A stretch of 64,000 bases of DNA from Bacteroidota bacterium (GTDB lineage: Bacteria; Bacteroidota; Bacteroidia; NS11-12g; UBA955): NCBI GenBank assembly GCA_030682255.1, contig JAUXOK010000009.1:50428-114427 (forward strand), given 5' to 3'. Position 1 is the stretch's first letter. The number at the start of each line of letters is the position of its first letter. The notes below the pieces were generated by a model, which saw only the letters and a program-made list of their open reading frames with translations, had not been told where the DNA came from and searched no databases. The position numbers and the translations under genes are program-made. Shown piece after piece: positions 1 to 64,000 of the stretch.

Positions 1-916
1 AGGCGTTATGCTTGGCAGAATGTTGTTCTATGACCCAATTATGTCAAGAGACAGCAGTATTTCATGCAATTCTTGTCATCTTCAAAGCAGAGCATTTGCA
101 GAAAGCTTGAAAGTAAGTAAAGGTATCAGGGGTCAATTATTGACAAGAAACTCCATGCCTTTATTTAATTTAATGTGGCAAAGTCGTTTTTTCTGGGATG
201 GTAGAGTAACAAATTTAAGAGAACAGGTATTGATACCCATTCAAGCCCATGACGAAATGGATTTGGATTTATATTCGCTTACCTTAAAATTGAATGCTTC
301 GGAGCAATATACTCCCCTATTTAAAAAAGCATTTAACACTGAAAAAATAACACCAAATGAAGTTAGCAAAGCACTCGAACAATTTTTAACTTCTATGGTT
401 TCATTTAACTCTAAAATTGACCAATTGTTTGGCAGAACTGACACATTGAATGTGATAAGCGCATCGGCTTTAAGAGGTTTAAATTTATTTATGAAACCTG
501 TTGAAGATGGAGGTGCCGATTGTTTTCATTGCCACAGCAATATTCCGTTTTTTGGCAACACAAGTCCAGGCGGCTCGATGGCAAACAATGGTTTAAACGC
601 TGTATTTACTGACAAAGGCTTGGGTAGAATAACAGGCAGACCAACCGATGAAGGCAAATTTAAAATACCTTCGCTCAGAAATATTGAATTAACTGCACCT
701 TACATGCACGATGGCAGATTTGCCACCTTAGACGAAGTGATGGATTTTTACTCCGACCAAATGAATTTCAATTCACCAAACCTTGACATTAATATTTTAG
801 CACATAATCAACAATTGAATTTGACCCAACAACAAAAAGATGACATTGTAGAGTTTTTAAGAGCTTTAACAGATAATGAATTCATAAACAATCCTAAATT
901 TAAAAATCCTTTTTAG
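1..916 (+). CDS. di-haem cytochrome c peroxidase / MauG-family protein, N-terminus cut by window edge
   Basis: Two CxxCH haem motifs (CNSCH, CFHCH) and the PSLRNIELTAPYMHDG signature typical of bacterial CCP/MauG. The frame stays open to position 2, so the gene begins upstream of the window. Confidence 0.8.
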   Translation, partial: GVMLGRMLFYDPIMSRDSSISCNSCHLQSRAFAESLKVSKGIRGQLLTRNSMPLFNLMWQSRFFWDGRVTNLREQVLIPIQAHDEMDLDLYSLTLKLNASEQYTPLFKKAFNTEKITPNEVSKALEQFLTSMVSFNSKIDQLFGRTDTLNVISASALRGLNLFMKPVEDGGADCFHCHSNIPFFGNTSPGGSMANNGLNAVFTDKGLGRITGRPTDEGKFKIPSLRNIELTAPYMHDGRFATLDEVMDFYSDQMNFNSPNLDINILAHNQQLNLTQQQKDDIVEFLRALTDNEFINNPKFKNPF

Positions 917-1071
917 ATTAGTGGTGTAAAGGATAATAGATGAGAGTTATATAATTTAGGGTTAATTACAATAAGTTTGTGGTTTAATAAAATCTAAATT
1001 TAGAGACTTTTTTCAAATGAAATATATTGTAAAAACATCTTTTTAGATGTATAATTGCAAATAAATCATTG

Positions 1072-3411
1072 ATGAAAACATATCAAATCAGCTGCTTATT
1101 ATTTTCTTTTTTTTTGGTATTGTTTAGTTTTAAAAGTAATTCTCAAACTATACAATACAGTCCATTAAGATGTGCGGGCGAAATACCTGATGACTTCTTA
1201 TTATTAAATTATGAAAAAATAAATTCTGAGTTTTCTCAAATAGAAGGTTCTAACACTTCCAAAAACGAAAAAAACATAGAAAAAGAATTTGCGAACAAAA
1301 GCACTTTTAGAATAGATGACATCTTATTCAGTGGTAAAACATTGTATGGAGATGTTTTAACAAATTATGTCAATCAGATTGCAGACATTGTTTTAGAAAC
1401 AGATCCTACCCTCAGAAAGAAACTTAGATTTTATGTATTAAAATCATCAGATGTAAATGCCTTTTCAACTTATCAAGGGATTATATTTGTAACTGTTGGC
1501 CTGCTTTCTCAAATGGAAAATGAAGCGCAATTAGCTTTTATATTAAGTCATGAAATAGCACACTACAAGCTTAACCACACATTAAATAGTTATAAATTAA
1601 ATGAACAAATAAAAAATGCTAAAGGAAAATTTGCAGAATTAAGTTTAGAGGACAGAATAAAGCAAACGTTTGGTTATTCCAAAGAAAATGAATTAGAAGC
1701 TGACAAAGAAGGTTATAAAATTTATAGCAAAACAAAATACTCTAAACAAGCTGTAATTGGCAGTTTTGACATGTTGTTATATTCATATTTAGCCTATGAT
1801 GAAATTGATTGGCATCCATCTACACTTCAGGATACATTTTATCAATTTCCAATAAAATACAAAAAGAACAATGAAAGTATTATAAAAGCAGATGAAGAAG
1901 AAGATGATGAAGAGTCAACTCATCCTAATATTAGAAAAAGAAAAGAAAACATTGAAGTAATTATTAATAAAAGCTTTACTGACATCAAATGGAACGAAGA
2001 CACCACTATACACCTAACAAGTGAAAATAATTTTTATTTCATACAAAAACAAGCAAGAACTGAACTTTTCAACATTTTAATTAATAAAGCTGATTACTAT
2101 AAACTATTTTATTACAGTTATCTATATTCTAAAATATACAGTGAAGATAGTATTTTTTGCAACCATCTAAGTTCATTCAGCATATATGGCTTAACAATTA
2201 AAAAACTACCTGAAAACGATGATGACAAACAAACCAATAGCAATAATGCATTCAAAAGTGATGAAGAATCAGATGTAGAAAAATTTGAGGGTACTTTTAA
2301 CAATGTTTACACTTTTTTGAAAAAACTTGGATATATCGAATTGTCAATTTTAAGTACTAGACTTGCTTGGAAAAACTATACGATAAATCCATCAGACGAA
2401 ATTGCCAAAAAATTATTACATAACAGCCTTTATGTTTTGTTTAGGCATTCAAATTTAAGTGCCGATTTTTTTGTTAAAAACCAAATAAATGATTCAACAT
2501 TTAAAATCCACTCAAACATAGTATCAAAAGAAAAACTAACTAAAAGTCAAAAATTAAAACTAAAACAAGAACAACAAAAAGAGGAAATTCAGATTTCAGA
2601 ATATGAAAGTTCAAAAAACTCAAAACTTAAATATACCACTGGAGCATTTAAATTAATTTTTGAAGATAAATATTTCGAACATCTTTATGATTCATTGAGT
2701 TTTATTGGAATTGAAGATAGAAACTCAACTAATGAAAACGAATCATACAATAAGTACGCAAAGCCCCAAAAAAAAATAATGAAATATGGCCACAATGCAG
2801 GTATTGACTCTATCATTATGTTGAATCCAAATTATTCGACATATAAAATTAGAAGCGAACAAGTATTTGTAAACAAACTAATGGACGAGAGAAATGAAAT
2901 CAATTTAGCTCAAGTTTATGCTGAAATGGCGAAAGAAAACAACATCAATTTAACAGAAATAAATATTTTAGATAGAAAAAACCTAACAACTGAGAAACTA
3001 AATGAATATTCTATTATAACAGATTGGCTTTCAGAAAGAGTTAACAACAGTAACAATACATATAGTATAATTTATAACAAGCATCAAATTAGTTCTGTAA
3101 TACAAAATAGAAAATGCAAAAACCTGATGATATCAGGATTAAGTTTCGTTTCTGAAGAAAGGGAGGTAAATCCAGAAGTCGTCTTAACAAGTATATTAAT
3201 AATACCTCTTTTGCCAGCTGTCATTTTTCATTATTTCACCCACAACAAAGAAGTTTATATGAATACCATCATTATAGATTTAGAAAATGGAGAATTGAAA
3301 TATTTGAATCGAAAAAACTTGAAATTTAAACCTAACAAAAACATACTCCGGGCCCACGTTTTCGCTTTGTTTCATGATTTAAAATCAAAAAAAAACAACT
3401 TAAATAAATAA
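1072..3411 (+). CDS. M48-family zinc metallopeptidase with long C-terminal extension
   Basis: HExxH zinc motif in LSHEIAHYKLNH with a downstream E (ENELEADKEG). N-terminal signal-like hydrophobic segment and one TM-like segment near the C-terminus. ATG at 1072 preferred over TTG at 1069. Confidence 0.65.
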   Translation: MKTYQISCLLFSFFLVLFSFKSNSQTIQYSPLRCAGEIPDDFLLLNYEKINSEFSQIEGSNTSKNEKNIEKEFANKSTFRIDDILFSGKTLYGDVLTNYVNQIADIVLETDPTLRKKLRFYVLKSSDVNAFSTYQGIIFVTVGLLSQMENEAQLAFILSHEIAHYKLNHTLNSYKLNEQIKNAKGKFAELSLEDRIKQTFGYSKENELEADKEGYKIYSKTKYSKQAVIGSFDMLLYSYLAYDEIDWHPSTLQDTFYQFPIKYKKNNESIIKADEEEDDEESTHPNIRKRKENIEVIINKSFTDIKWNEDTTIHLTSENNFYFIQKQARTELFNILINKADYYKLFYYSYLYSKIYSEDSIFCNHLSSFSIYGLTIKKLPENDDDKQTNSNNAFKSDEESDVEKFEGTFNNVYTFLKKLGYIELSILSTRLAWKNYTINPSDEIAKKLLHNSLYVLFRHSNLSADFFVKNQINDSTFKIHSNIVSKEKLTKSQKLKLKQEQQKEEIQISEYESSKNSKLKYTTGAFKLIFEDKYFEHLYDSLSFIGIEDRNSTNENESYNKYAKPQKKIMKYGHNAGIDSIIMLNPNYSTYKIRSEQVFVNKLMDERNEINLAQVYAEMAKENNINLTEINILDRKNLTTEKLNEYSIITDWLSERVNNSNNTYSIIYNKHQISSVIQNRKCKNLMISGLSFVSEEREVNPEVVLTSILIIPLLPAVIFHYFTHNKEVYMNTIIIDLENGELKYLNRKNLKFKPNKNILRAHVFALFHDLKSKKNNLNK

Positions 3412-3412
3412 T

Positions 3413-4192
3413 ATGAAAAAAGTTTATATTTTATTTATTTTATCATTGATATTGTGTCAAATAAATGCGAACACTTACAAAAGCGTGCCAGGGTATTTAA
3501 ACCAGAGAAACACTATATCTTTAGGAATTCGACCCAATATCACAATATCTGATGGCGAGTCGATAATACCCAATTTATTTCAACCTTCCTTTGAATTAAC
3601 CTATGACAGAGTATTGAGCAGAAGATCTACAGTAAGTTTAACTATAGGCAGGCAAAGTTTCACTGTTTTAAGCACAAACTCAATAAATAATTTCAGAAGC
3701 AAGAGAAACAGTTTAAACATCTATTATGATAATGAATTAGTAGAATTAAATATTTCTGATGGGACATTAAATTTTGCAAACAATTATTTTAATATCTCAA
3801 AAACTTATTTCATGACAACGAGAGGTGCAATTGCTCCTTACGGCAAATATTTTAAAATGGGATTCACAAACAATTATTTTAGAATAAAAAAAGACAACTT
3901 AAAATATTTCGCAAATACTAACTCGAAATTTGTATTTGTTTCTAATCCTGACAATGATTTTATCACCCAAATGTTAGGAGCATTTAACTTTGAACTGGGT
4001 GTCAAAAAGTTTTATGGCAAACATTTTTTTATAAACAAAGCCATCGCTTTTAATTTCCCCTTCAATTTTTGGACTTCTACAAGATTTGTCAATTACAATA
4101 ACATGAGTTCTTATCACGAAGCCTATTTAAGACGCTATATTGCTAATATTCATACTCTTAATATAAATTTCGCTGTGGGATATGCGTTCTAA
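3413..4192 (+). CDS. hypothetical secreted / outer-membrane protein
   Basis: Signal peptide (MKKVYILFILSLILCQINA), beta-rich N/F/Y composition, C-terminal aromatic residue (GYAF). Starts 2 nt after the M48 stop. Confidence 0.5.
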   Translation: MKKVYILFILSLILCQINANTYKSVPGYLNQRNTISLGIRPNITISDGESIIPNLFQPSFELTYDRVLSRRSTVSLTIGRQSFTVLSTNSINNFRSKRNSLNIYYDNELVELNISDGTLNFANNYFNISKTYFMTTRGAIAPYGKYFKMGFTNNYFRIKKDNLKYFANTNSKFVFVSNPDNDFITQMLGAFNFELGVKKFYGKHFFINKAIAFNFPFNFWTSTRFVNYNNMSSYHEAYLRRYIANIHTLNINFAVGYAF

Positions 4193-4208
4193 CTTTTTAA
4201 AAACACAA

Positions 4209-4781
4209 ATGAAAAACAATAAACAACAATATATCAAATACATATTAATTATTACAATAACTATAATAACTATCTATTCATGTTCAAAAAAGGAATACGT
4301 TTATAGGGAACCTACAAGAATAATTGATCAAAACAAAGAATTATATAATAATTTACCTTATACAAGACCTAGTTGCATTCTTAATTCCAATACAACTAGA
4401 TCTAGTTTTAATTCACATTTAAATACTAACTTTAATACAAATTACTCTAAATCAAAAATGAATGATTCTGTTACCGTCATTCAATTTTCAAATTCAAATA
4501 ATGACCAAATTATATTCTATATAAACAACTTAAATCCAAACAGCGCCAATTTTAATGTCATAAATAAGAAAGATATTAATACTAATGATGCATTTATTTC
4601 AATAAAAGCAAGAAACACATCATCTATAAATAAAAATAATTATCAATCTCGAGCAGGAACAATTCATATTAGATATGAAGACAGCACAAAAACTTGGTAT
4701 TTAAACTTATGTAATCAAGCAATAATAGATATATTATCTTTATATAATTATGAGTTTGATGGTTATTTCGTTTTTAAATAA
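4209..4781 (+). CDS. hypothetical lipoprotein
   Basis: Internal ATG at 4209 gives MKNNKQQYIKYILIITITIITIYSC, a lipoprotein-type signal with Cys. No recognisable domain. Confidence 0.45.
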   Translation: MKNNKQQYIKYILIITITIITIYSCSKKEYVYREPTRIIDQNKELYNNLPYTRPSCILNSNTTRSSFNSHLNTNFNTNYSKSKMNDSVTVIQFSNSNNDQIIFYINNLNPNSANFNVINKKDINTNDAFISIKARNTSSINKNNYQSRAGTIHIRYEDSTKTWYLNLCNQAIIDILSLYNYEFDGYFVFK

Positions 4782-4967
4782 GAATATTTGGGGTCTATTA
4801 AAAATTTTAAATTTTAATAATAAACTAATTCTTTTTCAGTAGACCTTAATTAACAATAGCTATTCAAAAAAAAAATCCTCTTGATTGCAGAGAATCGCAT
4901 TACCTAATAGAATATTTTGTAATAATCTCTTTTAATAAAAACATTAATTTTGCCATATACTCTTATA

Positions 4968-5336
4968 ATGATGAACAAAAGAAATCAGAATGACTTTACA
5001 AGTGCTATTTACAAGTTGAAAAAAATTTCAAAACCATCTATATTTTATTTAATTGCATTTATTCTTTCAATTATATATTCCAATAAATTATCTGCTCAAG
5101 ATAAATATCATTATGCGAGAATTTCATTTAATTTTGTTAAAGAAAAGCAAATCACTGTTATATCTGACAATGAACCTAATAAAGTAATTTCAATACAAAA
5201 AGGATTAAGCTCGAAGGAAAAAATTAAAATATTGCTTCAAACTATTGCTCAATTAAACACAGAAGGATGGGACGTTATTTCTGTATTTGAGCATAAAAGA
5301 ACTGTAACATACTATTTGAAAAAAAAGCACAATTAA
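4968..5336 (+). CDS. hypothetical small secreted/membrane protein
   Basis: ORF with one hydrophobic segment (IFYLIAFILSIIYSNKLSAQ). ATG at 4968 preferred over TTG at 4950. No recognisable domain. Confidence 0.35.
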   Translation: MMNKRNQNDFTSAIYKLKKISKPSIFYLIAFILSIIYSNKLSAQDKYHYARISFNFVKEKQITVISDNEPNKVISIQKGLSSKEKIKILLQTIAQLNTEGWDVISVFEHKRTVTYYLKKKHN

Positions 5337-5349
5337 ACAATCAAAAATC

Positions 5350-6681
5350 TTAATCCAAAAGCCAAGTTTGGTGACCAAAATAGCTCCATTTAACGTTTGC
5401 CAAATCCACTTCTGAATCAATGTATGGTCTCATTTCACCACCATTAATGGAGACTTGACTTTCAACATATATTTCCAAATCGTAAACACCCTTATTTTGA
5501 TAATGCTGTTTAAGATGTTGTGCAAATTGCCAAATCATATCTGGTTTGGATTGAAAATCCGAAATTTGATCGGCTGTTAAGAAATCACTGAAATTAATTT
5601 TTTGAATAAAGTTGGTTTCTTTGTTTTTATAATAAAAATCCGTTTTGCCATATCGGCTTCTTAACATCATGCGCCAAGACAAACGATGACCTTCTTCGGT
5701 CCATAAAACATCTCCCGGAATCAGCCAATGCCTCAGAGGCAAAAAACATTGAATTGCTATATAAACAACAAAAACAGATGCGATGATTTTCTGTTTAGAA
5801 TCAACACTTTGCACTTCTAAATCTTTGAAAAAAGGTTTCTTTTTGAAAAAACGTTGCTGAATAGATGCCCTATCAAAACAAAACAAACAAAGACTCAAAG
5901 CAAAATAAGGAAATATGCCAATGTGCAAGGTAGCAGAATTGAATAAATGAAAAAAGATAGCCAAAACGAAAGCCCATTTCCGTGTTTTACGCCACATCAT
6001 TGCAGGTAGAATTAGGGCATCAAAAACTATTCCTGAATAGGCTAAAAACAAATGAAAATAATGATTTCGAAAAACTTGAATGATGGGTTGAAAATTTAAA
6101 TGTTTTTCAAACCATGATGCAGAACCATTCATCATGATAGAGATAAATTTTCCGTTTAACCAATCAGGATAAATCTTAGCAACTGTAGCAAAAAAATATA
6201 CAATGCCGACTTGAACTATAAAAATAAGTACTACCCAATTGGAAACAGATTGTTTCTCTTCTACCCTTTTGTGTTTAACATCTAAAGAAAAATAGTTGTG
6301 AGCCGGAATTAAACACATTATCCAAGCTATTAAAAGAATCAAATAGTAATGGTTGTTGTATTGTGTTTTTTGAATAAAGTAAGTGACGCTCCAAAACAAG
6401 GCAAATAAAAAGGCATTTAACTTATAGCGCCAACCCAATGCCATCAACAATCCAAAGAAACCCATCAAAACATAATGAACGTACATATATTCACCAATCA
6501 GTGGCGACAAAAATTCAAATCCAATAAAAGTAAAAGTATATGCTGGTGTAACTAAAGTATCCTTGACCCAAGAAGTTAAAATTGCGCCCCAAGATTCGAT
6601 AGCCATCAATGAGCCAAAGAAAATCCTGAATAAAACGACAGGTGAATTATCAACCTTTTTAAAAAGAAGTTGGTAAAACAT
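5350..6681 (-). CDS. HTTM-domain (vitamin K-dependent gamma-carboxylase-like) integral membrane protein
   Basis: N-terminal pattern VVLFRIFFGSLMAIESWG followed by multiple TM helices and a soluble C-terminal domain, the layout of bacterial HTTM proteins. Confidence 0.6.
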   Translation of the reverse strand: MFYQLLFKKVDNSPVVLFRIFFGSLMAIESWGAILTSWVKDTLVTPAYTFTFIGFEFLSPLIGEYMYVHYVLMGFFGLLMALGWRYKLNAFLFALFWSVTYFIQKTQYNNHYYLILLIAWIMCLIPAHNYFSLDVKHKRVEEKQSVSNWVVLIFIVQVGIVYFFATVAKIYPDWLNGKFISIMMNGSASWFEKHLNFQPIIQVFRNHYFHLFLAYSGIVFDALILPAMMWRKTRKWAFVLAIFFHLFNSATLHIGIFPYFALSLCLFCFDRASIQQRFFKKKPFFKDLEVQSVDSKQKIIASVFVVYIAIQCFLPLRHWLIPGDVLWTEEGHRLSWRMMLRSRYGKTDFYYKNKETNFIQKINFSDFLTADQISDFQSKPDMIWQFAQHLKQHYQNKGVYDLEIYVESQVSINGGEMRPYIDSEVDLANVKWSYFGHQTWLLD

Positions 6682-6693
6682 ATTTTCCTAATT

Positions 6694-8352
6694 TTAACCG
6701 TTCATGCTCACTAAAAATTCGTCATTGCTCTTGGTACCAATCATGTATTTAAGCATCATTTTCATGGCTTCTTCGCTATTCATATCTGCCAAATGATTTC
6801 TTAAAACCCACATTTTTTGCAAGGTTGATTTATCCAACAACATGTCATCTCTTCTGGTGCTAGAACTAATGATATCAATAGCAGGATATATTCTTTTGTT
6901 ACTTAATTTTCTATCCAATTGCAATTCCATGTTGCCTGTTCCTTTAAATTCCTCAAAAATCACTTCGTCCATTTTACTACCTGTATCTGTTAATGCAGTA
7001 GCAATAATGGTTAAAGAACCGCCATTTTCAATATTTCTAGCAGCACCAAAGAAACGTTTTGGTTTTTGCAAAGCATTAGCATCTACACCACCAGATAATA
7101 TTTTACCTGACGCTGGTTGAACGGTATTATATGCCCTAGCCAAACGGGTTATAGAATCCAATAAAATCACCACATCATGACCACTTTCAGTTAATCTTTT
7201 GGCTTTTTCGAGCACAATATTTGCTAATTTCACATGTTTATCAGCAGGTTCGTCAAACGTACTTGCCACAACTTCAGCTTTCACGCTTCTTGCCATATCT
7301 GTAACCTCCTCTGGTCGTTCGTCAATAAGCAAAATAATCATATAGATTTCCGGATGATTGGCAGCTATTGCATTTGCCAAACCTTTTAACAATTCCGTTT
7401 TACCGGTTTTTGGTTGCGCAACTATCAATCCCCTTTGACCTTTTCCTATTGGAGAAACCAAATCAATGATACGGTTGCTATAATTATCATTTTTGTCAAC
7501 TAAATTAAGTTTTTCATCAGGAAAAAGTGGTGTTAAGTGTTCAAAACTAACTCTGTCTCTGATTTCCTCAAGTGTTTTACCATTCACTCTTTCCACCTTT
7601 ACCAAAGCAAAATACTTTTCACCCTCTTTTGGTGGTCTGATAGTTCCTAAAATGGTATCCCCTGTTTTTAAACCATGCGAACGCACTTGATGAGACGCTA
7701 AATAAACATCATCAGGAGAAGACATGTAATTATAATCAGCAGAACGCAAGAACCCAAAACCTTCTGGAGTTACTTCTAATACACCTTGGGTATTAATAAT
7801 TCCTTCAAGCTCTAATAATTGTTGAACACGTTCTCTTTTTGCAGCTTCCTTTTCTTGTCTTTCCTTTTCTTGTCTTTCTCTGATGACTTGTTGTTCTTCA
7901 AGTTGTTTTCTTCTGTTTTCTTGTTCAGGAGTTAGTGGAATTATTTCAGCTTGAGGTACAGGAATTTCTTGATTAATTTTTAATTCAACAATTGGAGTTA
8001 CAACTTCAACTGAGGGCTCAATAACGGTTTCAATAATTGGAACTTCTTCTAAAACCTCATCTAATTTCATTTCATCAATTGTCTCAAGATTGGCAATTTC
8101 ATCTTTCATCTCATTAACCTCTTCTTGATGTTTTACCTCGTCCACTTTTTTGCGTTTTCTTTTTGCTTTAATTTGTGGCTTTTCTGCTTGATTATCTAGA
8201 GTTGGTTTAGCTTCATCGTCATTTTGACTAGTAGCTATAAGCAGTTTGATAAGTTCGTTTTTTTCAATGTTATCAGCATTAACAATGCCTATTGCGTTTG
8301 CAATTAATCTAAGCTCTTCAATAGGCTTTTTTGATAAGTCCTTATGCTCCAT
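6694..8352 (-). CDS. rho: transcription termination factor Rho with ~140-aa charged N-terminal insertion
   Basis: Rho_N helix ([12 protein letters not shown]), the usual Rho RNA-binding OB/cold-shock fold region, Walker A ([11 protein letters not shown]), [12 protein letters not shown] and the C-terminal [14 protein letters not shown] signature. Confidence 0.95.
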
Positions 8353-8482
8353 AAAGTTGGGAATAAAATGTAAATTGTTTCAAATAAATAAAAAGGGAGT
8401 TGAAATATGAAATTCAGTAAAAACCGACTGTAGAATTCAACACTGCAATTTTAGACAAATAAATAGAAACAAACAACTTTTT

Positions 8483-9448
8483 TTATTTTTGTTGATTACT
8501 AGCATCAATGGCTTTTTGTCTTTGCTTTTTTGTGAAAGGAACAGGGATGTATTTTGCAGGATGTTTATTCAAATCCTTTAATATTACATCCAAATTAAAA
8601 GCTGCTTTATTTAAGTTATTGTATAACTCTTTATCGTTGACTAACAAACCTAATGAACCTTGACCATTATTTACTTTTGTCATAATAGCATTAAGTTCTG
8701 TTATAGTTAAATTTGCATTATCAACGGCTTCTTTTAATTTAGCAGCGGCCAGATTATCAGAAGTGGTTTTTAAATTAGCAATGACTTGATTAATCGATTC
8801 GTTATTTTTTTGTAGATTACTAGTAATACTTTGAACATTAGATAAAATATCTACAATTTTGGGCATATTTTGTTCTAATAAGGCTGAGGCATTATCACTC
8901 GTTCTTGTAAAAGATTTTAATGATTGATTCAGAGAAACAATTGATTTATTGAGTTCCCCATTAGACAAAAGGCTATCCAAAGAATTAACAATACTATTTA
9001 TTTTCGCATTCAATGGCTTTAAAACAAATCCAACGGCTTCCATAACACTGGTATCAGAAACATAAGACAAAAACGCATTATTATCCGCTAAATTGCCTGA
9101 TTTACCTATTATAAGATTAAGTGTTTTGCCATTTAACAAGCTACCAACAACTTTAACTTTGGTATCATCAGGGATTGGCAATTTTTCATTCAAAACAAAA
9201 GCCACATCAAATTTTCCAAATGTTTGTGCAAGTTTAATCTCTTTTACATTACCTACTTTATAACCATTAAAAAGCACAGGTGTAGAGGTATTTACTTCAT
9301 TTACATCATCCATAACAGTATGTAAAGTGTATTTTTTAGTAAACAAACTCCCTCTTCCTGCTAAAAAATTATAGCCTAACACTAAAAACGTAATTGATAT
9401 AGCAGCTAATGCTCCTACTTTTGCTTCATTGGATACTTTAAACGCCAT
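8483..9448 (-). CDS. MlaD/MCE-family protein
   Basis: N-terminal TM anchor (VGALAAISITFLVLGY), MCE beta-barrel-like region (VNEVNTSTPVLFNGYKVGNVKEI) and a long helical C-terminus. ATG at 9448 preferred over the upstream start. Confidence 0.7.
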   Translation of the reverse strand: MAFKVSNEAKVGALAAISITFLVLGYNFLAGRGSLFTKKYTLHTVMDDVNEVNTSTPVLFNGYKVGNVKEIKLAQTFGKFDVAFVLNEKLPIPDDTKVKVVGSLLNGKTLNLIIGKSGNLADNNAFLSYVSDTSVMEAVGFVLKPLNAKINSIVNSLDSLLSNGELNKSIVSLNQSLKSFTRTSDNASALLEQNMPKIVDILSNVQSITSNLQKNNESINQVIANLKTTSDNLAAAKLKEAVDNANLTITELNAIMTKVNNGQGSLGLLVNDKELYNNLNKAAFNLDVILKDLNKHPAKYIPVPFTKKQRQKAIDASNQQK

Positions 9449-9528
9449 GAATGATAATATGTGCAAATATAAGGTCTTAACTGCAAATAAAAAACGGATG
9501 CTTTTTTCATTTTATAAACAGGCTGTTT

Positions 9529-11067
9529 TTAAGGCGCTACAACATCTATATGCAAAGGTGAACCTGGTCCAATGGGTAATCCTAATTGAATCCAAACAAT
9601 CAAGAGCAAACTCCATCCTATTAAGAAAATAAAAGAATAAGGCAACATCGTAGACACAATGGTACCAATACCCGCCTTACTCTCATACCTTTGCATAAAT
9701 GCTACGATTAACGCAAAATACGACATCATAGGCGAGATAATATTTGTAACACTGTCTCCCACTCTATATGCCATTTGAACCAACTCAGGTGAATAACCGA
9801 GTAACATAAACATTGGAATAAATACTGGCGCCATGATAGCCCATTTAGCTGAAGCGCTCCCCATCACTAGATTAATTAATGCTGCTATTAAAACAAAACT
9901 TAACATCAATGGTATTGGTCCTAAACCTGAACTTTTAAGAATTTCTGCTCCTTTTACGGCAAATATTAGCCCTAATTTTGTTTCATTAAAAAAAGCCACA
10001 AATTGTGCAGCAAAAAACACTAAGACGATGTATGAACCTAAAGTTTCCATTGACTTAGACATACCTTTCATTACATCGCTATCATTTTTAAATGTCTTAG
10101 CACCAATGCCATACATAATACCACACAAAGCAGCACCTACAAAAATAAATGCTACTATACCCGACATAAAGGGCGATTTGAGTATGCCACCATCTTCACC
10201 TCTTAAATAGCCTTGTTCTGGAATTAAACCTGCTAATAAAAAAACAGTAAACAATATTGCTCCAAATAAAGCAAACCACAAACCTTTTTTTTCGTCTTTA
10301 TTGAGTTGCTCAATACTAATTGCTTTCTCTTCCCCTTTATACTCTCCCAATCTAGGTACCACAATTTTTTCTGTAATCCAAGTCCCTAATGCTGAAATTA
10401 AAAAAGTAGAAGCAAACATAAAGTAATAGTTACATGCCGGATTGACCGTGTAATCTTTCACCAATATTTGAGCCGACTCTTGAGATAAACCGGCTAAAAG
10501 CGGATCGATTGTTCCCAACAACAAATTTGCACTATATCCTCCCGAAACCCCAGCAAATGCGGCTGCTAAACCCGCAATTGGATGTCTACCGGCTGCCAAG
10601 AAAATTACTGCTGCCAATGGCACTAGTAATACATAACCAACTTCACTTGCTGTATTAGACATAACACCGGCAAAAACAATTATAAATGTTAACATTTTTT
10701 TAGGTGATGATAATACAACTAATCGCAAAACTGTTCCTATCAACCCACTACCCTCTGCTACACCAATACCTAACAAAGCAACTAAAACAGTCCCTAATGG
10801 GGCAAAACTCGTGAAATTAGTTACCATCTTGGTAATCATAAAATGCAATCCTTCTGTCGACATCAAATTAAATGGCTTGATAATTTCTTTTGTGCCAGGA
10901 TGTAATACAGAAATATCAAAAAAGCTAACAATCCAAGAAACCAAAACTACTAATAATGCAAAACCAGCAAACAAAGTAGCTGGATGTGGCAATAAATTTC
11001 CTACTTTTTCAACCCCGTTTAAAAATCTATCTACAAGTTTGGGTTTTGATGATTTATGCTTTATCAT
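9529..11067 (-). CDS. AbgT-family (p-aminobenzoyl-glutamate) transporter
   Basis: N-terminal [18 protein letters not shown] motif and a ~510-aa polytopic membrane protein typical of AbgT/MtrF. Confidence 0.8.
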
Positions 11068-11252
11068 TTAATTTAAAAATTTAAAGAAGCAAATAAACAT
11101 AAAATATCAATGCCAAACGAAAAGTATTTATTAAATATTATTGAATTGGCATTTGAATTATTTTTTTGGCAAAAAACAGACATATACCAAATTTTGACTT
11201 AGAAAAAATAGATATAATTCACTTACATTTGCACCCGTTTAATAAGAAAAAG

Positions 11253-11942
11253 ATGAAAAAAACATTAATTATTGCATTTACAGTTATCGTTATGGCTTCT
11301 TGTGGGTCTAAAACTGGTGGTAAAATAACCATGAAAAACGAAGCAGATTCATTTGCGTATGTATTTGGTGCAAATACAGGCAGAATTCTAAATAATTTCA
11401 AAGTTAAAGATATTAACTGGGATGTTTTTAGAGCTTGTGTTGAAGATGTAATGAAAAATGGCGACAGCAATTTATTAATTTCTAAAGAATTGGAAAACGA
11501 AATTGCGATGAACTATTTGAATGAAATTAAATATGGTGAAAACAAAACCAAAGGAGCAGAATACATAAGCAAAAGAGAAAAAGAAGGTTTTACTAAAACT
11601 GCAAGTGGCATTCTATTTAAAGAAACAGCAAAAGGAAGTGGTGTAAAGCCATTGTTAACCGACACTGTTTTTATTCACTATACAGGAAAATTCACAGATG
11701 GCACAACATTCGATTCTAGCATTGGACGTACACCTTTAAAAACTGCTCTTAACGGTGGTGCAATACCAGGATTTTTGGAAGCTATTTCTATGATGGAATT
11801 AGGTTCTAAAGCTGAAGTTATTATTCCATATAACTTGGCTTATGGCAAACAAGGCAACCAAAATCCATACACAGGTGAAATGACAATGGAGCCATACCAA
11901 ACTTTAACTTTTGAGTTAGAATTGGTAGAAATTCAGAAATAA
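11253..11942 (+). CDS. FKBP-type peptidyl-prolyl cis-trans isomerase, lipoprotein
   Basis: Lipoprotein signal (MKKTLIIAFTVIVMASC) and FKBP_C signature (DTVFIHYTGKFTDGTTFDSS ... IPGFLEAISMM ... PYNLAYG). ATG at 11253 preferred over TTG at 11166. Confidence 0.85.
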   Translation: MKKTLIIAFTVIVMASCGSKTGGKITMKNEADSFAYVFGANTGRILNNFKVKDINWDVFRACVEDVMKNGDSNLLISKELENEIAMNYLNEIKYGENKTKGAEYISKREKEGFTKTASGILFKETAKGSGVKPLLTDTVFIHYTGKFTDGTTFDSSIGRTPLKTALNGGAIPGFLEAISMMELGSKAEVIIPYNLAYGKQGNQNPYTGEMTMEPYQTLTFELELVEIQK

Positions 11943-11965
11943 TCAATAATAAAAAATATAATATT

Positions 11966-11996
11966 AAAAAGTCCTACTCATGAGTAGGACTTTTTT
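11966..11996. terminator. bidirectional intrinsic terminator between convergent FKBP and dtd genes
   Basis: Perfect 20-nt palindrome GTCCTACTCATGAGTAGGAC (11971-11990), flanked by an A-run on the left and a T-run on the right. Confidence 0.7.
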
Positions 11997-12055
11997 ATAC
12001 CAATTTGAATTATAAATTACTCCAAAATTTTAATACTATAGGTTAATATTTATAA

Positions 12056-12508
12056 TTACTCTTTCAATTGAGAATCTATAATAATTGTAACGGGTCCATC
12101 ATTCATGATTTGTATCTGCATATCAGCACCAAAAACACCCGTTTGAATTTTAATTCCTAACAGTGTTTCTAATTCTTTTACTGCATGTTGGAATAATGGT
12201 TCAGCCTTTTCAGGCTTTGCTGAAGTTAAAAAAGATGGTCGATTACCTTTAACTGTAGAGGCATAAAGCGTAAATTGACTGACAAGCAAAAGCTCTGCAC
12301 CGACTTCTGTTAATGATAAATTCATCTTACCCAACTTATCATTAAAAATCCTGAGATTTGCTATTTTTTTACATATCCAAATTAAATCTTCATGTGTATC
12401 AGTTTCGCTTACTGCAAGAAAAACTAAAAGTCCACAACCAATTTGGCTATGAATCTCTTGTTTTATATTGACTGAGGCTTTTAAAACCCTTTGAACAACA
12501 GCTCTCAT
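12056..12508 (-). CDS. dtd: D-aminoacyl-tRNA (D-Tyr-tRNA) deacylase
   Basis: 150 aa. MRAVVQRV start, SQFTLYA and GPVTI motifs characteristic of Dtd. Confidence 0.9.
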   Translation of the reverse strand: MRAVVQRVLKASVNIKQEIHSQIGCGLLVFLAVSETDTHEDLIWICKKIANLRIFNDKLGKMNLSLTEVGAELLLVSQFTLYASTVKGNRPSFLTSAKPEKAEPLFQHAVKELETLLGIKIQTGVFGADMQIQIMNDGPVTIIIDSQLKE

Positions 12509-12510
12509 AA

Positions 12511-13257
12511 TTAATCATCCGAAAGTCTTACCTTAAGTCCAAACTCAGCACCAATGCTGTATAACATATGCATATTTTTACCATAATTAGCAGGTAATAC
12601 CGGTAGTGTCAACTTAGGTTGAACAAATACCGAAAGCTTTTCGCCATCAATTTTATTTTCGTATCTCAAACCAATTTGGATATTTCCACTCACAAGCCCC
12701 GAAGAAATATCGTTCTCATTAAACTTAATTGATTTTTGTCCTTTAAATGTAAAGCCATAAAAAACCGCATTAATATCTTGTTTGAGCAGTCCAGAAATAG
12801 CGCCACCGGCTAATACATGCAATGAACCAGAGGCACCTTTAACACGTCTTTTCAACTCTTTGGAATACAGAAAAGGTATAGAAAGGTAATGATAACGGTA
12901 TCTAAACTCTACCCATGAAGGACCAATTTGCACTTGATCAGCTCTAATGCCTAATAATGGATGAATGGTATCTAAAAATTTAACATCATCTTTCATTCTT
13001 TTAAAACCCATATTTTGGTATTGAAGTCCAATTAACAAAGTAGACCTTTGACTTAAAGATATAGGCTTATAAATATTGAAAGATAAACTTTGATGAAATT
13101 TATCGTTTTTTTTAAATGAATCCTTAAATTTTTCATTTTCAGGAAACATAATTCTATGGTTTAAACCTGGCTGAACAGACAAAAATAAATATTGGCTATT
13201 TTGTGAATAGGATTTTTGAACAAATAAAAATGAAAATACTATTAAAATATATCTCAT
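12511..13257 (-). CDS. outer-membrane beta-barrel protein (OMP_b-brl-like), function unknown
   Basis: Signal peptide ending SYSQ and alternating beta-strand pattern. 4-nt ATGA overlap with the upstream MATE gene. Confidence 0.45.
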   Translation of the reverse strand: MRYILIVFSFLFVQKSYSQNSQYLFLSVQPGLNHRIMFPENEKFKDSFKKNDKFHQSLSFNIYKPISLSQRSTLLIGLQYQNMGFKRMKDDVKFLDTIHPLLGIRADQVQIGPSWVEFRYRYHYLSIPFLYSKELKRRVKGASGSLHVLAGGAISGLLKQDINAVFYGFTFKGQKSIKFNENDISSGLVSGNIQIGLRYENKIDGEKLSVFVQPKLTLPVLPANYGKNMHMLYSIGAEFGLKVRLSDD

Positions 13258-14609
13258 GATAAACCTTCAAATTTAATTAAATCTTTATTTATTTGTCTAT
13301 AAAATCTATAAATCAATAAAGTTGCAGCAAAGGTTAGTCCAACCACAAAGGCAATCCAAATGCCATCCAAGCCAAAACCAAATTTAAAAGCCAGAAGATA
13401 TCCGCCAGGTATCATAAAAATCCAGTAAGCCACAAATGCAATAACACCAGTCATTTTTGTATCTTTTATCCCTCGCAAAACTCCAGCTCCGACTGCTTGA
13501 AGTCCATCGCTCATTTGAAAAATAGCCGCCCAAACTACCAAAGACTGAGCCATTAGAATTACCGCACCATCATTGGTGTAAATACTCGGTATTTGTTTAT
13601 AAAACACCAATAAAATAACAGCAAAAAACAATTCAATTACTACAGCAAGATAAATACAAATTTTAGCTGAATGTCTAACACCCACTTTATCTTTTGCGCC
13701 ATAATAATTTCCAACAACGATGGTTGCCGCTGCGGCAATCCCAGTTACAAACATATAGGTTATTGAAGCTAAATTAATCGCTATTTGATGAGCCGCAAGG
13801 CTGTTTTCAGAAATCCATCCAGCAAAAATGAGTCCAATAGAAAATGCGGCAATTTCGAAAAAGAAAGTGAATCCTATAGGCATTCCTAGTTTAACAATCT
13901 GATAAAAATAACTTTTAGTAACTATCTTAATTTTCTTAAATTGTTGTATCAATGGGTTATACCAAGCCATACCTAACATTAAAAACATCATCAACAATCT
14001 AGATATATTGGTTGCCCAAGCTGCTCCATCTATACCCATAGAAGGGAAACCCCAATGACCAAATATCAACAACCAATTTAATAAGACATTAAATAAGAGC
14101 CCAATAAAAGTAACATACATTGCCATCATTGTTTTCCCTAATCCATCCATTAATTGTTTAGATGCATAAAAAATCAGGACCAAAGGTGTTGAATAATTCA
14201 CAATACGCAGATAATCTCCACCTAATTCAGTTACTTTAGGCGTTTGGCCAAAGACTGAAATATATTTTAATAAAATTAAATTGACACCAATTATAATGAC
14301 ACTTAAAAACACAGATACCCATAAAGAGGATTTAAAAATTGATAAAGCTTGTTGAGGGATGCCCTCTCCATCAGCAATAGATATCAAAGTACTTACAGCA
14401 TAAAGCAAGCCCATACCAAAAACAATAAACTGAAAGAAAACCGCATTACCAAAACTAGCAGAGCTCATGGCATCTGTAGAATATCTGCCCAACATTACTG
14501 TATCAGCAAAACCCATCAAAACAAGCCCCAGTTGACCAATTGTGATGGGTAATGCTAATTTTACAATGTAGGTAATTAAATTTTGATGAAACTTTATTTG
14601 CTTAAACAA
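13254..14609 (-). CDS. MATE-family efflux transporter
   Basis: 12-TM, 451-aa protein with N-terminal LALPITIGQLGLVLMGFADTVMLGR, typical of MatE/NorM. Confidence 0.85.
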   Translation of the reverse strand: MFKQIKFHQNLITYIVKLALPITIGQLGLVLMGFADTVMLGRYSTDAMSSASFGNAVFFQFIVFGMGLLYAVSTLISIADGEGIPQQALSIFKSSLWVSVFLSVIIIGVNLILLKYISVFGQTPKVTELGGDYLRIVNYSTPLVLIFYASKQLMDGLGKTMMAMYVTFIGLLFNVLLNWLLIFGHWGFPSMGIDGAAWATNISRLLMMFLMLGMAWYNPLIQQFKKIKIVTKSYFYQIVKLGMPIGFTFFFEIAAFSIGLIFAGWISENSLAAHQIAINLASITYMFVTGIAAAATIVVGNYYGAKDKVGVRHSAKICIYLAVVIELFFAVILLVFYKQIPSIYTNDGAVILMAQSLVVWAAIFQMSDGLQAVGAGVLRGIKDTKMTGVIAFVAYWIFMIPGGYLLAFKFGFGLDGIWIAFVVGLTFAATLLIYRFYRQINKDLIKFEGLS

Positions 14610-14669
14610 GAATGCAAATTTCAGTTAAATAATCAAGTTTTGATAACTATTAATTACATATTTTATTTT

Positions 14670-17600
14670 TTATCTCAAAAGTGTAACAGTACCTCTTTGA
14701 CTAAACAATTCGTTGTTTTCAAATTCACCGCTAATAGACCAAACATAAGTTTCTTGAGGACATTGAACACCTTTAAAAACACCATCCCATTCACCTTCTA
14801 GGTCTGTTGTTTCAAACACCTTTTCGCCCCATCTGTTATATACTGCAAACACATAATTTCTTTGTTTTACATTAAACAATGACGGTTTAAACACTTCGTT
14901 CATACCATTATTATTGGGAGTAAAGGCACTTGGTGTGTAAACAAAACCAGGTTGTTCGGTTCTTAAATATGTTGATTTATAAGCTGTATCAACACATCCC
15001 ATTGAGTTTTCAGCAATTAATCTTACATCAAACCTACCAACTTGATTAACAAAGAAAGACGGATCACGGAAATTTGAAGTTTGAATAACATTACCTATAC
15101 TATCAAAAACAGCCCATTTATTACTTACAACATTGTCTGTTAAATTAATCATCTTAAATACAGCATTAGGAATGGTTAAATCAGTTTTAGATGCATAAAA
15201 ATCTGCTAAAGGTTTTGCATACACATTAACGAGTTTATATTGTGTTTTTGAGGTTACACCTCCAGTTCCAGTAACAACAAGCGTAACATCATAAACACCT
15301 TCATTTCTGAAATAATGTGTAGGATTTTCCTCTTCTGAATCAGGAGTTCCGTCACCAAAAATCCATCTGTAAGATACACCATGAACTGATTGGCTATTAA
15401 AATCAACTTTTAAAGGCGCACATCCTTCAATAACAGATGCAGTAAAATCAACTACCGGTTTCGGATCATCTATAAATATTGGTTTTTGAATCATATCAGA
15501 ACAATTATCGTTTGATACAATCAAAGTAACATTTACATTTCCAGCTATTTCATATTTATGTGTTGGTGTTTTTTTGAAATTATTGGATGATTCACCTGAA
15601 TTATCTCCAAAATCCCATTCATATCTTAATTCATCTAAATTAGTACCATAAACGATAGGTTTTGCTACAAAATCTACAATTGCATTTGGCAATTTAGGAA
15701 CAATCGGACCATAAGTAAAGTCAGCAATTGGTTTTTCATAAACCCTCATAAACTCAGTTCCATCAGTAGAATCAACGCATCCATCATCATTATATCCATA
15801 GAGCATAATTTTAAAATAACCATATCTATCATAGATATATGAAGGATTAACTTCGTTAGAAATTCCTCCATCTCCAAATCTCCAAAAATATCTCACTGCA
15901 TTTTTTGACAAATTGGTAAAATCAATTTTGCCATTTTCGCATGATGTAATTGGATTTTTTTGGAATCCTAACACCATTTTAGGTTTTAGTGTAATGGTTT
16001 TCAGCGCGCTATCTTTGCAATTATAAATGTTGCTAATTACAAGTTTAATATTGTAAAGAGTATCTTGAACTAGAGAGTAATTAAATTTGTAATTAATATT
16101 TTTTTGTTCATAAACGTCTGTACTATTAACTGTCCAAGTGTTTTTGTAACTATTTTTTGATTTATCTACAAACTGAAATAATCCATCATCACAAACATCA
16201 GGTCTTACTGAAGAAAAATCTGCAACTGGTTTAGGATAAACCAAAACAGTTGAAGTAATTGTATCACGACAATTGAACATACTTCTTACCAAAGTAATTT
16301 TAGGTTGAAGAACCAAACTTTCTGTTTGATTAACGAATGTATGATTGGCGCTTTGACCAACTTCAGTTGCTGATTTATCTCCAAAATCCCAATACAAGGT
16401 TTTAAAATCATTTGAATTATTAGTAAAACTAACATTTAAATCAGTGCAACCAAATGATTTATCCATGGTCATTTTATCTAAAGGCTTGCTGATTAAAAAA
16501 GTTGTTTTAAAGGTGGTGTCTTTACATCCATTTACCGAGGTTGATATTAATCTAACATCAAAAGTAGTGTCTTTTGTAACAACTGGATTGATAACATATT
16601 TAACACTTGGGTTTACAGCAGTAGATGTTTTACCATCACCAAAAGACCACAAATAAGAGGCAGCACCTAACGAATTATTCAACATTGAAACTTTTTCAAT
16701 GCTACAAATTGAATCCTTATTAAATATAAATTTTGAAACAGGCTTACCCATCAACAGAACTTCTTTACTGATAATATCACTTAAACAACCGAATGGAGAA
16801 GCTACTTGATGGTAAATGCGATAAATCGTGTCATATAAATTTAAACCTGGCAAAGCAAATGATGCACTAGCATTTCCTTGATTTAAAACGGAACTTAAAC
16901 CCCATCTGTAAGATCCTGGATTAATGGATTGATCATTTGCAATTATAACAGCAGGAGAACAAACTTTAGTAGTTGAAATAACAAAATCCACCTTAGGTTT
17001 AGGATAAACAGTTAATGAAAGTTTTGAAGTATCCTTACAACCGTTAACTGTTGTAACTACATAATCAATATCGTAATTTACATTATTGTCTAAATTATTG
17101 TGGTATATAGCAGAATCATTTTCAGCAGATGAAATAAAACCATTATTGAAATTCCATTGATGCATTAATGCGCCATTTCCATTTGCTCTTGAATTATTTA
17201 ATGTTCTAACTTTCAAAGGAGCGCAACCAGCGTTTCTATCTAAAGAGATAACGGCAGTTGGTTTTGCATAAACAACAACTTGTTTTTTGGCACTATCTAT
17301 ACAACCATGTTGACTATACCCAATTAAACGAATTGTATAATTTGTATCTTGGAATAATGACGATTTAAAAGAGGCTTGAGCATTAATTTGATTTGATGAC
17401 ATTCCGTTACCAAAATTCCATTCAAAAGTCATATTATTGATACTTCCTGAACCTTTAGGTGCCGACATATTACTTGTAATGACATCTAAACTATAACAAG
17501 CTTTATCCTTATTAAGCATAAAATCAACTTTAGGTTTTGGATAAACTGTTACAGATTCTTCTGTTGTATCTCTACAACCATTCATTGAAGTAGTAATAAG

Positions 17601-20234
17601 AACAACTTTATGAAGAGTGTCTTTAGAAAGACTAGCATTAAAAGAAGATTGAATATTTTTTGCAGTTTGAATATTGTTATTTACATACCATTGGTGTGAA
17701 AGCGAAGATGTATCTCTTGAATTATTGGTTTTAGATTGATTTGTAAATGACACCTGCAATGGACCACAACCACTTGTTTTATCCTTAACAAAAACAGATG
17801 TTGGAGCAACAAAAACTTTAACTTGAGACGTTGTAGAATCTTTGCAACCTAACCAATTTCTAACCAATAATTTTACTTTATAAATTGTATCGCCATATTT
17901 AGCAGCAAGATATTGAGTTGTAGGATTTTTAAGGTTTGATATTGTAGAATTCCCTAAATCCCATTGGCTTGAAAATAGGCTTGTAGATTGATTAGAAAAT
18001 AAAACATTTAAAATACCGCAACCAGAATCATTATTGTTTATTAATGCTTGAGGGTTTTTAGGTGTAAAAATAGTTTTTTCAATTGAATCATTTTGACATG
18101 AAGAAGAACTTGTAACCAATAGTTTTATTTTTACTATTGTAGAATCATTAGTAATAGAATACTCATTAAAAGTATTGCTTTCAGAAACTAAAACATTGTT
18201 TGCATACCATTTATATTGATTAGCCAAAAGTGATTTATCGGTAATCGTAAATGAAGCTGGAGCGCATGCATAAGACTTATTAATATCAAACATTGCTTTT
18301 GCACCTGGCTTAATAACCAATTGATGAAAGGCAGTGTCTTTACAACCTGAACTAGTACCTGAAATTAATCTTACAGTATAATTACCCGTTTGGTGATAAG
18401 CATGTTTCAAATCATTCAAATTGGATGTTGTGTAATTATTATTATCACCCATTGACCAATTATATTGGGTTGAATTGGTTGAATTATTTACAAATTTCAG
18501 AGAATCAAAAGTACAACCAACAGTATCTCCATTAAAACTTGCAACTGGCAAACCAAATACTTCTAATACTTGAGTAAAAGTATCAACACCACAACTATCT
18601 TTAACAATTAGAATAATTTCATACAATCCTGGCGTTGTAAATGTTTTTGAAGAAGGAGATTTCAAATTACTTGTTTGATTATTTCCTAAGTGCCATTCGA
18701 AGGTTGGATTAGTAAAATAAGATGTAGATGTATTATTAAAATTAACTTGATGAGGAATACAACCATTGTTTAAATTTGAAAACTTAGCCGTTGGTTTATC
18801 GTTTACAACAAAACTTTTAGTAACAATTGATGAATCACATTGATTAACTACTTTAATACTCACAGTATGAGTACCTGGTTTTGTAAAAGTGTAACTTAAA
18901 ATTGAGTCAGAAAATTTATAAACTGAATTACCTTCTGTAATTGTCCAAAATCTTTTATAACCTCTTCCTTTAGATGTGTCTGTCAAATTAACCGTTAAAG
19001 GATTGCAACCTCTATTTTCATCATAACTAAATCCTGCAACTGGTTTATAAAAAACTCTAATAACATCTTTAAATGTATCAACACCACATCCATTTCTAGC
19101 TAATAATGTAATTACATAATCACCCTCTTTTGCATACTTATGATATTGTTCAGCTTTACTATAAGTCCAACCAAAAGTAGTACCATCGCCAAAATCCCAA
19201 AAATATTCTTTCACATCGGGCAATAAACAATATTTATCAGATGAGTTGTTATAAAAAATATGGTTATCAGAAGGAACACATGTTTTTTGGACAGTCCACA
19301 GTGCTTTATCTTTATCGCTAATATCAACAGGATTCCAAGTGGTGAATGAAGAACCACAAACGTTACTTGCCGTCAATTTAATGATACCAGCACACATCCC
19401 TTTAGTGTAGGTGTGATAAATGGTATCGTTACTGGCATTGTAAGGCAAAAACTGTGATTCTCCATCACCCCATTCAATTTGAAATTTAGTAAGATTAGAA
19501 ATATTATATGAATTGTTGATTATTCTTAAACGATGAGGCACACAACCTCTGTTATTTCCAGAAGGTGGCCCAATGATACCTGCTGTAGGTATTCTTTGAT
19601 TTGTTACTTTTCCATAAATCGTATCATAACAATTAGAAGCGTTTAGCGTAATAATTTTAACTTCGAATGAACCTAAACTATTATACAGATGTTGTTTGAT
19701 GGTATTTGGAGCTAAATCAGTTCCTGTTGTATCAACCTGTCCATCACCCCAAATAATCTTTAATCTTTTTAAAGTATCAGCAGATTCAAATTTAATTCTA
19801 AATGTATCTGGGTCATTTTGATACATCAAACAATTAATCCATTCTGGTGAATGAGAACGATTAAATGATTGGTCTAAAATAGTTTTAGCAGTGGTTGTAA
19901 CATTAATAGTTGTGTTAGAAGATGAATCTATACATCCAGATGAATCTTTAACAAATAACTTTAAAGAATTATTTCCACTTTTCTTTAATAAAACTGTAAC
20001 TGAATCCAATCCAAGTATAGTATCCATAGATTGCCCATTAACTTTTAACCAAAATTTTGTAGAGTTGTTAAAATTACCACTTGATGTGTTAAAAATTTTA
20101 ACAATGTATGGCAATCCACACGACCTCTCAATTGTGTAATTAAAAGTTGGTGTTATTGAACAAGCATAAGTATTAATACCTATGAGAATTCCTACCATTA
20201 ATCCGACTATTTTTTTTGCATTTTTGATTTTCAT
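14670..20234 (-). CDS. giant PKD-repeat surface protein with T9SS type-B (gliding-motility CHU_C-like) C-terminal sorting domain
   Basis: About 18 diverged ~85-90-aa PKD-like modules (recurrent WxFGDG-type cores such as YFWDFGDGT, YLWSFGDGK, YRWIFGDGT). C-terminal FTPNNNGMNEVF ... VYNRWGEKVFE ... WDG signature. N-terminal signal peptide. Confidence 0.85.
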   Translation of the reverse strand: MKIKNAKKIVGLMVGILIGINTYACSITPTFNYTIERSCGLPYIVKIFNTSSGNFNNSTKFWLKVNGQSMDTILGLDSVTVLLKKSGNNSLKLFVKDSSGCIDSSSNTTINVTTTAKTILDQSFNRSHSPEWINCLMYQNDPDTFRIKFESADTLKRLKIIWGDGQVDTTGTDLAPNTIKQHLYNSLGSFEVKIITLNASNCYDTIYGKVTNQRIPTAGIIGPPSGNNRGCVPHRLRIINNSYNISNLTKFQIEWGDGESQFLPYNASNDTIYHTYTKGMCAGIIKLTASNVCGSSFTTWNPVDISDKDKALWTVQKTCVPSDNHIFYNNSSDKYCLLPDVKEYFWDFGDGTTFGWTYSKAEQYHKYAKEGDYVITLLARNGCGVDTFKDVIRVFYKPVAGFSYDENRGCNPLTVNLTDTSKGRGYKRFWTITEGNSVYKFSDSILSYTFTKPGTHTVSIKVVNQCDSSIVTKSFVVNDKPTAKFSNLNNGCIPHQVNFNNTSTSYFTNPTFEWHLGNNQTSNLKSPSSKTFTTPGLYEIILIVKDSCGVDTFTQVLEVFGLPVASFNGDTVGCTFDSLKFVNNSTNSTQYNWSMGDNNNYTTSNLNDLKHAYHQTGNYTVRLISGTSSGCKDTAFHQLVIKPGAKAMFDINKSYACAPASFTITDKSLLANQYKWYANNVLVSESNTFNEYSITNDSTIVKIKLLVTSSSSCQNDSIEKTIFTPKNPQALINNNDSGCGILNVLFSNQSTSLFSSQWDLGNSTISNLKNPTTQYLAAKYGDTIYKVKLLVRNWLGCKDSTTSQVKVFVAPTSVFVKDKTSGCGPLQVSFTNQSKTNNSRDTSSLSHQWYVNNNIQTAKNIQSSFNASLSKDTLHKVVLITTSMNGCRDTTEESVTVYPKPKVDFMLNKDKACYSLDVITSNMSAPKGSGSINNMTFEWNFGNGMSSNQINAQASFKSSLFQDTNYTIRLIGYSQHGCIDSAKKQVVVYAKPTAVISLDRNAGCAPLKVRTLNNSRANGNGALMHQWNFNNGFISSAENDSAIYHNNLDNNVNYDIDYVVTTVNGCKDTSKLSLTVYPKPKVDFVISTTKVCSPAVIIANDQSINPGSYRWGLSSVLNQGNASASFALPGLNLYDTIYRIYHQVASPFGCLSDIISKEVLLMGKPVSKFIFNKDSICSIEKVSMLNNSLGAASYLWSFGDGKTSTAVNPSVKYVINPVVTKDTTFDVRLISTSVNGCKDTTFKTTFLISKPLDKMTMDKSFGCTDLNVSFTNNSNDFKTLYWDFGDKSATEVGQSANHTFVNQTESLVLQPKITLVRSMFNCRDTITSTVLVYPKPVADFSSVRPDVCDDGLFQFVDKSKNSYKNTWTVNSTDVYEQKNINYKFNYSLVQDTLYNIKLVISNIYNCKDSALKTITLKPKMVLGFQKNPITSCENGKIDFTNLSKNAVRYFWRFGDGGISNEVNPSYIYDRYGYFKIMLYGYNDDGCVDSTDGTEFMRVYEKPIADFTYGPIVPKLPNAIVDFVAKPIVYGTNLDELRYEWDFGDNSGESSNNFKKTPTHKYEIAGNVNVTLIVSNDNCSDMIQKPIFIDDPKPVVDFTASVIEGCAPLKVDFNSQSVHGVSYRWIFGDGTPDSEEENPTHYFRNEGVYDVTLVVTGTGGVTSKTQYKLVNVYAKPLADFYASKTDLTIPNAVFKMINLTDNVVSNKWAVFDSIGNVIQTSNFRDPSFFVNQVGRFDVRLIAENSMGCVDTAYKSTYLRTEQPGFVYTPSAFTPNNNGMNEVFKPSLFNVKQRNYVFAVYNRWGEKVFETTDLEGEWDGVFKGVQCPQETYVWSISGEFENNELFSQRGTVTLLR

Positions 20235-20614
20235 AACCTTTATATTGCTTATATAAAATTAGGATAAACTATTGCAAAATCAATAGTTTGTAAAAAAAAA
20301 TCATTTTTTTTACAAACTGTAAAAGTCTGTTGATTTCACATCAACTTACATCAAAAAAAAATAAAAAAAACGAATAAAAACAATAAAATGTTTAATTAAT
20401 TTTTACAATCGTTAAACAAACTGAAAACAAAAATTCTTGAACTGAAAAAATTACATCAAATTCATCAACGCGTTAAAAAGCACTTAAAAAAATATTTACT
20501 TATGACTGCATTTTGAATTCAAAAATCCAAGTTAAGTGTTTCATACCAAATCTAAATTTAACACAAATCAGCCTAATTCAGCATGAAATTCAAATTAAAA
20601 AAAAGAAAGAAAAT

Positions 20615-23077
20615 CTATATCTTAATATCAATACCCAACATCAAATTTCTTAATGCTTGTGGATAATAAAAACGCTCTTCTATTTTTTCTCCAGCATAAA
20701 GATATTTAAAAGTGTAACCATTGTTAGAATACATTGCCCCTAATAAATTATTGGCCATCACTTTGATATTAAACATTGAAATGCCTTTTATTTGAATCTG
20801 TCTTTGTATGATTAAATCAAAATTACTGAACGAATTAATTACATTCAATGGATTTTCTGTATTGTCTAAATACTGCTTGCCAATGTATTTATAGCCCAAA
20901 CTAATTTGTGTGTTTGGCAAATGTTTGTCGGTTAAACCCACATAAAATATAACGTTGGGTGAATATGCAATGCTAACATTTGAATACTCATCTACATGAA
21001 TGCTGTCCAAATCAAAATTAGCATCATAACTGTAGTAAACATCTTTGAACGATTTAATTTTATTTTCACTTAAAGATAAATTACCATCCAACCACAAGTT
21101 TTTGATCAACTCATTTTTAAACATCAACTCTATCCCTCTTCTATAACTTATATCTACGTTTCTTCTCAAACTACTACCAACATCATTTAACTCACCCGTT
21201 AAGACCAATTGGTTTTTGTATGCCATATTATATACATTTACTTGAAAAAACTGCTTTTGACTTTTGTAAACATAACCCAATTCTAAATCTTGTAAGCTTT
21301 CATGCATGGGCAAATCATCTCTTGTATTATCAATAAAATCAGACCTAACAGGCTCTCTGTTACCAATACTGTAATTGATATATAAATTTTCTCGCTTATT
21401 CATTTGATACAAAGCACCCACTTTTGGATTAAAGAAAGCATAATTCACATCAAAATCTATGGCTGATAAATTATTGTCGTTTCCTTTTGATTGATATTGT
21501 ATAGAACGAAATTGCAACTCGCCTTCCAATTTCAATTTGGTGTTTAACTGATATGACGCTTTTACAAATGCATTGAATTCACTCTTAGAACTTTGACTTG
21601 AATAGTAACGATAATCTTTGCCAAAAGGTTGAGCTAACTCTGCCCAAATCACATCACCAAAATGTTTGCCTTCATATCTTGATAACAAGACACCCATGTC
21701 CATATCCAATTTTTTCTTTTTGTATGACAAAGTGGTAAAATTGCCATAAAACACATTATCTAACCACCTTTGTCTAACCAAATCTGTTCGGTTGATGGTA
21801 TCCAAACTTGTTGTATATGACGGCACACCATAAGCCGAAAAACGCTGATTTGCTTTAAACTCTTCATAAAAACCCTTACCTGTTGTTAAAAACAGTGTAG
21901 ATTTCAATTTCAAACTGGGATGAATGGCAAAAAGATGATGCCACTGATAATGATTTTGATTGTAATTATCTGTTTGATTATCATAAGTGTAATAATTATA
22001 AGTTCTACCGCTGTTCAACAAATTGGCTCTTTCATCGTCAGACAAACCATTTCTATCTGCATAAGCGTTCATCTCATCATTGTTATTTCTCAGTCTACTT
22101 TCAGGAGTGCCATACCACGATTGATATGTTTTTTCTTTTCCGCCAAATGCCACAATGTGTGAACTGTATTTCTTTTTTTGATACGATAAGTTAAATTGAA
22201 AAGACAACAAATCTGAGGCACCTCTGTCAATGTATCCATCGCTGTTGATTTTAGACAATCTACCAGAAAAATTAAATGCATTGATTTTACCAGTTCCAAA
22301 TTGCAAGGTACTTCTTTGTGTATTGAAAGAGCCAAACATTTGACTGATTTGCAAAAACGGCACATCCGCAATATCCATATTTGAAATATTAATATTGGCA
22401 CCAAAAGCCCCCACCCCGTTGGTACTAGAACCAACACCTCTTTGAACCTGCACACTCGAAGTAGATGAAGCCAAATCGGGCATATTCACCCAAAACACAC
22501 CATGACTCTCGGCATCATTGATTGGCACACCATTGATATTCACATTTATTCTTGTACCGTCAGAACCTCTGATTCTAATACCAGTGTAACCTATTCCAGA
22601 ACCGGCATCACTTGTTACAACGGCAGAAGGTGTGTTACCTATGAGATAAGTAAAATCTTGGCCGAAATTCCTGTTTTGAATTTCAGCTTTATTCATTTTG
22701 GTATAAACAAAACTAGATTTCTCTGAAGCTGATGTTGCTTTTAAAATAAAACCCGTTGGTTCAAACACATCTTCTTCTAAGTAAATGTTTATTAATGTAT
22801 CTTTTTGAAAACAACATACTATTGATTTTTGCAAGTAACCATTAACCTGAATATTTACTTGATAATTCCCAATGTTCTTTAAACGAATTGTTGGTTGTAA
22901 TAAAGCCTTTTTTTCTTGGGAACTTATATGAATGACTGTTCCATTAATTGTTTCTACTTTAGTTGAATCACTTGAAAACAAATTGAATTCAACTGTAAAC
23001 TGTTTGCTTGAATTTTGAGCCTGTGCAAGGAAGTTTGTTAATAATAAAACTCCAAAAACGATCAATTTTTTAATCAT
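20615..23077 (-). CDS. TonB-dependent receptor
   Basis: Signal peptide (MIKKLIVFGVLLLTNFLAQAQ), CarboxypepD_reg-like N-domain, plug motif (RIRGSDGTRINVNINGVPIND ... VQVQRGVGSSTNG) and a long beta-barrel. ATG at 23077 preferred. Confidence 0.85.
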   Translation of the reverse strand: MIKKLIVFGVLLLTNFLAQAQNSSKQFTVEFNLFSSDSTKVETINGTVIHISSQEKKALLQPTIRLKNIGNYQVNIQVNGYLQKSIVCCFQKDTLINIYLEEDVFEPTGFILKATSASEKSSFVYTKMNKAEIQNRNFGQDFTYLIGNTPSAVVTSDAGSGIGYTGIRIRGSDGTRINVNINGVPINDAESHGVFWVNMPDLASSTSSVQVQRGVGSSTNGVGAFGANINISNMDIADVPFLQISQMFGSFNTQRSTLQFGTGKINAFNFSGRLSKINSDGYIDRGASDLLSFQFNLSYQKKKYSSHIVAFGGKEKTYQSWYGTPESRLRNNNDEMNAYADRNGLSDDERANLLNSGRTYNYYTYDNQTDNYNQNHYQWHHLFAIHPSLKLKSTLFLTTGKGFYEEFKANQRFSAYGVPSYTTSLDTINRTDLVRQRWLDNVFYGNFTTLSYKKKKLDMDMGVLLSRYEGKHFGDVIWAELAQPFGKDYRYYSSQSSKSEFNAFVKASYQLNTKLKLEGELQFRSIQYQSKGNDNNLSAIDFDVNYAFFNPKVGALYQMNKRENLYINYSIGNREPVRSDFIDNTRDDLPMHESLQDLELGYVYKSQKQFFQVNVYNMAYKNQLVLTGELNDVGSSLRRNVDISYRRGIELMFKNELIKNLWLDGNLSLSENKIKSFKDVYYSYDANFDLDSIHVDEYSNVSIAYSPNVIFYVGLTDKHLPNTQISLGYKYIGKQYLDNTENPLNVINSFSNFDLIIQRQIQIKGISMFNIKVMANNLLGAMYSNNGYTFKYLYAGEKIEERFYYPQALRNLMLGIDIKI

Positions 23078-23285
23078 AATATTTTTAAAATATAAATTGT
23101 TTTGGAAGGCTTGATGCACAAAAAATGTACAACAAAAATGAATTTGTTTTCCTTGTCGCAGCAATTACGCTTTTCCAAGTTATATGGGTATCATCTCAGC
23201 TTAGTTTTTCAACATCGGCACCCCAAAACATGCTGCAAATATAAGTTTTTAGCGTTATGCAAAAAATAAATTTTATTATTGCAAT

Positions 23286-24689
23286 ATGAAAGTTACTTTT
23301 TGGGGAGCAGCAAGAACCGTTACAGGCAGTAAACATTTACTTACGTTAGACAATGGCAAAAATATTTTATTGGATTGTGGTTTGTTTCAAGGCGAAGGCG
23401 ATCAAAACATGAATCTCAATAGCCATTGGGGATTTGACCCTAATAGCATTGATTATGTTATTTTATCACATGCACATATCGACCATTCTGGCTTATTACC
23501 CAAATTAGTGAAGGATGGTTTTGAAGGCAACATTTATGCTACAGCTGGCACTATTGCACTCTGTAACATCATGCTTTTAGATAGCGCTAGGATTCAAGAA
23601 AGTGATTTAAAACATGTGAACGAAAGAAGAAAAAAGAGACATGAAAAACCTATTGAACCATTGTATGATGAGGAAGATGCTAAAAAAACACTCTCATTAA
23701 TGAAGCCTTTACCTTTAAATAGAGCTTTTCAAATAGATGAAGACATTCATGTAACTACTTTGGAAAATGGACATATACTTGGCAGTGTTTCAGTAATTTT
23801 AAAAATCAAAGAAAATGACTCCAAGATTTCACTAACATTTACAGGAGATATTGGCAGAAAAGACGATGCCATACTTAATCACCCTATTCCTATTCCTCAA
23901 TCTTCTTATATTATTTGCGAGAGCACTTATGGCAATAGGCTGCATGCCAAACAAGATGATGTGGAAGCTAAATTGATGGAAATCGTTCATCAAACCTGTG
24001 TACTAAGAAAAGGCAAAATCATTATTCCTGCTTTTAGTATAGATAGAACACAAGAAATCATTTATGCTTTGGATAGATTATCGTCTGCTGGCAAACTGCC
24101 TTCGATAGATGTGTATGTTGACAGTCCGCTTTCTGTTAAAGCTACTAGAACCATGGCAAAACACAAGGAATATTTTAATTCTAATATCTTAGATTACATT
24201 ACCAAAGATGGCGACCCATTTTGTTTTCCAAACCTACATTATGTTGAGGGTGTAGAAGAGTCCAAGAAAATTAACACCATGAAAAAACCTTGTATCATTA
24301 TCAGTGCTAGCGGCATGGCAGAGGCAGGCAGAATTAAACATCACATTGCAAACAATATTGAAAATGAAAACAACACCATTTTAATTGTTGGATACGCTAC
24401 ACCTGGCTCTTTAGCAGGCAGACTTAAAAACGGCAGCACAGAAGTTAGAATATTTGGCACAATTTACAATGTAAAAGCGCAGATAGCAACTATGGAAAAC
24501 TTTAGTGCACACGGTGATTACATAGAAATGATTGACTACCTTAAACTTCAAGACCCTGATAAAGTTAGAAAAATATTTTTAGTTCATGGCGAATATGAAA
24601 CCCAAAAAAGTTTTGCCGAAAAATTAGTCGACAAAGGCTATTTAAACATAGAAATACCAAACAAAGGCGAAACATTTACCCTGAATTAA
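23286..24689 (+). CDS. MBL-fold metallo-hydrolase of the beta-CASP (RNA-metabolising) family
   Basis: HAHIDHSG metal motif and later beta-CASP/RMMBL motifs (ESTYG, FSAHGD, LVHGE). Confidence 0.8.
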   Translation: MKVTFWGAARTVTGSKHLLTLDNGKNILLDCGLFQGEGDQNMNLNSHWGFDPNSIDYVILSHAHIDHSGLLPKLVKDGFEGNIYATAGTIALCNIMLLDSARIQESDLKHVNERRKKRHEKPIEPLYDEEDAKKTLSLMKPLPLNRAFQIDEDIHVTTLENGHILGSVSVILKIKENDSKISLTFTGDIGRKDDAILNHPIPIPQSSYIICESTYGNRLHAKQDDVEAKLMEIVHQTCVLRKGKIIIPAFSIDRTQEIIYALDRLSSAGKLPSIDVYVDSPLSVKATRTMAKHKEYFNSNILDYITKDGDPFCFPNLHYVEGVEESKKINTMKKPCIIISASGMAEAGRIKHHIANNIENENNTILIVGYATPGSLAGRLKNGSTEVRIFGTIYNVKAQIATMENFSAHGDYIEMIDYLKLQDPDKVRKIFLVHGEYETQKSFAEKLVDKGYLNIEIPNKGETFTLN

Positions 24690-24692
24690 AAC

Positions 24693-25457
24693 TTGGATAA
24701 AAAATCTAAACTATTCGTCATCCTAGGTGGTTTTTTCATTACCAATGCCATCATTGCCGAATTTATAGGCATTAAAATTTTCTCATTGGAAAAAACATTG
24801 GGATTTATACCCTTTGATATCAAGATATTTGGCGAAGAAAACTTATCTTTTCAATTAACCTGTGGGGTTTTACTTTGGCCCGTTGTGTTTATTATGACAG
24901 ATATCATCAATGAATATTATGGCAAAAAAGGAGTGCGCTTATTAAGTTACATAGCTGCAAGTATGATTGCTTATGCGTTTTTAATGGTTTTTATGGCAAT
25001 TAACACCACTCCCGCTGAATGGTGGATTAATAGCGGAACAGACAACAACATCTCTAATATGCAAACTGCCTACCAATCCATTTTTGGACAAGGCATGTGG
25101 ATTATCGTAGGTTCTTTGGCGGCATTTTTAATTGGACAACTCATTGATGTTTGGGTATTTCATTTCATCAAAAAGAAATCTGGCAATAGATATTTATGGC
25201 TAAGAAGTACAGGTTCTACTTTGGTTTCGCAGTTTTTTGATAGCTTCATTGTTTTATTCATCGCCTTTTATATTGGTAACGATTGGTCGTTTAAATTGGT
25301 GATGGCAATATGCATCATGAATTATTTATACAAATTTTTGATTGCCATTATTTTAACGCCTTTGTTATACATCCTGCATCATAACATCGACAAATATTTA
25401 GGAAAAGAACAAGCTGAACAAATGATCAAAGAAGCTGAATTGCAATATGAAAATTAA
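24693..25457 (+). CDS. YhhQ/VUT-family queuosine-precursor transporter
   Basis: 6-TM, ~250-aa protein with FIMTDIINEYYGKKG and STLVSQFFDSFIV motifs characteristic of DUF165/YhhQ. The only in-frame start is TTG at 24693, so the start is uncertain. Confidence 0.7.
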   Translation: MDKKSKLFVILGGFFITNAIIAEFIGIKIFSLEKTLGFIPFDIKIFGEENLSFQLTCGVLLWPVVFIMTDIINEYYGKKGVRLLSYIAASMIAYAFLMVFMAINTTPAEWWINSGTDNNISNMQTAYQSIFGQGMWIIVGSLAAFLIGQLIDVWVFHFIKKKSGNRYLWLRSTGSTLVSQFFDSFIVLFIAFYIGNDWSFKLVMAICIMNYLYKFLIAIILTPLLYILHHNIDKYLGKEQAEQMIKEAELQYEN

Positions 25458-27549
25458 ATTCTATTTCATTATAACTCTTGCTTTAGTTACATTAACACAA
25501 TGCAAAAGCAGAAAGAAAACCTCTAAAACTGAAACTTCTGTTACTATCTTTAACCTTCAACGAAACACTTTAAACATTTGGCAACCCATCGGCCCATTCC
25601 ATTCGCCAAATCCATTGGCGGTAAAAGGCGAATGGTCGCCCCATGGCAATGGCAGGTTTATGTGTGTCAACGTTCATCCCAATAACGCCAACGAAATCAT
25701 CATAGGACATGCTACTTCAGGCATTTTTAAAACCACCGATGGCGGAAAAACTTGGCATCAAAAACTCAATTTTGAATATGCAACTGGTATTTTTAAAATC
25801 ATTCGATTCAACAAAGACAAGAACCACTTGATGGCTTGTTCGGGTATGGACATAGGCAATTCTAGACAATACGGTTTTGGTTTGTTCGAATCTTTTGACA
25901 ATGGCGAAACTTGGATTAGAAATTTTCTACAATACAATCCCGAAGAATACAATTTAGACCAAAGCAGAGACATTGCATTTATCAACCTTAAATCTGACGA
26001 AAAACTCATAAGCATTACTACAAATAAAATTTTTATTTCAGGTGACTTTGGCAAACAATGGAACAAAGTGCTTGATACCAAATACGACCTCAAAACTATT
26101 TCAGTTAACCCATATAATGAAAACGAAATTTTTGTATCAGGAAATGGCGTTCTTAAAAGCATTGATGGCGGTAAATCGTGGCAAGATATTACGCTAACAA
26201 TAGGCAACCAATATGCCAACGGCTCCAATCTGAATCAAAGGATAAACATCCTATTTTCACAAAAAAACAAAGGCTTTGTTTATGTATTTGTTCAAGCCTC
26301 TATCAATGTATTGCTTTATGGTTCATCATCAGATATTGCAACTATCAAAACGATAAACTCCAATCCTGGCATAATACCCAATAAATCAAGACAAGCTTCT
26401 GCTGTTTATTACAATGCTAAAACCAATCAAGAAAGCCTTTTCATTGGCACAACAAGACTGTTTAGAAGTGATGATGGCGGACAATCTTTTAACATCATCA
26501 GCAGTCCTGTAATGGGAGACATCAACAACATCCACGATGACATCAATGGTTTAACTTTTTCTGACAATAACCTTTATTGTGCTACAGATGGCGGCATTGA
26601 TTTTTCTGCCGACAATGGACAAACTTGGCAATCTTTAACCGACCATTCAAATAATTTAAACACATCGTTGATTTTTGGTTTTGATTACAATCCTACCTCT
26701 GACCTACTGATGTGTGGCACCCAAGACAATGGTATTTTTAAATACCAAAACCAACAATGGAATTGTTTCAATCTCTATGGTGATGGTGGCAGATGTGTTG
26801 GCATGGGTGATAGCTTTGCATTCAGTTGCGGTTTTGCTCAAATGAATTACCTGAGCAATGATGGTGGTAAAAGTTGGAGTTATCACCATGCTGGCAACGA
26901 AAGAACTGGATTTGAGTTTAGGATGTATTTCCACAAAAAGAAATCAATGTTTTTCTTAGCCAACATGCATTTATACAAGCAAGAAAAAAACAAACGTTTT
27001 GAAATCATCACCTCTCAACTTCAATCCGACAGATTTATCAAAGCCCTATGGGTGAACCCAGATGATGAAAACGAAATTTGGATTGCCAAAGACGACCCAA
27101 CTTGGGGAGGCACGCTTAAAAACAAATTGTTTCATACACTTGATGGTGGTGATAACTGGACCGATTACACAGAAAATCTCCCCATTTTATTGTGGCGAAG
27201 TGTCACCGATATTTCGGTAAACAACCTTGGTGAAATAGCTGTAACCATTGACGGTTTCGATAAAAATGGCACTCCCCTCAACAAAGTTTATATCTCCACC
27301 GACAACGGACAATCCTTTAAGAATGTTTCTGATGGTTTACCCAACTTACCCAACAATTGCATCATCCACATCAACAACCAATGGATTTGTGGCAATAATG
27401 CGGGTGTATACGAATTAAAATACGACAAATGGGAGAAACTCAGCACAAACTTCCCTCCTTCGATTGTCACCGAACTCAAATATTTTGAAAAAGACAAAAT
27501 CCTAATTGCGTCTACATTTGGAAGAGGTTTGTGGGCTATTAGATATTGA
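25447..27549 (+). CDS. BNR/Asp-box repeat (sortilin/Ycf48-like beta-propeller) lipoprotein
   Basis: Lipoprotein signal (LVTLTQC). At least 8 Asp-box motifs (DGGKTW, DNGETW, GDFGKQW, DGGKSW, DDGGQSF, DNGQTW, NDGGKSW, DGGDNW). Confidence 0.65.
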   Translation: MKIKFYFIITLALVTLTQCKSRKKTSKTETSVTIFNLQRNTLNIWQPIGPFHSPNPLAVKGEWSPHGNGRFMCVNVHPNNANEIIIGHATSGIFKTTDGGKTWHQKLNFEYATGIFKIIRFNKDKNHLMACSGMDIGNSRQYGFGLFESFDNGETWIRNFLQYNPEEYNLDQSRDIAFINLKSDEKLISITTNKIFISGDFGKQWNKVLDTKYDLKTISVNPYNENEIFVSGNGVLKSIDGGKSWQDITLTIGNQYANGSNLNQRINILFSQKNKGFVYVFVQASINVLLYGSSSDIATIKTINSNPGIIPNKSRQASAVYYNAKTNQESLFIGTTRLFRSDDGGQSFNIISSPVMGDINNIHDDINGLTFSDNNLYCATDGGIDFSADNGQTWQSLTDHSNNLNTSLIFGFDYNPTSDLLMCGTQDNGIFKYQNQQWNCFNLYGDGGRCVGMGDSFAFSCGFAQMNYLSNDGGKSWSYHHAGNERTGFEFRMYFHKKKSMFFLANMHLYKQEKNKRFEIITSQLQSDRFIKALWVNPDDENEIWIAKDDPTWGGTLKNKLFHTLDGGDNWTDYTENLPILLWRSVTDISVNNLGEIAVTIDGFDKNGTPLNKVYISTDNGQSFKNVSDGLPNLPNNCIIHINNQWICGNNAGVYELKYDKWEKLSTNFPPSIVTELKYFEKDKILIASTFGRGLWAIRY

Positions 27550-27624
27550 TTTGCACTTTTGTTGGTTTCGGTTTAACCCAAAATGCTAACGGCATCTACA
27601 ATTGCTTCTCATAAGAGACTAATT

Positions 27625-28206
27625 AGGGTCTGCTGAAAAAGTCAACGCCTAAACAATATATTATTTCTTTTTAGCTTCGCTGCTATGATTCGACAAACTC
27701 ACCATACAGCTTCGTTGTCTCCCGCTTCTTCGAGCGGGATGGCACCAAAAAGAAACAACAAAGCAAAGCTACCTCACGAACAGCGAAGCACTCATAAATG
27801 CAATAATTTGAATAACACATGAGTAATATCAGAGCCATACGCACCTTTATTAAATTTGACTTATTTATGAAGATTTTTCAGGGAAACCACAAGGGAAGTT
27901 CAGCAAATGGATTTGCTGAAATCGCCCGCAGTGGTCTGAAAAATCGAGTAAGAAGTATAAATTTAATATGGTGCTAGCTTTTTTTGTTTAGCTTCGCTGC
28001 TACTTCGTGGTCTTTTTTTGGCAATGAACTAAGCTTTGCTTACTCATCATTGCAAATAAAAAAGAAATTAAACCAATGATAAAAAAAAGAAAAAGAAAAG
28101 TAGATGCACGGTTTTTCGAGGTTTAATTGAAATTTCCTTGCACTTGACACTCCCAAAAATAATTTTTATGATTGAATATCATGTTGTTATGATTTTTCAG
28201 CAAGCC
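27625..28206. repeat. non-coding repeat-rich block bounded by imperfect inverted repeats (possible decayed MITE-like element)
   Basis: GGGTCTGCTGAAAAAGTCA (27625-27643) against the reverse complement of TGATTTTTCAGCAAGCCC (28189-28206). Internal 16-nt direct repeat TTTAGCTTCGCTGCTA (27670 and 27987), internal inverted GCTTCGCTG/CAGCGAAGC, and no ORF of 60 aa or more. Confidence 0.35.
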
Positions 28207-28369
28207 CTAAATAACCATCAACTAAAACAACTGCTTAACAAAGGTCTTACCCTACGAAGATGCTAGAGAGAGGGACTTTTTAATTTCCCTATTTAAGAAA
28301 TTGACTTATCCTGAAATAAGTTTATACAAAAAGAAATCCTGTTTAAAAAGTTATTCAAACCAAAAAAAA

Positions 28370-28585
28370 TCAAGAACTATAGCGCCTGATGTAGAGCTCT
28401 TCTACTTTTTTTCTTGCCCAAGGGGTTTTTCTTAAAAATGTTAAACTGGATTTTATACTTGGAGAACTAACAAAGCAATTTATTCTAATATTTTGACCAA
28501 GTTGTTCCCAACCCATATCGTCTACCAATACAATGAGAATGTATTCCAGAGTTTTGCCATGTAATGGATCTTTAGATGTATTCAT
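28370..28585 (-). CDS. DUF2132 (VF530-like) small protein
   Basis: 71 aa with DPLHGKTLE ... GWEQLG ... [22 protein letters not shown], matching my recollection of the DUF2132 family. Confidence 0.55.
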
Positions 28586-28601
28586 TTTTCAAAAGTTTTT
28601 A

Positions 28602-29273
28602 TTACCATACCGATTGTGTGTTGTCTGTTAAAACCCCATTTTGAATATGCCAAAATCTTGTACCTTCATTTTTACAAACATGAATATCGTGAGTAGAAAC
28701 AAGTATAATTTTATTGAAGGCAAGAGCAATTTGCTTTAAATCTTTGAACAATGCAATTTTGGATGGATAATCCAAAAAAGCTGTTGGTTCATCAAGAAGT
28801 ATGATGGGTGTATTTTGTGCAATAGCTCTAGCAACATTTGTTTTTTGCCATTCACCATCAGAAATTTGATTTAAATATTTATGTCTAATATGTTCGATTT
28901 TCATCAGTTTGATGGCTTCTTCCACATTTTGATCTAAAACAATGGATTGATATTGGGCATATCGCCCCATTTTAACAATATCTTCAACTGTGATATAAGG
29001 TTCGTCTATCTTTTGATTCAATACCAAAGCCATTAATTGAGCTCTTTCGGCTACTGAATATTTAGATAAAGGAGTCTGATTGATTATTATTTGACCTGAA
29101 ATAGGCGTTTCTATTCCGGCTAGATGTTTTAAAAAAGTAGATTTTCCACTGCCATTTTCTCCAGTAATTATAACTAAACTCCCTCCTGAAATTTGCAAAT
29201 CAATAGACGCAAGCAATGGCGTATTATATCCAACCAACAAACCTTTTATATCTAATTGAACATTGTGCATCAT
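28602..29273 (-). CDS. ABC transporter ATP-binding protein (iron-chelate/B12 FecE/BtuD-like)
   Basis: Walker A GENGSGKST, signature ISDGEWQ, Walker B ILLDEP. 4-nt overlap with the upstream permease. Confidence 0.85.
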   Translation of the reverse strand: MMHNVQLDIKGLLVGYNTPLLASIDLQISGGSLVIITGENGSGKSTFLKHLAGIETPISGQIIINQTPLSKYSVAERAQLMALVLNQKIDEPYITVEDIVKMGRYAQYQSIVLDQNVEEAIKLMKIEHIRHKYLNQISDGEWQKTNVARAIAQNTPIILLDEPTAFLDYPSKIALFKDLKQIALAFNKIILVSTHDIHVCKNEGTRFWHIQNGVLTDNTQSVW

Positions 29274-30241
29274 TTCCTTTTCTTAAATAAAATATAAATC
29301 ACAAATGGTCCACCTATCAGAGTTGTTGTAACATTGATAGGAACTTGAAACCCCCACACACTTAATGACGCAACAATGTCTCCCAATAATGCCATGATGG
29401 CGCCCAATATACAATTAGCAAACAGCATCAATCTAAAATTAACGGTTTTGAATAATAGTTTTACTAAATTTGGAATAGCTATACCAATAAATGCAATGGG
29501 ACCACAAAATGCAGTTGTAACGCCTGTTAAAAGCCCCGTGCAAACCAACAAACTAAAGCTAACCCGTTTGGGATTAATCCCCATACTAGTTGCAATCTCA
29601 TTACCTAAAATCAAAATCGACAATTGTGGCATCAAAAGAAATGCCCAAACTATGCCTGCTATGGCACTAAATGATAGAACGATTAAATCTACATCTATCA
29701 CTTGACTAAAAGAACCCATAGACCACATCGTAAAACTCTTCAATTCGCCAACAGAAGCCATCGCCACTAACAAAGTTTGTAAAGACCCTGTAATCATGCC
29801 AATGATTACGCCAAATAACAAGATCAAATAGCCATTGCCATATTTAAAACTCAAAAGAGAAATAAAAATTAAAACTAAAATTGCGCCTAAAAACCCAGCC
29901 ACTGATACATTCAAACTTTGAAATATCGGAAATGAAGCCCCTAAAATAATAAACAAAGCAACAAACAAAGACGCACCAGAACTAACGCCCAAAATATATG
30001 GACCAGCTAACTGATTTTTAAATAATTGCTGAAGTATAAAACCAGACAATGCCAAACTTGAACCGGTTAACAAAGCAGTAATCGCTTTTGGCAACCTAAA
30101 TTGATTCAAAATAAATAAATCTTCTAAATTCTTAAAACTAAAATCCACAACATTGGGTATCAAAAAGACATCAACACCCAAAAGCGCAATTAACAATAAT
30201 ATTAATAGAAAGATGTGAAATTTAAACATTTGCAAATTCAA
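29270..30241 (-). CDS. FecCD/BtuC-family ABC importer permease
   Basis: 323-aa polytopic protein with GPYILGVSSGASL and GPIAFIGIAIPN motifs typical of FecCD. Confidence 0.85.
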   Translation of the reverse strand: MNLQMFKFHIFLLILLLIALLGVDVFLIPNVVDFSFKNLEDLFILNQFRLPKAITALLTGSSLALSGFILQQLFKNQLAGPYILGVSSGASLFVALFIILGASFPIFQSLNVSVAGFLGAILVLIFISLLSFKYGNGYLILLFGVIIGMITGSLQTLLVAMASVGELKSFTMWSMGSFSQVIDVDLIVLSFSAIAGIVWAFLLMPQLSILILGNEIATSMGINPKRVSFSLLVCTGLLTGVTTAFCGPIAFIGIAIPNLVKLLFKTVNFRLMLFANCILGAIMALLGDIVASLSVWGFQVPINVTTTLIGGPFVIYILFKKRK

Positions 30242-30386
30242 TGTTTCAAAACAAATTAAAAAACATCGAAAAACATTGAAATACTTTAATAATCTTACAA
30301 TATTTTTATATCAACAATTTAGTACCATATTAAATGAATGTTAATGATTTTAATTATTTTTGCCGAAAATTTATAGAAAGTTAATA

Positions 30387-31976
30387 ATGAATAATCAAGA
30401 AATAATTTCAGATATTATTAAAAATGCATCAAAAGCTCATTTGAATTTAAGTTCAGACGAACTAATTACTAAAGCGATTGAGAGAAACGAAGGTATTATT
30501 ACCGACCAAGGCGCTTTAGCTGCTGATACAGGTGAATTTACAGGTAGATCGCCTAAAGACAAATTTACAGTTTGCGATGCTAAAACTGAAAACACAGTAT
30601 GGTGGGGACCTGTAAATACTAAATTTGATGAAACTAAGTTTGACGCCTTATTAAACAAAGTTTTAGCACACTTCGGAAACAAAGAATTATTCATTAGAGA
30701 CGCTTTTGCTTGTGCAAATCCAAAATACAGACTTGATATTAAAGTAGTTACCGAATCGGCTTATCAAAATTTGTTTGCCAAAAACTTGTTTTTAAGACCC
30801 GAATCTAACGACAACCAAACAGAATGGATTATTTTGGCAGCACCTTCTTTTAGAGCTAATCCAGCAGAAGATGGCACCAGACAACACAATTTCTCAATCA
30901 TCAATTTCACTAAAAAAATCATTTTAATTGGTGGTTCTGGCTATACTGGAGAAATCAAAAAAGGCATTTTCACTGTTTTAAATTATATTTTACCTCAAGA
31001 AAGAGGCGTTTTATCCATGCATTGCTCTGCAAATATTGGCAAAGCAGGCGATACAGCTGTATTCTTTGGTTTATCTGGCACAGGCAAAACCACCCTTTCT
31101 GCCGACCCAGAAAGACAATTAATTGGAGATGACGAACACGGATGGGACGAAGAGTCAGTATTTAATTTTGAAGGCGGTTGTTATGCAAAATGCATTGATT
31201 TAACAGAAGAAAAAGAACCACAAATTTGGCATGCTATCAAACATGGTGCTTTGGTAGAGAATGTTAGATTCTATCCAAACTCGAACAAAGTAAACTACGA
31301 AGATGTATCTGTAACAGAAAACACCCGTGTTGCCTACCCTATCGAACACATCGAAGGCATTGCAGTTCCATCAATGGGCAAAGCGCCAAAAAATATTTTC
31401 TTTTTAACTTGTGATGCTTATGGTGTTTTACCACCAATTTCTAAATTAACTGTAGAACAAGCCATGTACCATTTCATTTCTGGATATACCAGCAAAGTAG
31501 CAGGAACAGAAGCAGGCATCACAGAACCACAAAGCACCTTTTCTGCATGTTTCGGACAAGCATTTTTACCACTTCATCCAACCAAATACGCTGATTTATT
31601 AGGCAAAAAACTAAGTGATAACCAAGATGTAAAAGTTTGGTTACTAAACACAGGTTGGAGCGGTGGCGGTTATGGCGTTGGTAGCAGAATGAAACTTTCA
31701 TTAACCAGAGCCATGTTAACAGCTGCTTTGAATGGCGAGTTAGACAACATTGAATTTACACAACACCCTGTTTTTGGTGTTTTAATACCTACCACTTGTC
31801 CAAATGTACCTGATGAGATTTTGAACCCAAGAAACACTTGGGCAGACAAAAACGAATACGACAAAGCAGTTAATGCCTTGGCAGACAAGTTTAATGAAAA
31901 CTTCAAGAAATTTGAAGATGGCGCATCAAGTGCCATATTAAGTGCAGCACCCAAAGCGGTTGTATCTGTAGTTTAA
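30387..31976 (+). CDS. pckA: phosphoenolpyruvate carboxykinase (ATP)
   Basis: FGLSGTGKTTLS kinase-1a motif, GDDEHGW and other PckA signatures throughout. ATG at 30387 preferred over TTG at 30360. Confidence 0.95.
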   Translation: MNNQEIISDIIKNASKAHLNLSSDELITKAIERNEGIITDQGALAADTGEFTGRSPKDKFTVCDAKTENTVWWGPVNTKFDETKFDALLNKVLAHFGNKELFIRDAFACANPKYRLDIKVVTESAYQNLFAKNLFLRPESNDNQTEWIILAAPSFRANPAEDGTRQHNFSIINFTKKIILIGGSGYTGEIKKGIFTVLNYILPQERGVLSMHCSANIGKAGDTAVFFGLSGTGKTTLSADPERQLIGDDEHGWDEESVFNFEGGCYAKCIDLTEEKEPQIWHAIKHGALVENVRFYPNSNKVNYEDVSVTENTRVAYPIEHIEGIAVPSMGKAPKNIFFLTCDAYGVLPPISKLTVEQAMYHFISGYTSKVAGTEAGITEPQSTFSACFGQAFLPLHPTKYADLLGKKLSDNQDVKVWLLNTGWSGGGYGVGSRMKLSLTRAMLTAALNGELDNIEFTQHPVFGVLIPTTCPNVPDEILNPRNTWADKNEYDKAVNALADKFNENFKKFEDGASSAILSAAPKAVVSVV

Positions 31977-32065
31977 TTTTTTTTTAAAACCCAATCAAAA
32001 CAATTTATTAATTCATGTGTTAATGAATATGTTGATTGTGTTTTCATAGTTTTAGTTTTACTAAT

Positions 32066-32098
32066 AGAGTCACCATACAAGGTGGCTCTATTGGTTTT
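32066..32098 (+). terminator. probable pckA intrinsic terminator
   Basis: AGAGTCACC-ATACAA-GGTGGCTCT hairpin (one G-U pair) followed by a weak T-rich tract, 90 nt after the pckA stop. Confidence 0.4.
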
Positions 32099-32265
32099 AT
32101 AGGGGTTTAAATGAATTGATTTTGTAGGTAATACCATTTATAAATTAAAAACAGTCCACAAACCTTTTTGGTAAATGCCGACATAACAAATAAATAGTTC
32201 ATATATGCGAAGCATAAATTGGACTATATTATTTGTATATTCGGTATAATTATATTTTTATACTT

Positions 32266-32362
32266 TTGGGCGCCTTTGCCTCGCCCTTTGGGTTCCGTCT
32301 CGGCTGAGCCGAGACCAGCCTTATCAGGCTGCCTCCGGTCTCGGGGCGCATTCGTTTTTCTT
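32266..32362. repeat. GC-rich ~95-bp repeat, left copy; inverted partner at 49241-49340
   Basis: 32266-32298 matches the reverse complement of 49307-49340 (one mismatch, one 1-nt indel). 32336-32354 matches the reverse complement of 49248-49266 (18/19). Internal hairpins GTCTCGGC-TGA-GCCGAGAC and CAGCCT-TATC-AGGCTG. Confidence 0.85.
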
Positions 32363-32397
32363 TACAACCAAACGATTACCTCTATCTCTTCAATTTA

Positions 32398-32439
32398 TTG
32401 GTTGGTCACATACACAAGCCCTTGCTTCAGACCAACCAA
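32398..32439 (-). terminator. hairpin downstream of the SIR2 gene (possible terminator)
   Basis: Perfect 10-bp inverted repeat TTGGTTGGTC / GACCAACCAA with a 22-nt spacer that adds an inner AAGC/GCTT stem. Lies 46 nt past the SIR2 stop. Weak U-tract. Confidence 0.35.
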
Positions 32440-32484
32440 GGGGAAAAGACTCCCTACCTGATACAAAACCCTCATCAGATGAAA

Positions 32485-33819
32485 TTATTCTAGTATTTTT
32501 GGTATTTCCAAATATGATGTCCATATGGTTCCATTTATTATGTCTTCAAGCATAATTTGGTTATCGATTTTCATTTCGTGCCATCTGTTATGCCAAGATT
32601 GCCAGGCATGCCATGAATAACCCTTATAAAGTTTTTTACTAGAGTAACTAAATGAATACTTTGCTATTTCACAAAAATCCATTTCAAATTCTGTACCTTT
32701 AATTTTAATAATTGAAGCGATTTCAATTAACCAGTCTGCAAGATGTTCATATTGTGTCCATGCATTATTTTCTCTTGTGAATTGCAGCTTTTTATCCAGT
32801 AGTGACATTAAAGTTTTTATAAAAACCTTGTCTTTACTTTCAATACCCAAACTAGCAGCTTGAAGTAGAATCGTGGTCAGCGACACCTTCAATTTCAGAA
32901 AGTCATCGGTGTAATAATGTGATCCCGCCATTACATCTTTTAAATTTTCAACTGAATCAATAAGATCCTTTGCTTTTTCATACTTGGCGTCAACTTTGTC
33001 AAAGAACAAATCAGTTGGTGTGTTTTGTATGACTTTAATACCATATGTAACTGAATAGAATTTTTCTATAACATCAGGAATTGTGTCACGAGTTATGTAG
33101 TATAAATCTGTTCTTCTAAACGATTCATTTTTTGAATTTTTCACTTCATTAAGAATCGAATTTAGATTGAAATCACCTAATGAGTAACCTAAAATTGCAA
33201 CTGTAGTCTCTTGCAGAAGAGTGAAAAATTTTCTTGAAAAATAGTTATTAGAGTTTTGGAAGTTGTAATAATCATTTATTGTCAATATTATGCTTTCAGG
33301 TCTATTTACTGAGCCATGTATATGATAAATATTTTGACCTGAGTTAAGTCTTGGAATTATACTGCCTTCAATTACTATTCGACTTGTAATCGGAATTACA
33401 AAATCTGAAAAAATTGTATCATAGTTTGTTGTTACTATATTTATATTGGGGTGAGTTGAGAAGAACGCTTGTAGGTGTTCTAGTTTTTCCTTATCAATTG
33501 TTTTTTCGTTTATTCTTGCTTTGATTATTTTGGCTATCTGTACTTTAATATTTTTTCTCTTTTTTAAGTATTCACTTTCTAAGATTTGAGCACAAATAGT
33601 TAAGTCGTAAATAGCTTCTTTAACTTTGCCTGAAGAATCTGTGTTAAATAATTGGTTTAGTAGTTTGTCTTCTTTGTCTATAACAATAGTGCAGTCTACA
33701 AGCAATTCTAGCCAATTAGGAGCTTTGCCATTGGTCATATACTTACTAAATCCTGTGCCAACAAAAAGTGTCAAGGAGTTAGTATGTAAAGATGTCGCTA
33801 TGTCTAAGTAGTCACTCAT
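32485..33819 (-). CDS. SIR2_2-family (ThsA-like) putative NAD+ hydrolase with uncharacterised helical C-terminal domain
   Basis: LFVGTGFS (Rossmann Gly loop), VTTNYD, IYHIHGS (catalytic His) and VAILGYSLGDFNLNSIL align motif-for-motif with the ThsA SIR2 domain (IFAGAGLS, TTNYD, KMHGD, FVGFSFTDPNLDYIL). C-terminal ~170 aa are W/H-rich and helical, and do not look like SLOG. Confidence 0.75.
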   Translation of the reverse strand: MSDYLDIATSLHTNSLTLFVGTGFSKYMTNGKAPNWLELLVDCTIVIDKEDKLLNQLFNTDSSGKVKEAIYDLTICAQILESEYLKKRKNIKVQIAKIIKARINEKTIDKEKLEHLQAFFSTHPNINIVTTNYDTIFSDFVIPITSRIVIEGSIIPRLNSGQNIYHIHGSVNRPESIILTINDYYNFQNSNNYFSRKFFTLLQETTVAILGYSLGDFNLNSILNEVKNSKNESFRRTDLYYITRDTIPDVIEKFYSVTYGIKVIQNTPTDLFFDKVDAKYEKAKDLIDSVENLKDVMAGSHYYTDDFLKLKVSLTTILLQAASLGIESKDKVFIKTLMSLLDKKLQFTRENNAWTQYEHLADWLIEIASIIKIKGTEFEMDFCEIAKYSFSYSSKKLYKGYSWHAWQSWHNRWHEMKIDNQIMLEDIINGTIWTSYLEIPKILE

Positions 33820-33870
33820 ATAATTGCACCCAACATATTTATTTAAGATTTTTTTATTAAATGTATAGTG

Positions 33871-34839
33871 TTATTTTTTAGCTTTTATAATTGCTTTTAC
33901 TTTCTCTTTCCAATTTCCTCTATGCTCAACTCTTATAAATTGGTCGCTTGGTCTGTTTTGTATATCTAACCTACTTAATCTACTTAATTCTCTCCAATTT
34001 TCAAATAATATATATAGAGCATTTCCATAATTTGAATTTTCAAATGCAACAAGACTTTCTGAAAATTTTACACCAAAATATCTACGCATTCCGCTATTGC
34101 CAATAATTGTTTGTATAGGGTTTTCGCTTCTTAAAAATGAATACCTATCAATAATTTCATTTGCTCTTTGAGGTGTTATATTTCTTAAACCATTTGTTAT
34201 TTTTGAAAGATCTTGATCCATTGTACCTGGGGGGAAGATTTCCCAATTTAACTGCAATGTTTGTAGATATTCATCAATAGAAGTATTACTATTATAAACA
34301 TTTACTGATCCAATATTTTCTTGAAGAAGATTAATGTTAAAAAAAAGTTCTTCTATAAAATTATTGGCATTTTTATTTAATATTTGATTAGTACTGAATT
34401 TCAAACTATGAAATATTACGCCATCCTCATCAGTAGTTTCTAAATGTTCTACACAAATTGAAATCTCTTTTGGGGGTATTACATCATAAGGAGTAACCAT
34501 CCTAGTTACATAAAGAGAAAAAGAACCTTTATTAAAATCTCCGAAAATTGCTCTTTCTCCTAAATAATAGGTTTTCGACACTTTTGGTCTATCAGGGTAT
34601 CGAATTTTATACCCTTTTACATTTTTCCTGCTAAAACTACCATTTGTGAATAAAGGAACAAATTCATCAATAAAGTTGAGTTCCCCATTATTTAAATTAA
34701 GGTTAATTTGTGAATAAAACTCATTATCAAAATCGTCATTAGTGATTTTTTTAATTGTTGCAATTGTAACATCATCGCTTTCAATATTATCTAATTGTTG
34801 TAGGATAAATTCTGGAGTTTTTCTGAAGTTTTTTCTCAT
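33871..34839 (-). CDS. uncharacterised 322-aa protein, first gene of the SIR2 operon
   Basis: Clean ORF 51 nt upstream of the SIR2 gene on the same strand. No TM segment, no signal peptide, no Walker, TIR, HNH or PD-ExK motif that I can recognise. Confidence 0.6.
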   Translation of the reverse strand: MRKNFRKTPEFILQQLDNIESDDVTIATIKKITNDDFDNEFYSQINLNLNNGELNFIDEFVPLFTNGSFSRKNVKGYKIRYPDRPKVSKTYYLGERAIFGDFNKGSFSLYVTRMVTPYDVIPPKEISICVEHLETTDEDGVIFHSLKFSTNQILNKNANNFIEELFFNINLLQENIGSVNVYNSNTSIDEYLQTLQLNWEIFPPGTMDQDLSKITNGLRNITPQRANEIIDRYSFLRSENPIQTIIGNSGMRRYFGVKFSESLVAFENSNYGNALYILFENWRELSRLSRLDIQNRPSDQFIRVEHRGNWKEKVKAIIKAKK

Positions 34840-34963
34840 AGTTTTATATGTTTATTTTTAAATTGTATTTTAAGCCGTTTTGTGACTTATTTGCAATTAT
34901 ACAAAATATCCCACAAACCAAAAATATATTTTAACATTCCCCCCAAACCTCCAAACAAAAAAA

Positions 34964-34991
34964 ACCGTTCGCATCAACGAACGGTTTTTTT
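34964..34991. terminator. bidirectional intrinsic terminator separating the 339-aa gene from the SIR2 operon
   Basis: ACCGTTCG-CATCAA-CGAACGGT hairpin, flanked by A8 on the left and T7 on the right. Confidence 0.65.
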
Positions 34992-35025
34992 GTAGTATTA
35001 ATTTAAATGTTATTTAGTTTAGTGC

Positions 35026-35101
35026 TTCCCGCATGTAAACTGCGTGTGGTTTTATACTATTATCAAATAACCATTAACTTCCCGCAGTTTACATGCGGGA
35101 A
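35026..35101. repeat. perfect 19-bp inverted repeat with 38-nt spacer
   Basis: TTCCCGCATGTAAACTGCG (35026-35044) and CGCAGTTTACATGCGGGAA (35083-35101). The right arm can also fold on itself (TTCCCGCA/TGCGGGAA). Confidence 0.8.
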
Positions 35102-35106
35102 ACCAT

Positions 35107-36126
35107 CTACTCAGGCGTTAACTCAAAATTGAATACCCCACTGCCTTCGGGGGTTAAAGCCACAATGGAGGCAAACGGCTGAAAGCCCATTGCCATAATG
35201 TTGACATTGGCAGATTCATCTGCTGTGATGGCAATGTCCAACGTGTATTCACCAAGTGGGTTGGTGTTGGTCATTAACGGCCCAATCGTGGTATTGAACG
35301 TTAACATGGCATCACCAATTGGTGTAGCACCAACAGCACTGGTAACTACACCTGAAATGGTGTATGGTGTTGGGTCGGGGTCGGGATTTGGTAAACTGGT
35401 GTTTACAACAAAGCCCCATTCCGACAAGGTTTGTTCATTGCCTTTGTAAATGCCCTGCAAAACATCCCTAACGGCTCTCACATAGTTTGCCAATGTACCT
35501 TTGGTTTTGCTGCTTTGGGTTTTGGCTCTGCCCATAGCCAAATTGCGATCTTGTAAAGCTTTTTCCTTATCGCCTTTTAGTTTTTCGGCTAATACGGTTT
35601 GGGTATCTGCAATGGTAAGCAAACTGTTAAATGCCGTCATATCAAAAGGTGTTAAAATGGAGCTTACACCATCTGCTGTGTCTTTGGCACTTATTTTTTT
35701 AGCCAATTTCAACAACTCTGTAGCTTTGCGTGGTATCAACACATTGATGTCTTTATCCTTTTTTCTGTTGACCACAAAACCCCAATCGCCCAATGTTTTT
35801 TCTGAGCCTTTGTTTACACCAAGCAGAAAATCTCGAATACCTGACACAAAATACAAAACGGTATTGGGTGTGTAGGATGATTGTGTGTCTGCCAATCCCA
35901 AGGCTAAATCGCGGTCTTCTATCGCTTTTTCTTTATCTAATGCCAATTGTTCCGATTCATCGTGTTTGGTTTTGGCAATGGTATTTTTGGCTATCATATC
36001 AGCCATGTTGATACCATTGAGTATGCTGCTTACACCGTCTAAGGTGTGTTTATTAACTATGTCGTTCGACAAGGTGAGAAATTCATCCACATTTTGTGGA
36101 ATGATAACTCTAAAATTATTTTTCAT
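35107..36126 (-). CDS. hypothetical protein with tandem ~115-aa internal duplication and C-terminal CarboxypepD_reg/Ig-like beta domain
   Basis: Repeat 1 (LDGVSSILNG ... LGDWGFVVN) and repeat 2 (ADGVSSILTP ... LSEWGFVVN) are clearly homologous. A PNPDPDPTP linker follows, then ISGVVTS ... GEYTL, a beta-sandwich-like tail. Visibly higher GC than the neighbouring genes. Confidence 0.6.
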   Translation of the reverse strand: MKNNFRVIIPQNVDEFLTLSNDIVNKHTLDGVSSILNGINMADMIAKNTIAKTKHDESEQLALDKEKAIEDRDLALGLADTQSSYTPNTVLYFVSGIRDFLLGVNKGSEKTLGDWGFVVNRKKDKDINVLIPRKATELLKLAKKISAKDTADGVSSILTPFDMTAFNSLLTIADTQTVLAEKLKGDKEKALQDRNLAMGRAKTQSSKTKGTLANYVRAVRDVLQGIYKGNEQTLSEWGFVVNTSLPNPDPDPTPYTISGVVTSAVGATPIGDAMLTFNTTIGPLMTNTNPLGEYTLDIAITADESANVNIMAMGFQPFASIVALTPEGSGVFNFELTPE

Positions 36127-36531
36127 ATTAGAAATATTATATGGTTTGTGTTGAATAATTAGGGATTCAACTTTCCCTGTTGGATGCCTTTTGCGCCCTG
36201 TATCAGAATACCTGTTAGATAGGCTGATGTGTTTTTTAATGGTACTTGTGCGACTTCAAGTTTTCATAAAATTTGAGGTCTATGCGCAAGGGGGTTCTCT
36301 GGCAAATGGGGCTTTAAAATAACCTTTTAAAGCTTTGTAGTTTGAGTTTTGATATGGCCTGATTTGGCTCGAGGTGAAATAAAGCACATCCATTTTTTTG
36401 GGTGTGTTTGGCATTGTTTTATATTTCCTTTTGATTTTACTGCAATGATTTACCAAACCCATCCAATTGTTTCTTGAACGATTTAGCTTGTTTTTCAAAG
36501 CAATAGACACTTTCATGGTGTCGTAATACCC

Positions 36532-37017
36532 ATTTATTGAGGCATAAGACTCATTTATCGCAGTGTGAAAATGATTGTTGCATGTTTGGCAATCATTTAT
36601 TGAGGTGTCAATTTGATTTATTGAGGTCTGGAAACCATTTATTGAAGTCAAGAAATGATTGTTTGAGGTCTTGGAATGATTTATTGAAGTGTCTACCTGA
36701 TTTATTGAAGATTTCGAGGTATTTATGGGCGTATGGACAAACCTTATTGAAGTCCATAAATGAGTGTTATAAGCCATTAAATGAGGGCTAGAAGCGAATA
36801 AATCATATCCAGGAGCGAATAAATGAGGGGTTGAAGCGAATAAATCATTTCTACGAGTGAATAAATGAGGAGTAGAAGCCAACAAATCATTTCTTCGAGC
36901 CAATAAAAGAGAGTTAGGAGTGAATAAATCATGTCTAAGGCTCAACATAAAAAAACTTGGTTCCAATAAATGGCACTTAGAAGTGGATATCACAGGTTTT
37001 GAAGCCAATAAATGAGG
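36532..37017. repeat. 21-bp-phased array of ~24 units in two inverted arms (iteron-like)
   Basis: Arm 1 core ATTTATTGA(G/A)G starts at 36532, 36553, 36574 ... 36742 (every 21 bp). Arm 2 core AATAAAT(G/C)A starts at 36755, 36776 ... 36965 and 37007 (every 21 bp, with the 36986 slot degenerate). The cores are reverse-complement related (SATTTATT). Each unit has ~11 conserved plus ~10 variable nt. Confidence 0.85.
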
Positions 37018-37542
37018 GGATGAATCAGTTTGATATTGGCTGTTATTGATGGCAATTGCCCCACAAACAAAAAGCAATGTTGAAAGACTCAACATTGCTT
37101 TTCTACAATTTAATACGAAGGTTTTTGTTAAACACCATATGATAACCCTGCGAAACATAACAACATAACTCTTATATAGACACATTTATTGTATGAGATG
37201 CTGCATTTTTTTAAAAAAAAAGATGAGATATTTGTTTTGGGGGATGAATTTGAATTAAAAAACCGCTTCTTGCATTTGTGAAAACTTTTTCGTTTGTTTG
37301 TAGAAACTAAAATGAAGAGATGAAGATAATAAAATCAAAAATATATTTTCGAAATACAATCAACAATCAAGGTAATCATAATATATTTAACTTTAACCAA
37401 AATCCTAGTTGCTATGGAAATAACTCTTGTCAACTGAATTTCATTTTCAAAACCGTCTTATCTTATTCAAAATATAATTTATGATTACCCAAAAAACAAT
37501 GTTTTTTTCTTTTGATAAAATTATAGTAACTACTAATAACTT

Positions 37543-40500
37543 ATGAGTGCAGACAATCCAATATTAAATAGTCCTTATCTAGAACCTTTGCTACATTATA
37601 ACACAGACAGCGAAGGCAGTTTGGACTATACGGATATTCGCAAGGGACGAAGAATATTTAAAGCGGATTCCGCAGTTATTCCCACTAGACAAACGGGTCA
37701 AAGGGAAGTTTTTGAATGGAACGAAGATGCAGGCGAATATTTAACACATATCATCAACCTTTGCAGAAAAGAAGTAGGGCAATGGCGTGCAGCCAATTAC
37801 CCAAATACAACAAGAGTTACAAAAGAACTATTGACTTTTTGGTTTAACAATCCTGAAAGACTTATAACAAAAAAACTATTCTTTGCTCAACAAGAAGCTG
37901 TTGAAACCGCTATTTGGATAAATGAAGTTGCCGAGAAATCAAACGCAGGTCAACACATTTTAAACTTACTTCGCAACGGACAACACACAGTTAGTGATGA
38001 CACAGCAGACCAACTTCCGAGAATTGCTTTTAAAATGGCGACAGGTTCGGGCAAGACAGTTGTTATGGCTTGTTTAATTTGTTATCACTATTTCAACAGA
38101 CAAGAATACAGAAACGACACCCGATTTGCCGATTATTTTTTAATTGTTGCACCTGGCGTTACAATCAAAAGCAGATTAGGTGTTTTGTTCGTAGATACGA
38201 AAAACAAAAATCCAAAAGACATTGAAGATTATTACCGTGTTCGTGGGCTAATTCCTGCTAATATGGAACATCGTTTGGAAAATCTAAATGCAAGACTTGT
38301 CATTACCAATTACCACACATTTGAACCTAAAATTTTACAAGGCAATAAACGCAGTCCTTTTGATGGCAAAGTAGATTTACAAGGCAAGAAAATTGACACA
38401 GGGAACAAAGAAGATTTTTCGCAAGTAGTGAAACGTACTTTGGCGAAATTCAAAGCAGGAAGCAGAGTATTGATTCTAAATGACGAAGCACATCACTGCT
38501 ATTTACCAAAATCAAAAAGCAAAACAACTGACAATGAAGAAGCAGACGAAAACGCAAGAGCAGCCGTTTGGTTTAGCGGACTACGTGAAATTGCAAAGAA
38601 ATTCAAACTACAATCGGTTTATGATTTATCGGCAACACCATATTATTTGACAGGCTCGGGTTATACACCTTACAGTTTATTTCCTTGGGTAGTTTCTGAC
38701 TTTGGCTTAATAGAAGCGATTGAAAGCGGCTTAGTAAAAATTCCTTTCTTGCCAGAAAGCGACAACACACAAGAATTGACAATGCCAGTCTTGCGTAATT
38801 TGTACGACCACGTTAAAGATGAGCTTCCCAAAAAAGGATTAACTAAACGAAAAGCAGAAGCAAAAGCAGAAGGCAAAATATTTCAAGAAGAATTACCAAG
38901 GATTCCTTCACTGGTAAAAGGCGCATTAGACCAATTTTACAATCACTATGTTGAGTATTATAATGGCATAAGAAAACACAAAGAACAAAAAGCAAATATT
39001 TTTTCAGCTCCACCTGTATTTATCGTAGTATGTAATAATGTTTCTGTTTCAAAAGAAGTTTATAAGTATGTTGCGGGTTTTGAATACAATAACGAGGATG
39101 GAACATCAACAACAACAGTTCAAGGGGCAAAAGATTTGTTCAGCAATTACGACCCTGCTACAAATAAACCTTTGAAACGACCGCCAACATTGCTTATTGA
39201 CAGCGATGCATTGGAAAACGGAGAGCAAATAAATGACGATTTCAAAAAAATATTTTCTTCGGAAATAGAAGAATTTAAAAAAGACTATGCCCGAATGTAT
39301 GGGCAAGGAAGCACCGACAAAATTTCGGATGCTGAAATTCTTCGTGAAGTAGTAAACACAGTTGGACAGCAAGGAAAATTAGGTTCACACATTCGTTGTG
39401 TGGTTTCTGTATCTATGCTCACAGAAGGTTGGGATGCTAACACAGTAACACATATAATGGGTTTACGTGCCTTCGGTTCTCAATTGCTTTGTGAGCAAGT
39501 GGCAGGTAGAGCTTTGCGGAGAATGAGTTATCATTTGCAAGGTTATGATAAAGATGGAAACCCAACTGACGACAAACGCAAAATCGTAATCGAAAAATTT
39601 CCACCTGAATATGCTCACATCATAGGTGTTCCATTCAAAATGTTTAAAGGCGGAAAAACCGAACCGCCACCGCCACCAGTTGACTTAACACACATTGCTT
39701 CTATTCCAGACAGACAAGCAGCTATGGAAATTGATTTTCCAAATGTGGTTGGCTATCGAGTTGAAAACTTAGATGGTGATATAAAACACGATTTCAGCAA
39801 TATTGAAAACTATGAAATTTTCGGAATGCCAACAGTTACAGAAATGGCAAGTCCAATTTCTCCCAATAAAGAAATATTGGAAGTAAAAGGTGTATTGGAA
39901 AAACGTGACCAAGAATTAATTTTCCTTATCACCAAAGAACTTATTAAATACCATTTTAGCGATGAAGAAGGAAACCCACGTTTCCAAAAATTCAATAAGC
40001 TAAAAAGCATTGTGGAAGAATGGTACAACAAAAAAGTAATAGTTCTAAATCTTGAACCACAGTTTAGGAAACTACTTTATTTTGAAGACCCTAAAAAAAT
40101 AGTTGACCATATTGCCCGTGGTATCAATCCACAAAACAATACCACCGAACATATTCGACCTGTGTTTAACTATTACAACAAGTTTAGCAGCACAAAATAT
40201 GTAAATGGTAATACTGTAAAAGATGTTTACCCAACCGAAAAAAGCCACGTGAATTATGTGGTGATGGATAGCGATTGGGAAGGTATTTGTGCCAAAACTT
40301 TAGAAGAAATTAGCACAGTAGAATCGTATGTAAAAAATCAATTCTTAGGTTTTGCCATTCCTTATACTAAAGACGGAAAAGACAGACAATACTTCACCGA
40401 TTTTATTGCACGAGTAAAAAGCAAAGACGGTACTATCAAAAACTTGATGATAGAAATAAGCGGAATGAGTAAAGACAAAGCAGAAAAAAAATGGTTTGTT

Positions 40501-40632
40501 GAAAATCGTTGGATACCTGCTGTAAATGCTTTGAAAGAAAAATACGAATATCCCGAATGGCATTTTATTGAAATTGCAAACGATATTCGAAACATCAAAA
40601 ATCAATTAATCGAAAAAATCCAGAGTATATGA
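37543..40632 (+). CDS. res: Type III-like restriction enzyme Res subunit (SF2 helicase plus C-terminal nuclease-like region)
   Basis: Walker [13 protein letters not shown] box LNDEAHHC, motif III SATPY, motifs [12 protein letters not shown] ... [10 protein letters not shown]-terminal FTDF ... [11 protein letters not shown] is compatible with a PD-(D/E)xK-like core. Confidence 0.8.
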
Positions 40633-40964
40633 AAATAGAATGGACAGATTGGAGACCAATGCCCTCACCTGATAATTGCAAAGAAATTATTGGGCCAGAT
40701 GGTCCAGGTGTTTATCAAATAAGAAATAAAAATACAGATGAATTCATTCAATTTGGGGAAAGCAAAACCTGTCAATACAGAATGAAATCACTTTATCCAA
40801 AGCCATTTGGTATTGGAACAAGAAACAATGAAAGTAAAAGATTATATATTCTAAATAATTGGAAATTTCTAGAGTATAGAACAGCCAAAACAAACAGTAA
40901 AGAGGATGCTGTAAAAATAGATAGATACTTAAAATCATTAAACAACCATAAATTTAACACATAA
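40629..40964 (+). CDS. small GIY-YIG-like protein (tentative)
   Basis: 111 aa. GVYQI then EFIQFGES about 10 residues later, then R (QYRMKS), E (LEYR) and a terminal N, following the GIY...YIG...R...E...N spacing. ATGA overlap with the res stop. Confidence 0.4.
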
Positions 40965-40968
40965 AAAC

Positions 40969-42684
40969 ATGTCATTTCAACCATCAAGAACCGAGACAAT
41001 TAAAACACTTTTTCACGGAAATAGATTTATTATTCCAGCCTACCAACGCAAATATTCTTGGAAATTTGACCAACGAAAAGCACTTTGGGACGATATAGGT
41101 GAAAACCTTACCATGAAGCACTTTATTGGCACACTTTGCTTTAAGAAAGTTGAAAATAGTACAGATGTTTTTTCGGATGTGTATGAAATTATTGATGGCC
41201 AACAACGCACTACAACTTTATTTATTTTATTAAATGTATTAATTGAAAAAATTACTAGTGATGAATTAAAGAATGGTTTTATTAACCTATATATAGGTTC
41301 GAAGGAAACACCAAAATTAGCGTCACTGGGAGTTGATCAAGATTTTTTGAACAATGTAATATTTGATTTTACAAGTATTATGGAAGACAAATTAATTGTT
41401 AGAAGTCAAATAAACCTATATGAAGCAAAAAAAGACTTTATAGGTTTATGTTCAAAATTTAGTCAAAAAGATATCGTTGACTGGATAACTTTTATTAGTA
41501 CAAACATTGAGATTCTTATTTTTAATGTTACACATCAAGCAGAAGCAGTAAAAATGTTTTCTGTTATAAATGATAGGGGGTTACCTTTATCAAACTTAGA
41601 TAAAACTAAGAGTTTATTAATGTTATATAGTACTCTTTATCTGAATGAAGAAATAAATGAAGAAATAAACACCAAATTTGGCGACATTTTCGACTCTTTC
41701 GATGAAATGGTTTTTCTTAAAAACAAGTTAAGTCTTTTTAGAACTTTAGATGATTATGATTTTGAAAACACCTTCTATACCCACTATTATTATACGGCTA
41801 AATGGCTTTTCCCTGATTGGGACTATCAACTTGGAGCTGACAATATCTTTAAACAACTTAAAAAATTGTGTGAAGAATCAAAAACAAATGTAGTTGATTT
41901 AAGATGGAACATTGAGGAATATGTGCGAGATTTTCATGGCTTTGCCTTGGCATATGTAGCACTATTAAGAAAAGTTGATCAAGATAAAAACTATCAAAAG
42001 TATTTTTTATATATGGAGTTTGCAGCAACATTATATCCATTGCTTGTTCGATTGCACGAGCAGAAGAAACTGGATGGTTTGCTTCGCATTATAGAAGTTG
42101 TAGAAATGCGTGTATATAAATTAAAAAACACCAATCCAAGAAGAAATATGTATTTCCTTTCTTCAAATATTATTGAGGAAGAATGGACAATTGAAGAAAT
42201 AGAAACAGAACTAACCAACTTTGTCAACAATTTTTGTAACGACTATTTTACAGAACAATACTTACTAGATCAGGTCGATAATAAGACATCTTTAGTGAGA
42301 TATACTTTATATAAACAAAATCTTGAAACTCACGGCCAAGATTTAACATTAGACGAATTTCGCAATCTGCAAGTCGAACATATCTTTAGTGTAAGTCCTA
42401 ATTTTGCAATCAAACAGTATGGTTTCGGTAAACATGAAACTTATAATTTAGAAATTGCAAAAATTGGAAACTTAACAATTTTGGAAAAGGCTATAAATAA
42501 AGATGTAAATAATATGGCTCCCACAGATAAGTTAAGTGGTTATCAAAAATCTAAAATAAATTTGAATAGTAATTTAATGGGTAATCTAAATAAATTTAAT
42601 AAAGAAGAAATTGCAAATAGAACCAATGAAATAATCGAATTCTTTATGAGTGAATTTTATATAACTGAAGAAACAACATCATAA
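40969..42684 (+). CDS. DUF262 + DUF1524 protein (GmrSD-like type IV restriction enzyme family)
   Basis: N-terminal [10 protein letters not shown] and [10 protein letters not shown] (DUF262 ParB-like NTPase). C-terminal [11 protein letters not shown] ... [13 protein letters not shown] (DUF1524 His-Me finger). Confidence 0.8.
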
Positions 42685-42689
42685 ATACT

Positions 42690-45263
42690 ATGGCAAAGAA
42701 AGTTGAATCAATAAAACACAAAACCGATACCCGTGCCCACATTCCGAGTAAGGAAGAAGCAGGTTACGAAGATGCCAATGCCAAAGTGCAAGACGGAAAA
42801 AAGGTTTTAGAACTTCCTAAAAACCCTGTGGTGCATCGTGGACAAGACCCTGAATTGTTTTGGAAGAACAAATACGGCAATGACGACCGTGACGATTTGC
42901 TTCGGGTGGACATACGTAGCCTATACCGCCACGAACACATTGCACCCGAAACGCTGATAAAAAACTTATACAACGTAACCGAAACCAAAAGCGACCAAAT
43001 GGATTTGTTTAGTGTTAACGAACTTTTTGGTAATGCTTTGGATAAAGATGAAATAGAAAAAGTAAGCGAATATTACCACCATCAAGATGGCTGGACAAAC
43101 CGACTTATACAAGGCGATAGCCATTTGGTAATGGCAAGTTTATTAGAGAGAGAAGGTATGGCAGGGCAAGTACAAACATTTTATTTCGACCCACCTTATG
43201 GAATTAAATACGGTGGCAACTGGCAAATAAAATTGAACAACCGTGATGTAAAAGATGGAAATGATGAAGCATTGACGGGTGAACCTGAACAGATAAAAGC
43301 ATTTAGAGATACTTGGGAATTAGGTATCCATTCCTATTTAGGATATTTAAGGGATAGATTAATCATTGCAAAAGAAATGCTTACTGAAAGTGGTTCTTGC
43401 TTCATTCAAATTTCTGATGAAAATGTTCATTTGGTAAGAAATATAATGGATGAAGTTTTTGGAAGTGAAAATTTTTGCAATATGATTTCCTTCCAAAAAA
43501 CAGGAAGTATAGCTAGCAATGGACTAGGCACTACTGTTGATTACATAATTTGGTATTCAAAGGATAAATCGAAATTAAAATACAGACAACTTTATTTGCC
43601 ACGAAAGGCAGGACATCCATCTCTGGACAGGTATGATTATGTTGAATTACCAGATGGAAATATTTTTAAACTTACAATAGATTATATAAGGGGAGAAAAA
43701 GAAATACCAGAAGGTAAAAGGTTTGGATATACTCCTTTAATTTCGGATGGTGCTTCCAAGGAAAGCAAACCGTTCGTGTTTAATGGTGAAACATTTTACA
43801 CACCAGCTAATAAACATTGGAAAACCGACCCAGCTATTGGTGGTGAACGTTTGATTAAAAAAGGGAGAATTGCAAAAGTTGGCAATCAATTATGGTACAA
43901 AAGATATGTTGATGATTTTCCAATGATACCAATAAATGATAGATGGGAAAGTATTCAAATTGGAACAGGGTTGTTATATGTTGTACAAACTGCTGCTGAA
44001 ATTGTCAAACGCTGCATTCTAATGACTACTGACCCAGGCGATTTGGTTTTAGACCCTACGTGTGGTAGTGGTACTTCTGCTTTTGTTGCAGAACAATTTG
44101 GAAGAAGATGGATAACAATAGACACAAGTAGAATTGCCTTGAACATTGCCAAGCAACGTTTGATGACAGCCGTTTTTCCTTATTATACATTGCACGATAC
44201 ATTAAATTCGGATATACGCCAAGGTTTCAACTACAAAGAAGTTCCTCACATAATGTTAAAGGACATTGCTAATAATGAGCCATCTGAAAGTGAAAAATTA
44301 TATGACCTTCCAATTGAAGACAAAAAGTTACTTCGTGTAAGTGGCCCATTCACTGTTGAAACCTTACAAAACTTTGAGCCAATAAGCCCCGAAGCTTTGG
44401 ACGATGAAGTAAGAGTAAATGAAGAAGAAGGAGCGTTTGAAGAAGTAATCAAACAACACCTTATAAGTGCAGGAATTAAAAACGGAAGAAAAGATGAAAT
44501 GGTGGTTTTAAAACCTGACATACGTTCATTGAATAGTGAAACCTTGCATTTGGAAGGTTTCTATCAAACCGAAAAAGGAGAACAAAAAGTCTATATCCAC
44601 ATTGGTCCTAAATTTGGAACAGTAAGTAAAAAACAAGCAAACGATGCAATAAAAGAATGCAGATTAAGGGGAGATGCTCAATGGTTAGTTATACTTGGTT
44701 TTAGTTTTGAAAGCGATATTGAAGGCAGCAGCCAAACAACTAGTATGGGTAATTTCAAAGTAGATAAAGTTCGTATTCACGATGATTTGTTACAGGAAGG
44801 TTTGAAAAAGAAACCAGCCAAGTCAGCAGCCAGCTTTGTAACCATTGGCGAACCCGATATTGACCTAAACATTAAAGGCAAAGAAGCAATTGTTGAAATA
44901 AAAGGCTTAGACATTTACGACCCAATCAAAGACGAAGTAAAACCTAGGAATGTTCACGACATTGCTTATTGGATGGTGGACGAAGATTATGACGGTAGCA
45001 ACTTTGTAGTTAAACAAGTTTTCTTCTGTGGTGGCGAAAAATCTGAATTTGATAAATGGAAAAAAGGTTTATACAACCTAGCCAAAGACAGTACCAAAAA
45101 GAAAGTAGAGAAAACATTAAAAATTGAAATAGACGATGAAGCATTCGACCGTTTGTATGGACACATTTCTCATCCAATAGAAATCAAAAAGAAAGGACAA
45201 AAAATTGCTGTTAGAATCATCAGTCAATTTGGTGAAGAATGTACAAAGGTTTTAACTGCGTAA
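42690..45263 (+). CDS. mod: beta-class N6-adenine/N4-cytosine DNA methyltransferase (Type III Mod-like) with ~370-aa C-terminal extension
   Basis: Motif [10 protein letters not shown] precedes motif [26 protein letters not shown], separated by ~280 aa (TRD position as in Type III Mod). Confidence 0.8.
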
Positions 45264-45273
45264 GAGTTTAAAT

Positions 45274-46017
45274 ATGTCAGTAAAGCAATCCATAACTAGA
45301 AAGAAAATTTCAGAGAATATATCTTCTGAAACACTTTTCACATTCACAGGTAAACTGGAATACTTAATTGGGATGTTACGTGACGGAATTAAACCCCGTT
45401 ATGTTTTTGAACGTTTGCCTTACAAGGAATATCATTATATAGTTCCCGTGAAATGCTTTTGTGATATTCCACTTGGCAAAATCAAATCACATTTAGAATG
45501 GTTTGGTAATTATGGACTAGGAATCAAAAGAAGCTTTCTTCAAGATAATGGCACAACTCCAATAATGTATGTTCACGAAAAATCGGACAGAATCTTTAAC
45601 ACCATTGACAAACTCACATTAGATGAATTAAAAAAAATGCCTTCGTTACCATTACTTAAAAGACATTTTGGATGGGACTACAAAGAGCAAGAAAATGGCG
45701 AGTATGATAAGAAACAAAGAAAATTCTATGATGAACGTGAATGGCGTTATGTTCCTTCAGAAACTGAAATTGAAGTTGGAAAAGGAATGACAATTGAAAA
45801 TGGAATAAAATACGCTAAGACCAAGAACATTGAAAATCAGATAAATATTAAACCATTAAAATTAACTCCTTCATTAATTGAGTATATAATAATTTATGAC
45901 AGGAAAGAATTTGAAGAACTCAGGAAAGCTTTAGAAGATTTATACAAAAACAAAAATGTTTATGAAGAAATGCTATCAAAAATATTAATTGCAAAACAAG
46001 TATTAAGAGACTTTTAG
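45274..46017 (+). CDS. AbiGi-family abortive-infection-like protein
   Basis: LFTFTGKLEYLIGMLRDGIKPRY ... VKCFCDIPLGKIKSHLEWFGNYGLGIKRSFL ... PIMYV matches the conserved N-terminal pattern of the AbiGi family as I recall it (LFHFT ... MVCFCDIPLS ... YG.YGIG). Confidence 0.65.
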   Translation: MSVKQSITRKKISENISSETLFTFTGKLEYLIGMLRDGIKPRYVFERLPYKEYHYIVPVKCFCDIPLGKIKSHLEWFGNYGLGIKRSFLQDNGTTPIMYVHEKSDRIFNTIDKLTLDELKKMPSLPLLKRHFGWDYKEQENGEYDKKQRKFYDEREWRYVPSETEIEVGKGMTIENGIKYAKTKNIENQINIKPLKLTPSLIEYIIIYDRKEFEELRKALEDLYKNKNVYEEMLSKILIAKQVLRDF

Positions 46018-46051
46018 CCCACGCTTTTTTGAGAAATGTGAGGCTATTTTT
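46014..46051 (+). terminator. probable terminator ending the RM/AbiGi operon
   Basis: TAGCCCAC ... GTGAGGCTA stem (one bulge) followed by T6. Overlaps the stop codon. Confidence 0.45.
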
Positions 46052-46166
46052 TCAATAGATACGTTTGTAATAAAAATCACCAACTTTTATAACTAAAAAC
46101 ATAACATGGATGTTTACCGACAACAAAAAAATAATACAATAAATAATTAACAACTGAAAATAAAAT

Positions 46167-47615
46167 ATGATAGAACTTTTAATCCCTTTAATTCTTATTG
46201 GTGCTTGGACAATTTTCAGTATCATATACATTAGACGTTTTAAGAATTTTCAAATTGATAAAAACAGGAACAAAAAATCTCTTTGGAATAATCAATATAT
46301 TTTTGATAGCATCCCTTCTGTATTTCCAACACTTGGAATACTTTGTACAGCATTAGGGATTACAATTGGAATATGGAGTTTTGACGCAAAAGACATTCAA
46401 AGTAGTATACCCCAATTATTAGGTGGGTTAAAACTAGCTTTTATTGCAACAATTTTGGGTATTGTAGGTTTAATTATCTTTCAAAAATGGAATTCAATTA
46501 TCCAAAAGAAAATTGATGATGACCCAGACAGACCAATAAAAGAAACTGATGAATTGTCTGCAATTTCTAATCTAACTTTTGCTGTTCAGCAACTTAATAA
46601 AGATAATAAAATAGAATTTGAAAACTTGATTAAATCATTTGGTAATGATATTGAGTTGAAAGTTTCTGCGAAACTTTCAACTCTTGAAAATGAAATAATC
46701 AATCTTCAAAAGGCAGCAAACGAAAATCAAATAACAAGTAGTATAGGACACAGGCAAATTGTTTCAGAAACCACTAAATCTAAAGAAGAACTTGTCGAGC
46801 AATTAAAAGAATTTAGAAAAGAACAAAAAGAAACATCCGATAGAGCAAATAGTAATACATCAGAAATAATTACAGCAATGAGTTCAAATAACAATCTTAT
46901 TAGTAAAAAATTCGATGAATTTACTGAACTACTAGCTAAGAACAATACTGAAGCATTAGTTGAAGTTATGAAAACGGCAACAGAACAATTTAATAATCAA
47001 ATGAGAGATTTAATTGATAGGTTAGTTCAAGAAAATTTTGCAGAATTGAATACAAGTGTTCAAAATCTAAATAACTGGCAAAAGGAAAATAAAGAACAAA
47101 TTGCAAAACTAACAAATCAATTTATTGATGTTTCTGAAAATTTACAAATTTCTTCGAAGACGTTAAGTAATGTTGCAAAAAATACAAACGAGCTTACAAA
47201 AGACAACGGAAAACTAAATGAATTAATCGTTTCTCTTCAAAATGTACTTATCAATGATACCAAGTTTGCTGAAATGACAGATAAAATTGACAGAGCAATT
47301 ACAAGTATAAAACTAGCGACAGATGAATTTGAAGAGATTACCAGTAACGTAAATAATTGGGCAAATAAACAATCTACTTTTAATGATAAAATACAAACTG
47401 TAATTGTTCAATTAGAAGAGTTTAAAAATTTTAATGGAACTCTTTGGGACAGCTACAGAAATGAAATGAGTATATCTGTTGGAATAATAAAGGAAGCAAG
47501 CGAAACTTTAAATTCAGATTTAACAGAAATTAACTCCCAATTCTATAACCGTCTAAATGATACGCTTACAAATTTGGACGAGCTTATTCAACGATTTATG
47601 GAAGGTAGAAGATGA
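46167..47615 (+). CDS. zorA: ZorA-like MotA/ExbB-family channel protein with ~350-aa coiled-coil tail
   Basis: Three TM helices including FPTLGILCTALGITIG and LKLAFIATILGIVGLIIF (MotA/TolQ/ExbB signature positions), then a long heptad-rich E/K/N/L region. Confidence 0.55.
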   Translation: MIELLIPLILIGAWTIFSIIYIRRFKNFQIDKNRNKKSLWNNQYIFDSIPSVFPTLGILCTALGITIGIWSFDAKDIQSSIPQLLGGLKLAFIATILGIVGLIIFQKWNSIIQKKIDDDPDRPIKETDELSAISNLTFAVQQLNKDNKIEFENLIKSFGNDIELKVSAKLSTLENEIINLQKAANENQITSSIGHRQIVSETTKSKEELVEQLKEFRKEQKETSDRANSNTSEIITAMSSNNNLISKKFDEFTELLAKNNTEALVEVMKTATEQFNNQMRDLIDRLVQENFAELNTSVQNLNNWQKENKEQIAKLTNQFIDVSENLQISSKTLSNVAKNTNELTKDNGKLNELIVSLQNVLINDTKFAEMTDKIDRAITSIKLATDEFEEITSNVNNWANKQSTFNDKIQTVIVQLEEFKNFNGTLWDSYRNEMSISVGIIKEASETLNSDLTEINSQFYNRLNDTLTNLDELIQRFMEGRR

Positions 47616-48343
47616 GCAAGAAAGAAACATTTTGGATACCTTACGCAGATTTAATGACTGTTTTAATGATCATATTTCTATTTATTTCACTTTCATACAT
47701 GGGTTTGGTTCAATTTCAGAAAAACCAACAAGATGAAATATTTAAAGAGTATAAACAAACTAAACAAACGCTATATAAAGAATTAGATAAAACATTTACT
47801 GAAAAATTCAAGGATTATAACTTAAAAGTTAACCCTGACTTATCAATTCAAATAACAGATGCAAATGCATTATTCCCAGTTCAATTTTATGACCAAGAAG
47901 TTATTTTAACAGATAGGTTTAAAACATTTTTAAATGAGTTTACACCTCTTTTTTTATCTATTATACTTAAAGACCAATACTTAGAAAGTATTTCAGAAAT
48001 TAGAATCGAGGGGCATACGGCTCTCCAAACAGAAGATAAAGAAAACGATAAGGTTTACTATCAAAAAATGCTAACACTTTCTCAAAAAAGGTCAAATAAA
48101 GTTCTTGAACATATGATGAATTTAAGTTATTATGACCAGTTAGCTGAATCAAAAAAAACTTTGCTTAGATTTATTACAACTTCTAATGGATTAGCATATG
48201 GTAAAGCCTTGGATTCAGAAGGAAATTTCAAGTTCTTATCAGGCAAATCGATAAATACAGAGAAATCAATGAGGGTTGAGTTTCGTATTGTTACAACTAG
48301 TGAAAAGTTAGTAGAGAAAGTATTAGAGCAATTAAATAAATAA
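47612..48343 (+). CDS. zorB: ZorB-like MotB/OmpA-family protein
   Basis: MotB-type N-terminus FWIPYADLMTVLMIIFLF with the conserved Asp. C-terminal OmpA-like IRIEGHTA ... LSQKRSNKVLEHM ... RVEFRIV. 4-nt overlap with the upstream gene. Confidence 0.6.
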   Translation: MSKKETFWIPYADLMTVLMIIFLFISLSYMGLVQFQKNQQDEIFKEYKQTKQTLYKELDKTFTEKFKDYNLKVNPDLSIQITDANALFPVQFYDQEVILTDRFKTFLNEFTPLFLSIILKDQYLESISEIRIEGHTALQTEDKENDKVYYQKMLTLSQKRSNKVLEHMMNLSYYDQLAESKKTLLRFITTSNGLAYGKALDSEGNFKFLSGKSINTEKSMRVEFRIVTTSEKLVEKVLEQLNK

Positions 48344-48344
48344 T

Positions 48345-49181
48345 ATGTTATACGATTTTAAACATAAAATCAAGTCTAGTCAAACAAAAACACTTTGTGA
48401 TTTTTTGGATGAACAAAACTATCAACAAGTTATAGGAATTGGTTTTCAAGTTATTCGAAGAGATTTAACACAGGAAGAAAGTGCAGGTAATATTTCATAT
48501 AGAAATGATGGTGTTTACTTGACTGTTAATGGTCAAGAATTTAAAGGATATATATATTTAAAATACAAAGTTCGTATTACTCAATATGGCTATCCAAAAT
48601 TTCATATAAAGAAATGTGGAACTTTGGAAAACGCAATTCAAAATGGAGACTTTTTAGGTAGATACTATTGGCATAATTCAAACACTGTTTCTATTGAAGA
48701 CAGACCAAGCGGAAACATTCACGAAGATATAAACCTTGAATTATGTGGTTATTGTCGTAGTTATAACTCACCAAGTTCCACACAAGAATTTTATAATGAA
48801 TTAGAAGAAAACAATGAATTAAATCAAGAAGAAGATATTGAAGTTGATATTTTCGGATATGTAAGAGAATGGCAGCGAATTAGTCAACAATATAAAACTA
48901 AAAAAGAGTATACTTGTGAAAAATGTAGCATTCAAATGATAGGAATTGACAAACGTTACATTCACACTGACCACATAAATGGAGATAAAACAAGGAATAT
49001 TGAAAGTAATTTTGAATGCCTATGTATTTTATGCCATTGTTATAAAGACGAACAGCACAGGCAAAATTTTGGTAAAAAAAGAATGAAAAGAGAACTTACT
49101 TCTTTCGTAAACAAGTATAGTAGCACTTTGCGTAACTTGCTGAACAGTCATTTAGACCAATTTGAATCAGACAACAGTTAA
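48345..49181 (+). CDS. zorE: ZorE-like HNH endonuclease-domain protein
   Basis: C-terminal CEKCS ... HTDHINGDKTRNIESNFECLCILCH is an HNH (His-Me finger) motif with Cys pairs. Starts 1 nt after the zorB-like stop. Confidence 0.55.
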   Translation: MLYDFKHKIKSSQTKTLCDFLDEQNYQQVIGIGFQVIRRDLTQEESAGNISYRNDGVYLTVNGQEFKGYIYLKYKVRITQYGYPKFHIKKCGTLENAIQNGDFLGRYYWHNSNTVSIEDRPSGNIHEDINLELCGYCRSYNSPSSTQEFYNELEENNELNQEEDIEVDIFGYVREWQRISQQYKTKKEYTCEKCSIQMIGIDKRYIHTDHINGDKTRNIESNFECLCILCHCYKDEQHRQNFGKKRMKRELTSFVNKYSSTLRNLLNSHLDQFESDNS

Positions 49182-49240
49182 TAAAATTATTTCAGCTGTT
49201 AAAAAATTGACAGTTAAGTATATAATCGATTGATTTTCAG

Positions 49241-49340
49241 AGCAAACCGAATGCGCCCCAAGACCGTAGGCTACCCTGCAAGGGTAGGTACGAAACGCAG
49301 TGAAGTACGGAACCCAAAGGGCGAGGCTAAGGCGCCCCAA
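49241..49340. repeat. GC-rich ~95-bp repeat, right copy; inverted partner at 32266-32362
   Basis: See the left copy. Internal hairpin TACCCT-GCA-AGGGTA. The GC-rich block sits in an AT-rich intergenic region. Confidence 0.85.
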
Positions 49341-49454
49341 TTAATTTTAGATTTATCCTTCGAGAACCTCAGGATGACATATTGAATTAAGTTCCGAAGT
49401 CTCGGAAGAAGATTTTTGATTTTTTAATTAAGCCGAAGTTGATGTTTTCAACAA

Positions 49455-51740
49455 TCAATTGATATCAAAACTCAATCCCATAAAATATCTTATCCCTTGA
49501 TTGGGAGCAAATATATAGGTGGGGTCGAAGGTCATGCCATAAGGATTTTCAGGAGTTTTAAGCACATTGCCTTGTATATCATATTTCACCTGCTTATCGA
49601 AAGGATCATTGGCTCTGGCTATGATAAATGGATTGCCTCTATTGGGGGTGTAGTTTAACAAGTTTTTGATGCCGCCATAAATCTTCATTTTTTTAAATCC
49701 TTGATAGGTGAATTGAATGTTTTGAATGCTCCACCAAGGTGAATTGACCTTTCTTGGGTCGTCTTCACTCAAAACAGGTAAACGCATAGGACTGTATAAA
49801 TTGCCACTGTAATCTATCAATGTTTTAAATCTTTTTAATTTATAAGCAATAGACCAAGTACCAGAAAACTGCTCGGTTAAAACTGGTCTGATTTTTTCAT
49901 GATTCACAATACTTTGAACATCTATAGCCGTAATGCCTATATTGGCATTTAAACCGTTTTGCATGATTAAATGAGCCGACAAACTGGAGCCAAACGTATA
50001 AAAATAGCCATCTATATTGTCGAAAATAATTTTATTGGGGTCGATGTCATAATTGGGCACTATGCGATTCTGAAAATAATTGTAAAACACACTGCCTTCT
50101 ATATTCAACATAGATTTCTTTGGCAATAGGATGGTTTTGCTGTAATTAAAATTGGTATTGATAGATTGCTCGGGCTTTAAAACATTTTCTACCTGAATGA
50201 TTCGAGCACCTGTCATCACGGCATGTTCTTCTGTCAATAAATTGACAACCCTAAATCCTGTGCCAGCATTCAACCTCAAGACAGTTGTGGGATTGTGTTT
50301 ATATTTATAAGCCAAACGAGGCGTAAAAATCAATCCATGCTGAGGATGATAATCGAATCTGATTCCTGTAAGCACTTGATGGGCTTCTGATAATTTTTTC
50401 TCTGCTTGAATAAATAAGCCAGGCAACCATGCCGCTTGATTTTTTAACAAGGAATCAGAAATGAACGCACTCAAGAGATTGTCGCGATAGGTGGTTTGCC
50501 TAAGAGCAACACCCGCAAGAAAATCATATTGTTTCACTTTTTTTTGCCACACAGCTTGAACAAAAAAACTGTTTTGTTTGGCTATATAGCTAGTATTGCC
50601 GTATGCACTGTTTTGATGATGTGCATTGTAGCTAAATTGCAAATTAACTTTTTCTTTGATAGGCAATTGATACACACCAATTAACTCCAATCTATTGGTA
50701 AAAACACTTTCACCATAAACACTGTCTCCTCCTCTGAATGGTCTTTGCCATTGTGTTTCTCCGCCCCATCTGTCTTCGGTTAAAAATCTAACCCCAATGT
50801 TAAACTCTCTTTGTTCTTTTCTTTCAAACGAGATTTTATTAAAAATAGACAATCTGTTTTGTAAAGCAATGTCAGTGAAATTATCTTGATTTTTGTCGAA
50901 AATCTTCGAGTTATAAAAGTGATTGATTCCTGTTAACAGGTTTGTTTTTGAATTAATTTTTAATTTAAACGACAAATCTTGATTAAACTCATGCCAAGAG
51001 GTAGCCATCGAACTAAAAGAAACCAATGGTGCGTATTCGGCTTTTTTGGTTATCACATTAATCAATCCGCCTATTGCCTCGCTGCCATACAAAGAAGAGG
51101 CTGGACCTTTAACAATTTCGATGCGTTCTATCATGGCATTTGGAATACCGCTCAATCCATAAACTGAAGCCAAGCTGCTCACAATAGGCATCCCATCTAT
51201 CAACACCATGGTGTATGGACCTTCCAAGCCATTGATGTGAATATCTCCTGTATTGCAAACACTGCAATTAATTTGTGGTCGAACACCATTGATGGTTTGA
51301 AGTGCTTCAAAAAGATTGGGAGTCATGTTTTTCTTTAAAAAAGAAGAATTATAAGACTCAACAACAATTGGAGACTCATTTTTTGTTGTTTTTCGCATAG
51401 TGCCTGTCATTACAAACTCTCCTATTTGAGCAATCTCCTCTTTTAATTGAATGACAAGCGTTTGATTTTTTAGGTTTTTAAGCATAACACTTTGCTCTTT
51501 TTTTTCAAACCCTACACATTCAATCACCAATAGAATTTTTTCGTTTTTAATATTACGAAACAAAAACCTACCCGAACTATCGCTTCTGCTAAAACCTTTC
51601 GTGCCCTGTATTCTAATAATGGCATTTGAAACCGGTGTTGAATCCTTTAAAAGCAAACCTTTCAAAGCATAATCTTGTGCCATTACAGGTTTCAATCCAA
51701 AGAAGATGCAAATAAATATGAATACTTTAATACCTTTCAT
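49455..51740 (-). CDS. TonB-dependent receptor (metal/siderophore-type) with CarboxypepD_reg N-domain
   Basis: Signal peptide, N-terminal CarboxypepD_reg-like beta-sandwich region (LKGLLLKDSTPVSNAIIRIQG), plug motif IERIEIVKGPASSLYGSEAIGGLINVITKK and a C-terminal barrel ending in F-x-I-N. ATG at 51740 preferred over TTG at 51758. Confidence 0.85.
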   Translation of the reverse strand: MKGIKVFIFICIFFGLKPVMAQDYALKGLLLKDSTPVSNAIIRIQGTKGFSRSDSSGRFLFRNIKNEKILLVIECVGFEKKEQSVMLKNLKNQTLVIQLKEEIAQIGEFVMTGTMRKTTKNESPIVVESYNSSFLKKNMTPNLFEALQTINGVRPQINCSVCNTGDIHINGLEGPYTMVLIDGMPIVSSLASVYGLSGIPNAMIERIEIVKGPASSLYGSEAIGGLINVITKKAEYAPLVSFSSMATSWHEFNQDLSFKLKINSKTNLLTGINHFYNSKIFDKNQDNFTDIALQNRLSIFNKISFERKEQREFNIGVRFLTEDRWGGETQWQRPFRGGDSVYGESVFTNRLELIGVYQLPIKEKVNLQFSYNAHHQNSAYGNTSYIAKQNSFFVQAVWQKKVKQYDFLAGVALRQTTYRDNLLSAFISDSLLKNQAAWLPGLFIQAEKKLSEAHQVLTGIRFDYHPQHGLIFTPRLAYKYKHNPTTVLRLNAGTGFRVVNLLTEEHAVMTGARIIQVENVLKPEQSINTNFNYSKTILLPKKSMLNIEGSVFYNYFQNRIVPNYDIDPNKIIFDNIDGYFYTFGSSLSAHLIMQNGLNANIGITAIDVQSIVNHEKIRPVLTEQFSGTWSIAYKLKRFKTLIDYSGNLYSPMRLPVLSEDDPRKVNSPWWSIQNIQFTYQGFKKMKIYGGIKNLLNYTPNRGNPFIIARANDPFDKQVKYDIQGNVLKTPENPYGMTFDPTYIFAPNQGIRYFMGLSFDIN

Positions 51741-51767
51741 TTCTTTTTCCGTTTGCAAAACTACAAA

Positions 51768-51783
51768 AGTTAGACTAATCTAA
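51768..51783. promoter_or_regulatory. candidate DtxR/MntR-family operator in divergent promoter
   Basis: Perfect palindrome GTTAGA-CTAA-TCTAAC between the TBDR and the DtxR-family regulator. It resembles the GTTAG..CTAAC core of DtxR-type boxes. Confidence 0.4.
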
Positions 51784-51818
51784 CAAATTTTGTTTGAAAA
51801 ATTCATTAACTTTGCAAA

Positions 51819-52532
51819 ATGTTGTCATTTACCGAAGAGAATTATTTAAAAACCTTGATTCAAATATCATTGAAAGAAAATGCAAATGGGGAAAGCGGCA
51901 CCAATGAGTTAGCTGAAAATTTGGGAGTAAAACCATCTACAGTGAATGACATGTTAAAAAAACTGAGAGAGAAAAAACTGATTGATTATGAAAAATATGG
52001 CAAAATAAAATTGACGCCATCTGGCTACAAAACGGGGATGTATATTTTAAGAAAACACAGATTATGGGAAACTTTCTTATACAACAAACTAAACTTTAGT
52101 TGGGACGAGGTTCATCCCATAGCAGAACAACTAGAACATATTCAAAGCGATGCATTGATAGATAAACTCGACCAATTTCTTGGCTATCCAGAGTTTGACC
52201 CACATGGCGATATCATTCCGAATGCAAAAGGCGAGATGAAATATAAATTCAACAATGTGTTATCGATGTTAAACGAGAATGAAATCTGTCAGATGGTGGC
52301 AGTTAAAGACAACAGTGCAGAATTTTTAAAGTATGTGATGAGCGTTGGATTAGGCATCAATAACATCATTAAAATACATTCAAAAAACGCCTATGATGGC
52401 ATGATGAAAATAGAAGTTAATGAGGCTATCTACAATGTGAGTAAGCAGTTTACAGACAATATTTACATCGTTTGCGAAAACTGTTTAAACTCAAAAAAGT
52501 GTCATGCTAACTGCAAAAAACCAGTCATTTAA
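51819..52532 (+). CDS. DtxR/MntR-family metal-dependent transcriptional regulator with FeoA/SH3-like C-domain and Cys-rich tail
   Basis: TEENYLKTL ... wHTH ... RKHRLWETFL ... AEQLEHI ... DPHGDIIP signatures. C-terminal CENCLNSKKCHANCKK. Confidence 0.85.
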   Translation: MLSFTEENYLKTLIQISLKENANGESGTNELAENLGVKPSTVNDMLKKLREKKLIDYEKYGKIKLTPSGYKTGMYILRKHRLWETFLYNKLNFSWDEVHPIAEQLEHIQSDALIDKLDQFLGYPEFDPHGDIIPNAKGEMKYKFNNVLSMLNENEICQMVAVKDNSAEFLKYVMSVGLGINNIIKIHSKNAYDGMMKIEVNEAIYNVSKQFTDNIYIVCENCLNSKKCHANCKKPVI

Positions 52533-52617
52533 TCCGACAAAACATGCCTCTCGTCTTTTTTATCATAAAACATTACATAGTTTTGTAAATTTGCCTTCCC
52601 CTATTTTCTTTACCTAA

Positions 52618-55422
52618 ATGTTTAATTTTTTCAAAATAAGTGTCTTAAGTTTCTTCATTTTTTTTAATTCCCATTTAATTTTTGGACAAAACATCAATGG
52701 TGTAATTAGTTCAATTTCTAGCAAACAAGCGCTACCCAAAGCTAGTATAGGCTTATTAAGACTTAAAGACTCGAGTGTTTATAAAACCACAATAGCTGAC
52801 ACAAATGGCCGATTTTTCATCAGAGAAGTAAATACAGGTACTTATATTTTTAAATGTGATTACATTGGCTATAAAACATTTTATAAAACCATCACTGTTG
52901 CAGACGGAAACAACCGATTGAAAATAGAAATGGAAGAATCAGAAAATATGTTTGGACCAGTTGGCGTAATTAAACAAAGAGAAGCTGTTTCACAAAAAAG
53001 TGATACCATTGAATTTTCCGCCTCCAATTATAAAGTAAATCCTGATGCCAATGTAGAAGATTTGGTCAAAAAAATGCCGGGTGTTACTGTTGAAAATGGC
53101 ACCATCAAAGCACAAGGCGAAGACATTAAAAAAGTAACAGTAGATGGTCAAGATTTTTTTGGAGAAGATGCTGCAGCTGCTCTTAAAAACTTACCTGCAG
53201 AAATCGTTTCAAAAATTCAAGTGTATGATAGAATGTCCGATCAATCGCAATTTACGGGCGTGGATGATGGCAATAGTCAAAAATCATTAAACATCATAAC
53301 TAAATCTGGCAAAAACAATGGTCAGTTTGGTAAAATATATGGCGGTTATGGCACCAACGAAAGATGGGCAGGCGGTGGTAATGTCAATGTTTTCACATCC
53401 AAACATCGCTTTTCGTTTATTGGTATGAGCAACAACATCAACCAACAAAATTTTACAAGCGAAGATATTTCTGGTGTCTTAGGTACTACATCAAACGCAA
53501 GAGGGGGCGGCAGACCGGGGGGCAACAGAGGAGGATTTGGCGGTGGGGCTAGCAATTTTTTAGTAGGACAAAGCAATGGCATCAACACTACTAACTCATT
53601 CGGACTTAATTACACCAAAATAACAAAAGGGAAATTAAAAATAACAGGAAGTTACTTTTTTAATCACAGTAAAAACATCAATGCTTCGCTATCTGATAGA
53701 ACATACTTTTTAAGCAGCGAATTAAATCAATTCTATACTCAATCTGATACAGGTACACGAAGAAATTTTAATCACAGGTTAAACGCAAGATTGGAATACA
53801 ACATAGATTCAAGTAATTCTATCATCTTCACCCCTAGCATCAGTTTTCAAAATTCAGATGCCAAAAGCTTGTTTCTAGGCATCACACAGAATGACACATT
53901 GAGAAAACTGAATCAATCTAGCAGTAATTCTAATGCTAGAAGTGATGGCTACAATTTAAACAATTCCATTTTATGGCGACATAGATTTGCAAAACCAGGA
54001 CAAACGTTTTCTGTAAATTTAAACACTTCATATAACGCTAGCAATAGCAACAATCTTTTAAATTCATCGAATGTCTATTTTTTGCCATTTTATAATTTAG
54101 ACGATTTTAGTCAAAATACAGATCAACTCAATACTGGATTAAACATTTCTCCATCGGTTTCGATTACCCAGCCTTTAAGCAAAAAGTCTTTTATTGAATT
54201 AAACTACAACCCTTCTTGGAATTTTAGCAATCTGGATAAAAACACAGCACGATTAGATACTTTAAACAATCAATACACCATTGTAGACAGTTTATTAAGC
54301 AACCGCTTTAAAAACACTACGCGTTCTAACAAAGTTGGTGCCACCTATAGATACAGCCATGAAAAATGGTCGTTCAACATTGGCGCAGATTACAAAAGCA
54401 CTGTATTAAAAGGCAATGAATTTTTTCCAAGAATCAATTCATTTAGCAGACCATTCAACAACGTGTTGCCCAATGCCATGTTGACCTATCAACACAGCAA
54501 AACAAAAAGCTGGCGATTGTTTTACAGAACAAACACACAACTTCCAAGCATCAATCAATTGCAAAATGTAGTAAACAATAGCAATCCTGTTTTATTAAGT
54601 GGTGGTAATGCATCATTAGAACAAGAATTCTCTCATTCTATATTTACAAGATATTCAAGTACTAACCCAAAAAAAGGCACTAATTTCTTTATAATGGCTA
54701 GCTATTCAATAGTCAACAACTACATTGGCAATAACACTTTTCTTGCTCAAAACGACACACTCATCAATGAAGAAATTTTGCTCAGAAAAGGTTCTCAAAT
54801 TACGCTTCCGGTCAATTTATCAGGCAATAGAAGATTTAGAAGTTTTGCCACTTATGGCTTTCCAATCAAAAAAATAAAATCTGTTTTAAACGCCAACATA
54901 GGACAGACGATTAGTAAAATACCAACATTAATAAACAACAATGTGAATTTTAGCAACACTTACAACTCAAGCGCTGGATTAGTTTTAGCGAGCAATATTA
55001 GCGAAAAAATTGATTTCAATTTGAGTTATAATGTGAACTACAACACCGTGGTAAATTCCTTGCAAAGTAATTTAAACAACCAATACACCATTCAGTTTCT
55101 AAATTTAAAAGCTAATTGGATGCCAAACGATAATTGGGTTTTAACATCAGACGTTAGCAATAGCCAATACAATGGCTTGGGTGTTGGGTTCAATCAAAAT
55201 ATTTGGCTTTGGAACGGTGGCCTGGGTTATAAATTCTTAAAAGAAAAAAGAGGTGAAATAAAATTATCTGTTTTTGACATTCTCAATCAAAACAGAAGCA
55301 TCAATAGAACGGTATCAGAAAACTATATTGAAGATAATTTCACCAATGTTTTAACCCGATTTTTCATGATGACATTTACTTATCAGATTAGAAATTTTAA
55401 ATCGAAGGTAAAAACCAATTGA
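52618..55422 (+). CDS. outer-membrane beta-barrel receptor-like protein (CarboxypepD_reg + OMP_b-brl_3 type)
   Basis: Signal peptide, CarboxypepD_reg-like N-domain, VEDLVKKMPGVTVENGTIKAQGEDIKKVTVDGQDFFG, a G-rich loop and a long barrel ending in F. Confidence 0.75.
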   Translation: MFNFFKISVLSFFIFFNSHLIFGQNINGVISSISSKQALPKASIGLLRLKDSSVYKTTIADTNGRFFIREVNTGTYIFKCDYIGYKTFYKTITVADGNNRLKIEMEESENMFGPVGVIKQREAVSQKSDTIEFSASNYKVNPDANVEDLVKKMPGVTVENGTIKAQGEDIKKVTVDGQDFFGEDAAAALKNLPAEIVSKIQVYDRMSDQSQFTGVDDGNSQKSLNIITKSGKNNGQFGKIYGGYGTNERWAGGGNVNVFTSKHRFSFIGMSNNINQQNFTSEDISGVLGTTSNARGGGRPGGNRGGFGGGASNFLVGQSNGINTTNSFGLNYTKITKGKLKITGSYFFNHSKNINASLSDRTYFLSSELNQFYTQSDTGTRRNFNHRLNARLEYNIDSSNSIIFTPSISFQNSDAKSLFLGITQNDTLRKLNQSSSNSNARSDGYNLNNSILWRHRFAKPGQTFSVNLNTSYNASNSNNLLNSSNVYFLPFYNLDDFSQNTDQLNTGLNISPSVSITQPLSKKSFIELNYNPSWNFSNLDKNTARLDTLNNQYTIVDSLLSNRFKNTTRSNKVGATYRYSHEKWSFNIGADYKSTVLKGNEFFPRINSFSRPFNNVLPNAMLTYQHSKTKSWRLFYRTNTQLPSINQLQNVVNNSNPVLLSGGNASLEQEFSHSIFTRYSSTNPKKGTNFFIMASYSIVNNYIGNNTFLAQNDTLINEEILLRKGSQITLPVNLSGNRRFRSFATYGFPIKKIKSVLNANIGQTISKIPTLINNNVNFSNTYNSSAGLVLASNISEKIDFNLSYNVNYNTVVNSLQSNLNNQYTIQFLNLKANWMPNDNWVLTSDVSNSQYNGLGVGFNQNIWLWNGGLGYKFLKEKRGEIKLSVFDILNQNRSINRTVSENYIEDNFTNVLTRFFMMTFTYQIRNFKSKVKTN

Positions 55423-55424
55423 TT

Positions 55425-56675
55425 TTACTCAATCTCCAAGCCTAAAATCAGACGTCTAAGCATGTCAAAAGCCATATTGCTGCTTCTAAGTATTACATTG
55501 TGTCTATCGCCAATAAAGTGAAACCTTTTAACGATAGTTTCTTTGTCTGAGCAGATTCCTATAACGACTGTCCCCACGGGTTTTTCTTCACTTCCACCGC
55601 CAGGACCTGCTACTCCTGATAAAGCAATGGCATAATCTGTTTTAAGTTTTTCTCTTACGCCATTTACCATTTGTTCAACCACTTGTTCGCTTACAGCTCC
55701 AACTGTTTCAAACAATGTAGATTCAACGCCCAATTGATGATGTTTAACTGAGTTACTATAACTGATAACAGAACCAACAAAAAATTGTGATGCCCCTGGC
55801 AACATGGTTAATTGATGAGAAAGCAATCCACCTGTGCAACTTTCGGCTACACTCAATGATAAATGCTTTGACTTTAATACCCCTGAAATAATTTCAGACA
55901 TTGTTAAATCCTCTTCTGCAACAATGGCGTCTCCAATTAAATCTTTTATCTGATTAGCAAAATGATTAATCTCTTCTTTTATATTCAATTGCCCCGTCAT
56001 TTTTCCAGTTAGCCTCAATCTAACTACATTGAGATTTGGCAAATAAGCCAATGAAATATGAGCAGGCAATGATTCTTCTACATCCTTTATTTTAATTGCC
56101 AACAATGACTCCGGAATATTAAAAGTAACCATAGTTTTGTAAAAAAGCGGTTCCGTTTTAAACTTTTCGCGAATTTTGGGTAATGCTTTGAATTCAAAAA
56201 TATTCTTCATTTCATATGGCACACCGGGTAAACTGATGATAATTTTACCATGATGCTCAAACCACATACCAGGGGCAGTGCCCCATTCATTGTATAACGT
56301 TTCACAACCATCTGGCATTTCTGCTTGCATCACATTTATCTCTAACATTTTTCGGCTTTTTTTCTCAAAAATCTTCTCCAAATTTTGAACAACTTTTTGA
56401 TCAATGCGCCATCCCATATTAAAATATTGCGCCAAAGTAATTTTTGTAATATCATCTTTAGTTGGTCCCAAACCGCCTGTTATAACAATTAAATCCGAGC
56501 GTTCGAGGCTAGTATTTAATTGTGAATCAATAGCTGATTTTTGATCGCTAATAGTAGTTTTGTAAGCCACCTGTATATTGTTTTTGAACAAAATTTGACC
56601 AATCCAAGCGCTGTTGGTATCTATCACTTGCCCAAGTAAAAGTTCGTCTCCTATTGTTATGATTTCTGCTCGCAT
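55425..56675 (-). CDS. cinA: CinA-family competence/damage-inducible protein (MoCF-like N-domain + PncC nicotinamide-nucleotide amidohydrolase domain)
   Basis: MRAEIITIGDELLLGQVIDTNS start, GGLGPTKDDIT, C-terminal SVAESCTGG. ATG at 56675 preferred. Confidence 0.9.
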   Translation of the reverse strand: MRAEIITIGDELLLGQVIDTNSAWIGQILFKNNIQVAYKTTISDQKSAIDSQLNTSLERSDLIVITGGLGPTKDDITKITLAQYFNMGWRIDQKVVQNLEKIFEKKSRKMLEINVMQAEMPDGCETLYNEWGTAPGMWFEHHGKIIISLPGVPYEMKNIFEFKALPKIREKFKTEPLFYKTMVTFNIPESLLAIKIKDVEESLPAHISLAYLPNLNVVRLRLTGKMTGQLNIKEEINHFANQIKDLIGDAIVAEEDLTMSEIISGVLKSKHLSLSVAESCTGGLLSHQLTMLPGASQFFVGSVISYSNSVKHHQLGVESTLFETVGAVSEQVVEQMVNGVREKLKTDYAIALSGVAGPGGGSEEKPVGTVVIGICSDKETIVKRFHFIGDRHNVILRSSNMAFDMLRRLILGLEIE

Positions 56676-56812
56676 TTTATTATCAACATTGTTTAACGCA
56701 AAGATGACCTTGTTTGGCATTTATTTCATATATATTTTTCAACATCACCCTTTTTTATTCTTTTTAACTTCTAAATTTACAACATTAATTAATTTTCTCA
56801 AGATGCCTGAAT

Positions 56813-59800
56813 TTGTTCACTTACATAATCATACCCAATACTCTTTGCTTGATGGTGCTTCCTCTATCTCAAAACTATACAAAAAAGCAGTAAAAGACCA
56901 ACAAAAAGCCATTGCAATTACAGACCACGGCAATATGTTTGGGGCATTTCAGTTTGTTGCCGAAGCCAATAAATACAACACCAAAGACAATCCCAATGTT
57001 ATAAAACCTATTGTGGGTTGTGAGTTCTATTTATCTGAAGACCGTCTTAGAAAAACCTTTACCAAAGATGATAAGGATGTGCGTTATCATCAATTATTGT
57101 TAGCTAAAAACAATGTTGGTTACAAAAATCTTTCTCAATTGTGTTCATTGGGTTATCTTGAAGGCATGTATAGCAAATGGCCTAGAATTGACAAAGCCTT
57201 GATTGCTCAATTTCATGAAGGATTAATTGCCACTTCGTGTTGTTTAGGAGCCATTATTCCCAAAACCATCATGAAAAAAGGAGAAGAAGCCGCAGAAATA
57301 GAATTAAAATGGTGGCTTGATGTTTTTGGAGATGACTTCTACATTGAATTACAAAGGCATAATCTTGCTGATCAAGAAAAAGTCAATGAAGTATTAATCA
57401 AATTTGCACACAAATACGACATCAAAATGATTGCTACCAACGATGCTCACTATATCAACCAAGAGGATTCGGAAGCTCATGACATATTACTTTGCGTGAA
57501 TATGGGTGAAAAGAAAAGTACTGAAAAAGCACTCGATTATGGTGATGAGGATTCAAGCATGAAAGGCAAAAGATTTGCTTTTCCAAACGACCAATTCTTT
57601 TTTAAAACTCAAGCCGAGATGAACCAACTTTTTAAAGACATTCCAGAGTCTTTAGACAATACACTAGAGTTGGCTTCGAAGGTTGAAATATTAAATTTAA
57701 AGCAAGATATATTACTGCCAAATTTTCCAATACCAAATGAATTTAAAACCCACACGCAACAAGAACGGGTAGACGAAAAAACAATTTTGAGTCCTGATAT
57801 GCTCAATCAATGGGAATACTTAAAGGATATTACTTTTAAAGGTGCTAAAATCCGTTATACCGATATTACACCAGAAGTTGAAGACCGCCTAAACTTTGAA
57901 TTGTCGGTTATTCGCAAAATGGGCTTTGCAGGTTATTTTCTTATTGTTTCTGACTTCATCAAAGCAGGCAAAGATTTGGGTGTTATTGTAGGACCAGGAA
58001 GAGGTTCAGCCGCTGGAAGTGCTGTAGCATACTGTATAGGCATTACCAGCATCGACCCCATCAAATACGATTTGCTTTTTGAGAGGTTTTTAAATCCAGA
58101 AAGAAAATCCATGCCCGATATAGATACAGATTTTGATGACGAGGGTCGTCAAAAAGTAATCGATTATGTGGTGGATAAATATGGCAAAGACAAAGTAGCT
58201 CAAATTGTTACATATGGTAAAATGGCAGCCAAAATGAGCGTCAAAGATGTTGCCCGTGTAATGGATATTGAACCTAATGAATCTAACCAACTTACCAAAC
58301 TTTTTCCGACCAAACCAATTGGCATCAACCTCAAACAAATACTACACGATAAAATCGAAGGCGCAGAGGAAGTAATTGAAGAAGAAAACATAGATGGCGA
58401 AAACGACCATGTTGAATCTGAAAACAAAGATGTTGTTGTTATTAGAAAAGATGAAGTGCCGGGTGTAATGAAACTCAGAGAATATTACAACGACCCTAAA
58501 AGCAATTATGGCGAGGTATTGAGGCAAGCAGAATTACTCGAAGGTTCTGTTAGAAACACAGGTGTGCATGCAGCCGGCATCATCATAGCTCCTAAAGACT
58601 TGAAAGAAATTCTTCCTGTTGCAATTTCAAGAGATTCCGACTTGTACTTAACACAATATGACGGCAAAGTTGTTGAAGATGCTGGTGTTATTAAAATGGA
58701 TTTTTTAGGTTTAAAAACTTTATCTATTTTAAAAAACGCAGTAGAAATCATTAAATTAAATCAAGGCATAACAATAGACATTGACAACATACCTTTGGAT
58801 GATCTTAAAACTTTTGAATTGTATCAAAGAGGCGACACATTAGGCACTTTTCAATTTGAGAGCCCTGGTATGCAAAAATACCTCAAAGAATTAAAGCCAG
58901 ATAAGTTTGAGGACTTGATTGCCATGAACGCCCTTTACCGTCCAGGACCAATGGAGTATATTCCTCTTTATATCAAAAGAAAACATGGGCTAGAGGATAT
59001 AGTATACGACATTCCAGAATTAGAAGATTATTTAAAAGACACCTATGGTATCACTGTATATCAAGAGCAGGTGATGTTATTAAGTCAGTCTTTAGGAAAT
59101 TTCAGTAAGGGCAAAGCCGATATGCTCAGAAAAGCAATGGGTAAAAAGAACTTGGCAGATTTGATGAAATTAAAATCGGAGTTTATGGAAGGTGTCAAAA
59201 TCAACAACTTAAATGTAGCAAAATGTGAAAAAATCTGGAAAGATTGGGAAGCCTTTGCCTCATATGCATTTAATAAATCCCACTCCACATGTTATGCCTA
59301 TGTAGCGTATCAAACAGCCTATTTAAAAGCCCACTACCCTTCAGAATATATGGCTGCTGTTTTGTCAAACAACATGAATAACATAGACAAACTAAGTTTC
59401 ATGATGGAAGAATGCAAGCGCATGAAAATCAATGTTCTGTGTCCAGACATCAACGAGAGTGAAATACATTTTTCGGTAAACAAAAAAGGAAACATCAGAT
59501 TTGGATTAAGTGCTATTAAAGGTGTTGGCGGTGCCCCAGCATTAAATATCATAGAGGAAAGACAAGCCAATGGACCCTATAAAGGCATCTTCGATTTAAC
59601 ATCAAGATGCAATCTACGCATACTCAATAAAAGAACTTTAGAAGCCTTGGTAAAAGGTGGTGCCTTTGAATTTGACGAAACCATACACAAAGCACAATAT
59701 TTACATGAAGTGGGCGGAAACTCAGGCGTTGACACTGCTATCAAATTTGGAAATTCATATAAAGCCATGAAAGATAGCGGTCAAAACTCCTTGTTTGGCG

Positions 59801-60513
59801 AAATGAACGATAGCACTATTCCCATTCCTCAATTGCCTAAAGTAGATCACTATACCATCATGGACGAATGTCAATTTGAAAAAGAAGTGATAGGAATATT
59901 TATTAAAAACCATCCCATAGACACCTATCAATTAGAATATAAAACTGTTGTTAATTGCAGTTTAAACGAACTCAAAGAACTAGAGAATATCAAAGACAGC
60001 ATCAAACAAAACATCATTGTGGCTGGCATTGTAGTTAAAAGCGAAATATTTACATCCAAAAAGAACATCAAATTTCACAAATTCGTATTACAAGACTACG
60101 ATGGAGAAATGGAGTTTTTCCTTTCTGAAAGAATGCTAGATGAGTACAGTAAAATCATAGATGTTAACGAATTTATTTTAGTAAAATGCAGTGCCGTCTT
60201 TAATGATTACTCTCAAAAATTTAGACTCAACATTTCGCAAATGCATCGTATGGAATACATTCGCAAAAGCTATTTTACTGCTTTAAATCTTTTAATTGAT
60301 GTAAACAACATCAACGAATTGGTATTGAATGATTTGGACACCATCTTAGACAAATATACAGGCGAAAAAACAGTAGAATTTAATTTGTCTGATGTTGAAA
60401 AAAAATACAATGTCAAAACATATAGTAGCGATAAGAAAGTGAATATTTGTGATGAGTTGATCTCAGAATTAAATAAAATCAATATCCTGTATAAAATTGT
60501 TACAAAAAACTAA
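56813..60513 (+). CDS. dnaE: DNA polymerase III alpha subunit
   Basis: PHP-domain start FVHLHNHTQYSLLDG, polymerase core motifs (GPGRGSAAGS, PDIDTDF) and an OB-fold C-terminus. ATG at 56813. The upstream ORF extension overlaps cinA and is rejected. Confidence 0.95.
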
Positions 60514-60755
60514 AGTTGTACCATTTTATTTAGTTTAAATTAGTCCAAAGGTTATACAATTTTGATTTGTAATTAATCCAAAATTGTGTGGTATAATGCC
60601 AAAGCAATAGCTGTTGATTACAATGCAATTGAACTGAAACAGATATGCTTTAGGTACAATTGGAATATTACAGACATACTTACATTATAAATCGTAAGCG
60701 AATGAAATACACACAAAAACCCGTCAATGGCATTTTTTAAAAATCATCACAGGGT

Positions 60756-62450
60756 TTAATAAACGCTTTTTTTATCTATCCAAATCTGAATGAGGTAAGC
60801 TAAAAGCATCACCAGCAATGCACCAATTAGATTGAGCCATAAGAAGGAGCTTAACTCAAATTGCCAAGCAAAAATGACGAATAGTTCTGTAAGAATGGCT
60901 GCTAGGAATACCGCTTTGCCTTGCACTTGTTTGAGATAAAATGCAACTAAAAACACACCTAATATGGTGCCATAAAATAGGGAACCAAGTATGTTTACTG
61001 CTTCTATTAAATTACCAAGTTTGCGGGCATAAAGTGCCACTAAAACGCAAAATACACCCCAAAAAAAGGTGGCAGCTCTGGAGGCATTGAGATAATGTTG
61101 ATCTGTTTTATTGCTACCAACTTTCTTTTTATAAAAATCCACCACAAAGGTTGACGATAGAGAATTTAGTCCGCTAGCAGTGGATCCCATGGATGCCAAA
61201 AAAATGATAGCGATTAACAAACCGACTAAACCATGTGGCAAATATTTGGTTACAAAAATGAGGAACACAAAGTTGGTGTCGTTGGTGTCTGCCTTCGGAT
61301 TGTTTTTTAACATCAAAGCTTTGGCGTTTTCTTTGATAGCTTGGTTTTGAGCTTCTAGTTGTTTGAGTTCGGCTTGCTTGGCAACTATAGCTTGGGTATT
61401 GTCAGTTTTGATGGCTTGACTCAGCTCAATAACCTTAGCTTTTTTCAGGGCATTGCTTGCATTAAATGCTGCTTGTTCGTTTGCAAAGGCTTCTGAATAC
61501 TCACTTTTTTGAATTTGTTTCACTTCATATTCGTTGAAAAAGATTGGTGGAGCGGTAAACTGATAAAATACAAACACCAAAACCCCAATCAATAAGATAA
61601 AAAACTGCATGGGTATTTTGATAATGGCATTCATGATAAGCCCCATTCTACTTTGATTGATGGATTTACCTGTTAAATATCTACCTACTTGGGATTGATC
61701 GGTTCCGAAATATGACAATTGAAGAAAAAAGCCCCCTATGATGCCCGACCAAATATTGTATTTGTTGTCTAAATCAAATTTTGTGTCAATAACATTCAAC
61801 CTGTCCATTTTACCTGCAATGTGTAATGCCTGATTGAAACTTAAATCGGCTGGCAATAAATCAACTATAACAAAAAAAGCAAATACCAATCCACCAAATA
61901 TGATGCTCATTTGCAACATCTGGGTATAGGAAACCGCCTTTGCACCGCCATAAACGGTATAGATAATCACCAATACTCCATTCAGTAAAATGGTGTAAAA
62001 CAAATCGACATGTAAAATTGTAGAAAGTACAATAGCAGGGGCATAGATCGTGATACCCGTAGACAGCCCACGTTGAAGCAGAAACAAAAAGGCAGTGAGA
62101 TAACGTGTTCTTTGATCAAATCGTTTCTCTAAATATTCATAGGCGGTGTAGACATTCAGTTTTTGAAAAATGGGAATGAATGTTACACAGAGCACTATCA
62201 TTGCCAAAGGCAAACCAAAATAAAACTGCACAAAACGCATCCCATCGCTAAAACCCTGACCAGGCGCAGAGAGAAAGGTGATAGCACTTGCTTGTGTAGC
62301 CATTACGGATAAACCCACATGATACCAAGGCATCTGTTTGTCTGCCAACAAATAGCCGTGTATGTTTTTGGCATTTCGGCTTTTCCACATACCAAAAAGA
62401 ATGATAAACAATAGTGTTGAAACCAATATAACCCAATCTATCTGACTCAT
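60756..62450 (-). CDS. sodium:solute symporter (SSF) family transporter
   Basis: 564-aa polytopic protein with the SSF-type N-terminal half and a ~90-aa soluble helical insertion. Substrate unknown. Confidence 0.8.
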   Translation of the reverse strand: MSQIDWVILVSTLLFIILFGMWKSRNAKNIHGYLLADKQMPWYHVGLSVMATQASAITFLSAPGQGFSDGMRFVQFYFGLPLAMIVLCVTFIPIFQKLNVYTAYEYLEKRFDQRTRYLTAFLFLLQRGLSTGITIYAPAIVLSTILHVDLFYTILLNGVLVIIYTVYGGAKAVSYTQMLQMSIIFGGLVFAFFVIVDLLPADLSFNQALHIAGKMDRLNVIDTKFDLDNKYNIWSGIIGGFFLQLSYFGTDQSQVGRYLTGKSINQSRMGLIMNAIIKIPMQFFILLIGVLVFVFYQFTAPPIFFNEYEVKQIQKSEYSEAFANEQAAFNASNALKKAKVIELSQAIKTDNTQAIVAKQAELKQLEAQNQAIKENAKALMLKNNPKADTNDTNFVFLIFVTKYLPHGLVGLLIAIIFLASMGSTASGLNSLSSTFVVDFYKKKVGSNKTDQHYLNASRAATFFWGVFCVLVALYARKLGNLIEAVNILGSLFYGTILGVFLVAFYLKQVQGKAVFLAAILTELFVIFAWQFELSSFLWLNLIGALLVMLLAYLIQIWIDKKSVY

Positions 62451-62560
62451 TGATAGTGCTTAGTAATTAAATAAAATAGGACGATTAACGCAATTAAAAA
62501 CAAAACAACTCCGACATAGACATTACGCCATCTACTTTGTTCTTGATTTGAGTTACTCAT
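62447..62560 (-). CDS. 37-aa single-TM small protein translationally coupled to the symporter (candidate)
   Basis: ATG at 62560. Encodes MSNSNQEQSRWRNVYVGVVLFLIALIVLFYLITKHYQ. Its stop overlaps the symporter ATG (ATGA) and its start overlaps the upstream gene's end by 8 nt. Too short for the ORF track. Confidence 0.45.
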   Translation of the reverse strand: MSNSNQEQSRWRNVYVGVVLFLIALIVLFYLITKHYQ

Positions 62561-64000
62561 TATTAGGCAGATTAATGAGATTTACAAAAAGTTTGGCTGC
62601 TCCATGAACACCATGTGGCAATTGTCTAAAAAAGGAAAGTCCTGTGTAAACAAAATTACCTTTACCAAAAGGGGCAACAATTAAACCGCCAGTTAAATCT
62701 TTTTCACCTGGGTCGTTCATCGCAAATAAATCTACAAAATTAGAATCTAGTTTATGAGCAAAATAAATACCTCTTTCTTGAATCCAATCATCAAAATCTG
62801 CGTTTGTAATGAGGTTGGGTGATTTTAAAGCTGGATGTTGAGGTGCTAACAATTTAATTGGAGCATTTTCATCGGTTACTCGATTTCTAGAAATATCAAA
62901 AGAGTAAGGCATAATCATGTTTTGGATAGGTCCAACCCTAGAGTTGGTGTTGTATTGCACAATTATATTGCCCCCATTTTTGGTGTATGCCAAGAGTTTG
63001 TCCTTTAAAAGATGAAGGTTTTCATTGACATTAAAAGCTCTGATGCCAAACACAACAGCAGCATACTGACTGAGGTTATCTTGTTTGAGTTGTTGTTCTG
63101 TTAAAAATACCACATTATAACCCAATTGCATAAGCGATTGCGCCACTTTATCGCCTGCGCCCTCAAAATAAGCAATTTGATTATTGGTGATTTTAACATT
63201 GAAATTACAGATTTTGATGGCTGCTGTTTTTAATTCTATTTGTTGGCCAATATGCTCATATTCAATTCTAGTTAAGAGTTGATTAAATTGTTGTCCATCA
63301 ACTTCAACATAAGGTACAAGCAGGATGGTTTCTGATGGTTTTAAAACTGTAAGTTTTACTTCAAAAACATATTCAGCGCCTTTTTTGAGTTGAACTGAAT
63401 TATTTAAAACGTCTAACTTTAACGACTCATTGGGTTTAAATACCAAAGTTGCATTGTCTATGTCTTTAATCGCTTTAACAGATAAACGGATGGTTTTTTC
63501 GTTAATGTTATTTAGAATTTCCACTTCATTTATTGCAGTAAAAACGACATTAGGCAACACTTCTATGGGTCTAAAAACTTCGCCTTTGGTGGGGTCGATG
63601 CTTTTGTGTTGAATAGTTAAAGGCAATTCAAAGGTTTGTTGATAAATGGACAAAACCATAGTCAATTTCAAAGCGGGCGGATTGCTTGGCATTAATAAGT
63701 TTCTCATCCAATCATCATTGTTTAAAGAAGCACTCAACCAATAAGGAGCGGTGTAAGGCAAAGAGCTAGGTAACTTAATTTTTCTTTTGTTGCTTAAAGT
63801 TTCGTTCTCATTAAGTTTGAAATTATAAACTGTATCTGTTCCATCAGGGAAAATTAATTTATTTAACACCAAATTGCCTTTATTTCTCATGATTATTTGA
63901 GACTGAATGGAGAATTCTTGATTTAAACACAAACTGTAATCTGAAGCGTTAATTTCACAATACACACCTAGCGACTTTAAAATAATTTGTTCTAGTTCTT
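62553..64000 (-). CDS. C-terminal part of a large protein continuing beyond the window; tentatively the PIG-L/LmbE-family deacetylase type with a GATase1-like C-domain
   Basis: The frame stays open through position 64000 (the listed start at 63965 is a GTG). The C-terminal YAAVVFGIRAFNVNENL ... GGNIIVQYNT region resembles large Bacteroidota LmbE-family proteins from memory only. Confidence 0.35.
   Translation of the reverse strand, partial: ELEQIILKSLGVYCEINASDYSLCLNQEFSIQSQIIMRNKGNLVLNKLIFPDGTDTVYNFKLNENETLSNKRKIKLPSSLPYTAPYWLSASLNNDDWMRNLLMPSNPPALKLTMVLSIYQQTFELPLTIQHKSIDPTKGEVFRPIEVLPNVVFTAINEVEILNNINEKTIRLSVKAIKDIDNATLVFKPNESLKLDVLNNSVQLKKGAEYVFEVKLTVLKPSETILLVPYVEVDGQQFNQLLTRIEYEHIGQQIELKTAAIKICNFNVKITNNQIAYFEGAGDKVAQSLMQLGYNVVFLTEQQLKQDNLSQYAAVVFGIRAFNVNENLHLLKDKLLAYTKNGGNIIVQYNTNSRVGPIQNMIMPYSFDISRNRVTDENAPIKLLAPQHPALKSPNLITNADFDDWIQERGIYFAHKLDSNFVDLFAMNDPGEKDLTGGLIVAPFGKGNFVYTGLSFFRQLPHGVHGAAKLFVNLINLPNNE

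Follow-up and report, generated by a model that had tools for sequence, protein, structure and literature searches.

A 17-kb block of anti-phage genes (~17.1 kb) was found in the genome of an uncultured Bacteroidota bacterium, bracketed by two inverted GC-rich repeats of ~95 bp that are termed IR-L and IR-R here. The block is located in the spacer between the convergent core genes pckA and TBDR (TonB-dependent receptor). The whole 64-kb stretch of DNA that was analyzed is referred to as the window, and its relevant features are as follows.

30360..31976, plus strand: pckA, the left core flank
32031..32094, plus strand: recognizable piece of the ancestral pckA-TBDR spacer, consisting of the motif GTTGATTGTGTTTT..., a hairpin and a T-run
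32265..32361, plus strand: IR-L, the left GC-rich element, 68% GC
32485..34839, minus strand: SIR2_2 protein (444 aa; PDC-S25/ThsA-like) with an upstream 322-aa partner of no assigned family
35107..36126, minus strand: orphan gene of 339 aa with an atypical GC content of 0.42 and a weak C-terminal CarboxypepD_reg-like domain
36530..37020, strand not applicable: array of ~20 units at 21-nt spacing with the motif TCATTTATTGAGG
37543..46017, plus strand: operon of restriction endonuclease, 111-aa ORF, GmrSD, methyltransferase and AbiGi
46167..49181, plus strand: type II Zorya with ZorA2 (482 aa), ZorB2 (243 aa) and a ZorE-like HNH protein (278 aa)
49241..49340, minus strand: IR-R, the right GC-rich element in inverted orientation, 62% GC
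49455..52532: right core flank with the TonB-dependent receptor (minus strand) and a DtxR-family repressor (plus strand)

The true start of pckA is probably at 30387, giving a protein of 529 aa as in the homologues. In the operon, the restriction endonuclease is a type III enzyme of the BPTD_3080 family (1029 aa), accompanied by GmrSD (571 aa), a type III methyltransferase (857 aa) and AbiGi (247 aa). The two halves of the island are transcribed divergently, with the array between them, and the motif TCATTTATTGAGG is inverted in the right half of the array relative to its left half. IR-L is located 289 nt past the stop codon of pckA and ~125 nt past that of the minus-strand SIR2 gene. IR-R begins ~60 nt past the ZorE stop codon and ends 114 nt before the stop codon of the minus-strand TBDR gene. 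A contig break lies at 32222, 43 nt outside IR-L, in an independent Logan assembly of this strain.

All accessory genes of the window lie between IR-L and IR-R, and the repeats bracket exactly the accessory DNA. The enclosed cargo (SIR2 pair, orphan gene, 21-nt repeat array, type III R-M/GmrSD/AbiGi operon, type II Zorya) agrees with the content listed in the initial annotation, which had described the last module as a Zorya-like trio. Its statement that several island genes are more GC-rich than the flanks was wrong, since the mean GC content is 0.317 for island genes versus 0.339 for core genes and the 339-aa orphan gene alone is higher (0.42). The island as a whole has a GC content of 0.326, compared with 0.329 in the rest of the window.

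In this 33% GC genome, no non-coding patch of the window other than IR-L and IR-R reaches 60% GC. Both elements consist of two arms and a variable hairpin centre. IR-L comprises an outer arm (32265-32298), the centre (32299-32330) and an inner arm (32331-32361), and IR-R an inner arm (49241-49271), the centre (49272-49306) and an outer arm (49307-49340). The outer inverted repeat first noticed at 32266-32298 and 49307-49340 is real and amounts to 34 nt with 94% complementarity. Likewise, the inner match first seen between 32336-32354 and 49248-49266 is part of 31-nt arms that are 87% complementary. The arm sequences are GGGCGCCTTNGCCTCGCCCTTTGGGTTCCGT and CGGTCTYGGGGCGCATTCG, and the elements terminate in TTTTGGGCG and AATTGGGGCG. 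The longest exact run common to both copies is ~21 nt, and this 21-nt core occurs exactly twice in the window versus 0.00 expected occurrences (100 shuffles). The repeats are real and non-random. Both were reproduced at 100% identity in the Logan assembly, and hence they are not an assembly artefact.

Alignment of the whole units reveals conserved 5' and 3' blocks and a divergent centre of ~35 nt, as the differing centres in the initial annotation had indicated. Identity between the copies is 93% in the arms and 57% in the centre, with 16 of 20 differences falling within the 37 of 95 alignment columns that form the centre (P=3.5e-5). The arms are hence constrained relative to the centre, and the spacer appears to be free. 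Conserved arms with a divergent centre are the pattern expected of protein-binding sites around a spacer, and the two copies point to putative sites of this kind. Each centre folds into its own GC hairpins. One central hairpin is kept despite changes on both sides of the stem (CAGCCT...AGGCTG vs CTACCCT...AGGGTAG), and the centres contain GTAG- and CGTC-adjacent palindromes that differ between the copies (plus strand, GTAGGCTACCCTGCAAGGGTAGG in IR-R and CGTCTCGGCTGAGCCGAGAC in IR-L).

A role of the elements as functional RNA or transcription modules, instead of as substrates for recombination, is in our view rather improbable. They could be inward-facing terminators that would shield the outermost, convergently oriented genes of the island from host read-through, or they could encode small RNAs, with transcription directed into the island. 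The fold of IR-R is more stable on the "left plus / right minus" strand (-34.2 vs -26.8 kcal/mol), as is the consensus of the two sequences (-20.2 vs -13.6 kcal/mol), and the inner arm on this strand is followed by a T-run (CATTCGTTTTTC on the left, a weaker GGTTTGC on the right). Moreover, a scan detected a plus-strand site resembling a terminator at 32330-32348, and IR-L is abutted at 32261-32268 by the motif TACTTTTG, which we take to be a match to the Bacteroidetes -7 box TAnnTTTG. However, conservation of the promoter-like box and the T-run is poor in IR-R, and with z-scores of -2.5 (IR-L) and -0.9 (IR-R) the folding signal is weak. In addition, pckA has its own terminator hairpin (32064-32094), and homologous SIR2 and Zorya loci do without such an element. 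A long hairpin formed by pairing of the 5' and 3' arms, as suggested by RNAalifold, was no better than in shuffled controls. Rfam 15 gave no match to a known structured RNA at gathering thresholds and only noise at E values up to 10. A guide-like role of the variable centres was likewise discarded, since complementarity elsewhere in the window is limited to one 10-mer match, while a few of this kind are expected by chance according to our estimate.

The initial annotation had proposed a search for further copies. The window contains IR-L and IR-R and no other copy, and none was found in the loci of relatives. A profile search for a diverged third copy in the window was negative, and ~100 kb from relatives contained no copy either. 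Among 185,579 GTDB species representatives the 20-mer core has no true match; two matches in Asticcacaulis and Sphingomonas are due to chance, as similarity does not extend beyond the seed. For the 30-mer 5' block and the 22-nt 3' block 0 matches were obtained in JGI metagenomes. Four patterns searched against IMG/VR yielded nothing or chance matches in contigs far more GC-rich than the window, and sensitive blastn against PLSDB and INPHARED yielded nothing or chance matches of 21-28 nt at E≈0.9. Neither a second copy of the island nor a second insertion was detected in the GTDB representatives, JGI metagenomes, IMG/VR, PLSDB or INPHARED. The element is also absent beside close homologues of the terminal modules, SIR2 (89% identity, 10 contexts) and ZorE (78%). 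Attachment to the SIR2 or Zorya modules was rejected, since their homologues elsewhere lack the element. Thus, it belongs to the island boundary and not to either defence system, and it is independent of the cargo.

These counts are also relevant for the view that IR-L and IR-R belong to a lineage-specific intergenic repeat family of low copy number that resembles REP/BIME elements or MITEs. Such copies could have given the homology for capture or exchange of the island, or they could have inserted secondarily at its boundaries. Families of this type insert into the terminator regions of convergent genes. IR-L and IR-R are both composed of short GC-rich hairpins in a mosaic and lie between convergent 3' ends, which is the typical form and location of REP/BIME-type elements (PMC2817692, PMC3733652). 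The GTAG- and CGTC-adjacent palindromes, the central hairpin preserved through changes on both stem sides, and the lack of a target-site duplication and a transposase point in the same direction. Nevertheless, this origin appears unlikely, if well worth considering. Only two copies are present in 64 kb, both at island boundaries; no copy occurs in the ~100 kb from relatives, the 20-mer core lacks a true match in GTDB, and the arms lack one in the JGI metagenomes. REPs are RAYT-associated units of 20-40 nt (PMC2817692, PMC3733652), and their families usually have more than 100 copies per genome (PMC2817692), in contrast to two copies of ~95 nt and no RAYT/IS200-like gene in the 64-kb window. 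The two arms also lack the inverted-repeat relationship to each other that MITE ends would have. A post-hoc estimate for two random copies falling in both island boundaries is P of roughly 1e-3 if ~50 intergenic spacers are regarded as equivalent.

The initial annotation had placed the island between pckA and the TBDR/DtxR iron locus and suggested a comparison of this synteny with related strains. In contigs from five relatives (PckA 83-89% identical) the order is pckA-><-TBDR-DtxR with a spacer of 105-310 nt, which shows an empty site at the level of gene order. The GC-rich element is absent from the empty-site spacer in 4/4 relatives with readable DNA (five contigs in total). Since all five are empty at pckA-TBDR and no such element was seen, the block is a lineage-specific insertion. 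Two further relatives (PckA 93% and 87% identical) have a different synteny downstream of pckA. The piece at 32031..32094 is the only recognizable remnant of the ancestral spacer and lies to the left of the island, whereas in relatives the spacer piece with the GTTGATTGTGTTTT motif abuts the TBDR stop codon. For AT-rich stretches of ~165 nt to the left of IR-L and 114 nt to the right of IR-R no counterpart exists in the empty sites. Hence, the insert may reach past the repeats, which would then be subterminal and not the termini. Mapping of the exact junctions failed, since pckA of the relatives is 78-81% identical at the nucleotide level and the spacers could not be aligned except for one 14-nt motif. 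With the closest relatives too diverged for exact junctions, mobility is unproven. Because no second copy of the island or its ends was found, mobility rests on presence and absence in fairly distant relatives.

The initial annotation had reported no recombinase, transposase, tRNA or obvious target-site duplication. These absences were verified, and those of recombinase and transposase extend from the island to the whole 64-kb window. Consequently, any mobilization would be in trans. A hidden recombinase among the unassigned proteins was sought in sequence searches of Pfam, PHROGs, NCBIfam, PADLOC and the PDB, all of which were negative; single-sequence AlphaFold models of these proteins had pLDDT values of 32-34 and were unusable. 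When 10 x 11 end positions were scanned for duplications of 3-10 nt, only TTT/TTTT was obtained, which is trivial in AT-rich DNA. Of the hallmarks of a TIR-bounded transposon, inverted repeats are present at both ends and a target-site duplication is not. An excision product, a cognate transposase or an autonomous partner with matching ends was not found in the window and the collections searched.

Ends of Tn7-like and Mu-like elements span ~90-150 bp and consist of conserved protein-binding segments with non-conserved spacers in between, and defence genes are a frequent cargo of Tn7-like elements. The repeats resemble such ends in length and in having conserved segments around a non-conserved spacer, but TGT...ACA termini, a 5-bp duplication, repeated sub-sites and tnsABC-like genes are missing. 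A Tn7-like transposon was rejected on the same grounds (termini TTTTGGGCG/AATTGGGGCG, no 5-bp duplication, no repeated TnsB sites, no tns genes). Integron attC sites, defined by R'' (RYYYAAC) and R' (GTTRRRY) core sites in cassette arrays of the same orientation together with an integrase, do not apply either: no AAC/GTT core sites were seen when either end was read directly, the copies are inverted and not direct, and an integrase is lacking. An integrative island targeting a tRNA or tmRNA was dismissed because the window contains no tRNA, tmRNA or integrase and the repeats are inverted, not direct att sites.

Trans-mobilized cargo between inverted miniature elements is known from MITE-flanked composite transposons, Tn3-derived TIMEs and integron mobilization units (PMC10969869; example PMC6382973). 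Like MITE-bracketed composites and TIMEs, the island has a multi-kb cargo without its own transposase between two short inverted elements (~100-450 bp in known cases). In contrast to these, which have a recognizable parent IS/Tn with matching terminal repeats, a target-site duplication and many dispersed copies (0/3 found here), the island ends in GC-rich hairpin mosaics and not in plain transposase-binding repeats. Defence islands between core genes without recognizable mobility genes are common, and their assembly and movement are an open question (PMC10250203). The core defence hotspot cDHS1 of P. aeruginosa, for which transfer by homologous recombination through the flanks was proposed, is similar in being a multi-system defence island between conserved core genes without an integrase (PMC10250203). 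However, a hotspot is characterized by variable occupancy across strains, whereas 5/5 relatives sampled at the present locus are empty and thus give no sign of a recurrent hotspot. Furthermore, discrete inverted-repeat boundaries as found here were not reported for cDHS1.

The inverted orientation and the 93% identity of the arms would also suit crossover sites for inversion of the whole 17-kb block, by homologous recombination or by an invertase acting in trans. Global trans-acting invertases exist in Bacteroidota, a kind known in Bacteroides. We regard inversion as highly improbable, though, since operons face outward at either end of the symmetric island and its inversion would alter no promoter-gene relationship. 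In addition, the longest exact common run is just ~21 nt, the Logan assembly passes through IR-R without a branch, and the coincidence of the repeats with the insertion boundaries would be left unexplained.

The initial annotation had offered either terminal inverted repeats of a large element mobilized in trans or dispersed REP-like copies marking a recombination hotspot. Neither is proven, and the former fits better: apart from the repeats no non-coding patch of the 64 kb is GC-rich and no diverged copy was detected, the repeats enclose exactly the DNA missing from relatives, the empty sites lack them, SIR2 and ZorE homologues in other genomes occur without them, and the arms are conserved while the centres are variable. 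Our best explanation, which we put forward tentatively, is that IR-L and IR-R act in cis as the ends of a non-autonomous cargo element of ~17.1 kb, a mosaic defence island inserted as one piece. The island would have moved as a unit and entered the terminator spacer between the convergent pckA and TBDR genes as a single bounded piece. Each end would be bipartite, with arms of ~34 bp (outer) and ~25-31 bp (inner) kept near-identical between the ends, possibly as recognition sites for a recombinase or transposase presumably encoded elsewhere in the genome. The intervening spacer of ~32-35 bp would be free to diverge, yet GC-rich and hairpin-forming. On the inward-reading strand the T-run after the inner arm is clear at IR-L and weak at IR-R. 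Hence, the same module could also stop read-through from host genes into the island and act as an insulator.

Several observations argue against IR-L and IR-R as ends of a cargo element. The target-site duplication is limited to TTTT, and no matching autonomous element or transposase is known. Sub-motifs of the arms do not recur just inside the island ends, unlike in the multi-site ends of Tn7 or Mu. Finally, the modules of the mosaic cargo are found apart from each other in other genomes, which fits stepwise accretion as well.

A more speculative proposal, to which we give little weight, is an undescribed class of trans-mobilized defence-island carriers in AT-rich Bacteroidota, with bipartite GC-rich ends of ~95 bp and moved without target duplication by a recombinase that would recognize the two conserved arms around the hairpin spacer. 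If so, the same ends would bracket other recombinase-less islands in the lineage. An island that lacks a recombinase but has discrete inverted ends under constraint would give a concrete handle on island assembly and movement, and the arms could serve as a sequence tag for sister islands and the acting enzyme. As a single instance from one uncultured strain, its value is that of a lead and not of a result. The sole tns-related signal was a weak match to a TnsA-like nuclease fold inside the restriction enzyme of the operon (E=0.002).

The island of about 17 kb between pckA on the left and the TonB-dependent receptor (TBDR) and DtxR locus on the right is enclosed by two GC-rich elements of about 95 nt in inverted orientation, IR-L and IR-R. 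The pair is genuine and, as boundary repeats go, unusual, and the island itself is a true defence island. Everything between them is either defence-related or without an assigned family.

Features of the island and its boundaries (coordinates in the window)
32265-32361, IR-L, the left inverted element, 68% GC
inside the island, gene pair for a PDC-S25/ThsA-like SIR2_2 protein and a family-less 322-aa partner
35107-36126, minus strand, 339-aa orphan gene
inside the island, operon of a BPTD_3080-family type III restriction enzyme, a 111-aa ORF, GmrSD, a type III methyltransferase and AbiGi
inside the island, type II Zorya system of ZorA2, ZorB2 and an HNH ZorE-like protein
49241-49340, IR-R, the right inverted element, 62% GC

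In the AT-rich window (32.9% GC), no non-coding patch other than IR-L and IR-R reaches 60% GC. A repeat search ranked them as the window's longest inverted repeat; the outer arms (34 nt) are 94% complementary and the inner arms (31 nt) 87%. A core of 21 nt has exactly two occurrences in the window, versus 0.00 expected from shuffles. Alignment of the two units gives a common 5' block, GGGCGCCTTnGCCTCGCCCTTTGGGTTCCGT, and a common 3' block, GCCTnCGGTCTyGGGGCGCATTCG, which are separated by a divergent centre of about 35 nt. Differences between the copies concentrate strongly in this centre: 16 of 20 lie in 37 of the 95 columns (P=3.5e-5). Identity is accordingly 93% in the arms and 57% in the centre. 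Each centre folds into its own set of GC hairpins, and one stem is kept despite changes on both sides (CAGCCT/AGGCTG vs CTACCCT/AGGGTAG). Pairing of the 5' and 3' arms as one long stem was rejected, since the duplex energy was no better than that of shuffled arms (P=0.35-0.55). No arm sub-motif recurs near the ends.

Both elements are present at 100% identity, on separate contigs, in Logan, an independent assembly of the same strain's run (SRR13727520). Hence, their sequences are not an artefact of the window's assembly. The Logan contigs cover 32222-35274 and 37080-59256 and thereby split the island. The first stops 43 nt outside IR-L without a bridge to pckA; consequently, the join between pckA and IR-L is backed only by the window's own assembly. 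Possible causes of the break at 32222 are variation within the population, low coverage and an AT-rich k-mer that is repeated.

The block between pckA and the TBDR locus is an insertion. PckA homologues place the organism among uncultured Bacteroidota/Bacteroidia, and in contigs of five relatives (PckA identity 89% in four, 83% in one) FecCD-pckA is directly convergent with TBDR-DtxR across a gap of 105-310 nt. Among these five contigs, four had readable DNA; the terminators in their spacers are AT-rich hairpins, and none of these spacers has a GC-rich element. Two further relatives (PckA 93% and 87%) carry other genes downstream of pckA. Since the relatives share only 78-81% nucleotide identity with the window within pckA and the similarity ends at the stop codon, the exact insertion junctions are not recoverable. 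Of the ancestral spacer, only a 14-nt motif with a hairpin behind it is still recognisable, at 32031-32094, left of the island. In relatives with 89% PckA identity the motif GTTGATTGTGTTTTnATAGTTTTA, a hairpin and a T-run abut the TBDR stop (11836-11897 in locus L006, about 11825-11885 in L007); this piece may have been conserved as a terminator or may encode a small RNA. If 32031-32094 is truly homologous, about 165 nt left of IR-L and 114 nt right of IR-R may belong to the insert too. Core genes of ordinary kinds (Rho, DnaE, Dtd, PckA and transporters among them) make up the remaining 47 kb of the window, which contain no transposase or integrase; no tRNA was found in the window.

A recombinase is likewise missing among the island proteins, including the four family-less ones, for which sequence searches of Pfam, PHROGs, NCBIfam, PADLOC and PDB were negative. 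For the 322-aa and 339-aa proteins, structures modelled from the single sequence were of unusable quality. The only family signal in the 339-aa protein is a weak C-terminal CarboxypepD_reg-like domain, and the atypical composition of its gene (GC 0.42, GC3 0.42; every other window gene is far lower, 0.27-0.38) suggests a donor differing from that of the rest of the island. The initial annotation described the boundary repeats and the defence island correctly, apart from its view that several island genes are GC-rich: they average 0.317 versus 0.339 for core genes, and the orphan gene is the sole exception. The 111-aa ORF (40629-40964, plus strand), between the restriction endonuclease and GmrSD, is weakly similar to UvrC N-terminal (GIY-YIG) and MBD4 glycosylase domains (E 0.007-0.03, PDB sequences); judged by this similarity, its role in the R-M/GmrSD operon may be that of a small nuclease or an accessory that binds DNA.

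The island is a mosaic whose modules travel separately. In other Bacteroidota, SIR2 homologues at 89% identity occur in ten contexts without the element, where they adjoin an HTH_17 gene and border a variable region, and a Zorya trio with a 78% identical ZorE adjoins a Fic gene, again without the element. Since homologues of both terminal modules lack it, the element is a feature of this island's boundary, independent of both defence systems. The SIR2 homologue (P0227; loci L016-L025) lies on many contigs of another Bacteroidota lineage (the index lists 126 blocks) and lacks the 322-aa partner present in the window. A 122-aa HTH_17 (excisionase-like) gene invariably precedes it and a conserved CHU_C/Peptidase_S74 block comes after it; upstream of the HTH_17 gene the DNA is variable (HipA/HTH_31, a second HTH_17, Peptidase_S46). 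In that lineage the homologue appears to border a variable region.

Constant arms around a free spacer, the exact coincidence with the insert edges, the absence at empty sites and the independence of the cargo modules favour IR-L and IR-R as cis-acting ends. Tentatively, and as the likeliest of the readings considered, we propose that they are the ends of a non-autonomous cargo element, which would have arrived in the convergent-terminator spacer in a single bounded piece. On the inward-reading strand the inner arm is followed by a T-run (clear at IR-L, weak at IR-R), and a scan reported a terminator-like site at 32330-32348; insulation of the island from host read-through could therefore be a further role of the ends. 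That they instead serve as an inversion substrate is highly improbable. The two copies could also belong to a low-copy REP/BIME/MITE-like family that marks or mediates recombination, which we consider rather unlikely. A profile built from both copies found no further match in the window or any fetched locus. An exact-pattern scan of 185,579 GTDB species representatives yielded no true relative (two matches were confined to a 20-nt seed), both arms were unmatched in JGI metagenomes, IMG/VR scans gave chance matches at most, and sensitive blastn against plasmids and phages gave none.

A purely transcriptional or RNA role is improbable. Folding z-scores of the whole elements are weak (-2.5 and -0.9), no guide-like match of the centres was found elsewhere in the window, and no Rfam family was assigned even at permissive thresholds. 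Between IR-R and the TBDR stop, a hairpin and T-run resembling a terminator (TTCCGAAGTCTCGGAA GAAGATTTTT) occupy 49392-49417 on the plus strand. If they terminate the Zorya operon, IR-R would be transcribed within the 3' UTR of that operon and the inserted DNA would reach past IR-R.

By mechanism, the proposed cis-acting ends come closest to cargo between two inverted miniature elements mobilised in trans (MITE composites, TIMEs, integron mobilisation units; PMC10969869, PMC6382973), from which the island differs in lacking a target-site duplication beyond TTTT at its ends. By context, the closest match is core defence hotspots without hallmarks of mobile genetic elements (PMC10250203); the island is at most a candidate member, since every relative sampled at this locus is empty. 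The defining features of attC sites, Tn7-like ends and Rfam RNAs are absent from IR-L and IR-R, as are those of a tRNA-targeting island. Direct signs of mobility (a second site, a precise empty site, a duplication or a cognate enzyme) were not found, and the island is best classed as an inverted-repeat-bounded cargo element without its own recombinase, seen in one strain and with mobility unproven.

Between the divergent halves of the island, and flanked by the Logan contig ends at 35274 and 37080, lies an array of about 20 units with strict 21-nt spacing (36530-37020). Its left half carries the motif TCATTTATTGAGG and its right half the motif in reverse orientation, CGAATAAATCAT / CGAATAAATGAGG. 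A 301-aa ORF without a family match (36280-37185, minus strand) spans the array and reads as heptads (TSINxxx; DLFASTPHLFxRRN). The flip in motif orientation argues for an array of binding sites at the DNA level (iterons, centromere or operator) and counts against a coding repeat. Outside the island, a 1854-aa ORF (14670-20234, minus strand) contains seven copies of a diverged 27-nt motif, AAAATCnnCnnnnGGTTTnGGATAAAC; it is probably a large repetitive surface protein and is unrelated to the repeat pair.

Follow-up and report, generated by a model that had tools for sequence, protein, structure and literature searches.

A 21-bp-phased, two-armed DNA array lies upstream of a family of unannotated genes in Bacteroidota and Verrucomicrobiota

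In the genome of a Bacteroidota bacterium (GCA_030682255.1), a strictly periodic array of 21-bp units occupies part of a 1.4-kb gap between a minus-strand gene encoding a 339-aa protein (36126-35107) and a divergent Type III restriction helicase gene that begins at 37543, raising the question of whether such an array acts as DNA, as RNA or as coding sequence. All coordinates are counted from the start of the window, which is the whole stretch of 64,000 nt that was analysed (JAUXOK010000009.1:50428-114427). The array is a real and highly non-random element: lag-21 identity, computed over segments of 168 nt, reaches 0.63 within it, whereas it averages 0.30 +/- 0.05 across the 64 kb and nowhere else exceeds 0.45. 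For the array itself, identity is 0.55 at lag 21 and 0.62 at lag 42. The surroundings (32485-34839 and 37543-45263) constitute a defence island. It includes an SIR2_2 protein, which is ThsA-like and has PDC-S25 as its best PADLOC match, together with a 322-aa upstream partner that has no annotation; the Type III res and mod genes, of which the restriction helicase shows a hint of a TnsA-like C-terminus; GmrSD and N6/N4 methylase genes; and an ORF of 111 aa, likewise unannotated. No match to the 322-aa protein was found in PADLOC, PHROGs or NCBIfam.

Stacking of the sequence in rows of 21 nt resolved 24 units in a strict single register (36532-37035), with no shift at the junction between two arms. 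Rows 1 to 11 consist of ATTTATTGARG or decayed forms of it, and rows 12 to 24 of AATAAAT followed in turn by GAGG or CAT. The gene-proximal arm (36532-36762; 11 x 21 bp) has ATTTATTGARG as its plus-strand core, usually with AT[GC] before it. Six of the 11 units have the core intact and the other five a degenerate form; exact copies of this core are confined to the array within the 64-kb window, and each unit of the arm contains an imperfect dyad, TCA-N5-TGA. The gene-distal arm (36763-37035; 13 x 21 bp) is oppositely oriented, with AATAAAT[GC]A as its plus-strand core, and alternation of GAGG-type and CAT-type units gives it a 42-bp super-period. Tandem Repeats Finder reported arrays of period 21 and 42 (36551-36708 and 36749-36937) and also a period of 84, with 80% matches for the 42-bp super-period of the distal arm. 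When orientation was assigned unit by unit, its direction switched once (>>>>>>>>>>> then <<<<<); the arms are inverted relative to one another and meet near 36750-36763. The first-pass annotation, which described 11 proximal units and a distal GAGG/CAT alternation at exact 21-bp spacing in two inverted arms converging at about 36750, is borne out by the register stack, Tandem Repeats Finder and the lone orientation switch, as far as its units go; it missed approximately six decayed units in the same register (36406-36531), which carry the array down to ~36406 in the direction of the 339-aa gene, with lag-21 signal from ~36394. Because 21 bp corresponds to two helical turns, all units lie on one face of the duplex, and because the arms are inverted, the array as a whole has one dyad axis.

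Related genomes were examined for the same arrangement by comparing, for each homologue of the 339-aa gene, lag-21 identity over the 1.1-1.3 kb that precede its start codon with that in the remainder of the locus. A periodic array of 21 or 42 bp is located directly upstream of the homologue in 24 of 24 distinct loci with upstream DNA (L021-L023, L024/L027, L025/L029, L028, L030-L035, L037-L040, L042, L045-L047, L049, L050 and L051, where L027 is a duplicate of L024 and L029 of L025). The linked arrays are 180-590 bp long and end 11-470 nt before the ATG; their lag-21 maxima are 0.48-0.83, compared to 0.46 or less elsewhere in the same loci. They include those of L021 (Verrucomicrobiae), L022 and L023 (a 97%-identical relative of the window), of eleven further distinct Saprospiraceae or Bacteroidota loci, of five independent loci encoding single-domain proteins (L042, L045, L046, L047, L049) and of two metagenome loci (L050, L051). 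The array-linked loci are spread over Saprospiraceae, other Bacteroidota, Verrucomicrobiae and a GC-rich lineage, and over at least two phyla.

The sequence of the unit is lineage-specific in these 24 loci, and the period is always 21 or 42 bp. Unit types include TCA-N5-TGA in the window and in Saprospiraceae, ATCATATGAT in L031, ATGAA-AG-TTCAT in L039, GGAAA-NN-TTTCC in Verrucomicrobiae and TTTCAAACTCCATTATCTCAT in L050. Internal dyad symmetry is common among the units across lineages, as is typical of sites for dimeric binders, and one orientation switch, producing two inverted arms, is found in at least 13 of 22 arrays and also in L050. No clear pattern relates the number of protein domains to a 21- or 42-bp period, and the identity of the proteins and that of the units follow only a loose trend that is inseparable from phylogeny. 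The neighbours of the module vary among loci, and therefore the array and the gene, which is the sole gene linked to arrays throughout, make up the entire conserved unit. Relatives of the module are found beside Type I restriction-modification genes (L023) and beside a NACHT/pentapeptide STAND protein (L025). The loci are chromosomal, some on contigs of 250-650 kb (up to 654 kb), and several genomes have two copies. The array is very likely a non-coding DNA element with a functional tie to the family of the 339-aa gene. Both the element and the gene family appear to be undescribed, and a literature search on chromosomal arrays phased at 21 bp turned up no account of the element. An earlier suggestion that the neighbouring 339-aa protein is involved holds for linkage, at 24 of 24 loci, and it is linkage alone that speaks for binding.

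Arrays of this period were also encountered outside the family. A second family, of ~204-aa proteins (P0174-P0187) that are helical at the N-terminus and FN3-like at the C-terminus, has a 21-bp array directly upstream in two of two loci (L010 1335-2528; L052 2117-3115), and the L010 unit has ATTTATTGAAG in common with the array of the window. Comparison of the two families by hhalign gave a probability of 11%, which is not significant, with G..E..L.DYG of one aligned to G.E..LGDWGF of the other; judged from these sequences, either remote homology or convergence would be possible. The array principle may be broader than one family, considering the similar order of a helical N-terminus and an FN3-like C-terminus in the second family and the arrays at both of its loci. 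A scan of genomes with the motif only returned chiefly chance single matches, plus a few unrelated 21-bp arrays. Arrays of 21 bp with an FIE-type motif and no adjoining family gene (L006 5881-6070, L008 5997-6298, L014 7064-7490, L018 1233-1449) were observed in Sphingobacterium hungaricum, a Chitinophagaceae MAG (three copies) and an uncultured Bacteroidetes MAG. A pair of convergent genes flanks one of these arrays, and another lies upstream of a gene resembling glycyl-tRNA synthetase; several of their frames are open throughout, inviting false gene calls. Further tandem repeats, whose periods are 75 and 237 bp (scores of 237 and 845), adjoin the Chitinophagaceae array at L010 2915-3609.

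The product of the linked gene (35107-36126, minus strand, with the array on its 5' side) comprises two tandem four-helix domains of ~120 aa and a C-terminal beta-sandwich that is transthyretin-like or CarboxypepD_reg-like. AlphaFold2 models, with pLDDT of 88 for the full protein and 93 for a single domain, have four helices per domain, framed in the full-length model by short terminal strands. Both helical domains are 42-44% identical to a single-domain protein of Verrucomicrobiae. The beta-sandwich is the sole part with matches, to CarboxypepD_reg in Pfam (weakly) and to transthyretin-like folds in the PDB, and it dominated the fold search with the full model. The helical domain alone had no match in the PDB by Foldseek (best E 8.5), a profile of it found nothing among PDB sequences, and Pfam, NCBIfam, PHROG and PADLOC yielded no assignment for the helical-domain family; exact-protein lookup of the 339-aa protein, P0003 and P0004 returned no record. 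A profile search of 1.84 billion representatives gathered 827 clusters at E<=1e-3 and 141 at E<=1e-30. Members have one domain (~130 aa), two domains (~255 aa) or an extended form (~340-430 aa). The one- and two-domain forms have a median core pI of ~9, and [ST]P[KR] is present in the tail of 15 of 50 short forms. The long forms, including the 339-aa protein of the window, are acidic overall, with beta-sandwich C-termini of a kind more typical of structural or surface proteins, and do not resemble a classical regulator. One contig of DNA run X1 joins 35563 to 35932, omitting 368 nt, almost exactly one 123-aa domain, and differs at 15 positions on one side of the junction and at 5 on the other, which points to a coexisting paralogue or variant with one domain fewer; this suggests that domain number changes through recombination between tandem domains.

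The 339-aa gene is monocistronic and is under strong constraint relative to L023 (dN/dS 0.10, with 5, 5 and 34 changes at the three codon positions). It was found in two groundwater metatranscriptomes, in contigs that span 35101-36383 at word depths of 64-87. Its depth in metatranscriptome X4 is ~87 for a 4%-divergent strain and ~20 for an identical strain, compared to 3-14 for pckA of the window, and this expression is unusually high for an unannotated gene. One X4 contig (36043-36383, depth 64) extends the transcript upstream of the coding sequence, defining a transcribed 5' leader of 257 nt (36127-36383, minus strand), and ends there. The contig end is 149 nt from the first clear unit and falls inside the decayed units; since these reach the 5' end of the transcript contig, the promoter of the gene is probably located within them (36406-36531). 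No convincing TAnnTTTG or sigma-54 motif was seen by eye upstream of the gene, and a scan for sigma-70-type promoters gave fewer hits than shuffled sequences and was thus uninformative for what is likely a Bacteroidota promoter.

On the other side of the array lies a conserved block (37021-37196, minus strand) with only 3 differences from L023 in 176 nt (1.7%). It contains a hairpin with a 14-bp stem (37070-37083 / 37089-37102), followed on the minus strand by the T-run TTTTTGTTTGT, and it could be an insulating terminator, a small RNA or a REP-like element. Similarity between the window and L023 ceases at ~37205-37250, which is taken as the distal edge of the module. A 52-nt contig of DNA run X1 matches 37058-37109 at about double depth, indicating that the hairpin is repeated elsewhere in the same community or genome.

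A minus-strand ORF of 301 aa (36280-37185), composed of TSINxxx and DLFASTPHLF repeats and 134 non-repeat codons, remains open across the array and is very probably not a gene. In most arrays, stops interrupt each of the three sense frames. The peptides of open frames are unrelated among the window, L045 and L050 (TSINxxx in the window, FKLHYLI/LLEFTNE in L050), though the downstream proteins of the window and L050 are 50% identical. Substitutions between the window and L023 give a dN/dS of 0.53 for the ORF, with near-even changes at the codon positions, and of 0.62 and 1.15 for the other two frames, in contrast to the constrained pattern of the 339-aa gene. The codon-usage score of the ORF is 0.11, below that of every real gene in the window (minimum 0.23), Pfam and PHROGs contain no homologues of it, and the transcripts do not span it. 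We regard it as highly unlikely that the ORF is translated in the lineage of the window as a heptad-repeat protein co-expressed with the 339-aa gene, even though the 301-codon frame is still open in L023 despite 48 substitutions in the array (60 across the ORF), and L045 and L046 have same-strand ORFs that abut the gene. The sense frame of the window's array has no stops where 4.1 are expected from column shuffles of the units (P=0.002); this result is a caution rather than evidence of translation, because six frames were tested and the locus was chosen partly for its ORF. The first-pass annotation had favoured a phased array of DNA sites over a coding repeat and had attributed the open frame to the equivalence of 21 bp and seven codons, and an ORF that is unconserved, under relaxed constraint and devoid of RNA contigs agrees with it on both points. 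Gene callers do place spurious ORFs on such arrays (292 aa in L023, 140 aa in L045, 137 aa in L046, and 87 aa in antisense in L041-L044), and a filter for 21-bp periodicity would strip them from annotation.

A second possibility is that the array is transcribed from either strand and acts as RNA, its arms pairing into an extended imperfect hairpin that the cell would sense or process, or its repeats titrating an RNA-binding protein; a variant of this reading is that a divergent plus-strand transcript could end at the hairpin at 37070-37102. Predicted folding energies are below those of shuffled sequences on both strands of 8 arrays (z from -2.6 to -10.9), a terminator-like hairpin that would serve both directions is present at the distal edge, and in L042, L045 and L046 the array ends only 11-60 nt before the ATG, so that part of it may be 5' UTR there. 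Stronger folding than in shuffles on both strands is, however, what inverted repeats must give; folding energy does not consistently favour either strand, and the inverted-repeat pairs of the window share no common axis. Rfam had no matches in the entire window. The comparison of the window with L023, which has low power because it involves two sequences, revealed 0 compensatory changes, against 19-22 predicted pairs broken and 4-9 kept through a one-sided change. With no Rfam match and no compensatory change between these two sequences, a described structured RNA was rejected as a candidate. RNA contigs end at 36383 and none maps to 36408-37400 even at 80% likeness, a result that in contig data cannot prove non-transcription; words of the array were in no RNA run, and words of the gene were in two. 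Because a rapidly processed RNA would be compatible with contig data, the RNA reading keeps a low weight, and we consider it quite unlikely.

Relative to L023, divergence is 9.5% in the array, 14.4% at synonymous sites of the gene, 3-5% in the leader and proximal flank and 1.7% in the distal block. Within the array, 23 substitutions fall in the 11-nt block of the unit that had been described as conserved and 25 in the 10-nt block described as variable; thus, the division into blocks stands as a pattern of similarity within the array and fails as one of greater conservation between strains. With changes spread evenly over both blocks and a rate of about two thirds of the synonymous rate, constraint per unit is weak, as redundancy among 24-30 sites would allow. 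No indels were found across the 504-bp array relative to L023 or in the DNA metagenomes X1 and X2, and this stability of unit number argues against slipped-strand phase variation. A contingency locus was rejected on the constant repeat number in L023 (at 9.5% divergence), X1 and X2. A CRISPR array, in which repeats of 23-50 nt alternate with unique spacers, was also rejected: the unit here is only 21 bp, its variable 10 nt are related among units and there are no cas genes.

Weak constraint per unit is compatible with a role for DNA mechanics without a dedicated binder, in which curvature, cruciform extrusion or positioning of a plectoneme tip would make a strong promoter sensitive to supercoiling, or phased FIS-like sites would load generic nucleoid proteins. 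An exact two-turn period common across phyla while the sequence is free to vary, the dyad symmetry of the arrays and the strong expression of the gene are also in keeping with such a role. Predicted intrinsic curvature of the array in the window is unexceptional, at the 89th-96th percentile (an approximate figure from a Trifonov wedge model with a small-angle sum), and the units of each array hold a specific, often palindromic core that pure mechanics would not need. FIS and other nucleoid proteins bind helically phased sites upstream of strong stable-RNA promoters, which they boost or tune; such promoters have 3-5 loosely defined sites that are not tied to one protein family, whereas the array described here is a 500-bp tandem array with lineage-specific units. 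A purely mechanical role is fairly improbable.

The first-pass annotation likened the array to plasmid iterons and parC-type centromeres. Iterons of F, P1, R6K and pPS10 are repeats of 17-22 bp spaced by approximately two helical turns and bound by Rep initiators, which have two tandem domains of ~120 aa, and extra iteron arrays serve as sites of control and autorepression. In type II centromeres (R1, pB171, pSK41), two phased blocks of parC repeats flank or overlap the promoter of the operon of their binder, ParR, which binds cooperatively to form a one-sided, curved or helical segrosome and autoregulates. The geometry of the array resembles that of directly repeated 17-22-bp iterons, its 24 units in a 21-bp register being phased at about two turns, and that of promoter-overlapping parC and parS arrays. 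The array abuts the putative promoter of the linked gene, which may encode a binder; the module also occurs in variable defence-island settings, with neighbours that differ between the window and L023. It could thus be imagined as the replication origin or partition centromere of an integrated mobile element. The annotation itself had remarked that no rep or par gene is adjacent, and in agreement with this, no gene for Rep, ParA, ParM or TubZ was found at any locus. Neighbours compared with Pfam and NCBIfam included no winged-helix Rep, to which the module has no homology and whose fold the helical domain does not match in the PDB; no operon with an NTPase partner (ParA, ParM or TubZ) was found among the varying neighbours; and origin features are absent. 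Arrays on chromosomal contigs of hundreds of kilobases, with two copies in several genomes, do not resemble a plasmid, phage or secondary replicon. Neither 72,556 plasmids nor 50,697 phages yielded a tblastn match to the 339-aa protein, and viral contigs scanned with the Saprospiraceae alignment gave none either. The array has far more units than iterons and two inverted arms, and it differs likewise from parC, whose 4-10 direct repeats of 10-20 bp are plasmid-borne with the ParM actin-like NTPase in the operon. A replication or partition function is therefore extremely improbable; the earlier DNA-level reading is right in spirit, and its specific analogies are wrong.

We prefer to read the array as a dyad-symmetric set of helically phased binding sites for a protein, overlapping the promoter of the downstream gene and controlling it through cooperative binding, and we put the probability of this reading at roughly 45%. 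The module would be ordered from the distal block and its hairpin through the two inverted arms, the promoter in the decayed units and the 257-nt leader to the gene. A sequence-specific protein would bind cooperatively, with one or two subunits per unit, and the bound array would become either an extended nucleoprotein filament on one side of the DNA or a structure folded back and bridged; reaching into the promoter, it would set how strongly the highly transcribed gene is expressed. Speculatively, the DNA might fold back at the dyad, placing equivalent sites of the two arms opposite each other for a two-domain or dimeric binder to bridge. The best candidate for the binder is the product of the gene itself, which would then autoregulate, since it is the sole component conserved with the array; the family comes with one or two tandem domains, and its short forms are mildly basic, often with tails rich in S/T-P-K/R. 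The binding protein, its identity and its transcriptional effect are what we infer here. The period of two helical turns throughout the phyla, the dyad cores, the inverted arms, the reach toward the promoter, the linkage to one family and the strong expression would be accounted for jointly, and most simply, by proteins bound cooperatively along one face of the DNA and controlling the promoter beside them, following the logic of omega/parS, ParR/parC and Rep/iteron. The cooperative repressor array that the first-pass annotation also mentioned is, as a candidate, the best guess at the mechanism.

In its working, the array would be most like phased operator and centromere arrays. In the parS/operator heptads of plasmid pSM19035, 7-10 contiguous direct or inverted repeats overlap promoters and are bound cooperatively by the ribbon-helix-helix repressor omega, one dimer per repeat, in an unbroken nucleoprotein filament that acts both in repression and in the organisation of DNA (PMC3074150). 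That system has ~7-10 units of 7 bp, is plasmid-borne with a ParA partner (delta) and uses a binder of 71 residues, whereas the array described here has 24-30 units of 21 bp and is linked to a protein with a four-helix domain that, unlike omega, has no known fold relative. Against the proposed mechanism are the helical domain, which has no recognisable DNA-binding fold or PDB neighbour, the weak constraint per unit and the paucity of stops in the sense frame of the window (0 against 4.1, P=0.002). The acidity and beta-sandwich of the long forms, which are unlike those of a classical regulator, are the reason for assigning it no higher a probability.

A more far-reaching proposal is that these loci represent an unrecognised, self-contained chromosomal module of Bacteroidota, Verrucomicrobiota and beyond, in which a protein of new fold polymerises on the inverted arms or bridges them, making a folded-back nucleoprotein body of ~0.5 kb with a purpose beyond autoregulation; such a body might, for example, sense supercoiling or nucleoid state, serve as a mark for architecture or segregation, or be a DNA structure associated with defence islands. 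This proposal is conceivable, and we hold it to be doubtful.

The linkage of the array to these genes is the first functional handle on more than 800 sequence clusters that lack any annotation. In groundwater, the sole environment for which RNA data were available, the family is transcribed well above a central metabolic gene. If the protein coats the array, it would have a new DNA-recognition fold and an unusually large and strict operator, with 12-30 sites, an exact two-turn period and dyad-related arms; the arrangement, being shared across phyla, would then be a natural system in which to follow the assembly of cooperative filaments or bridges on DNA.
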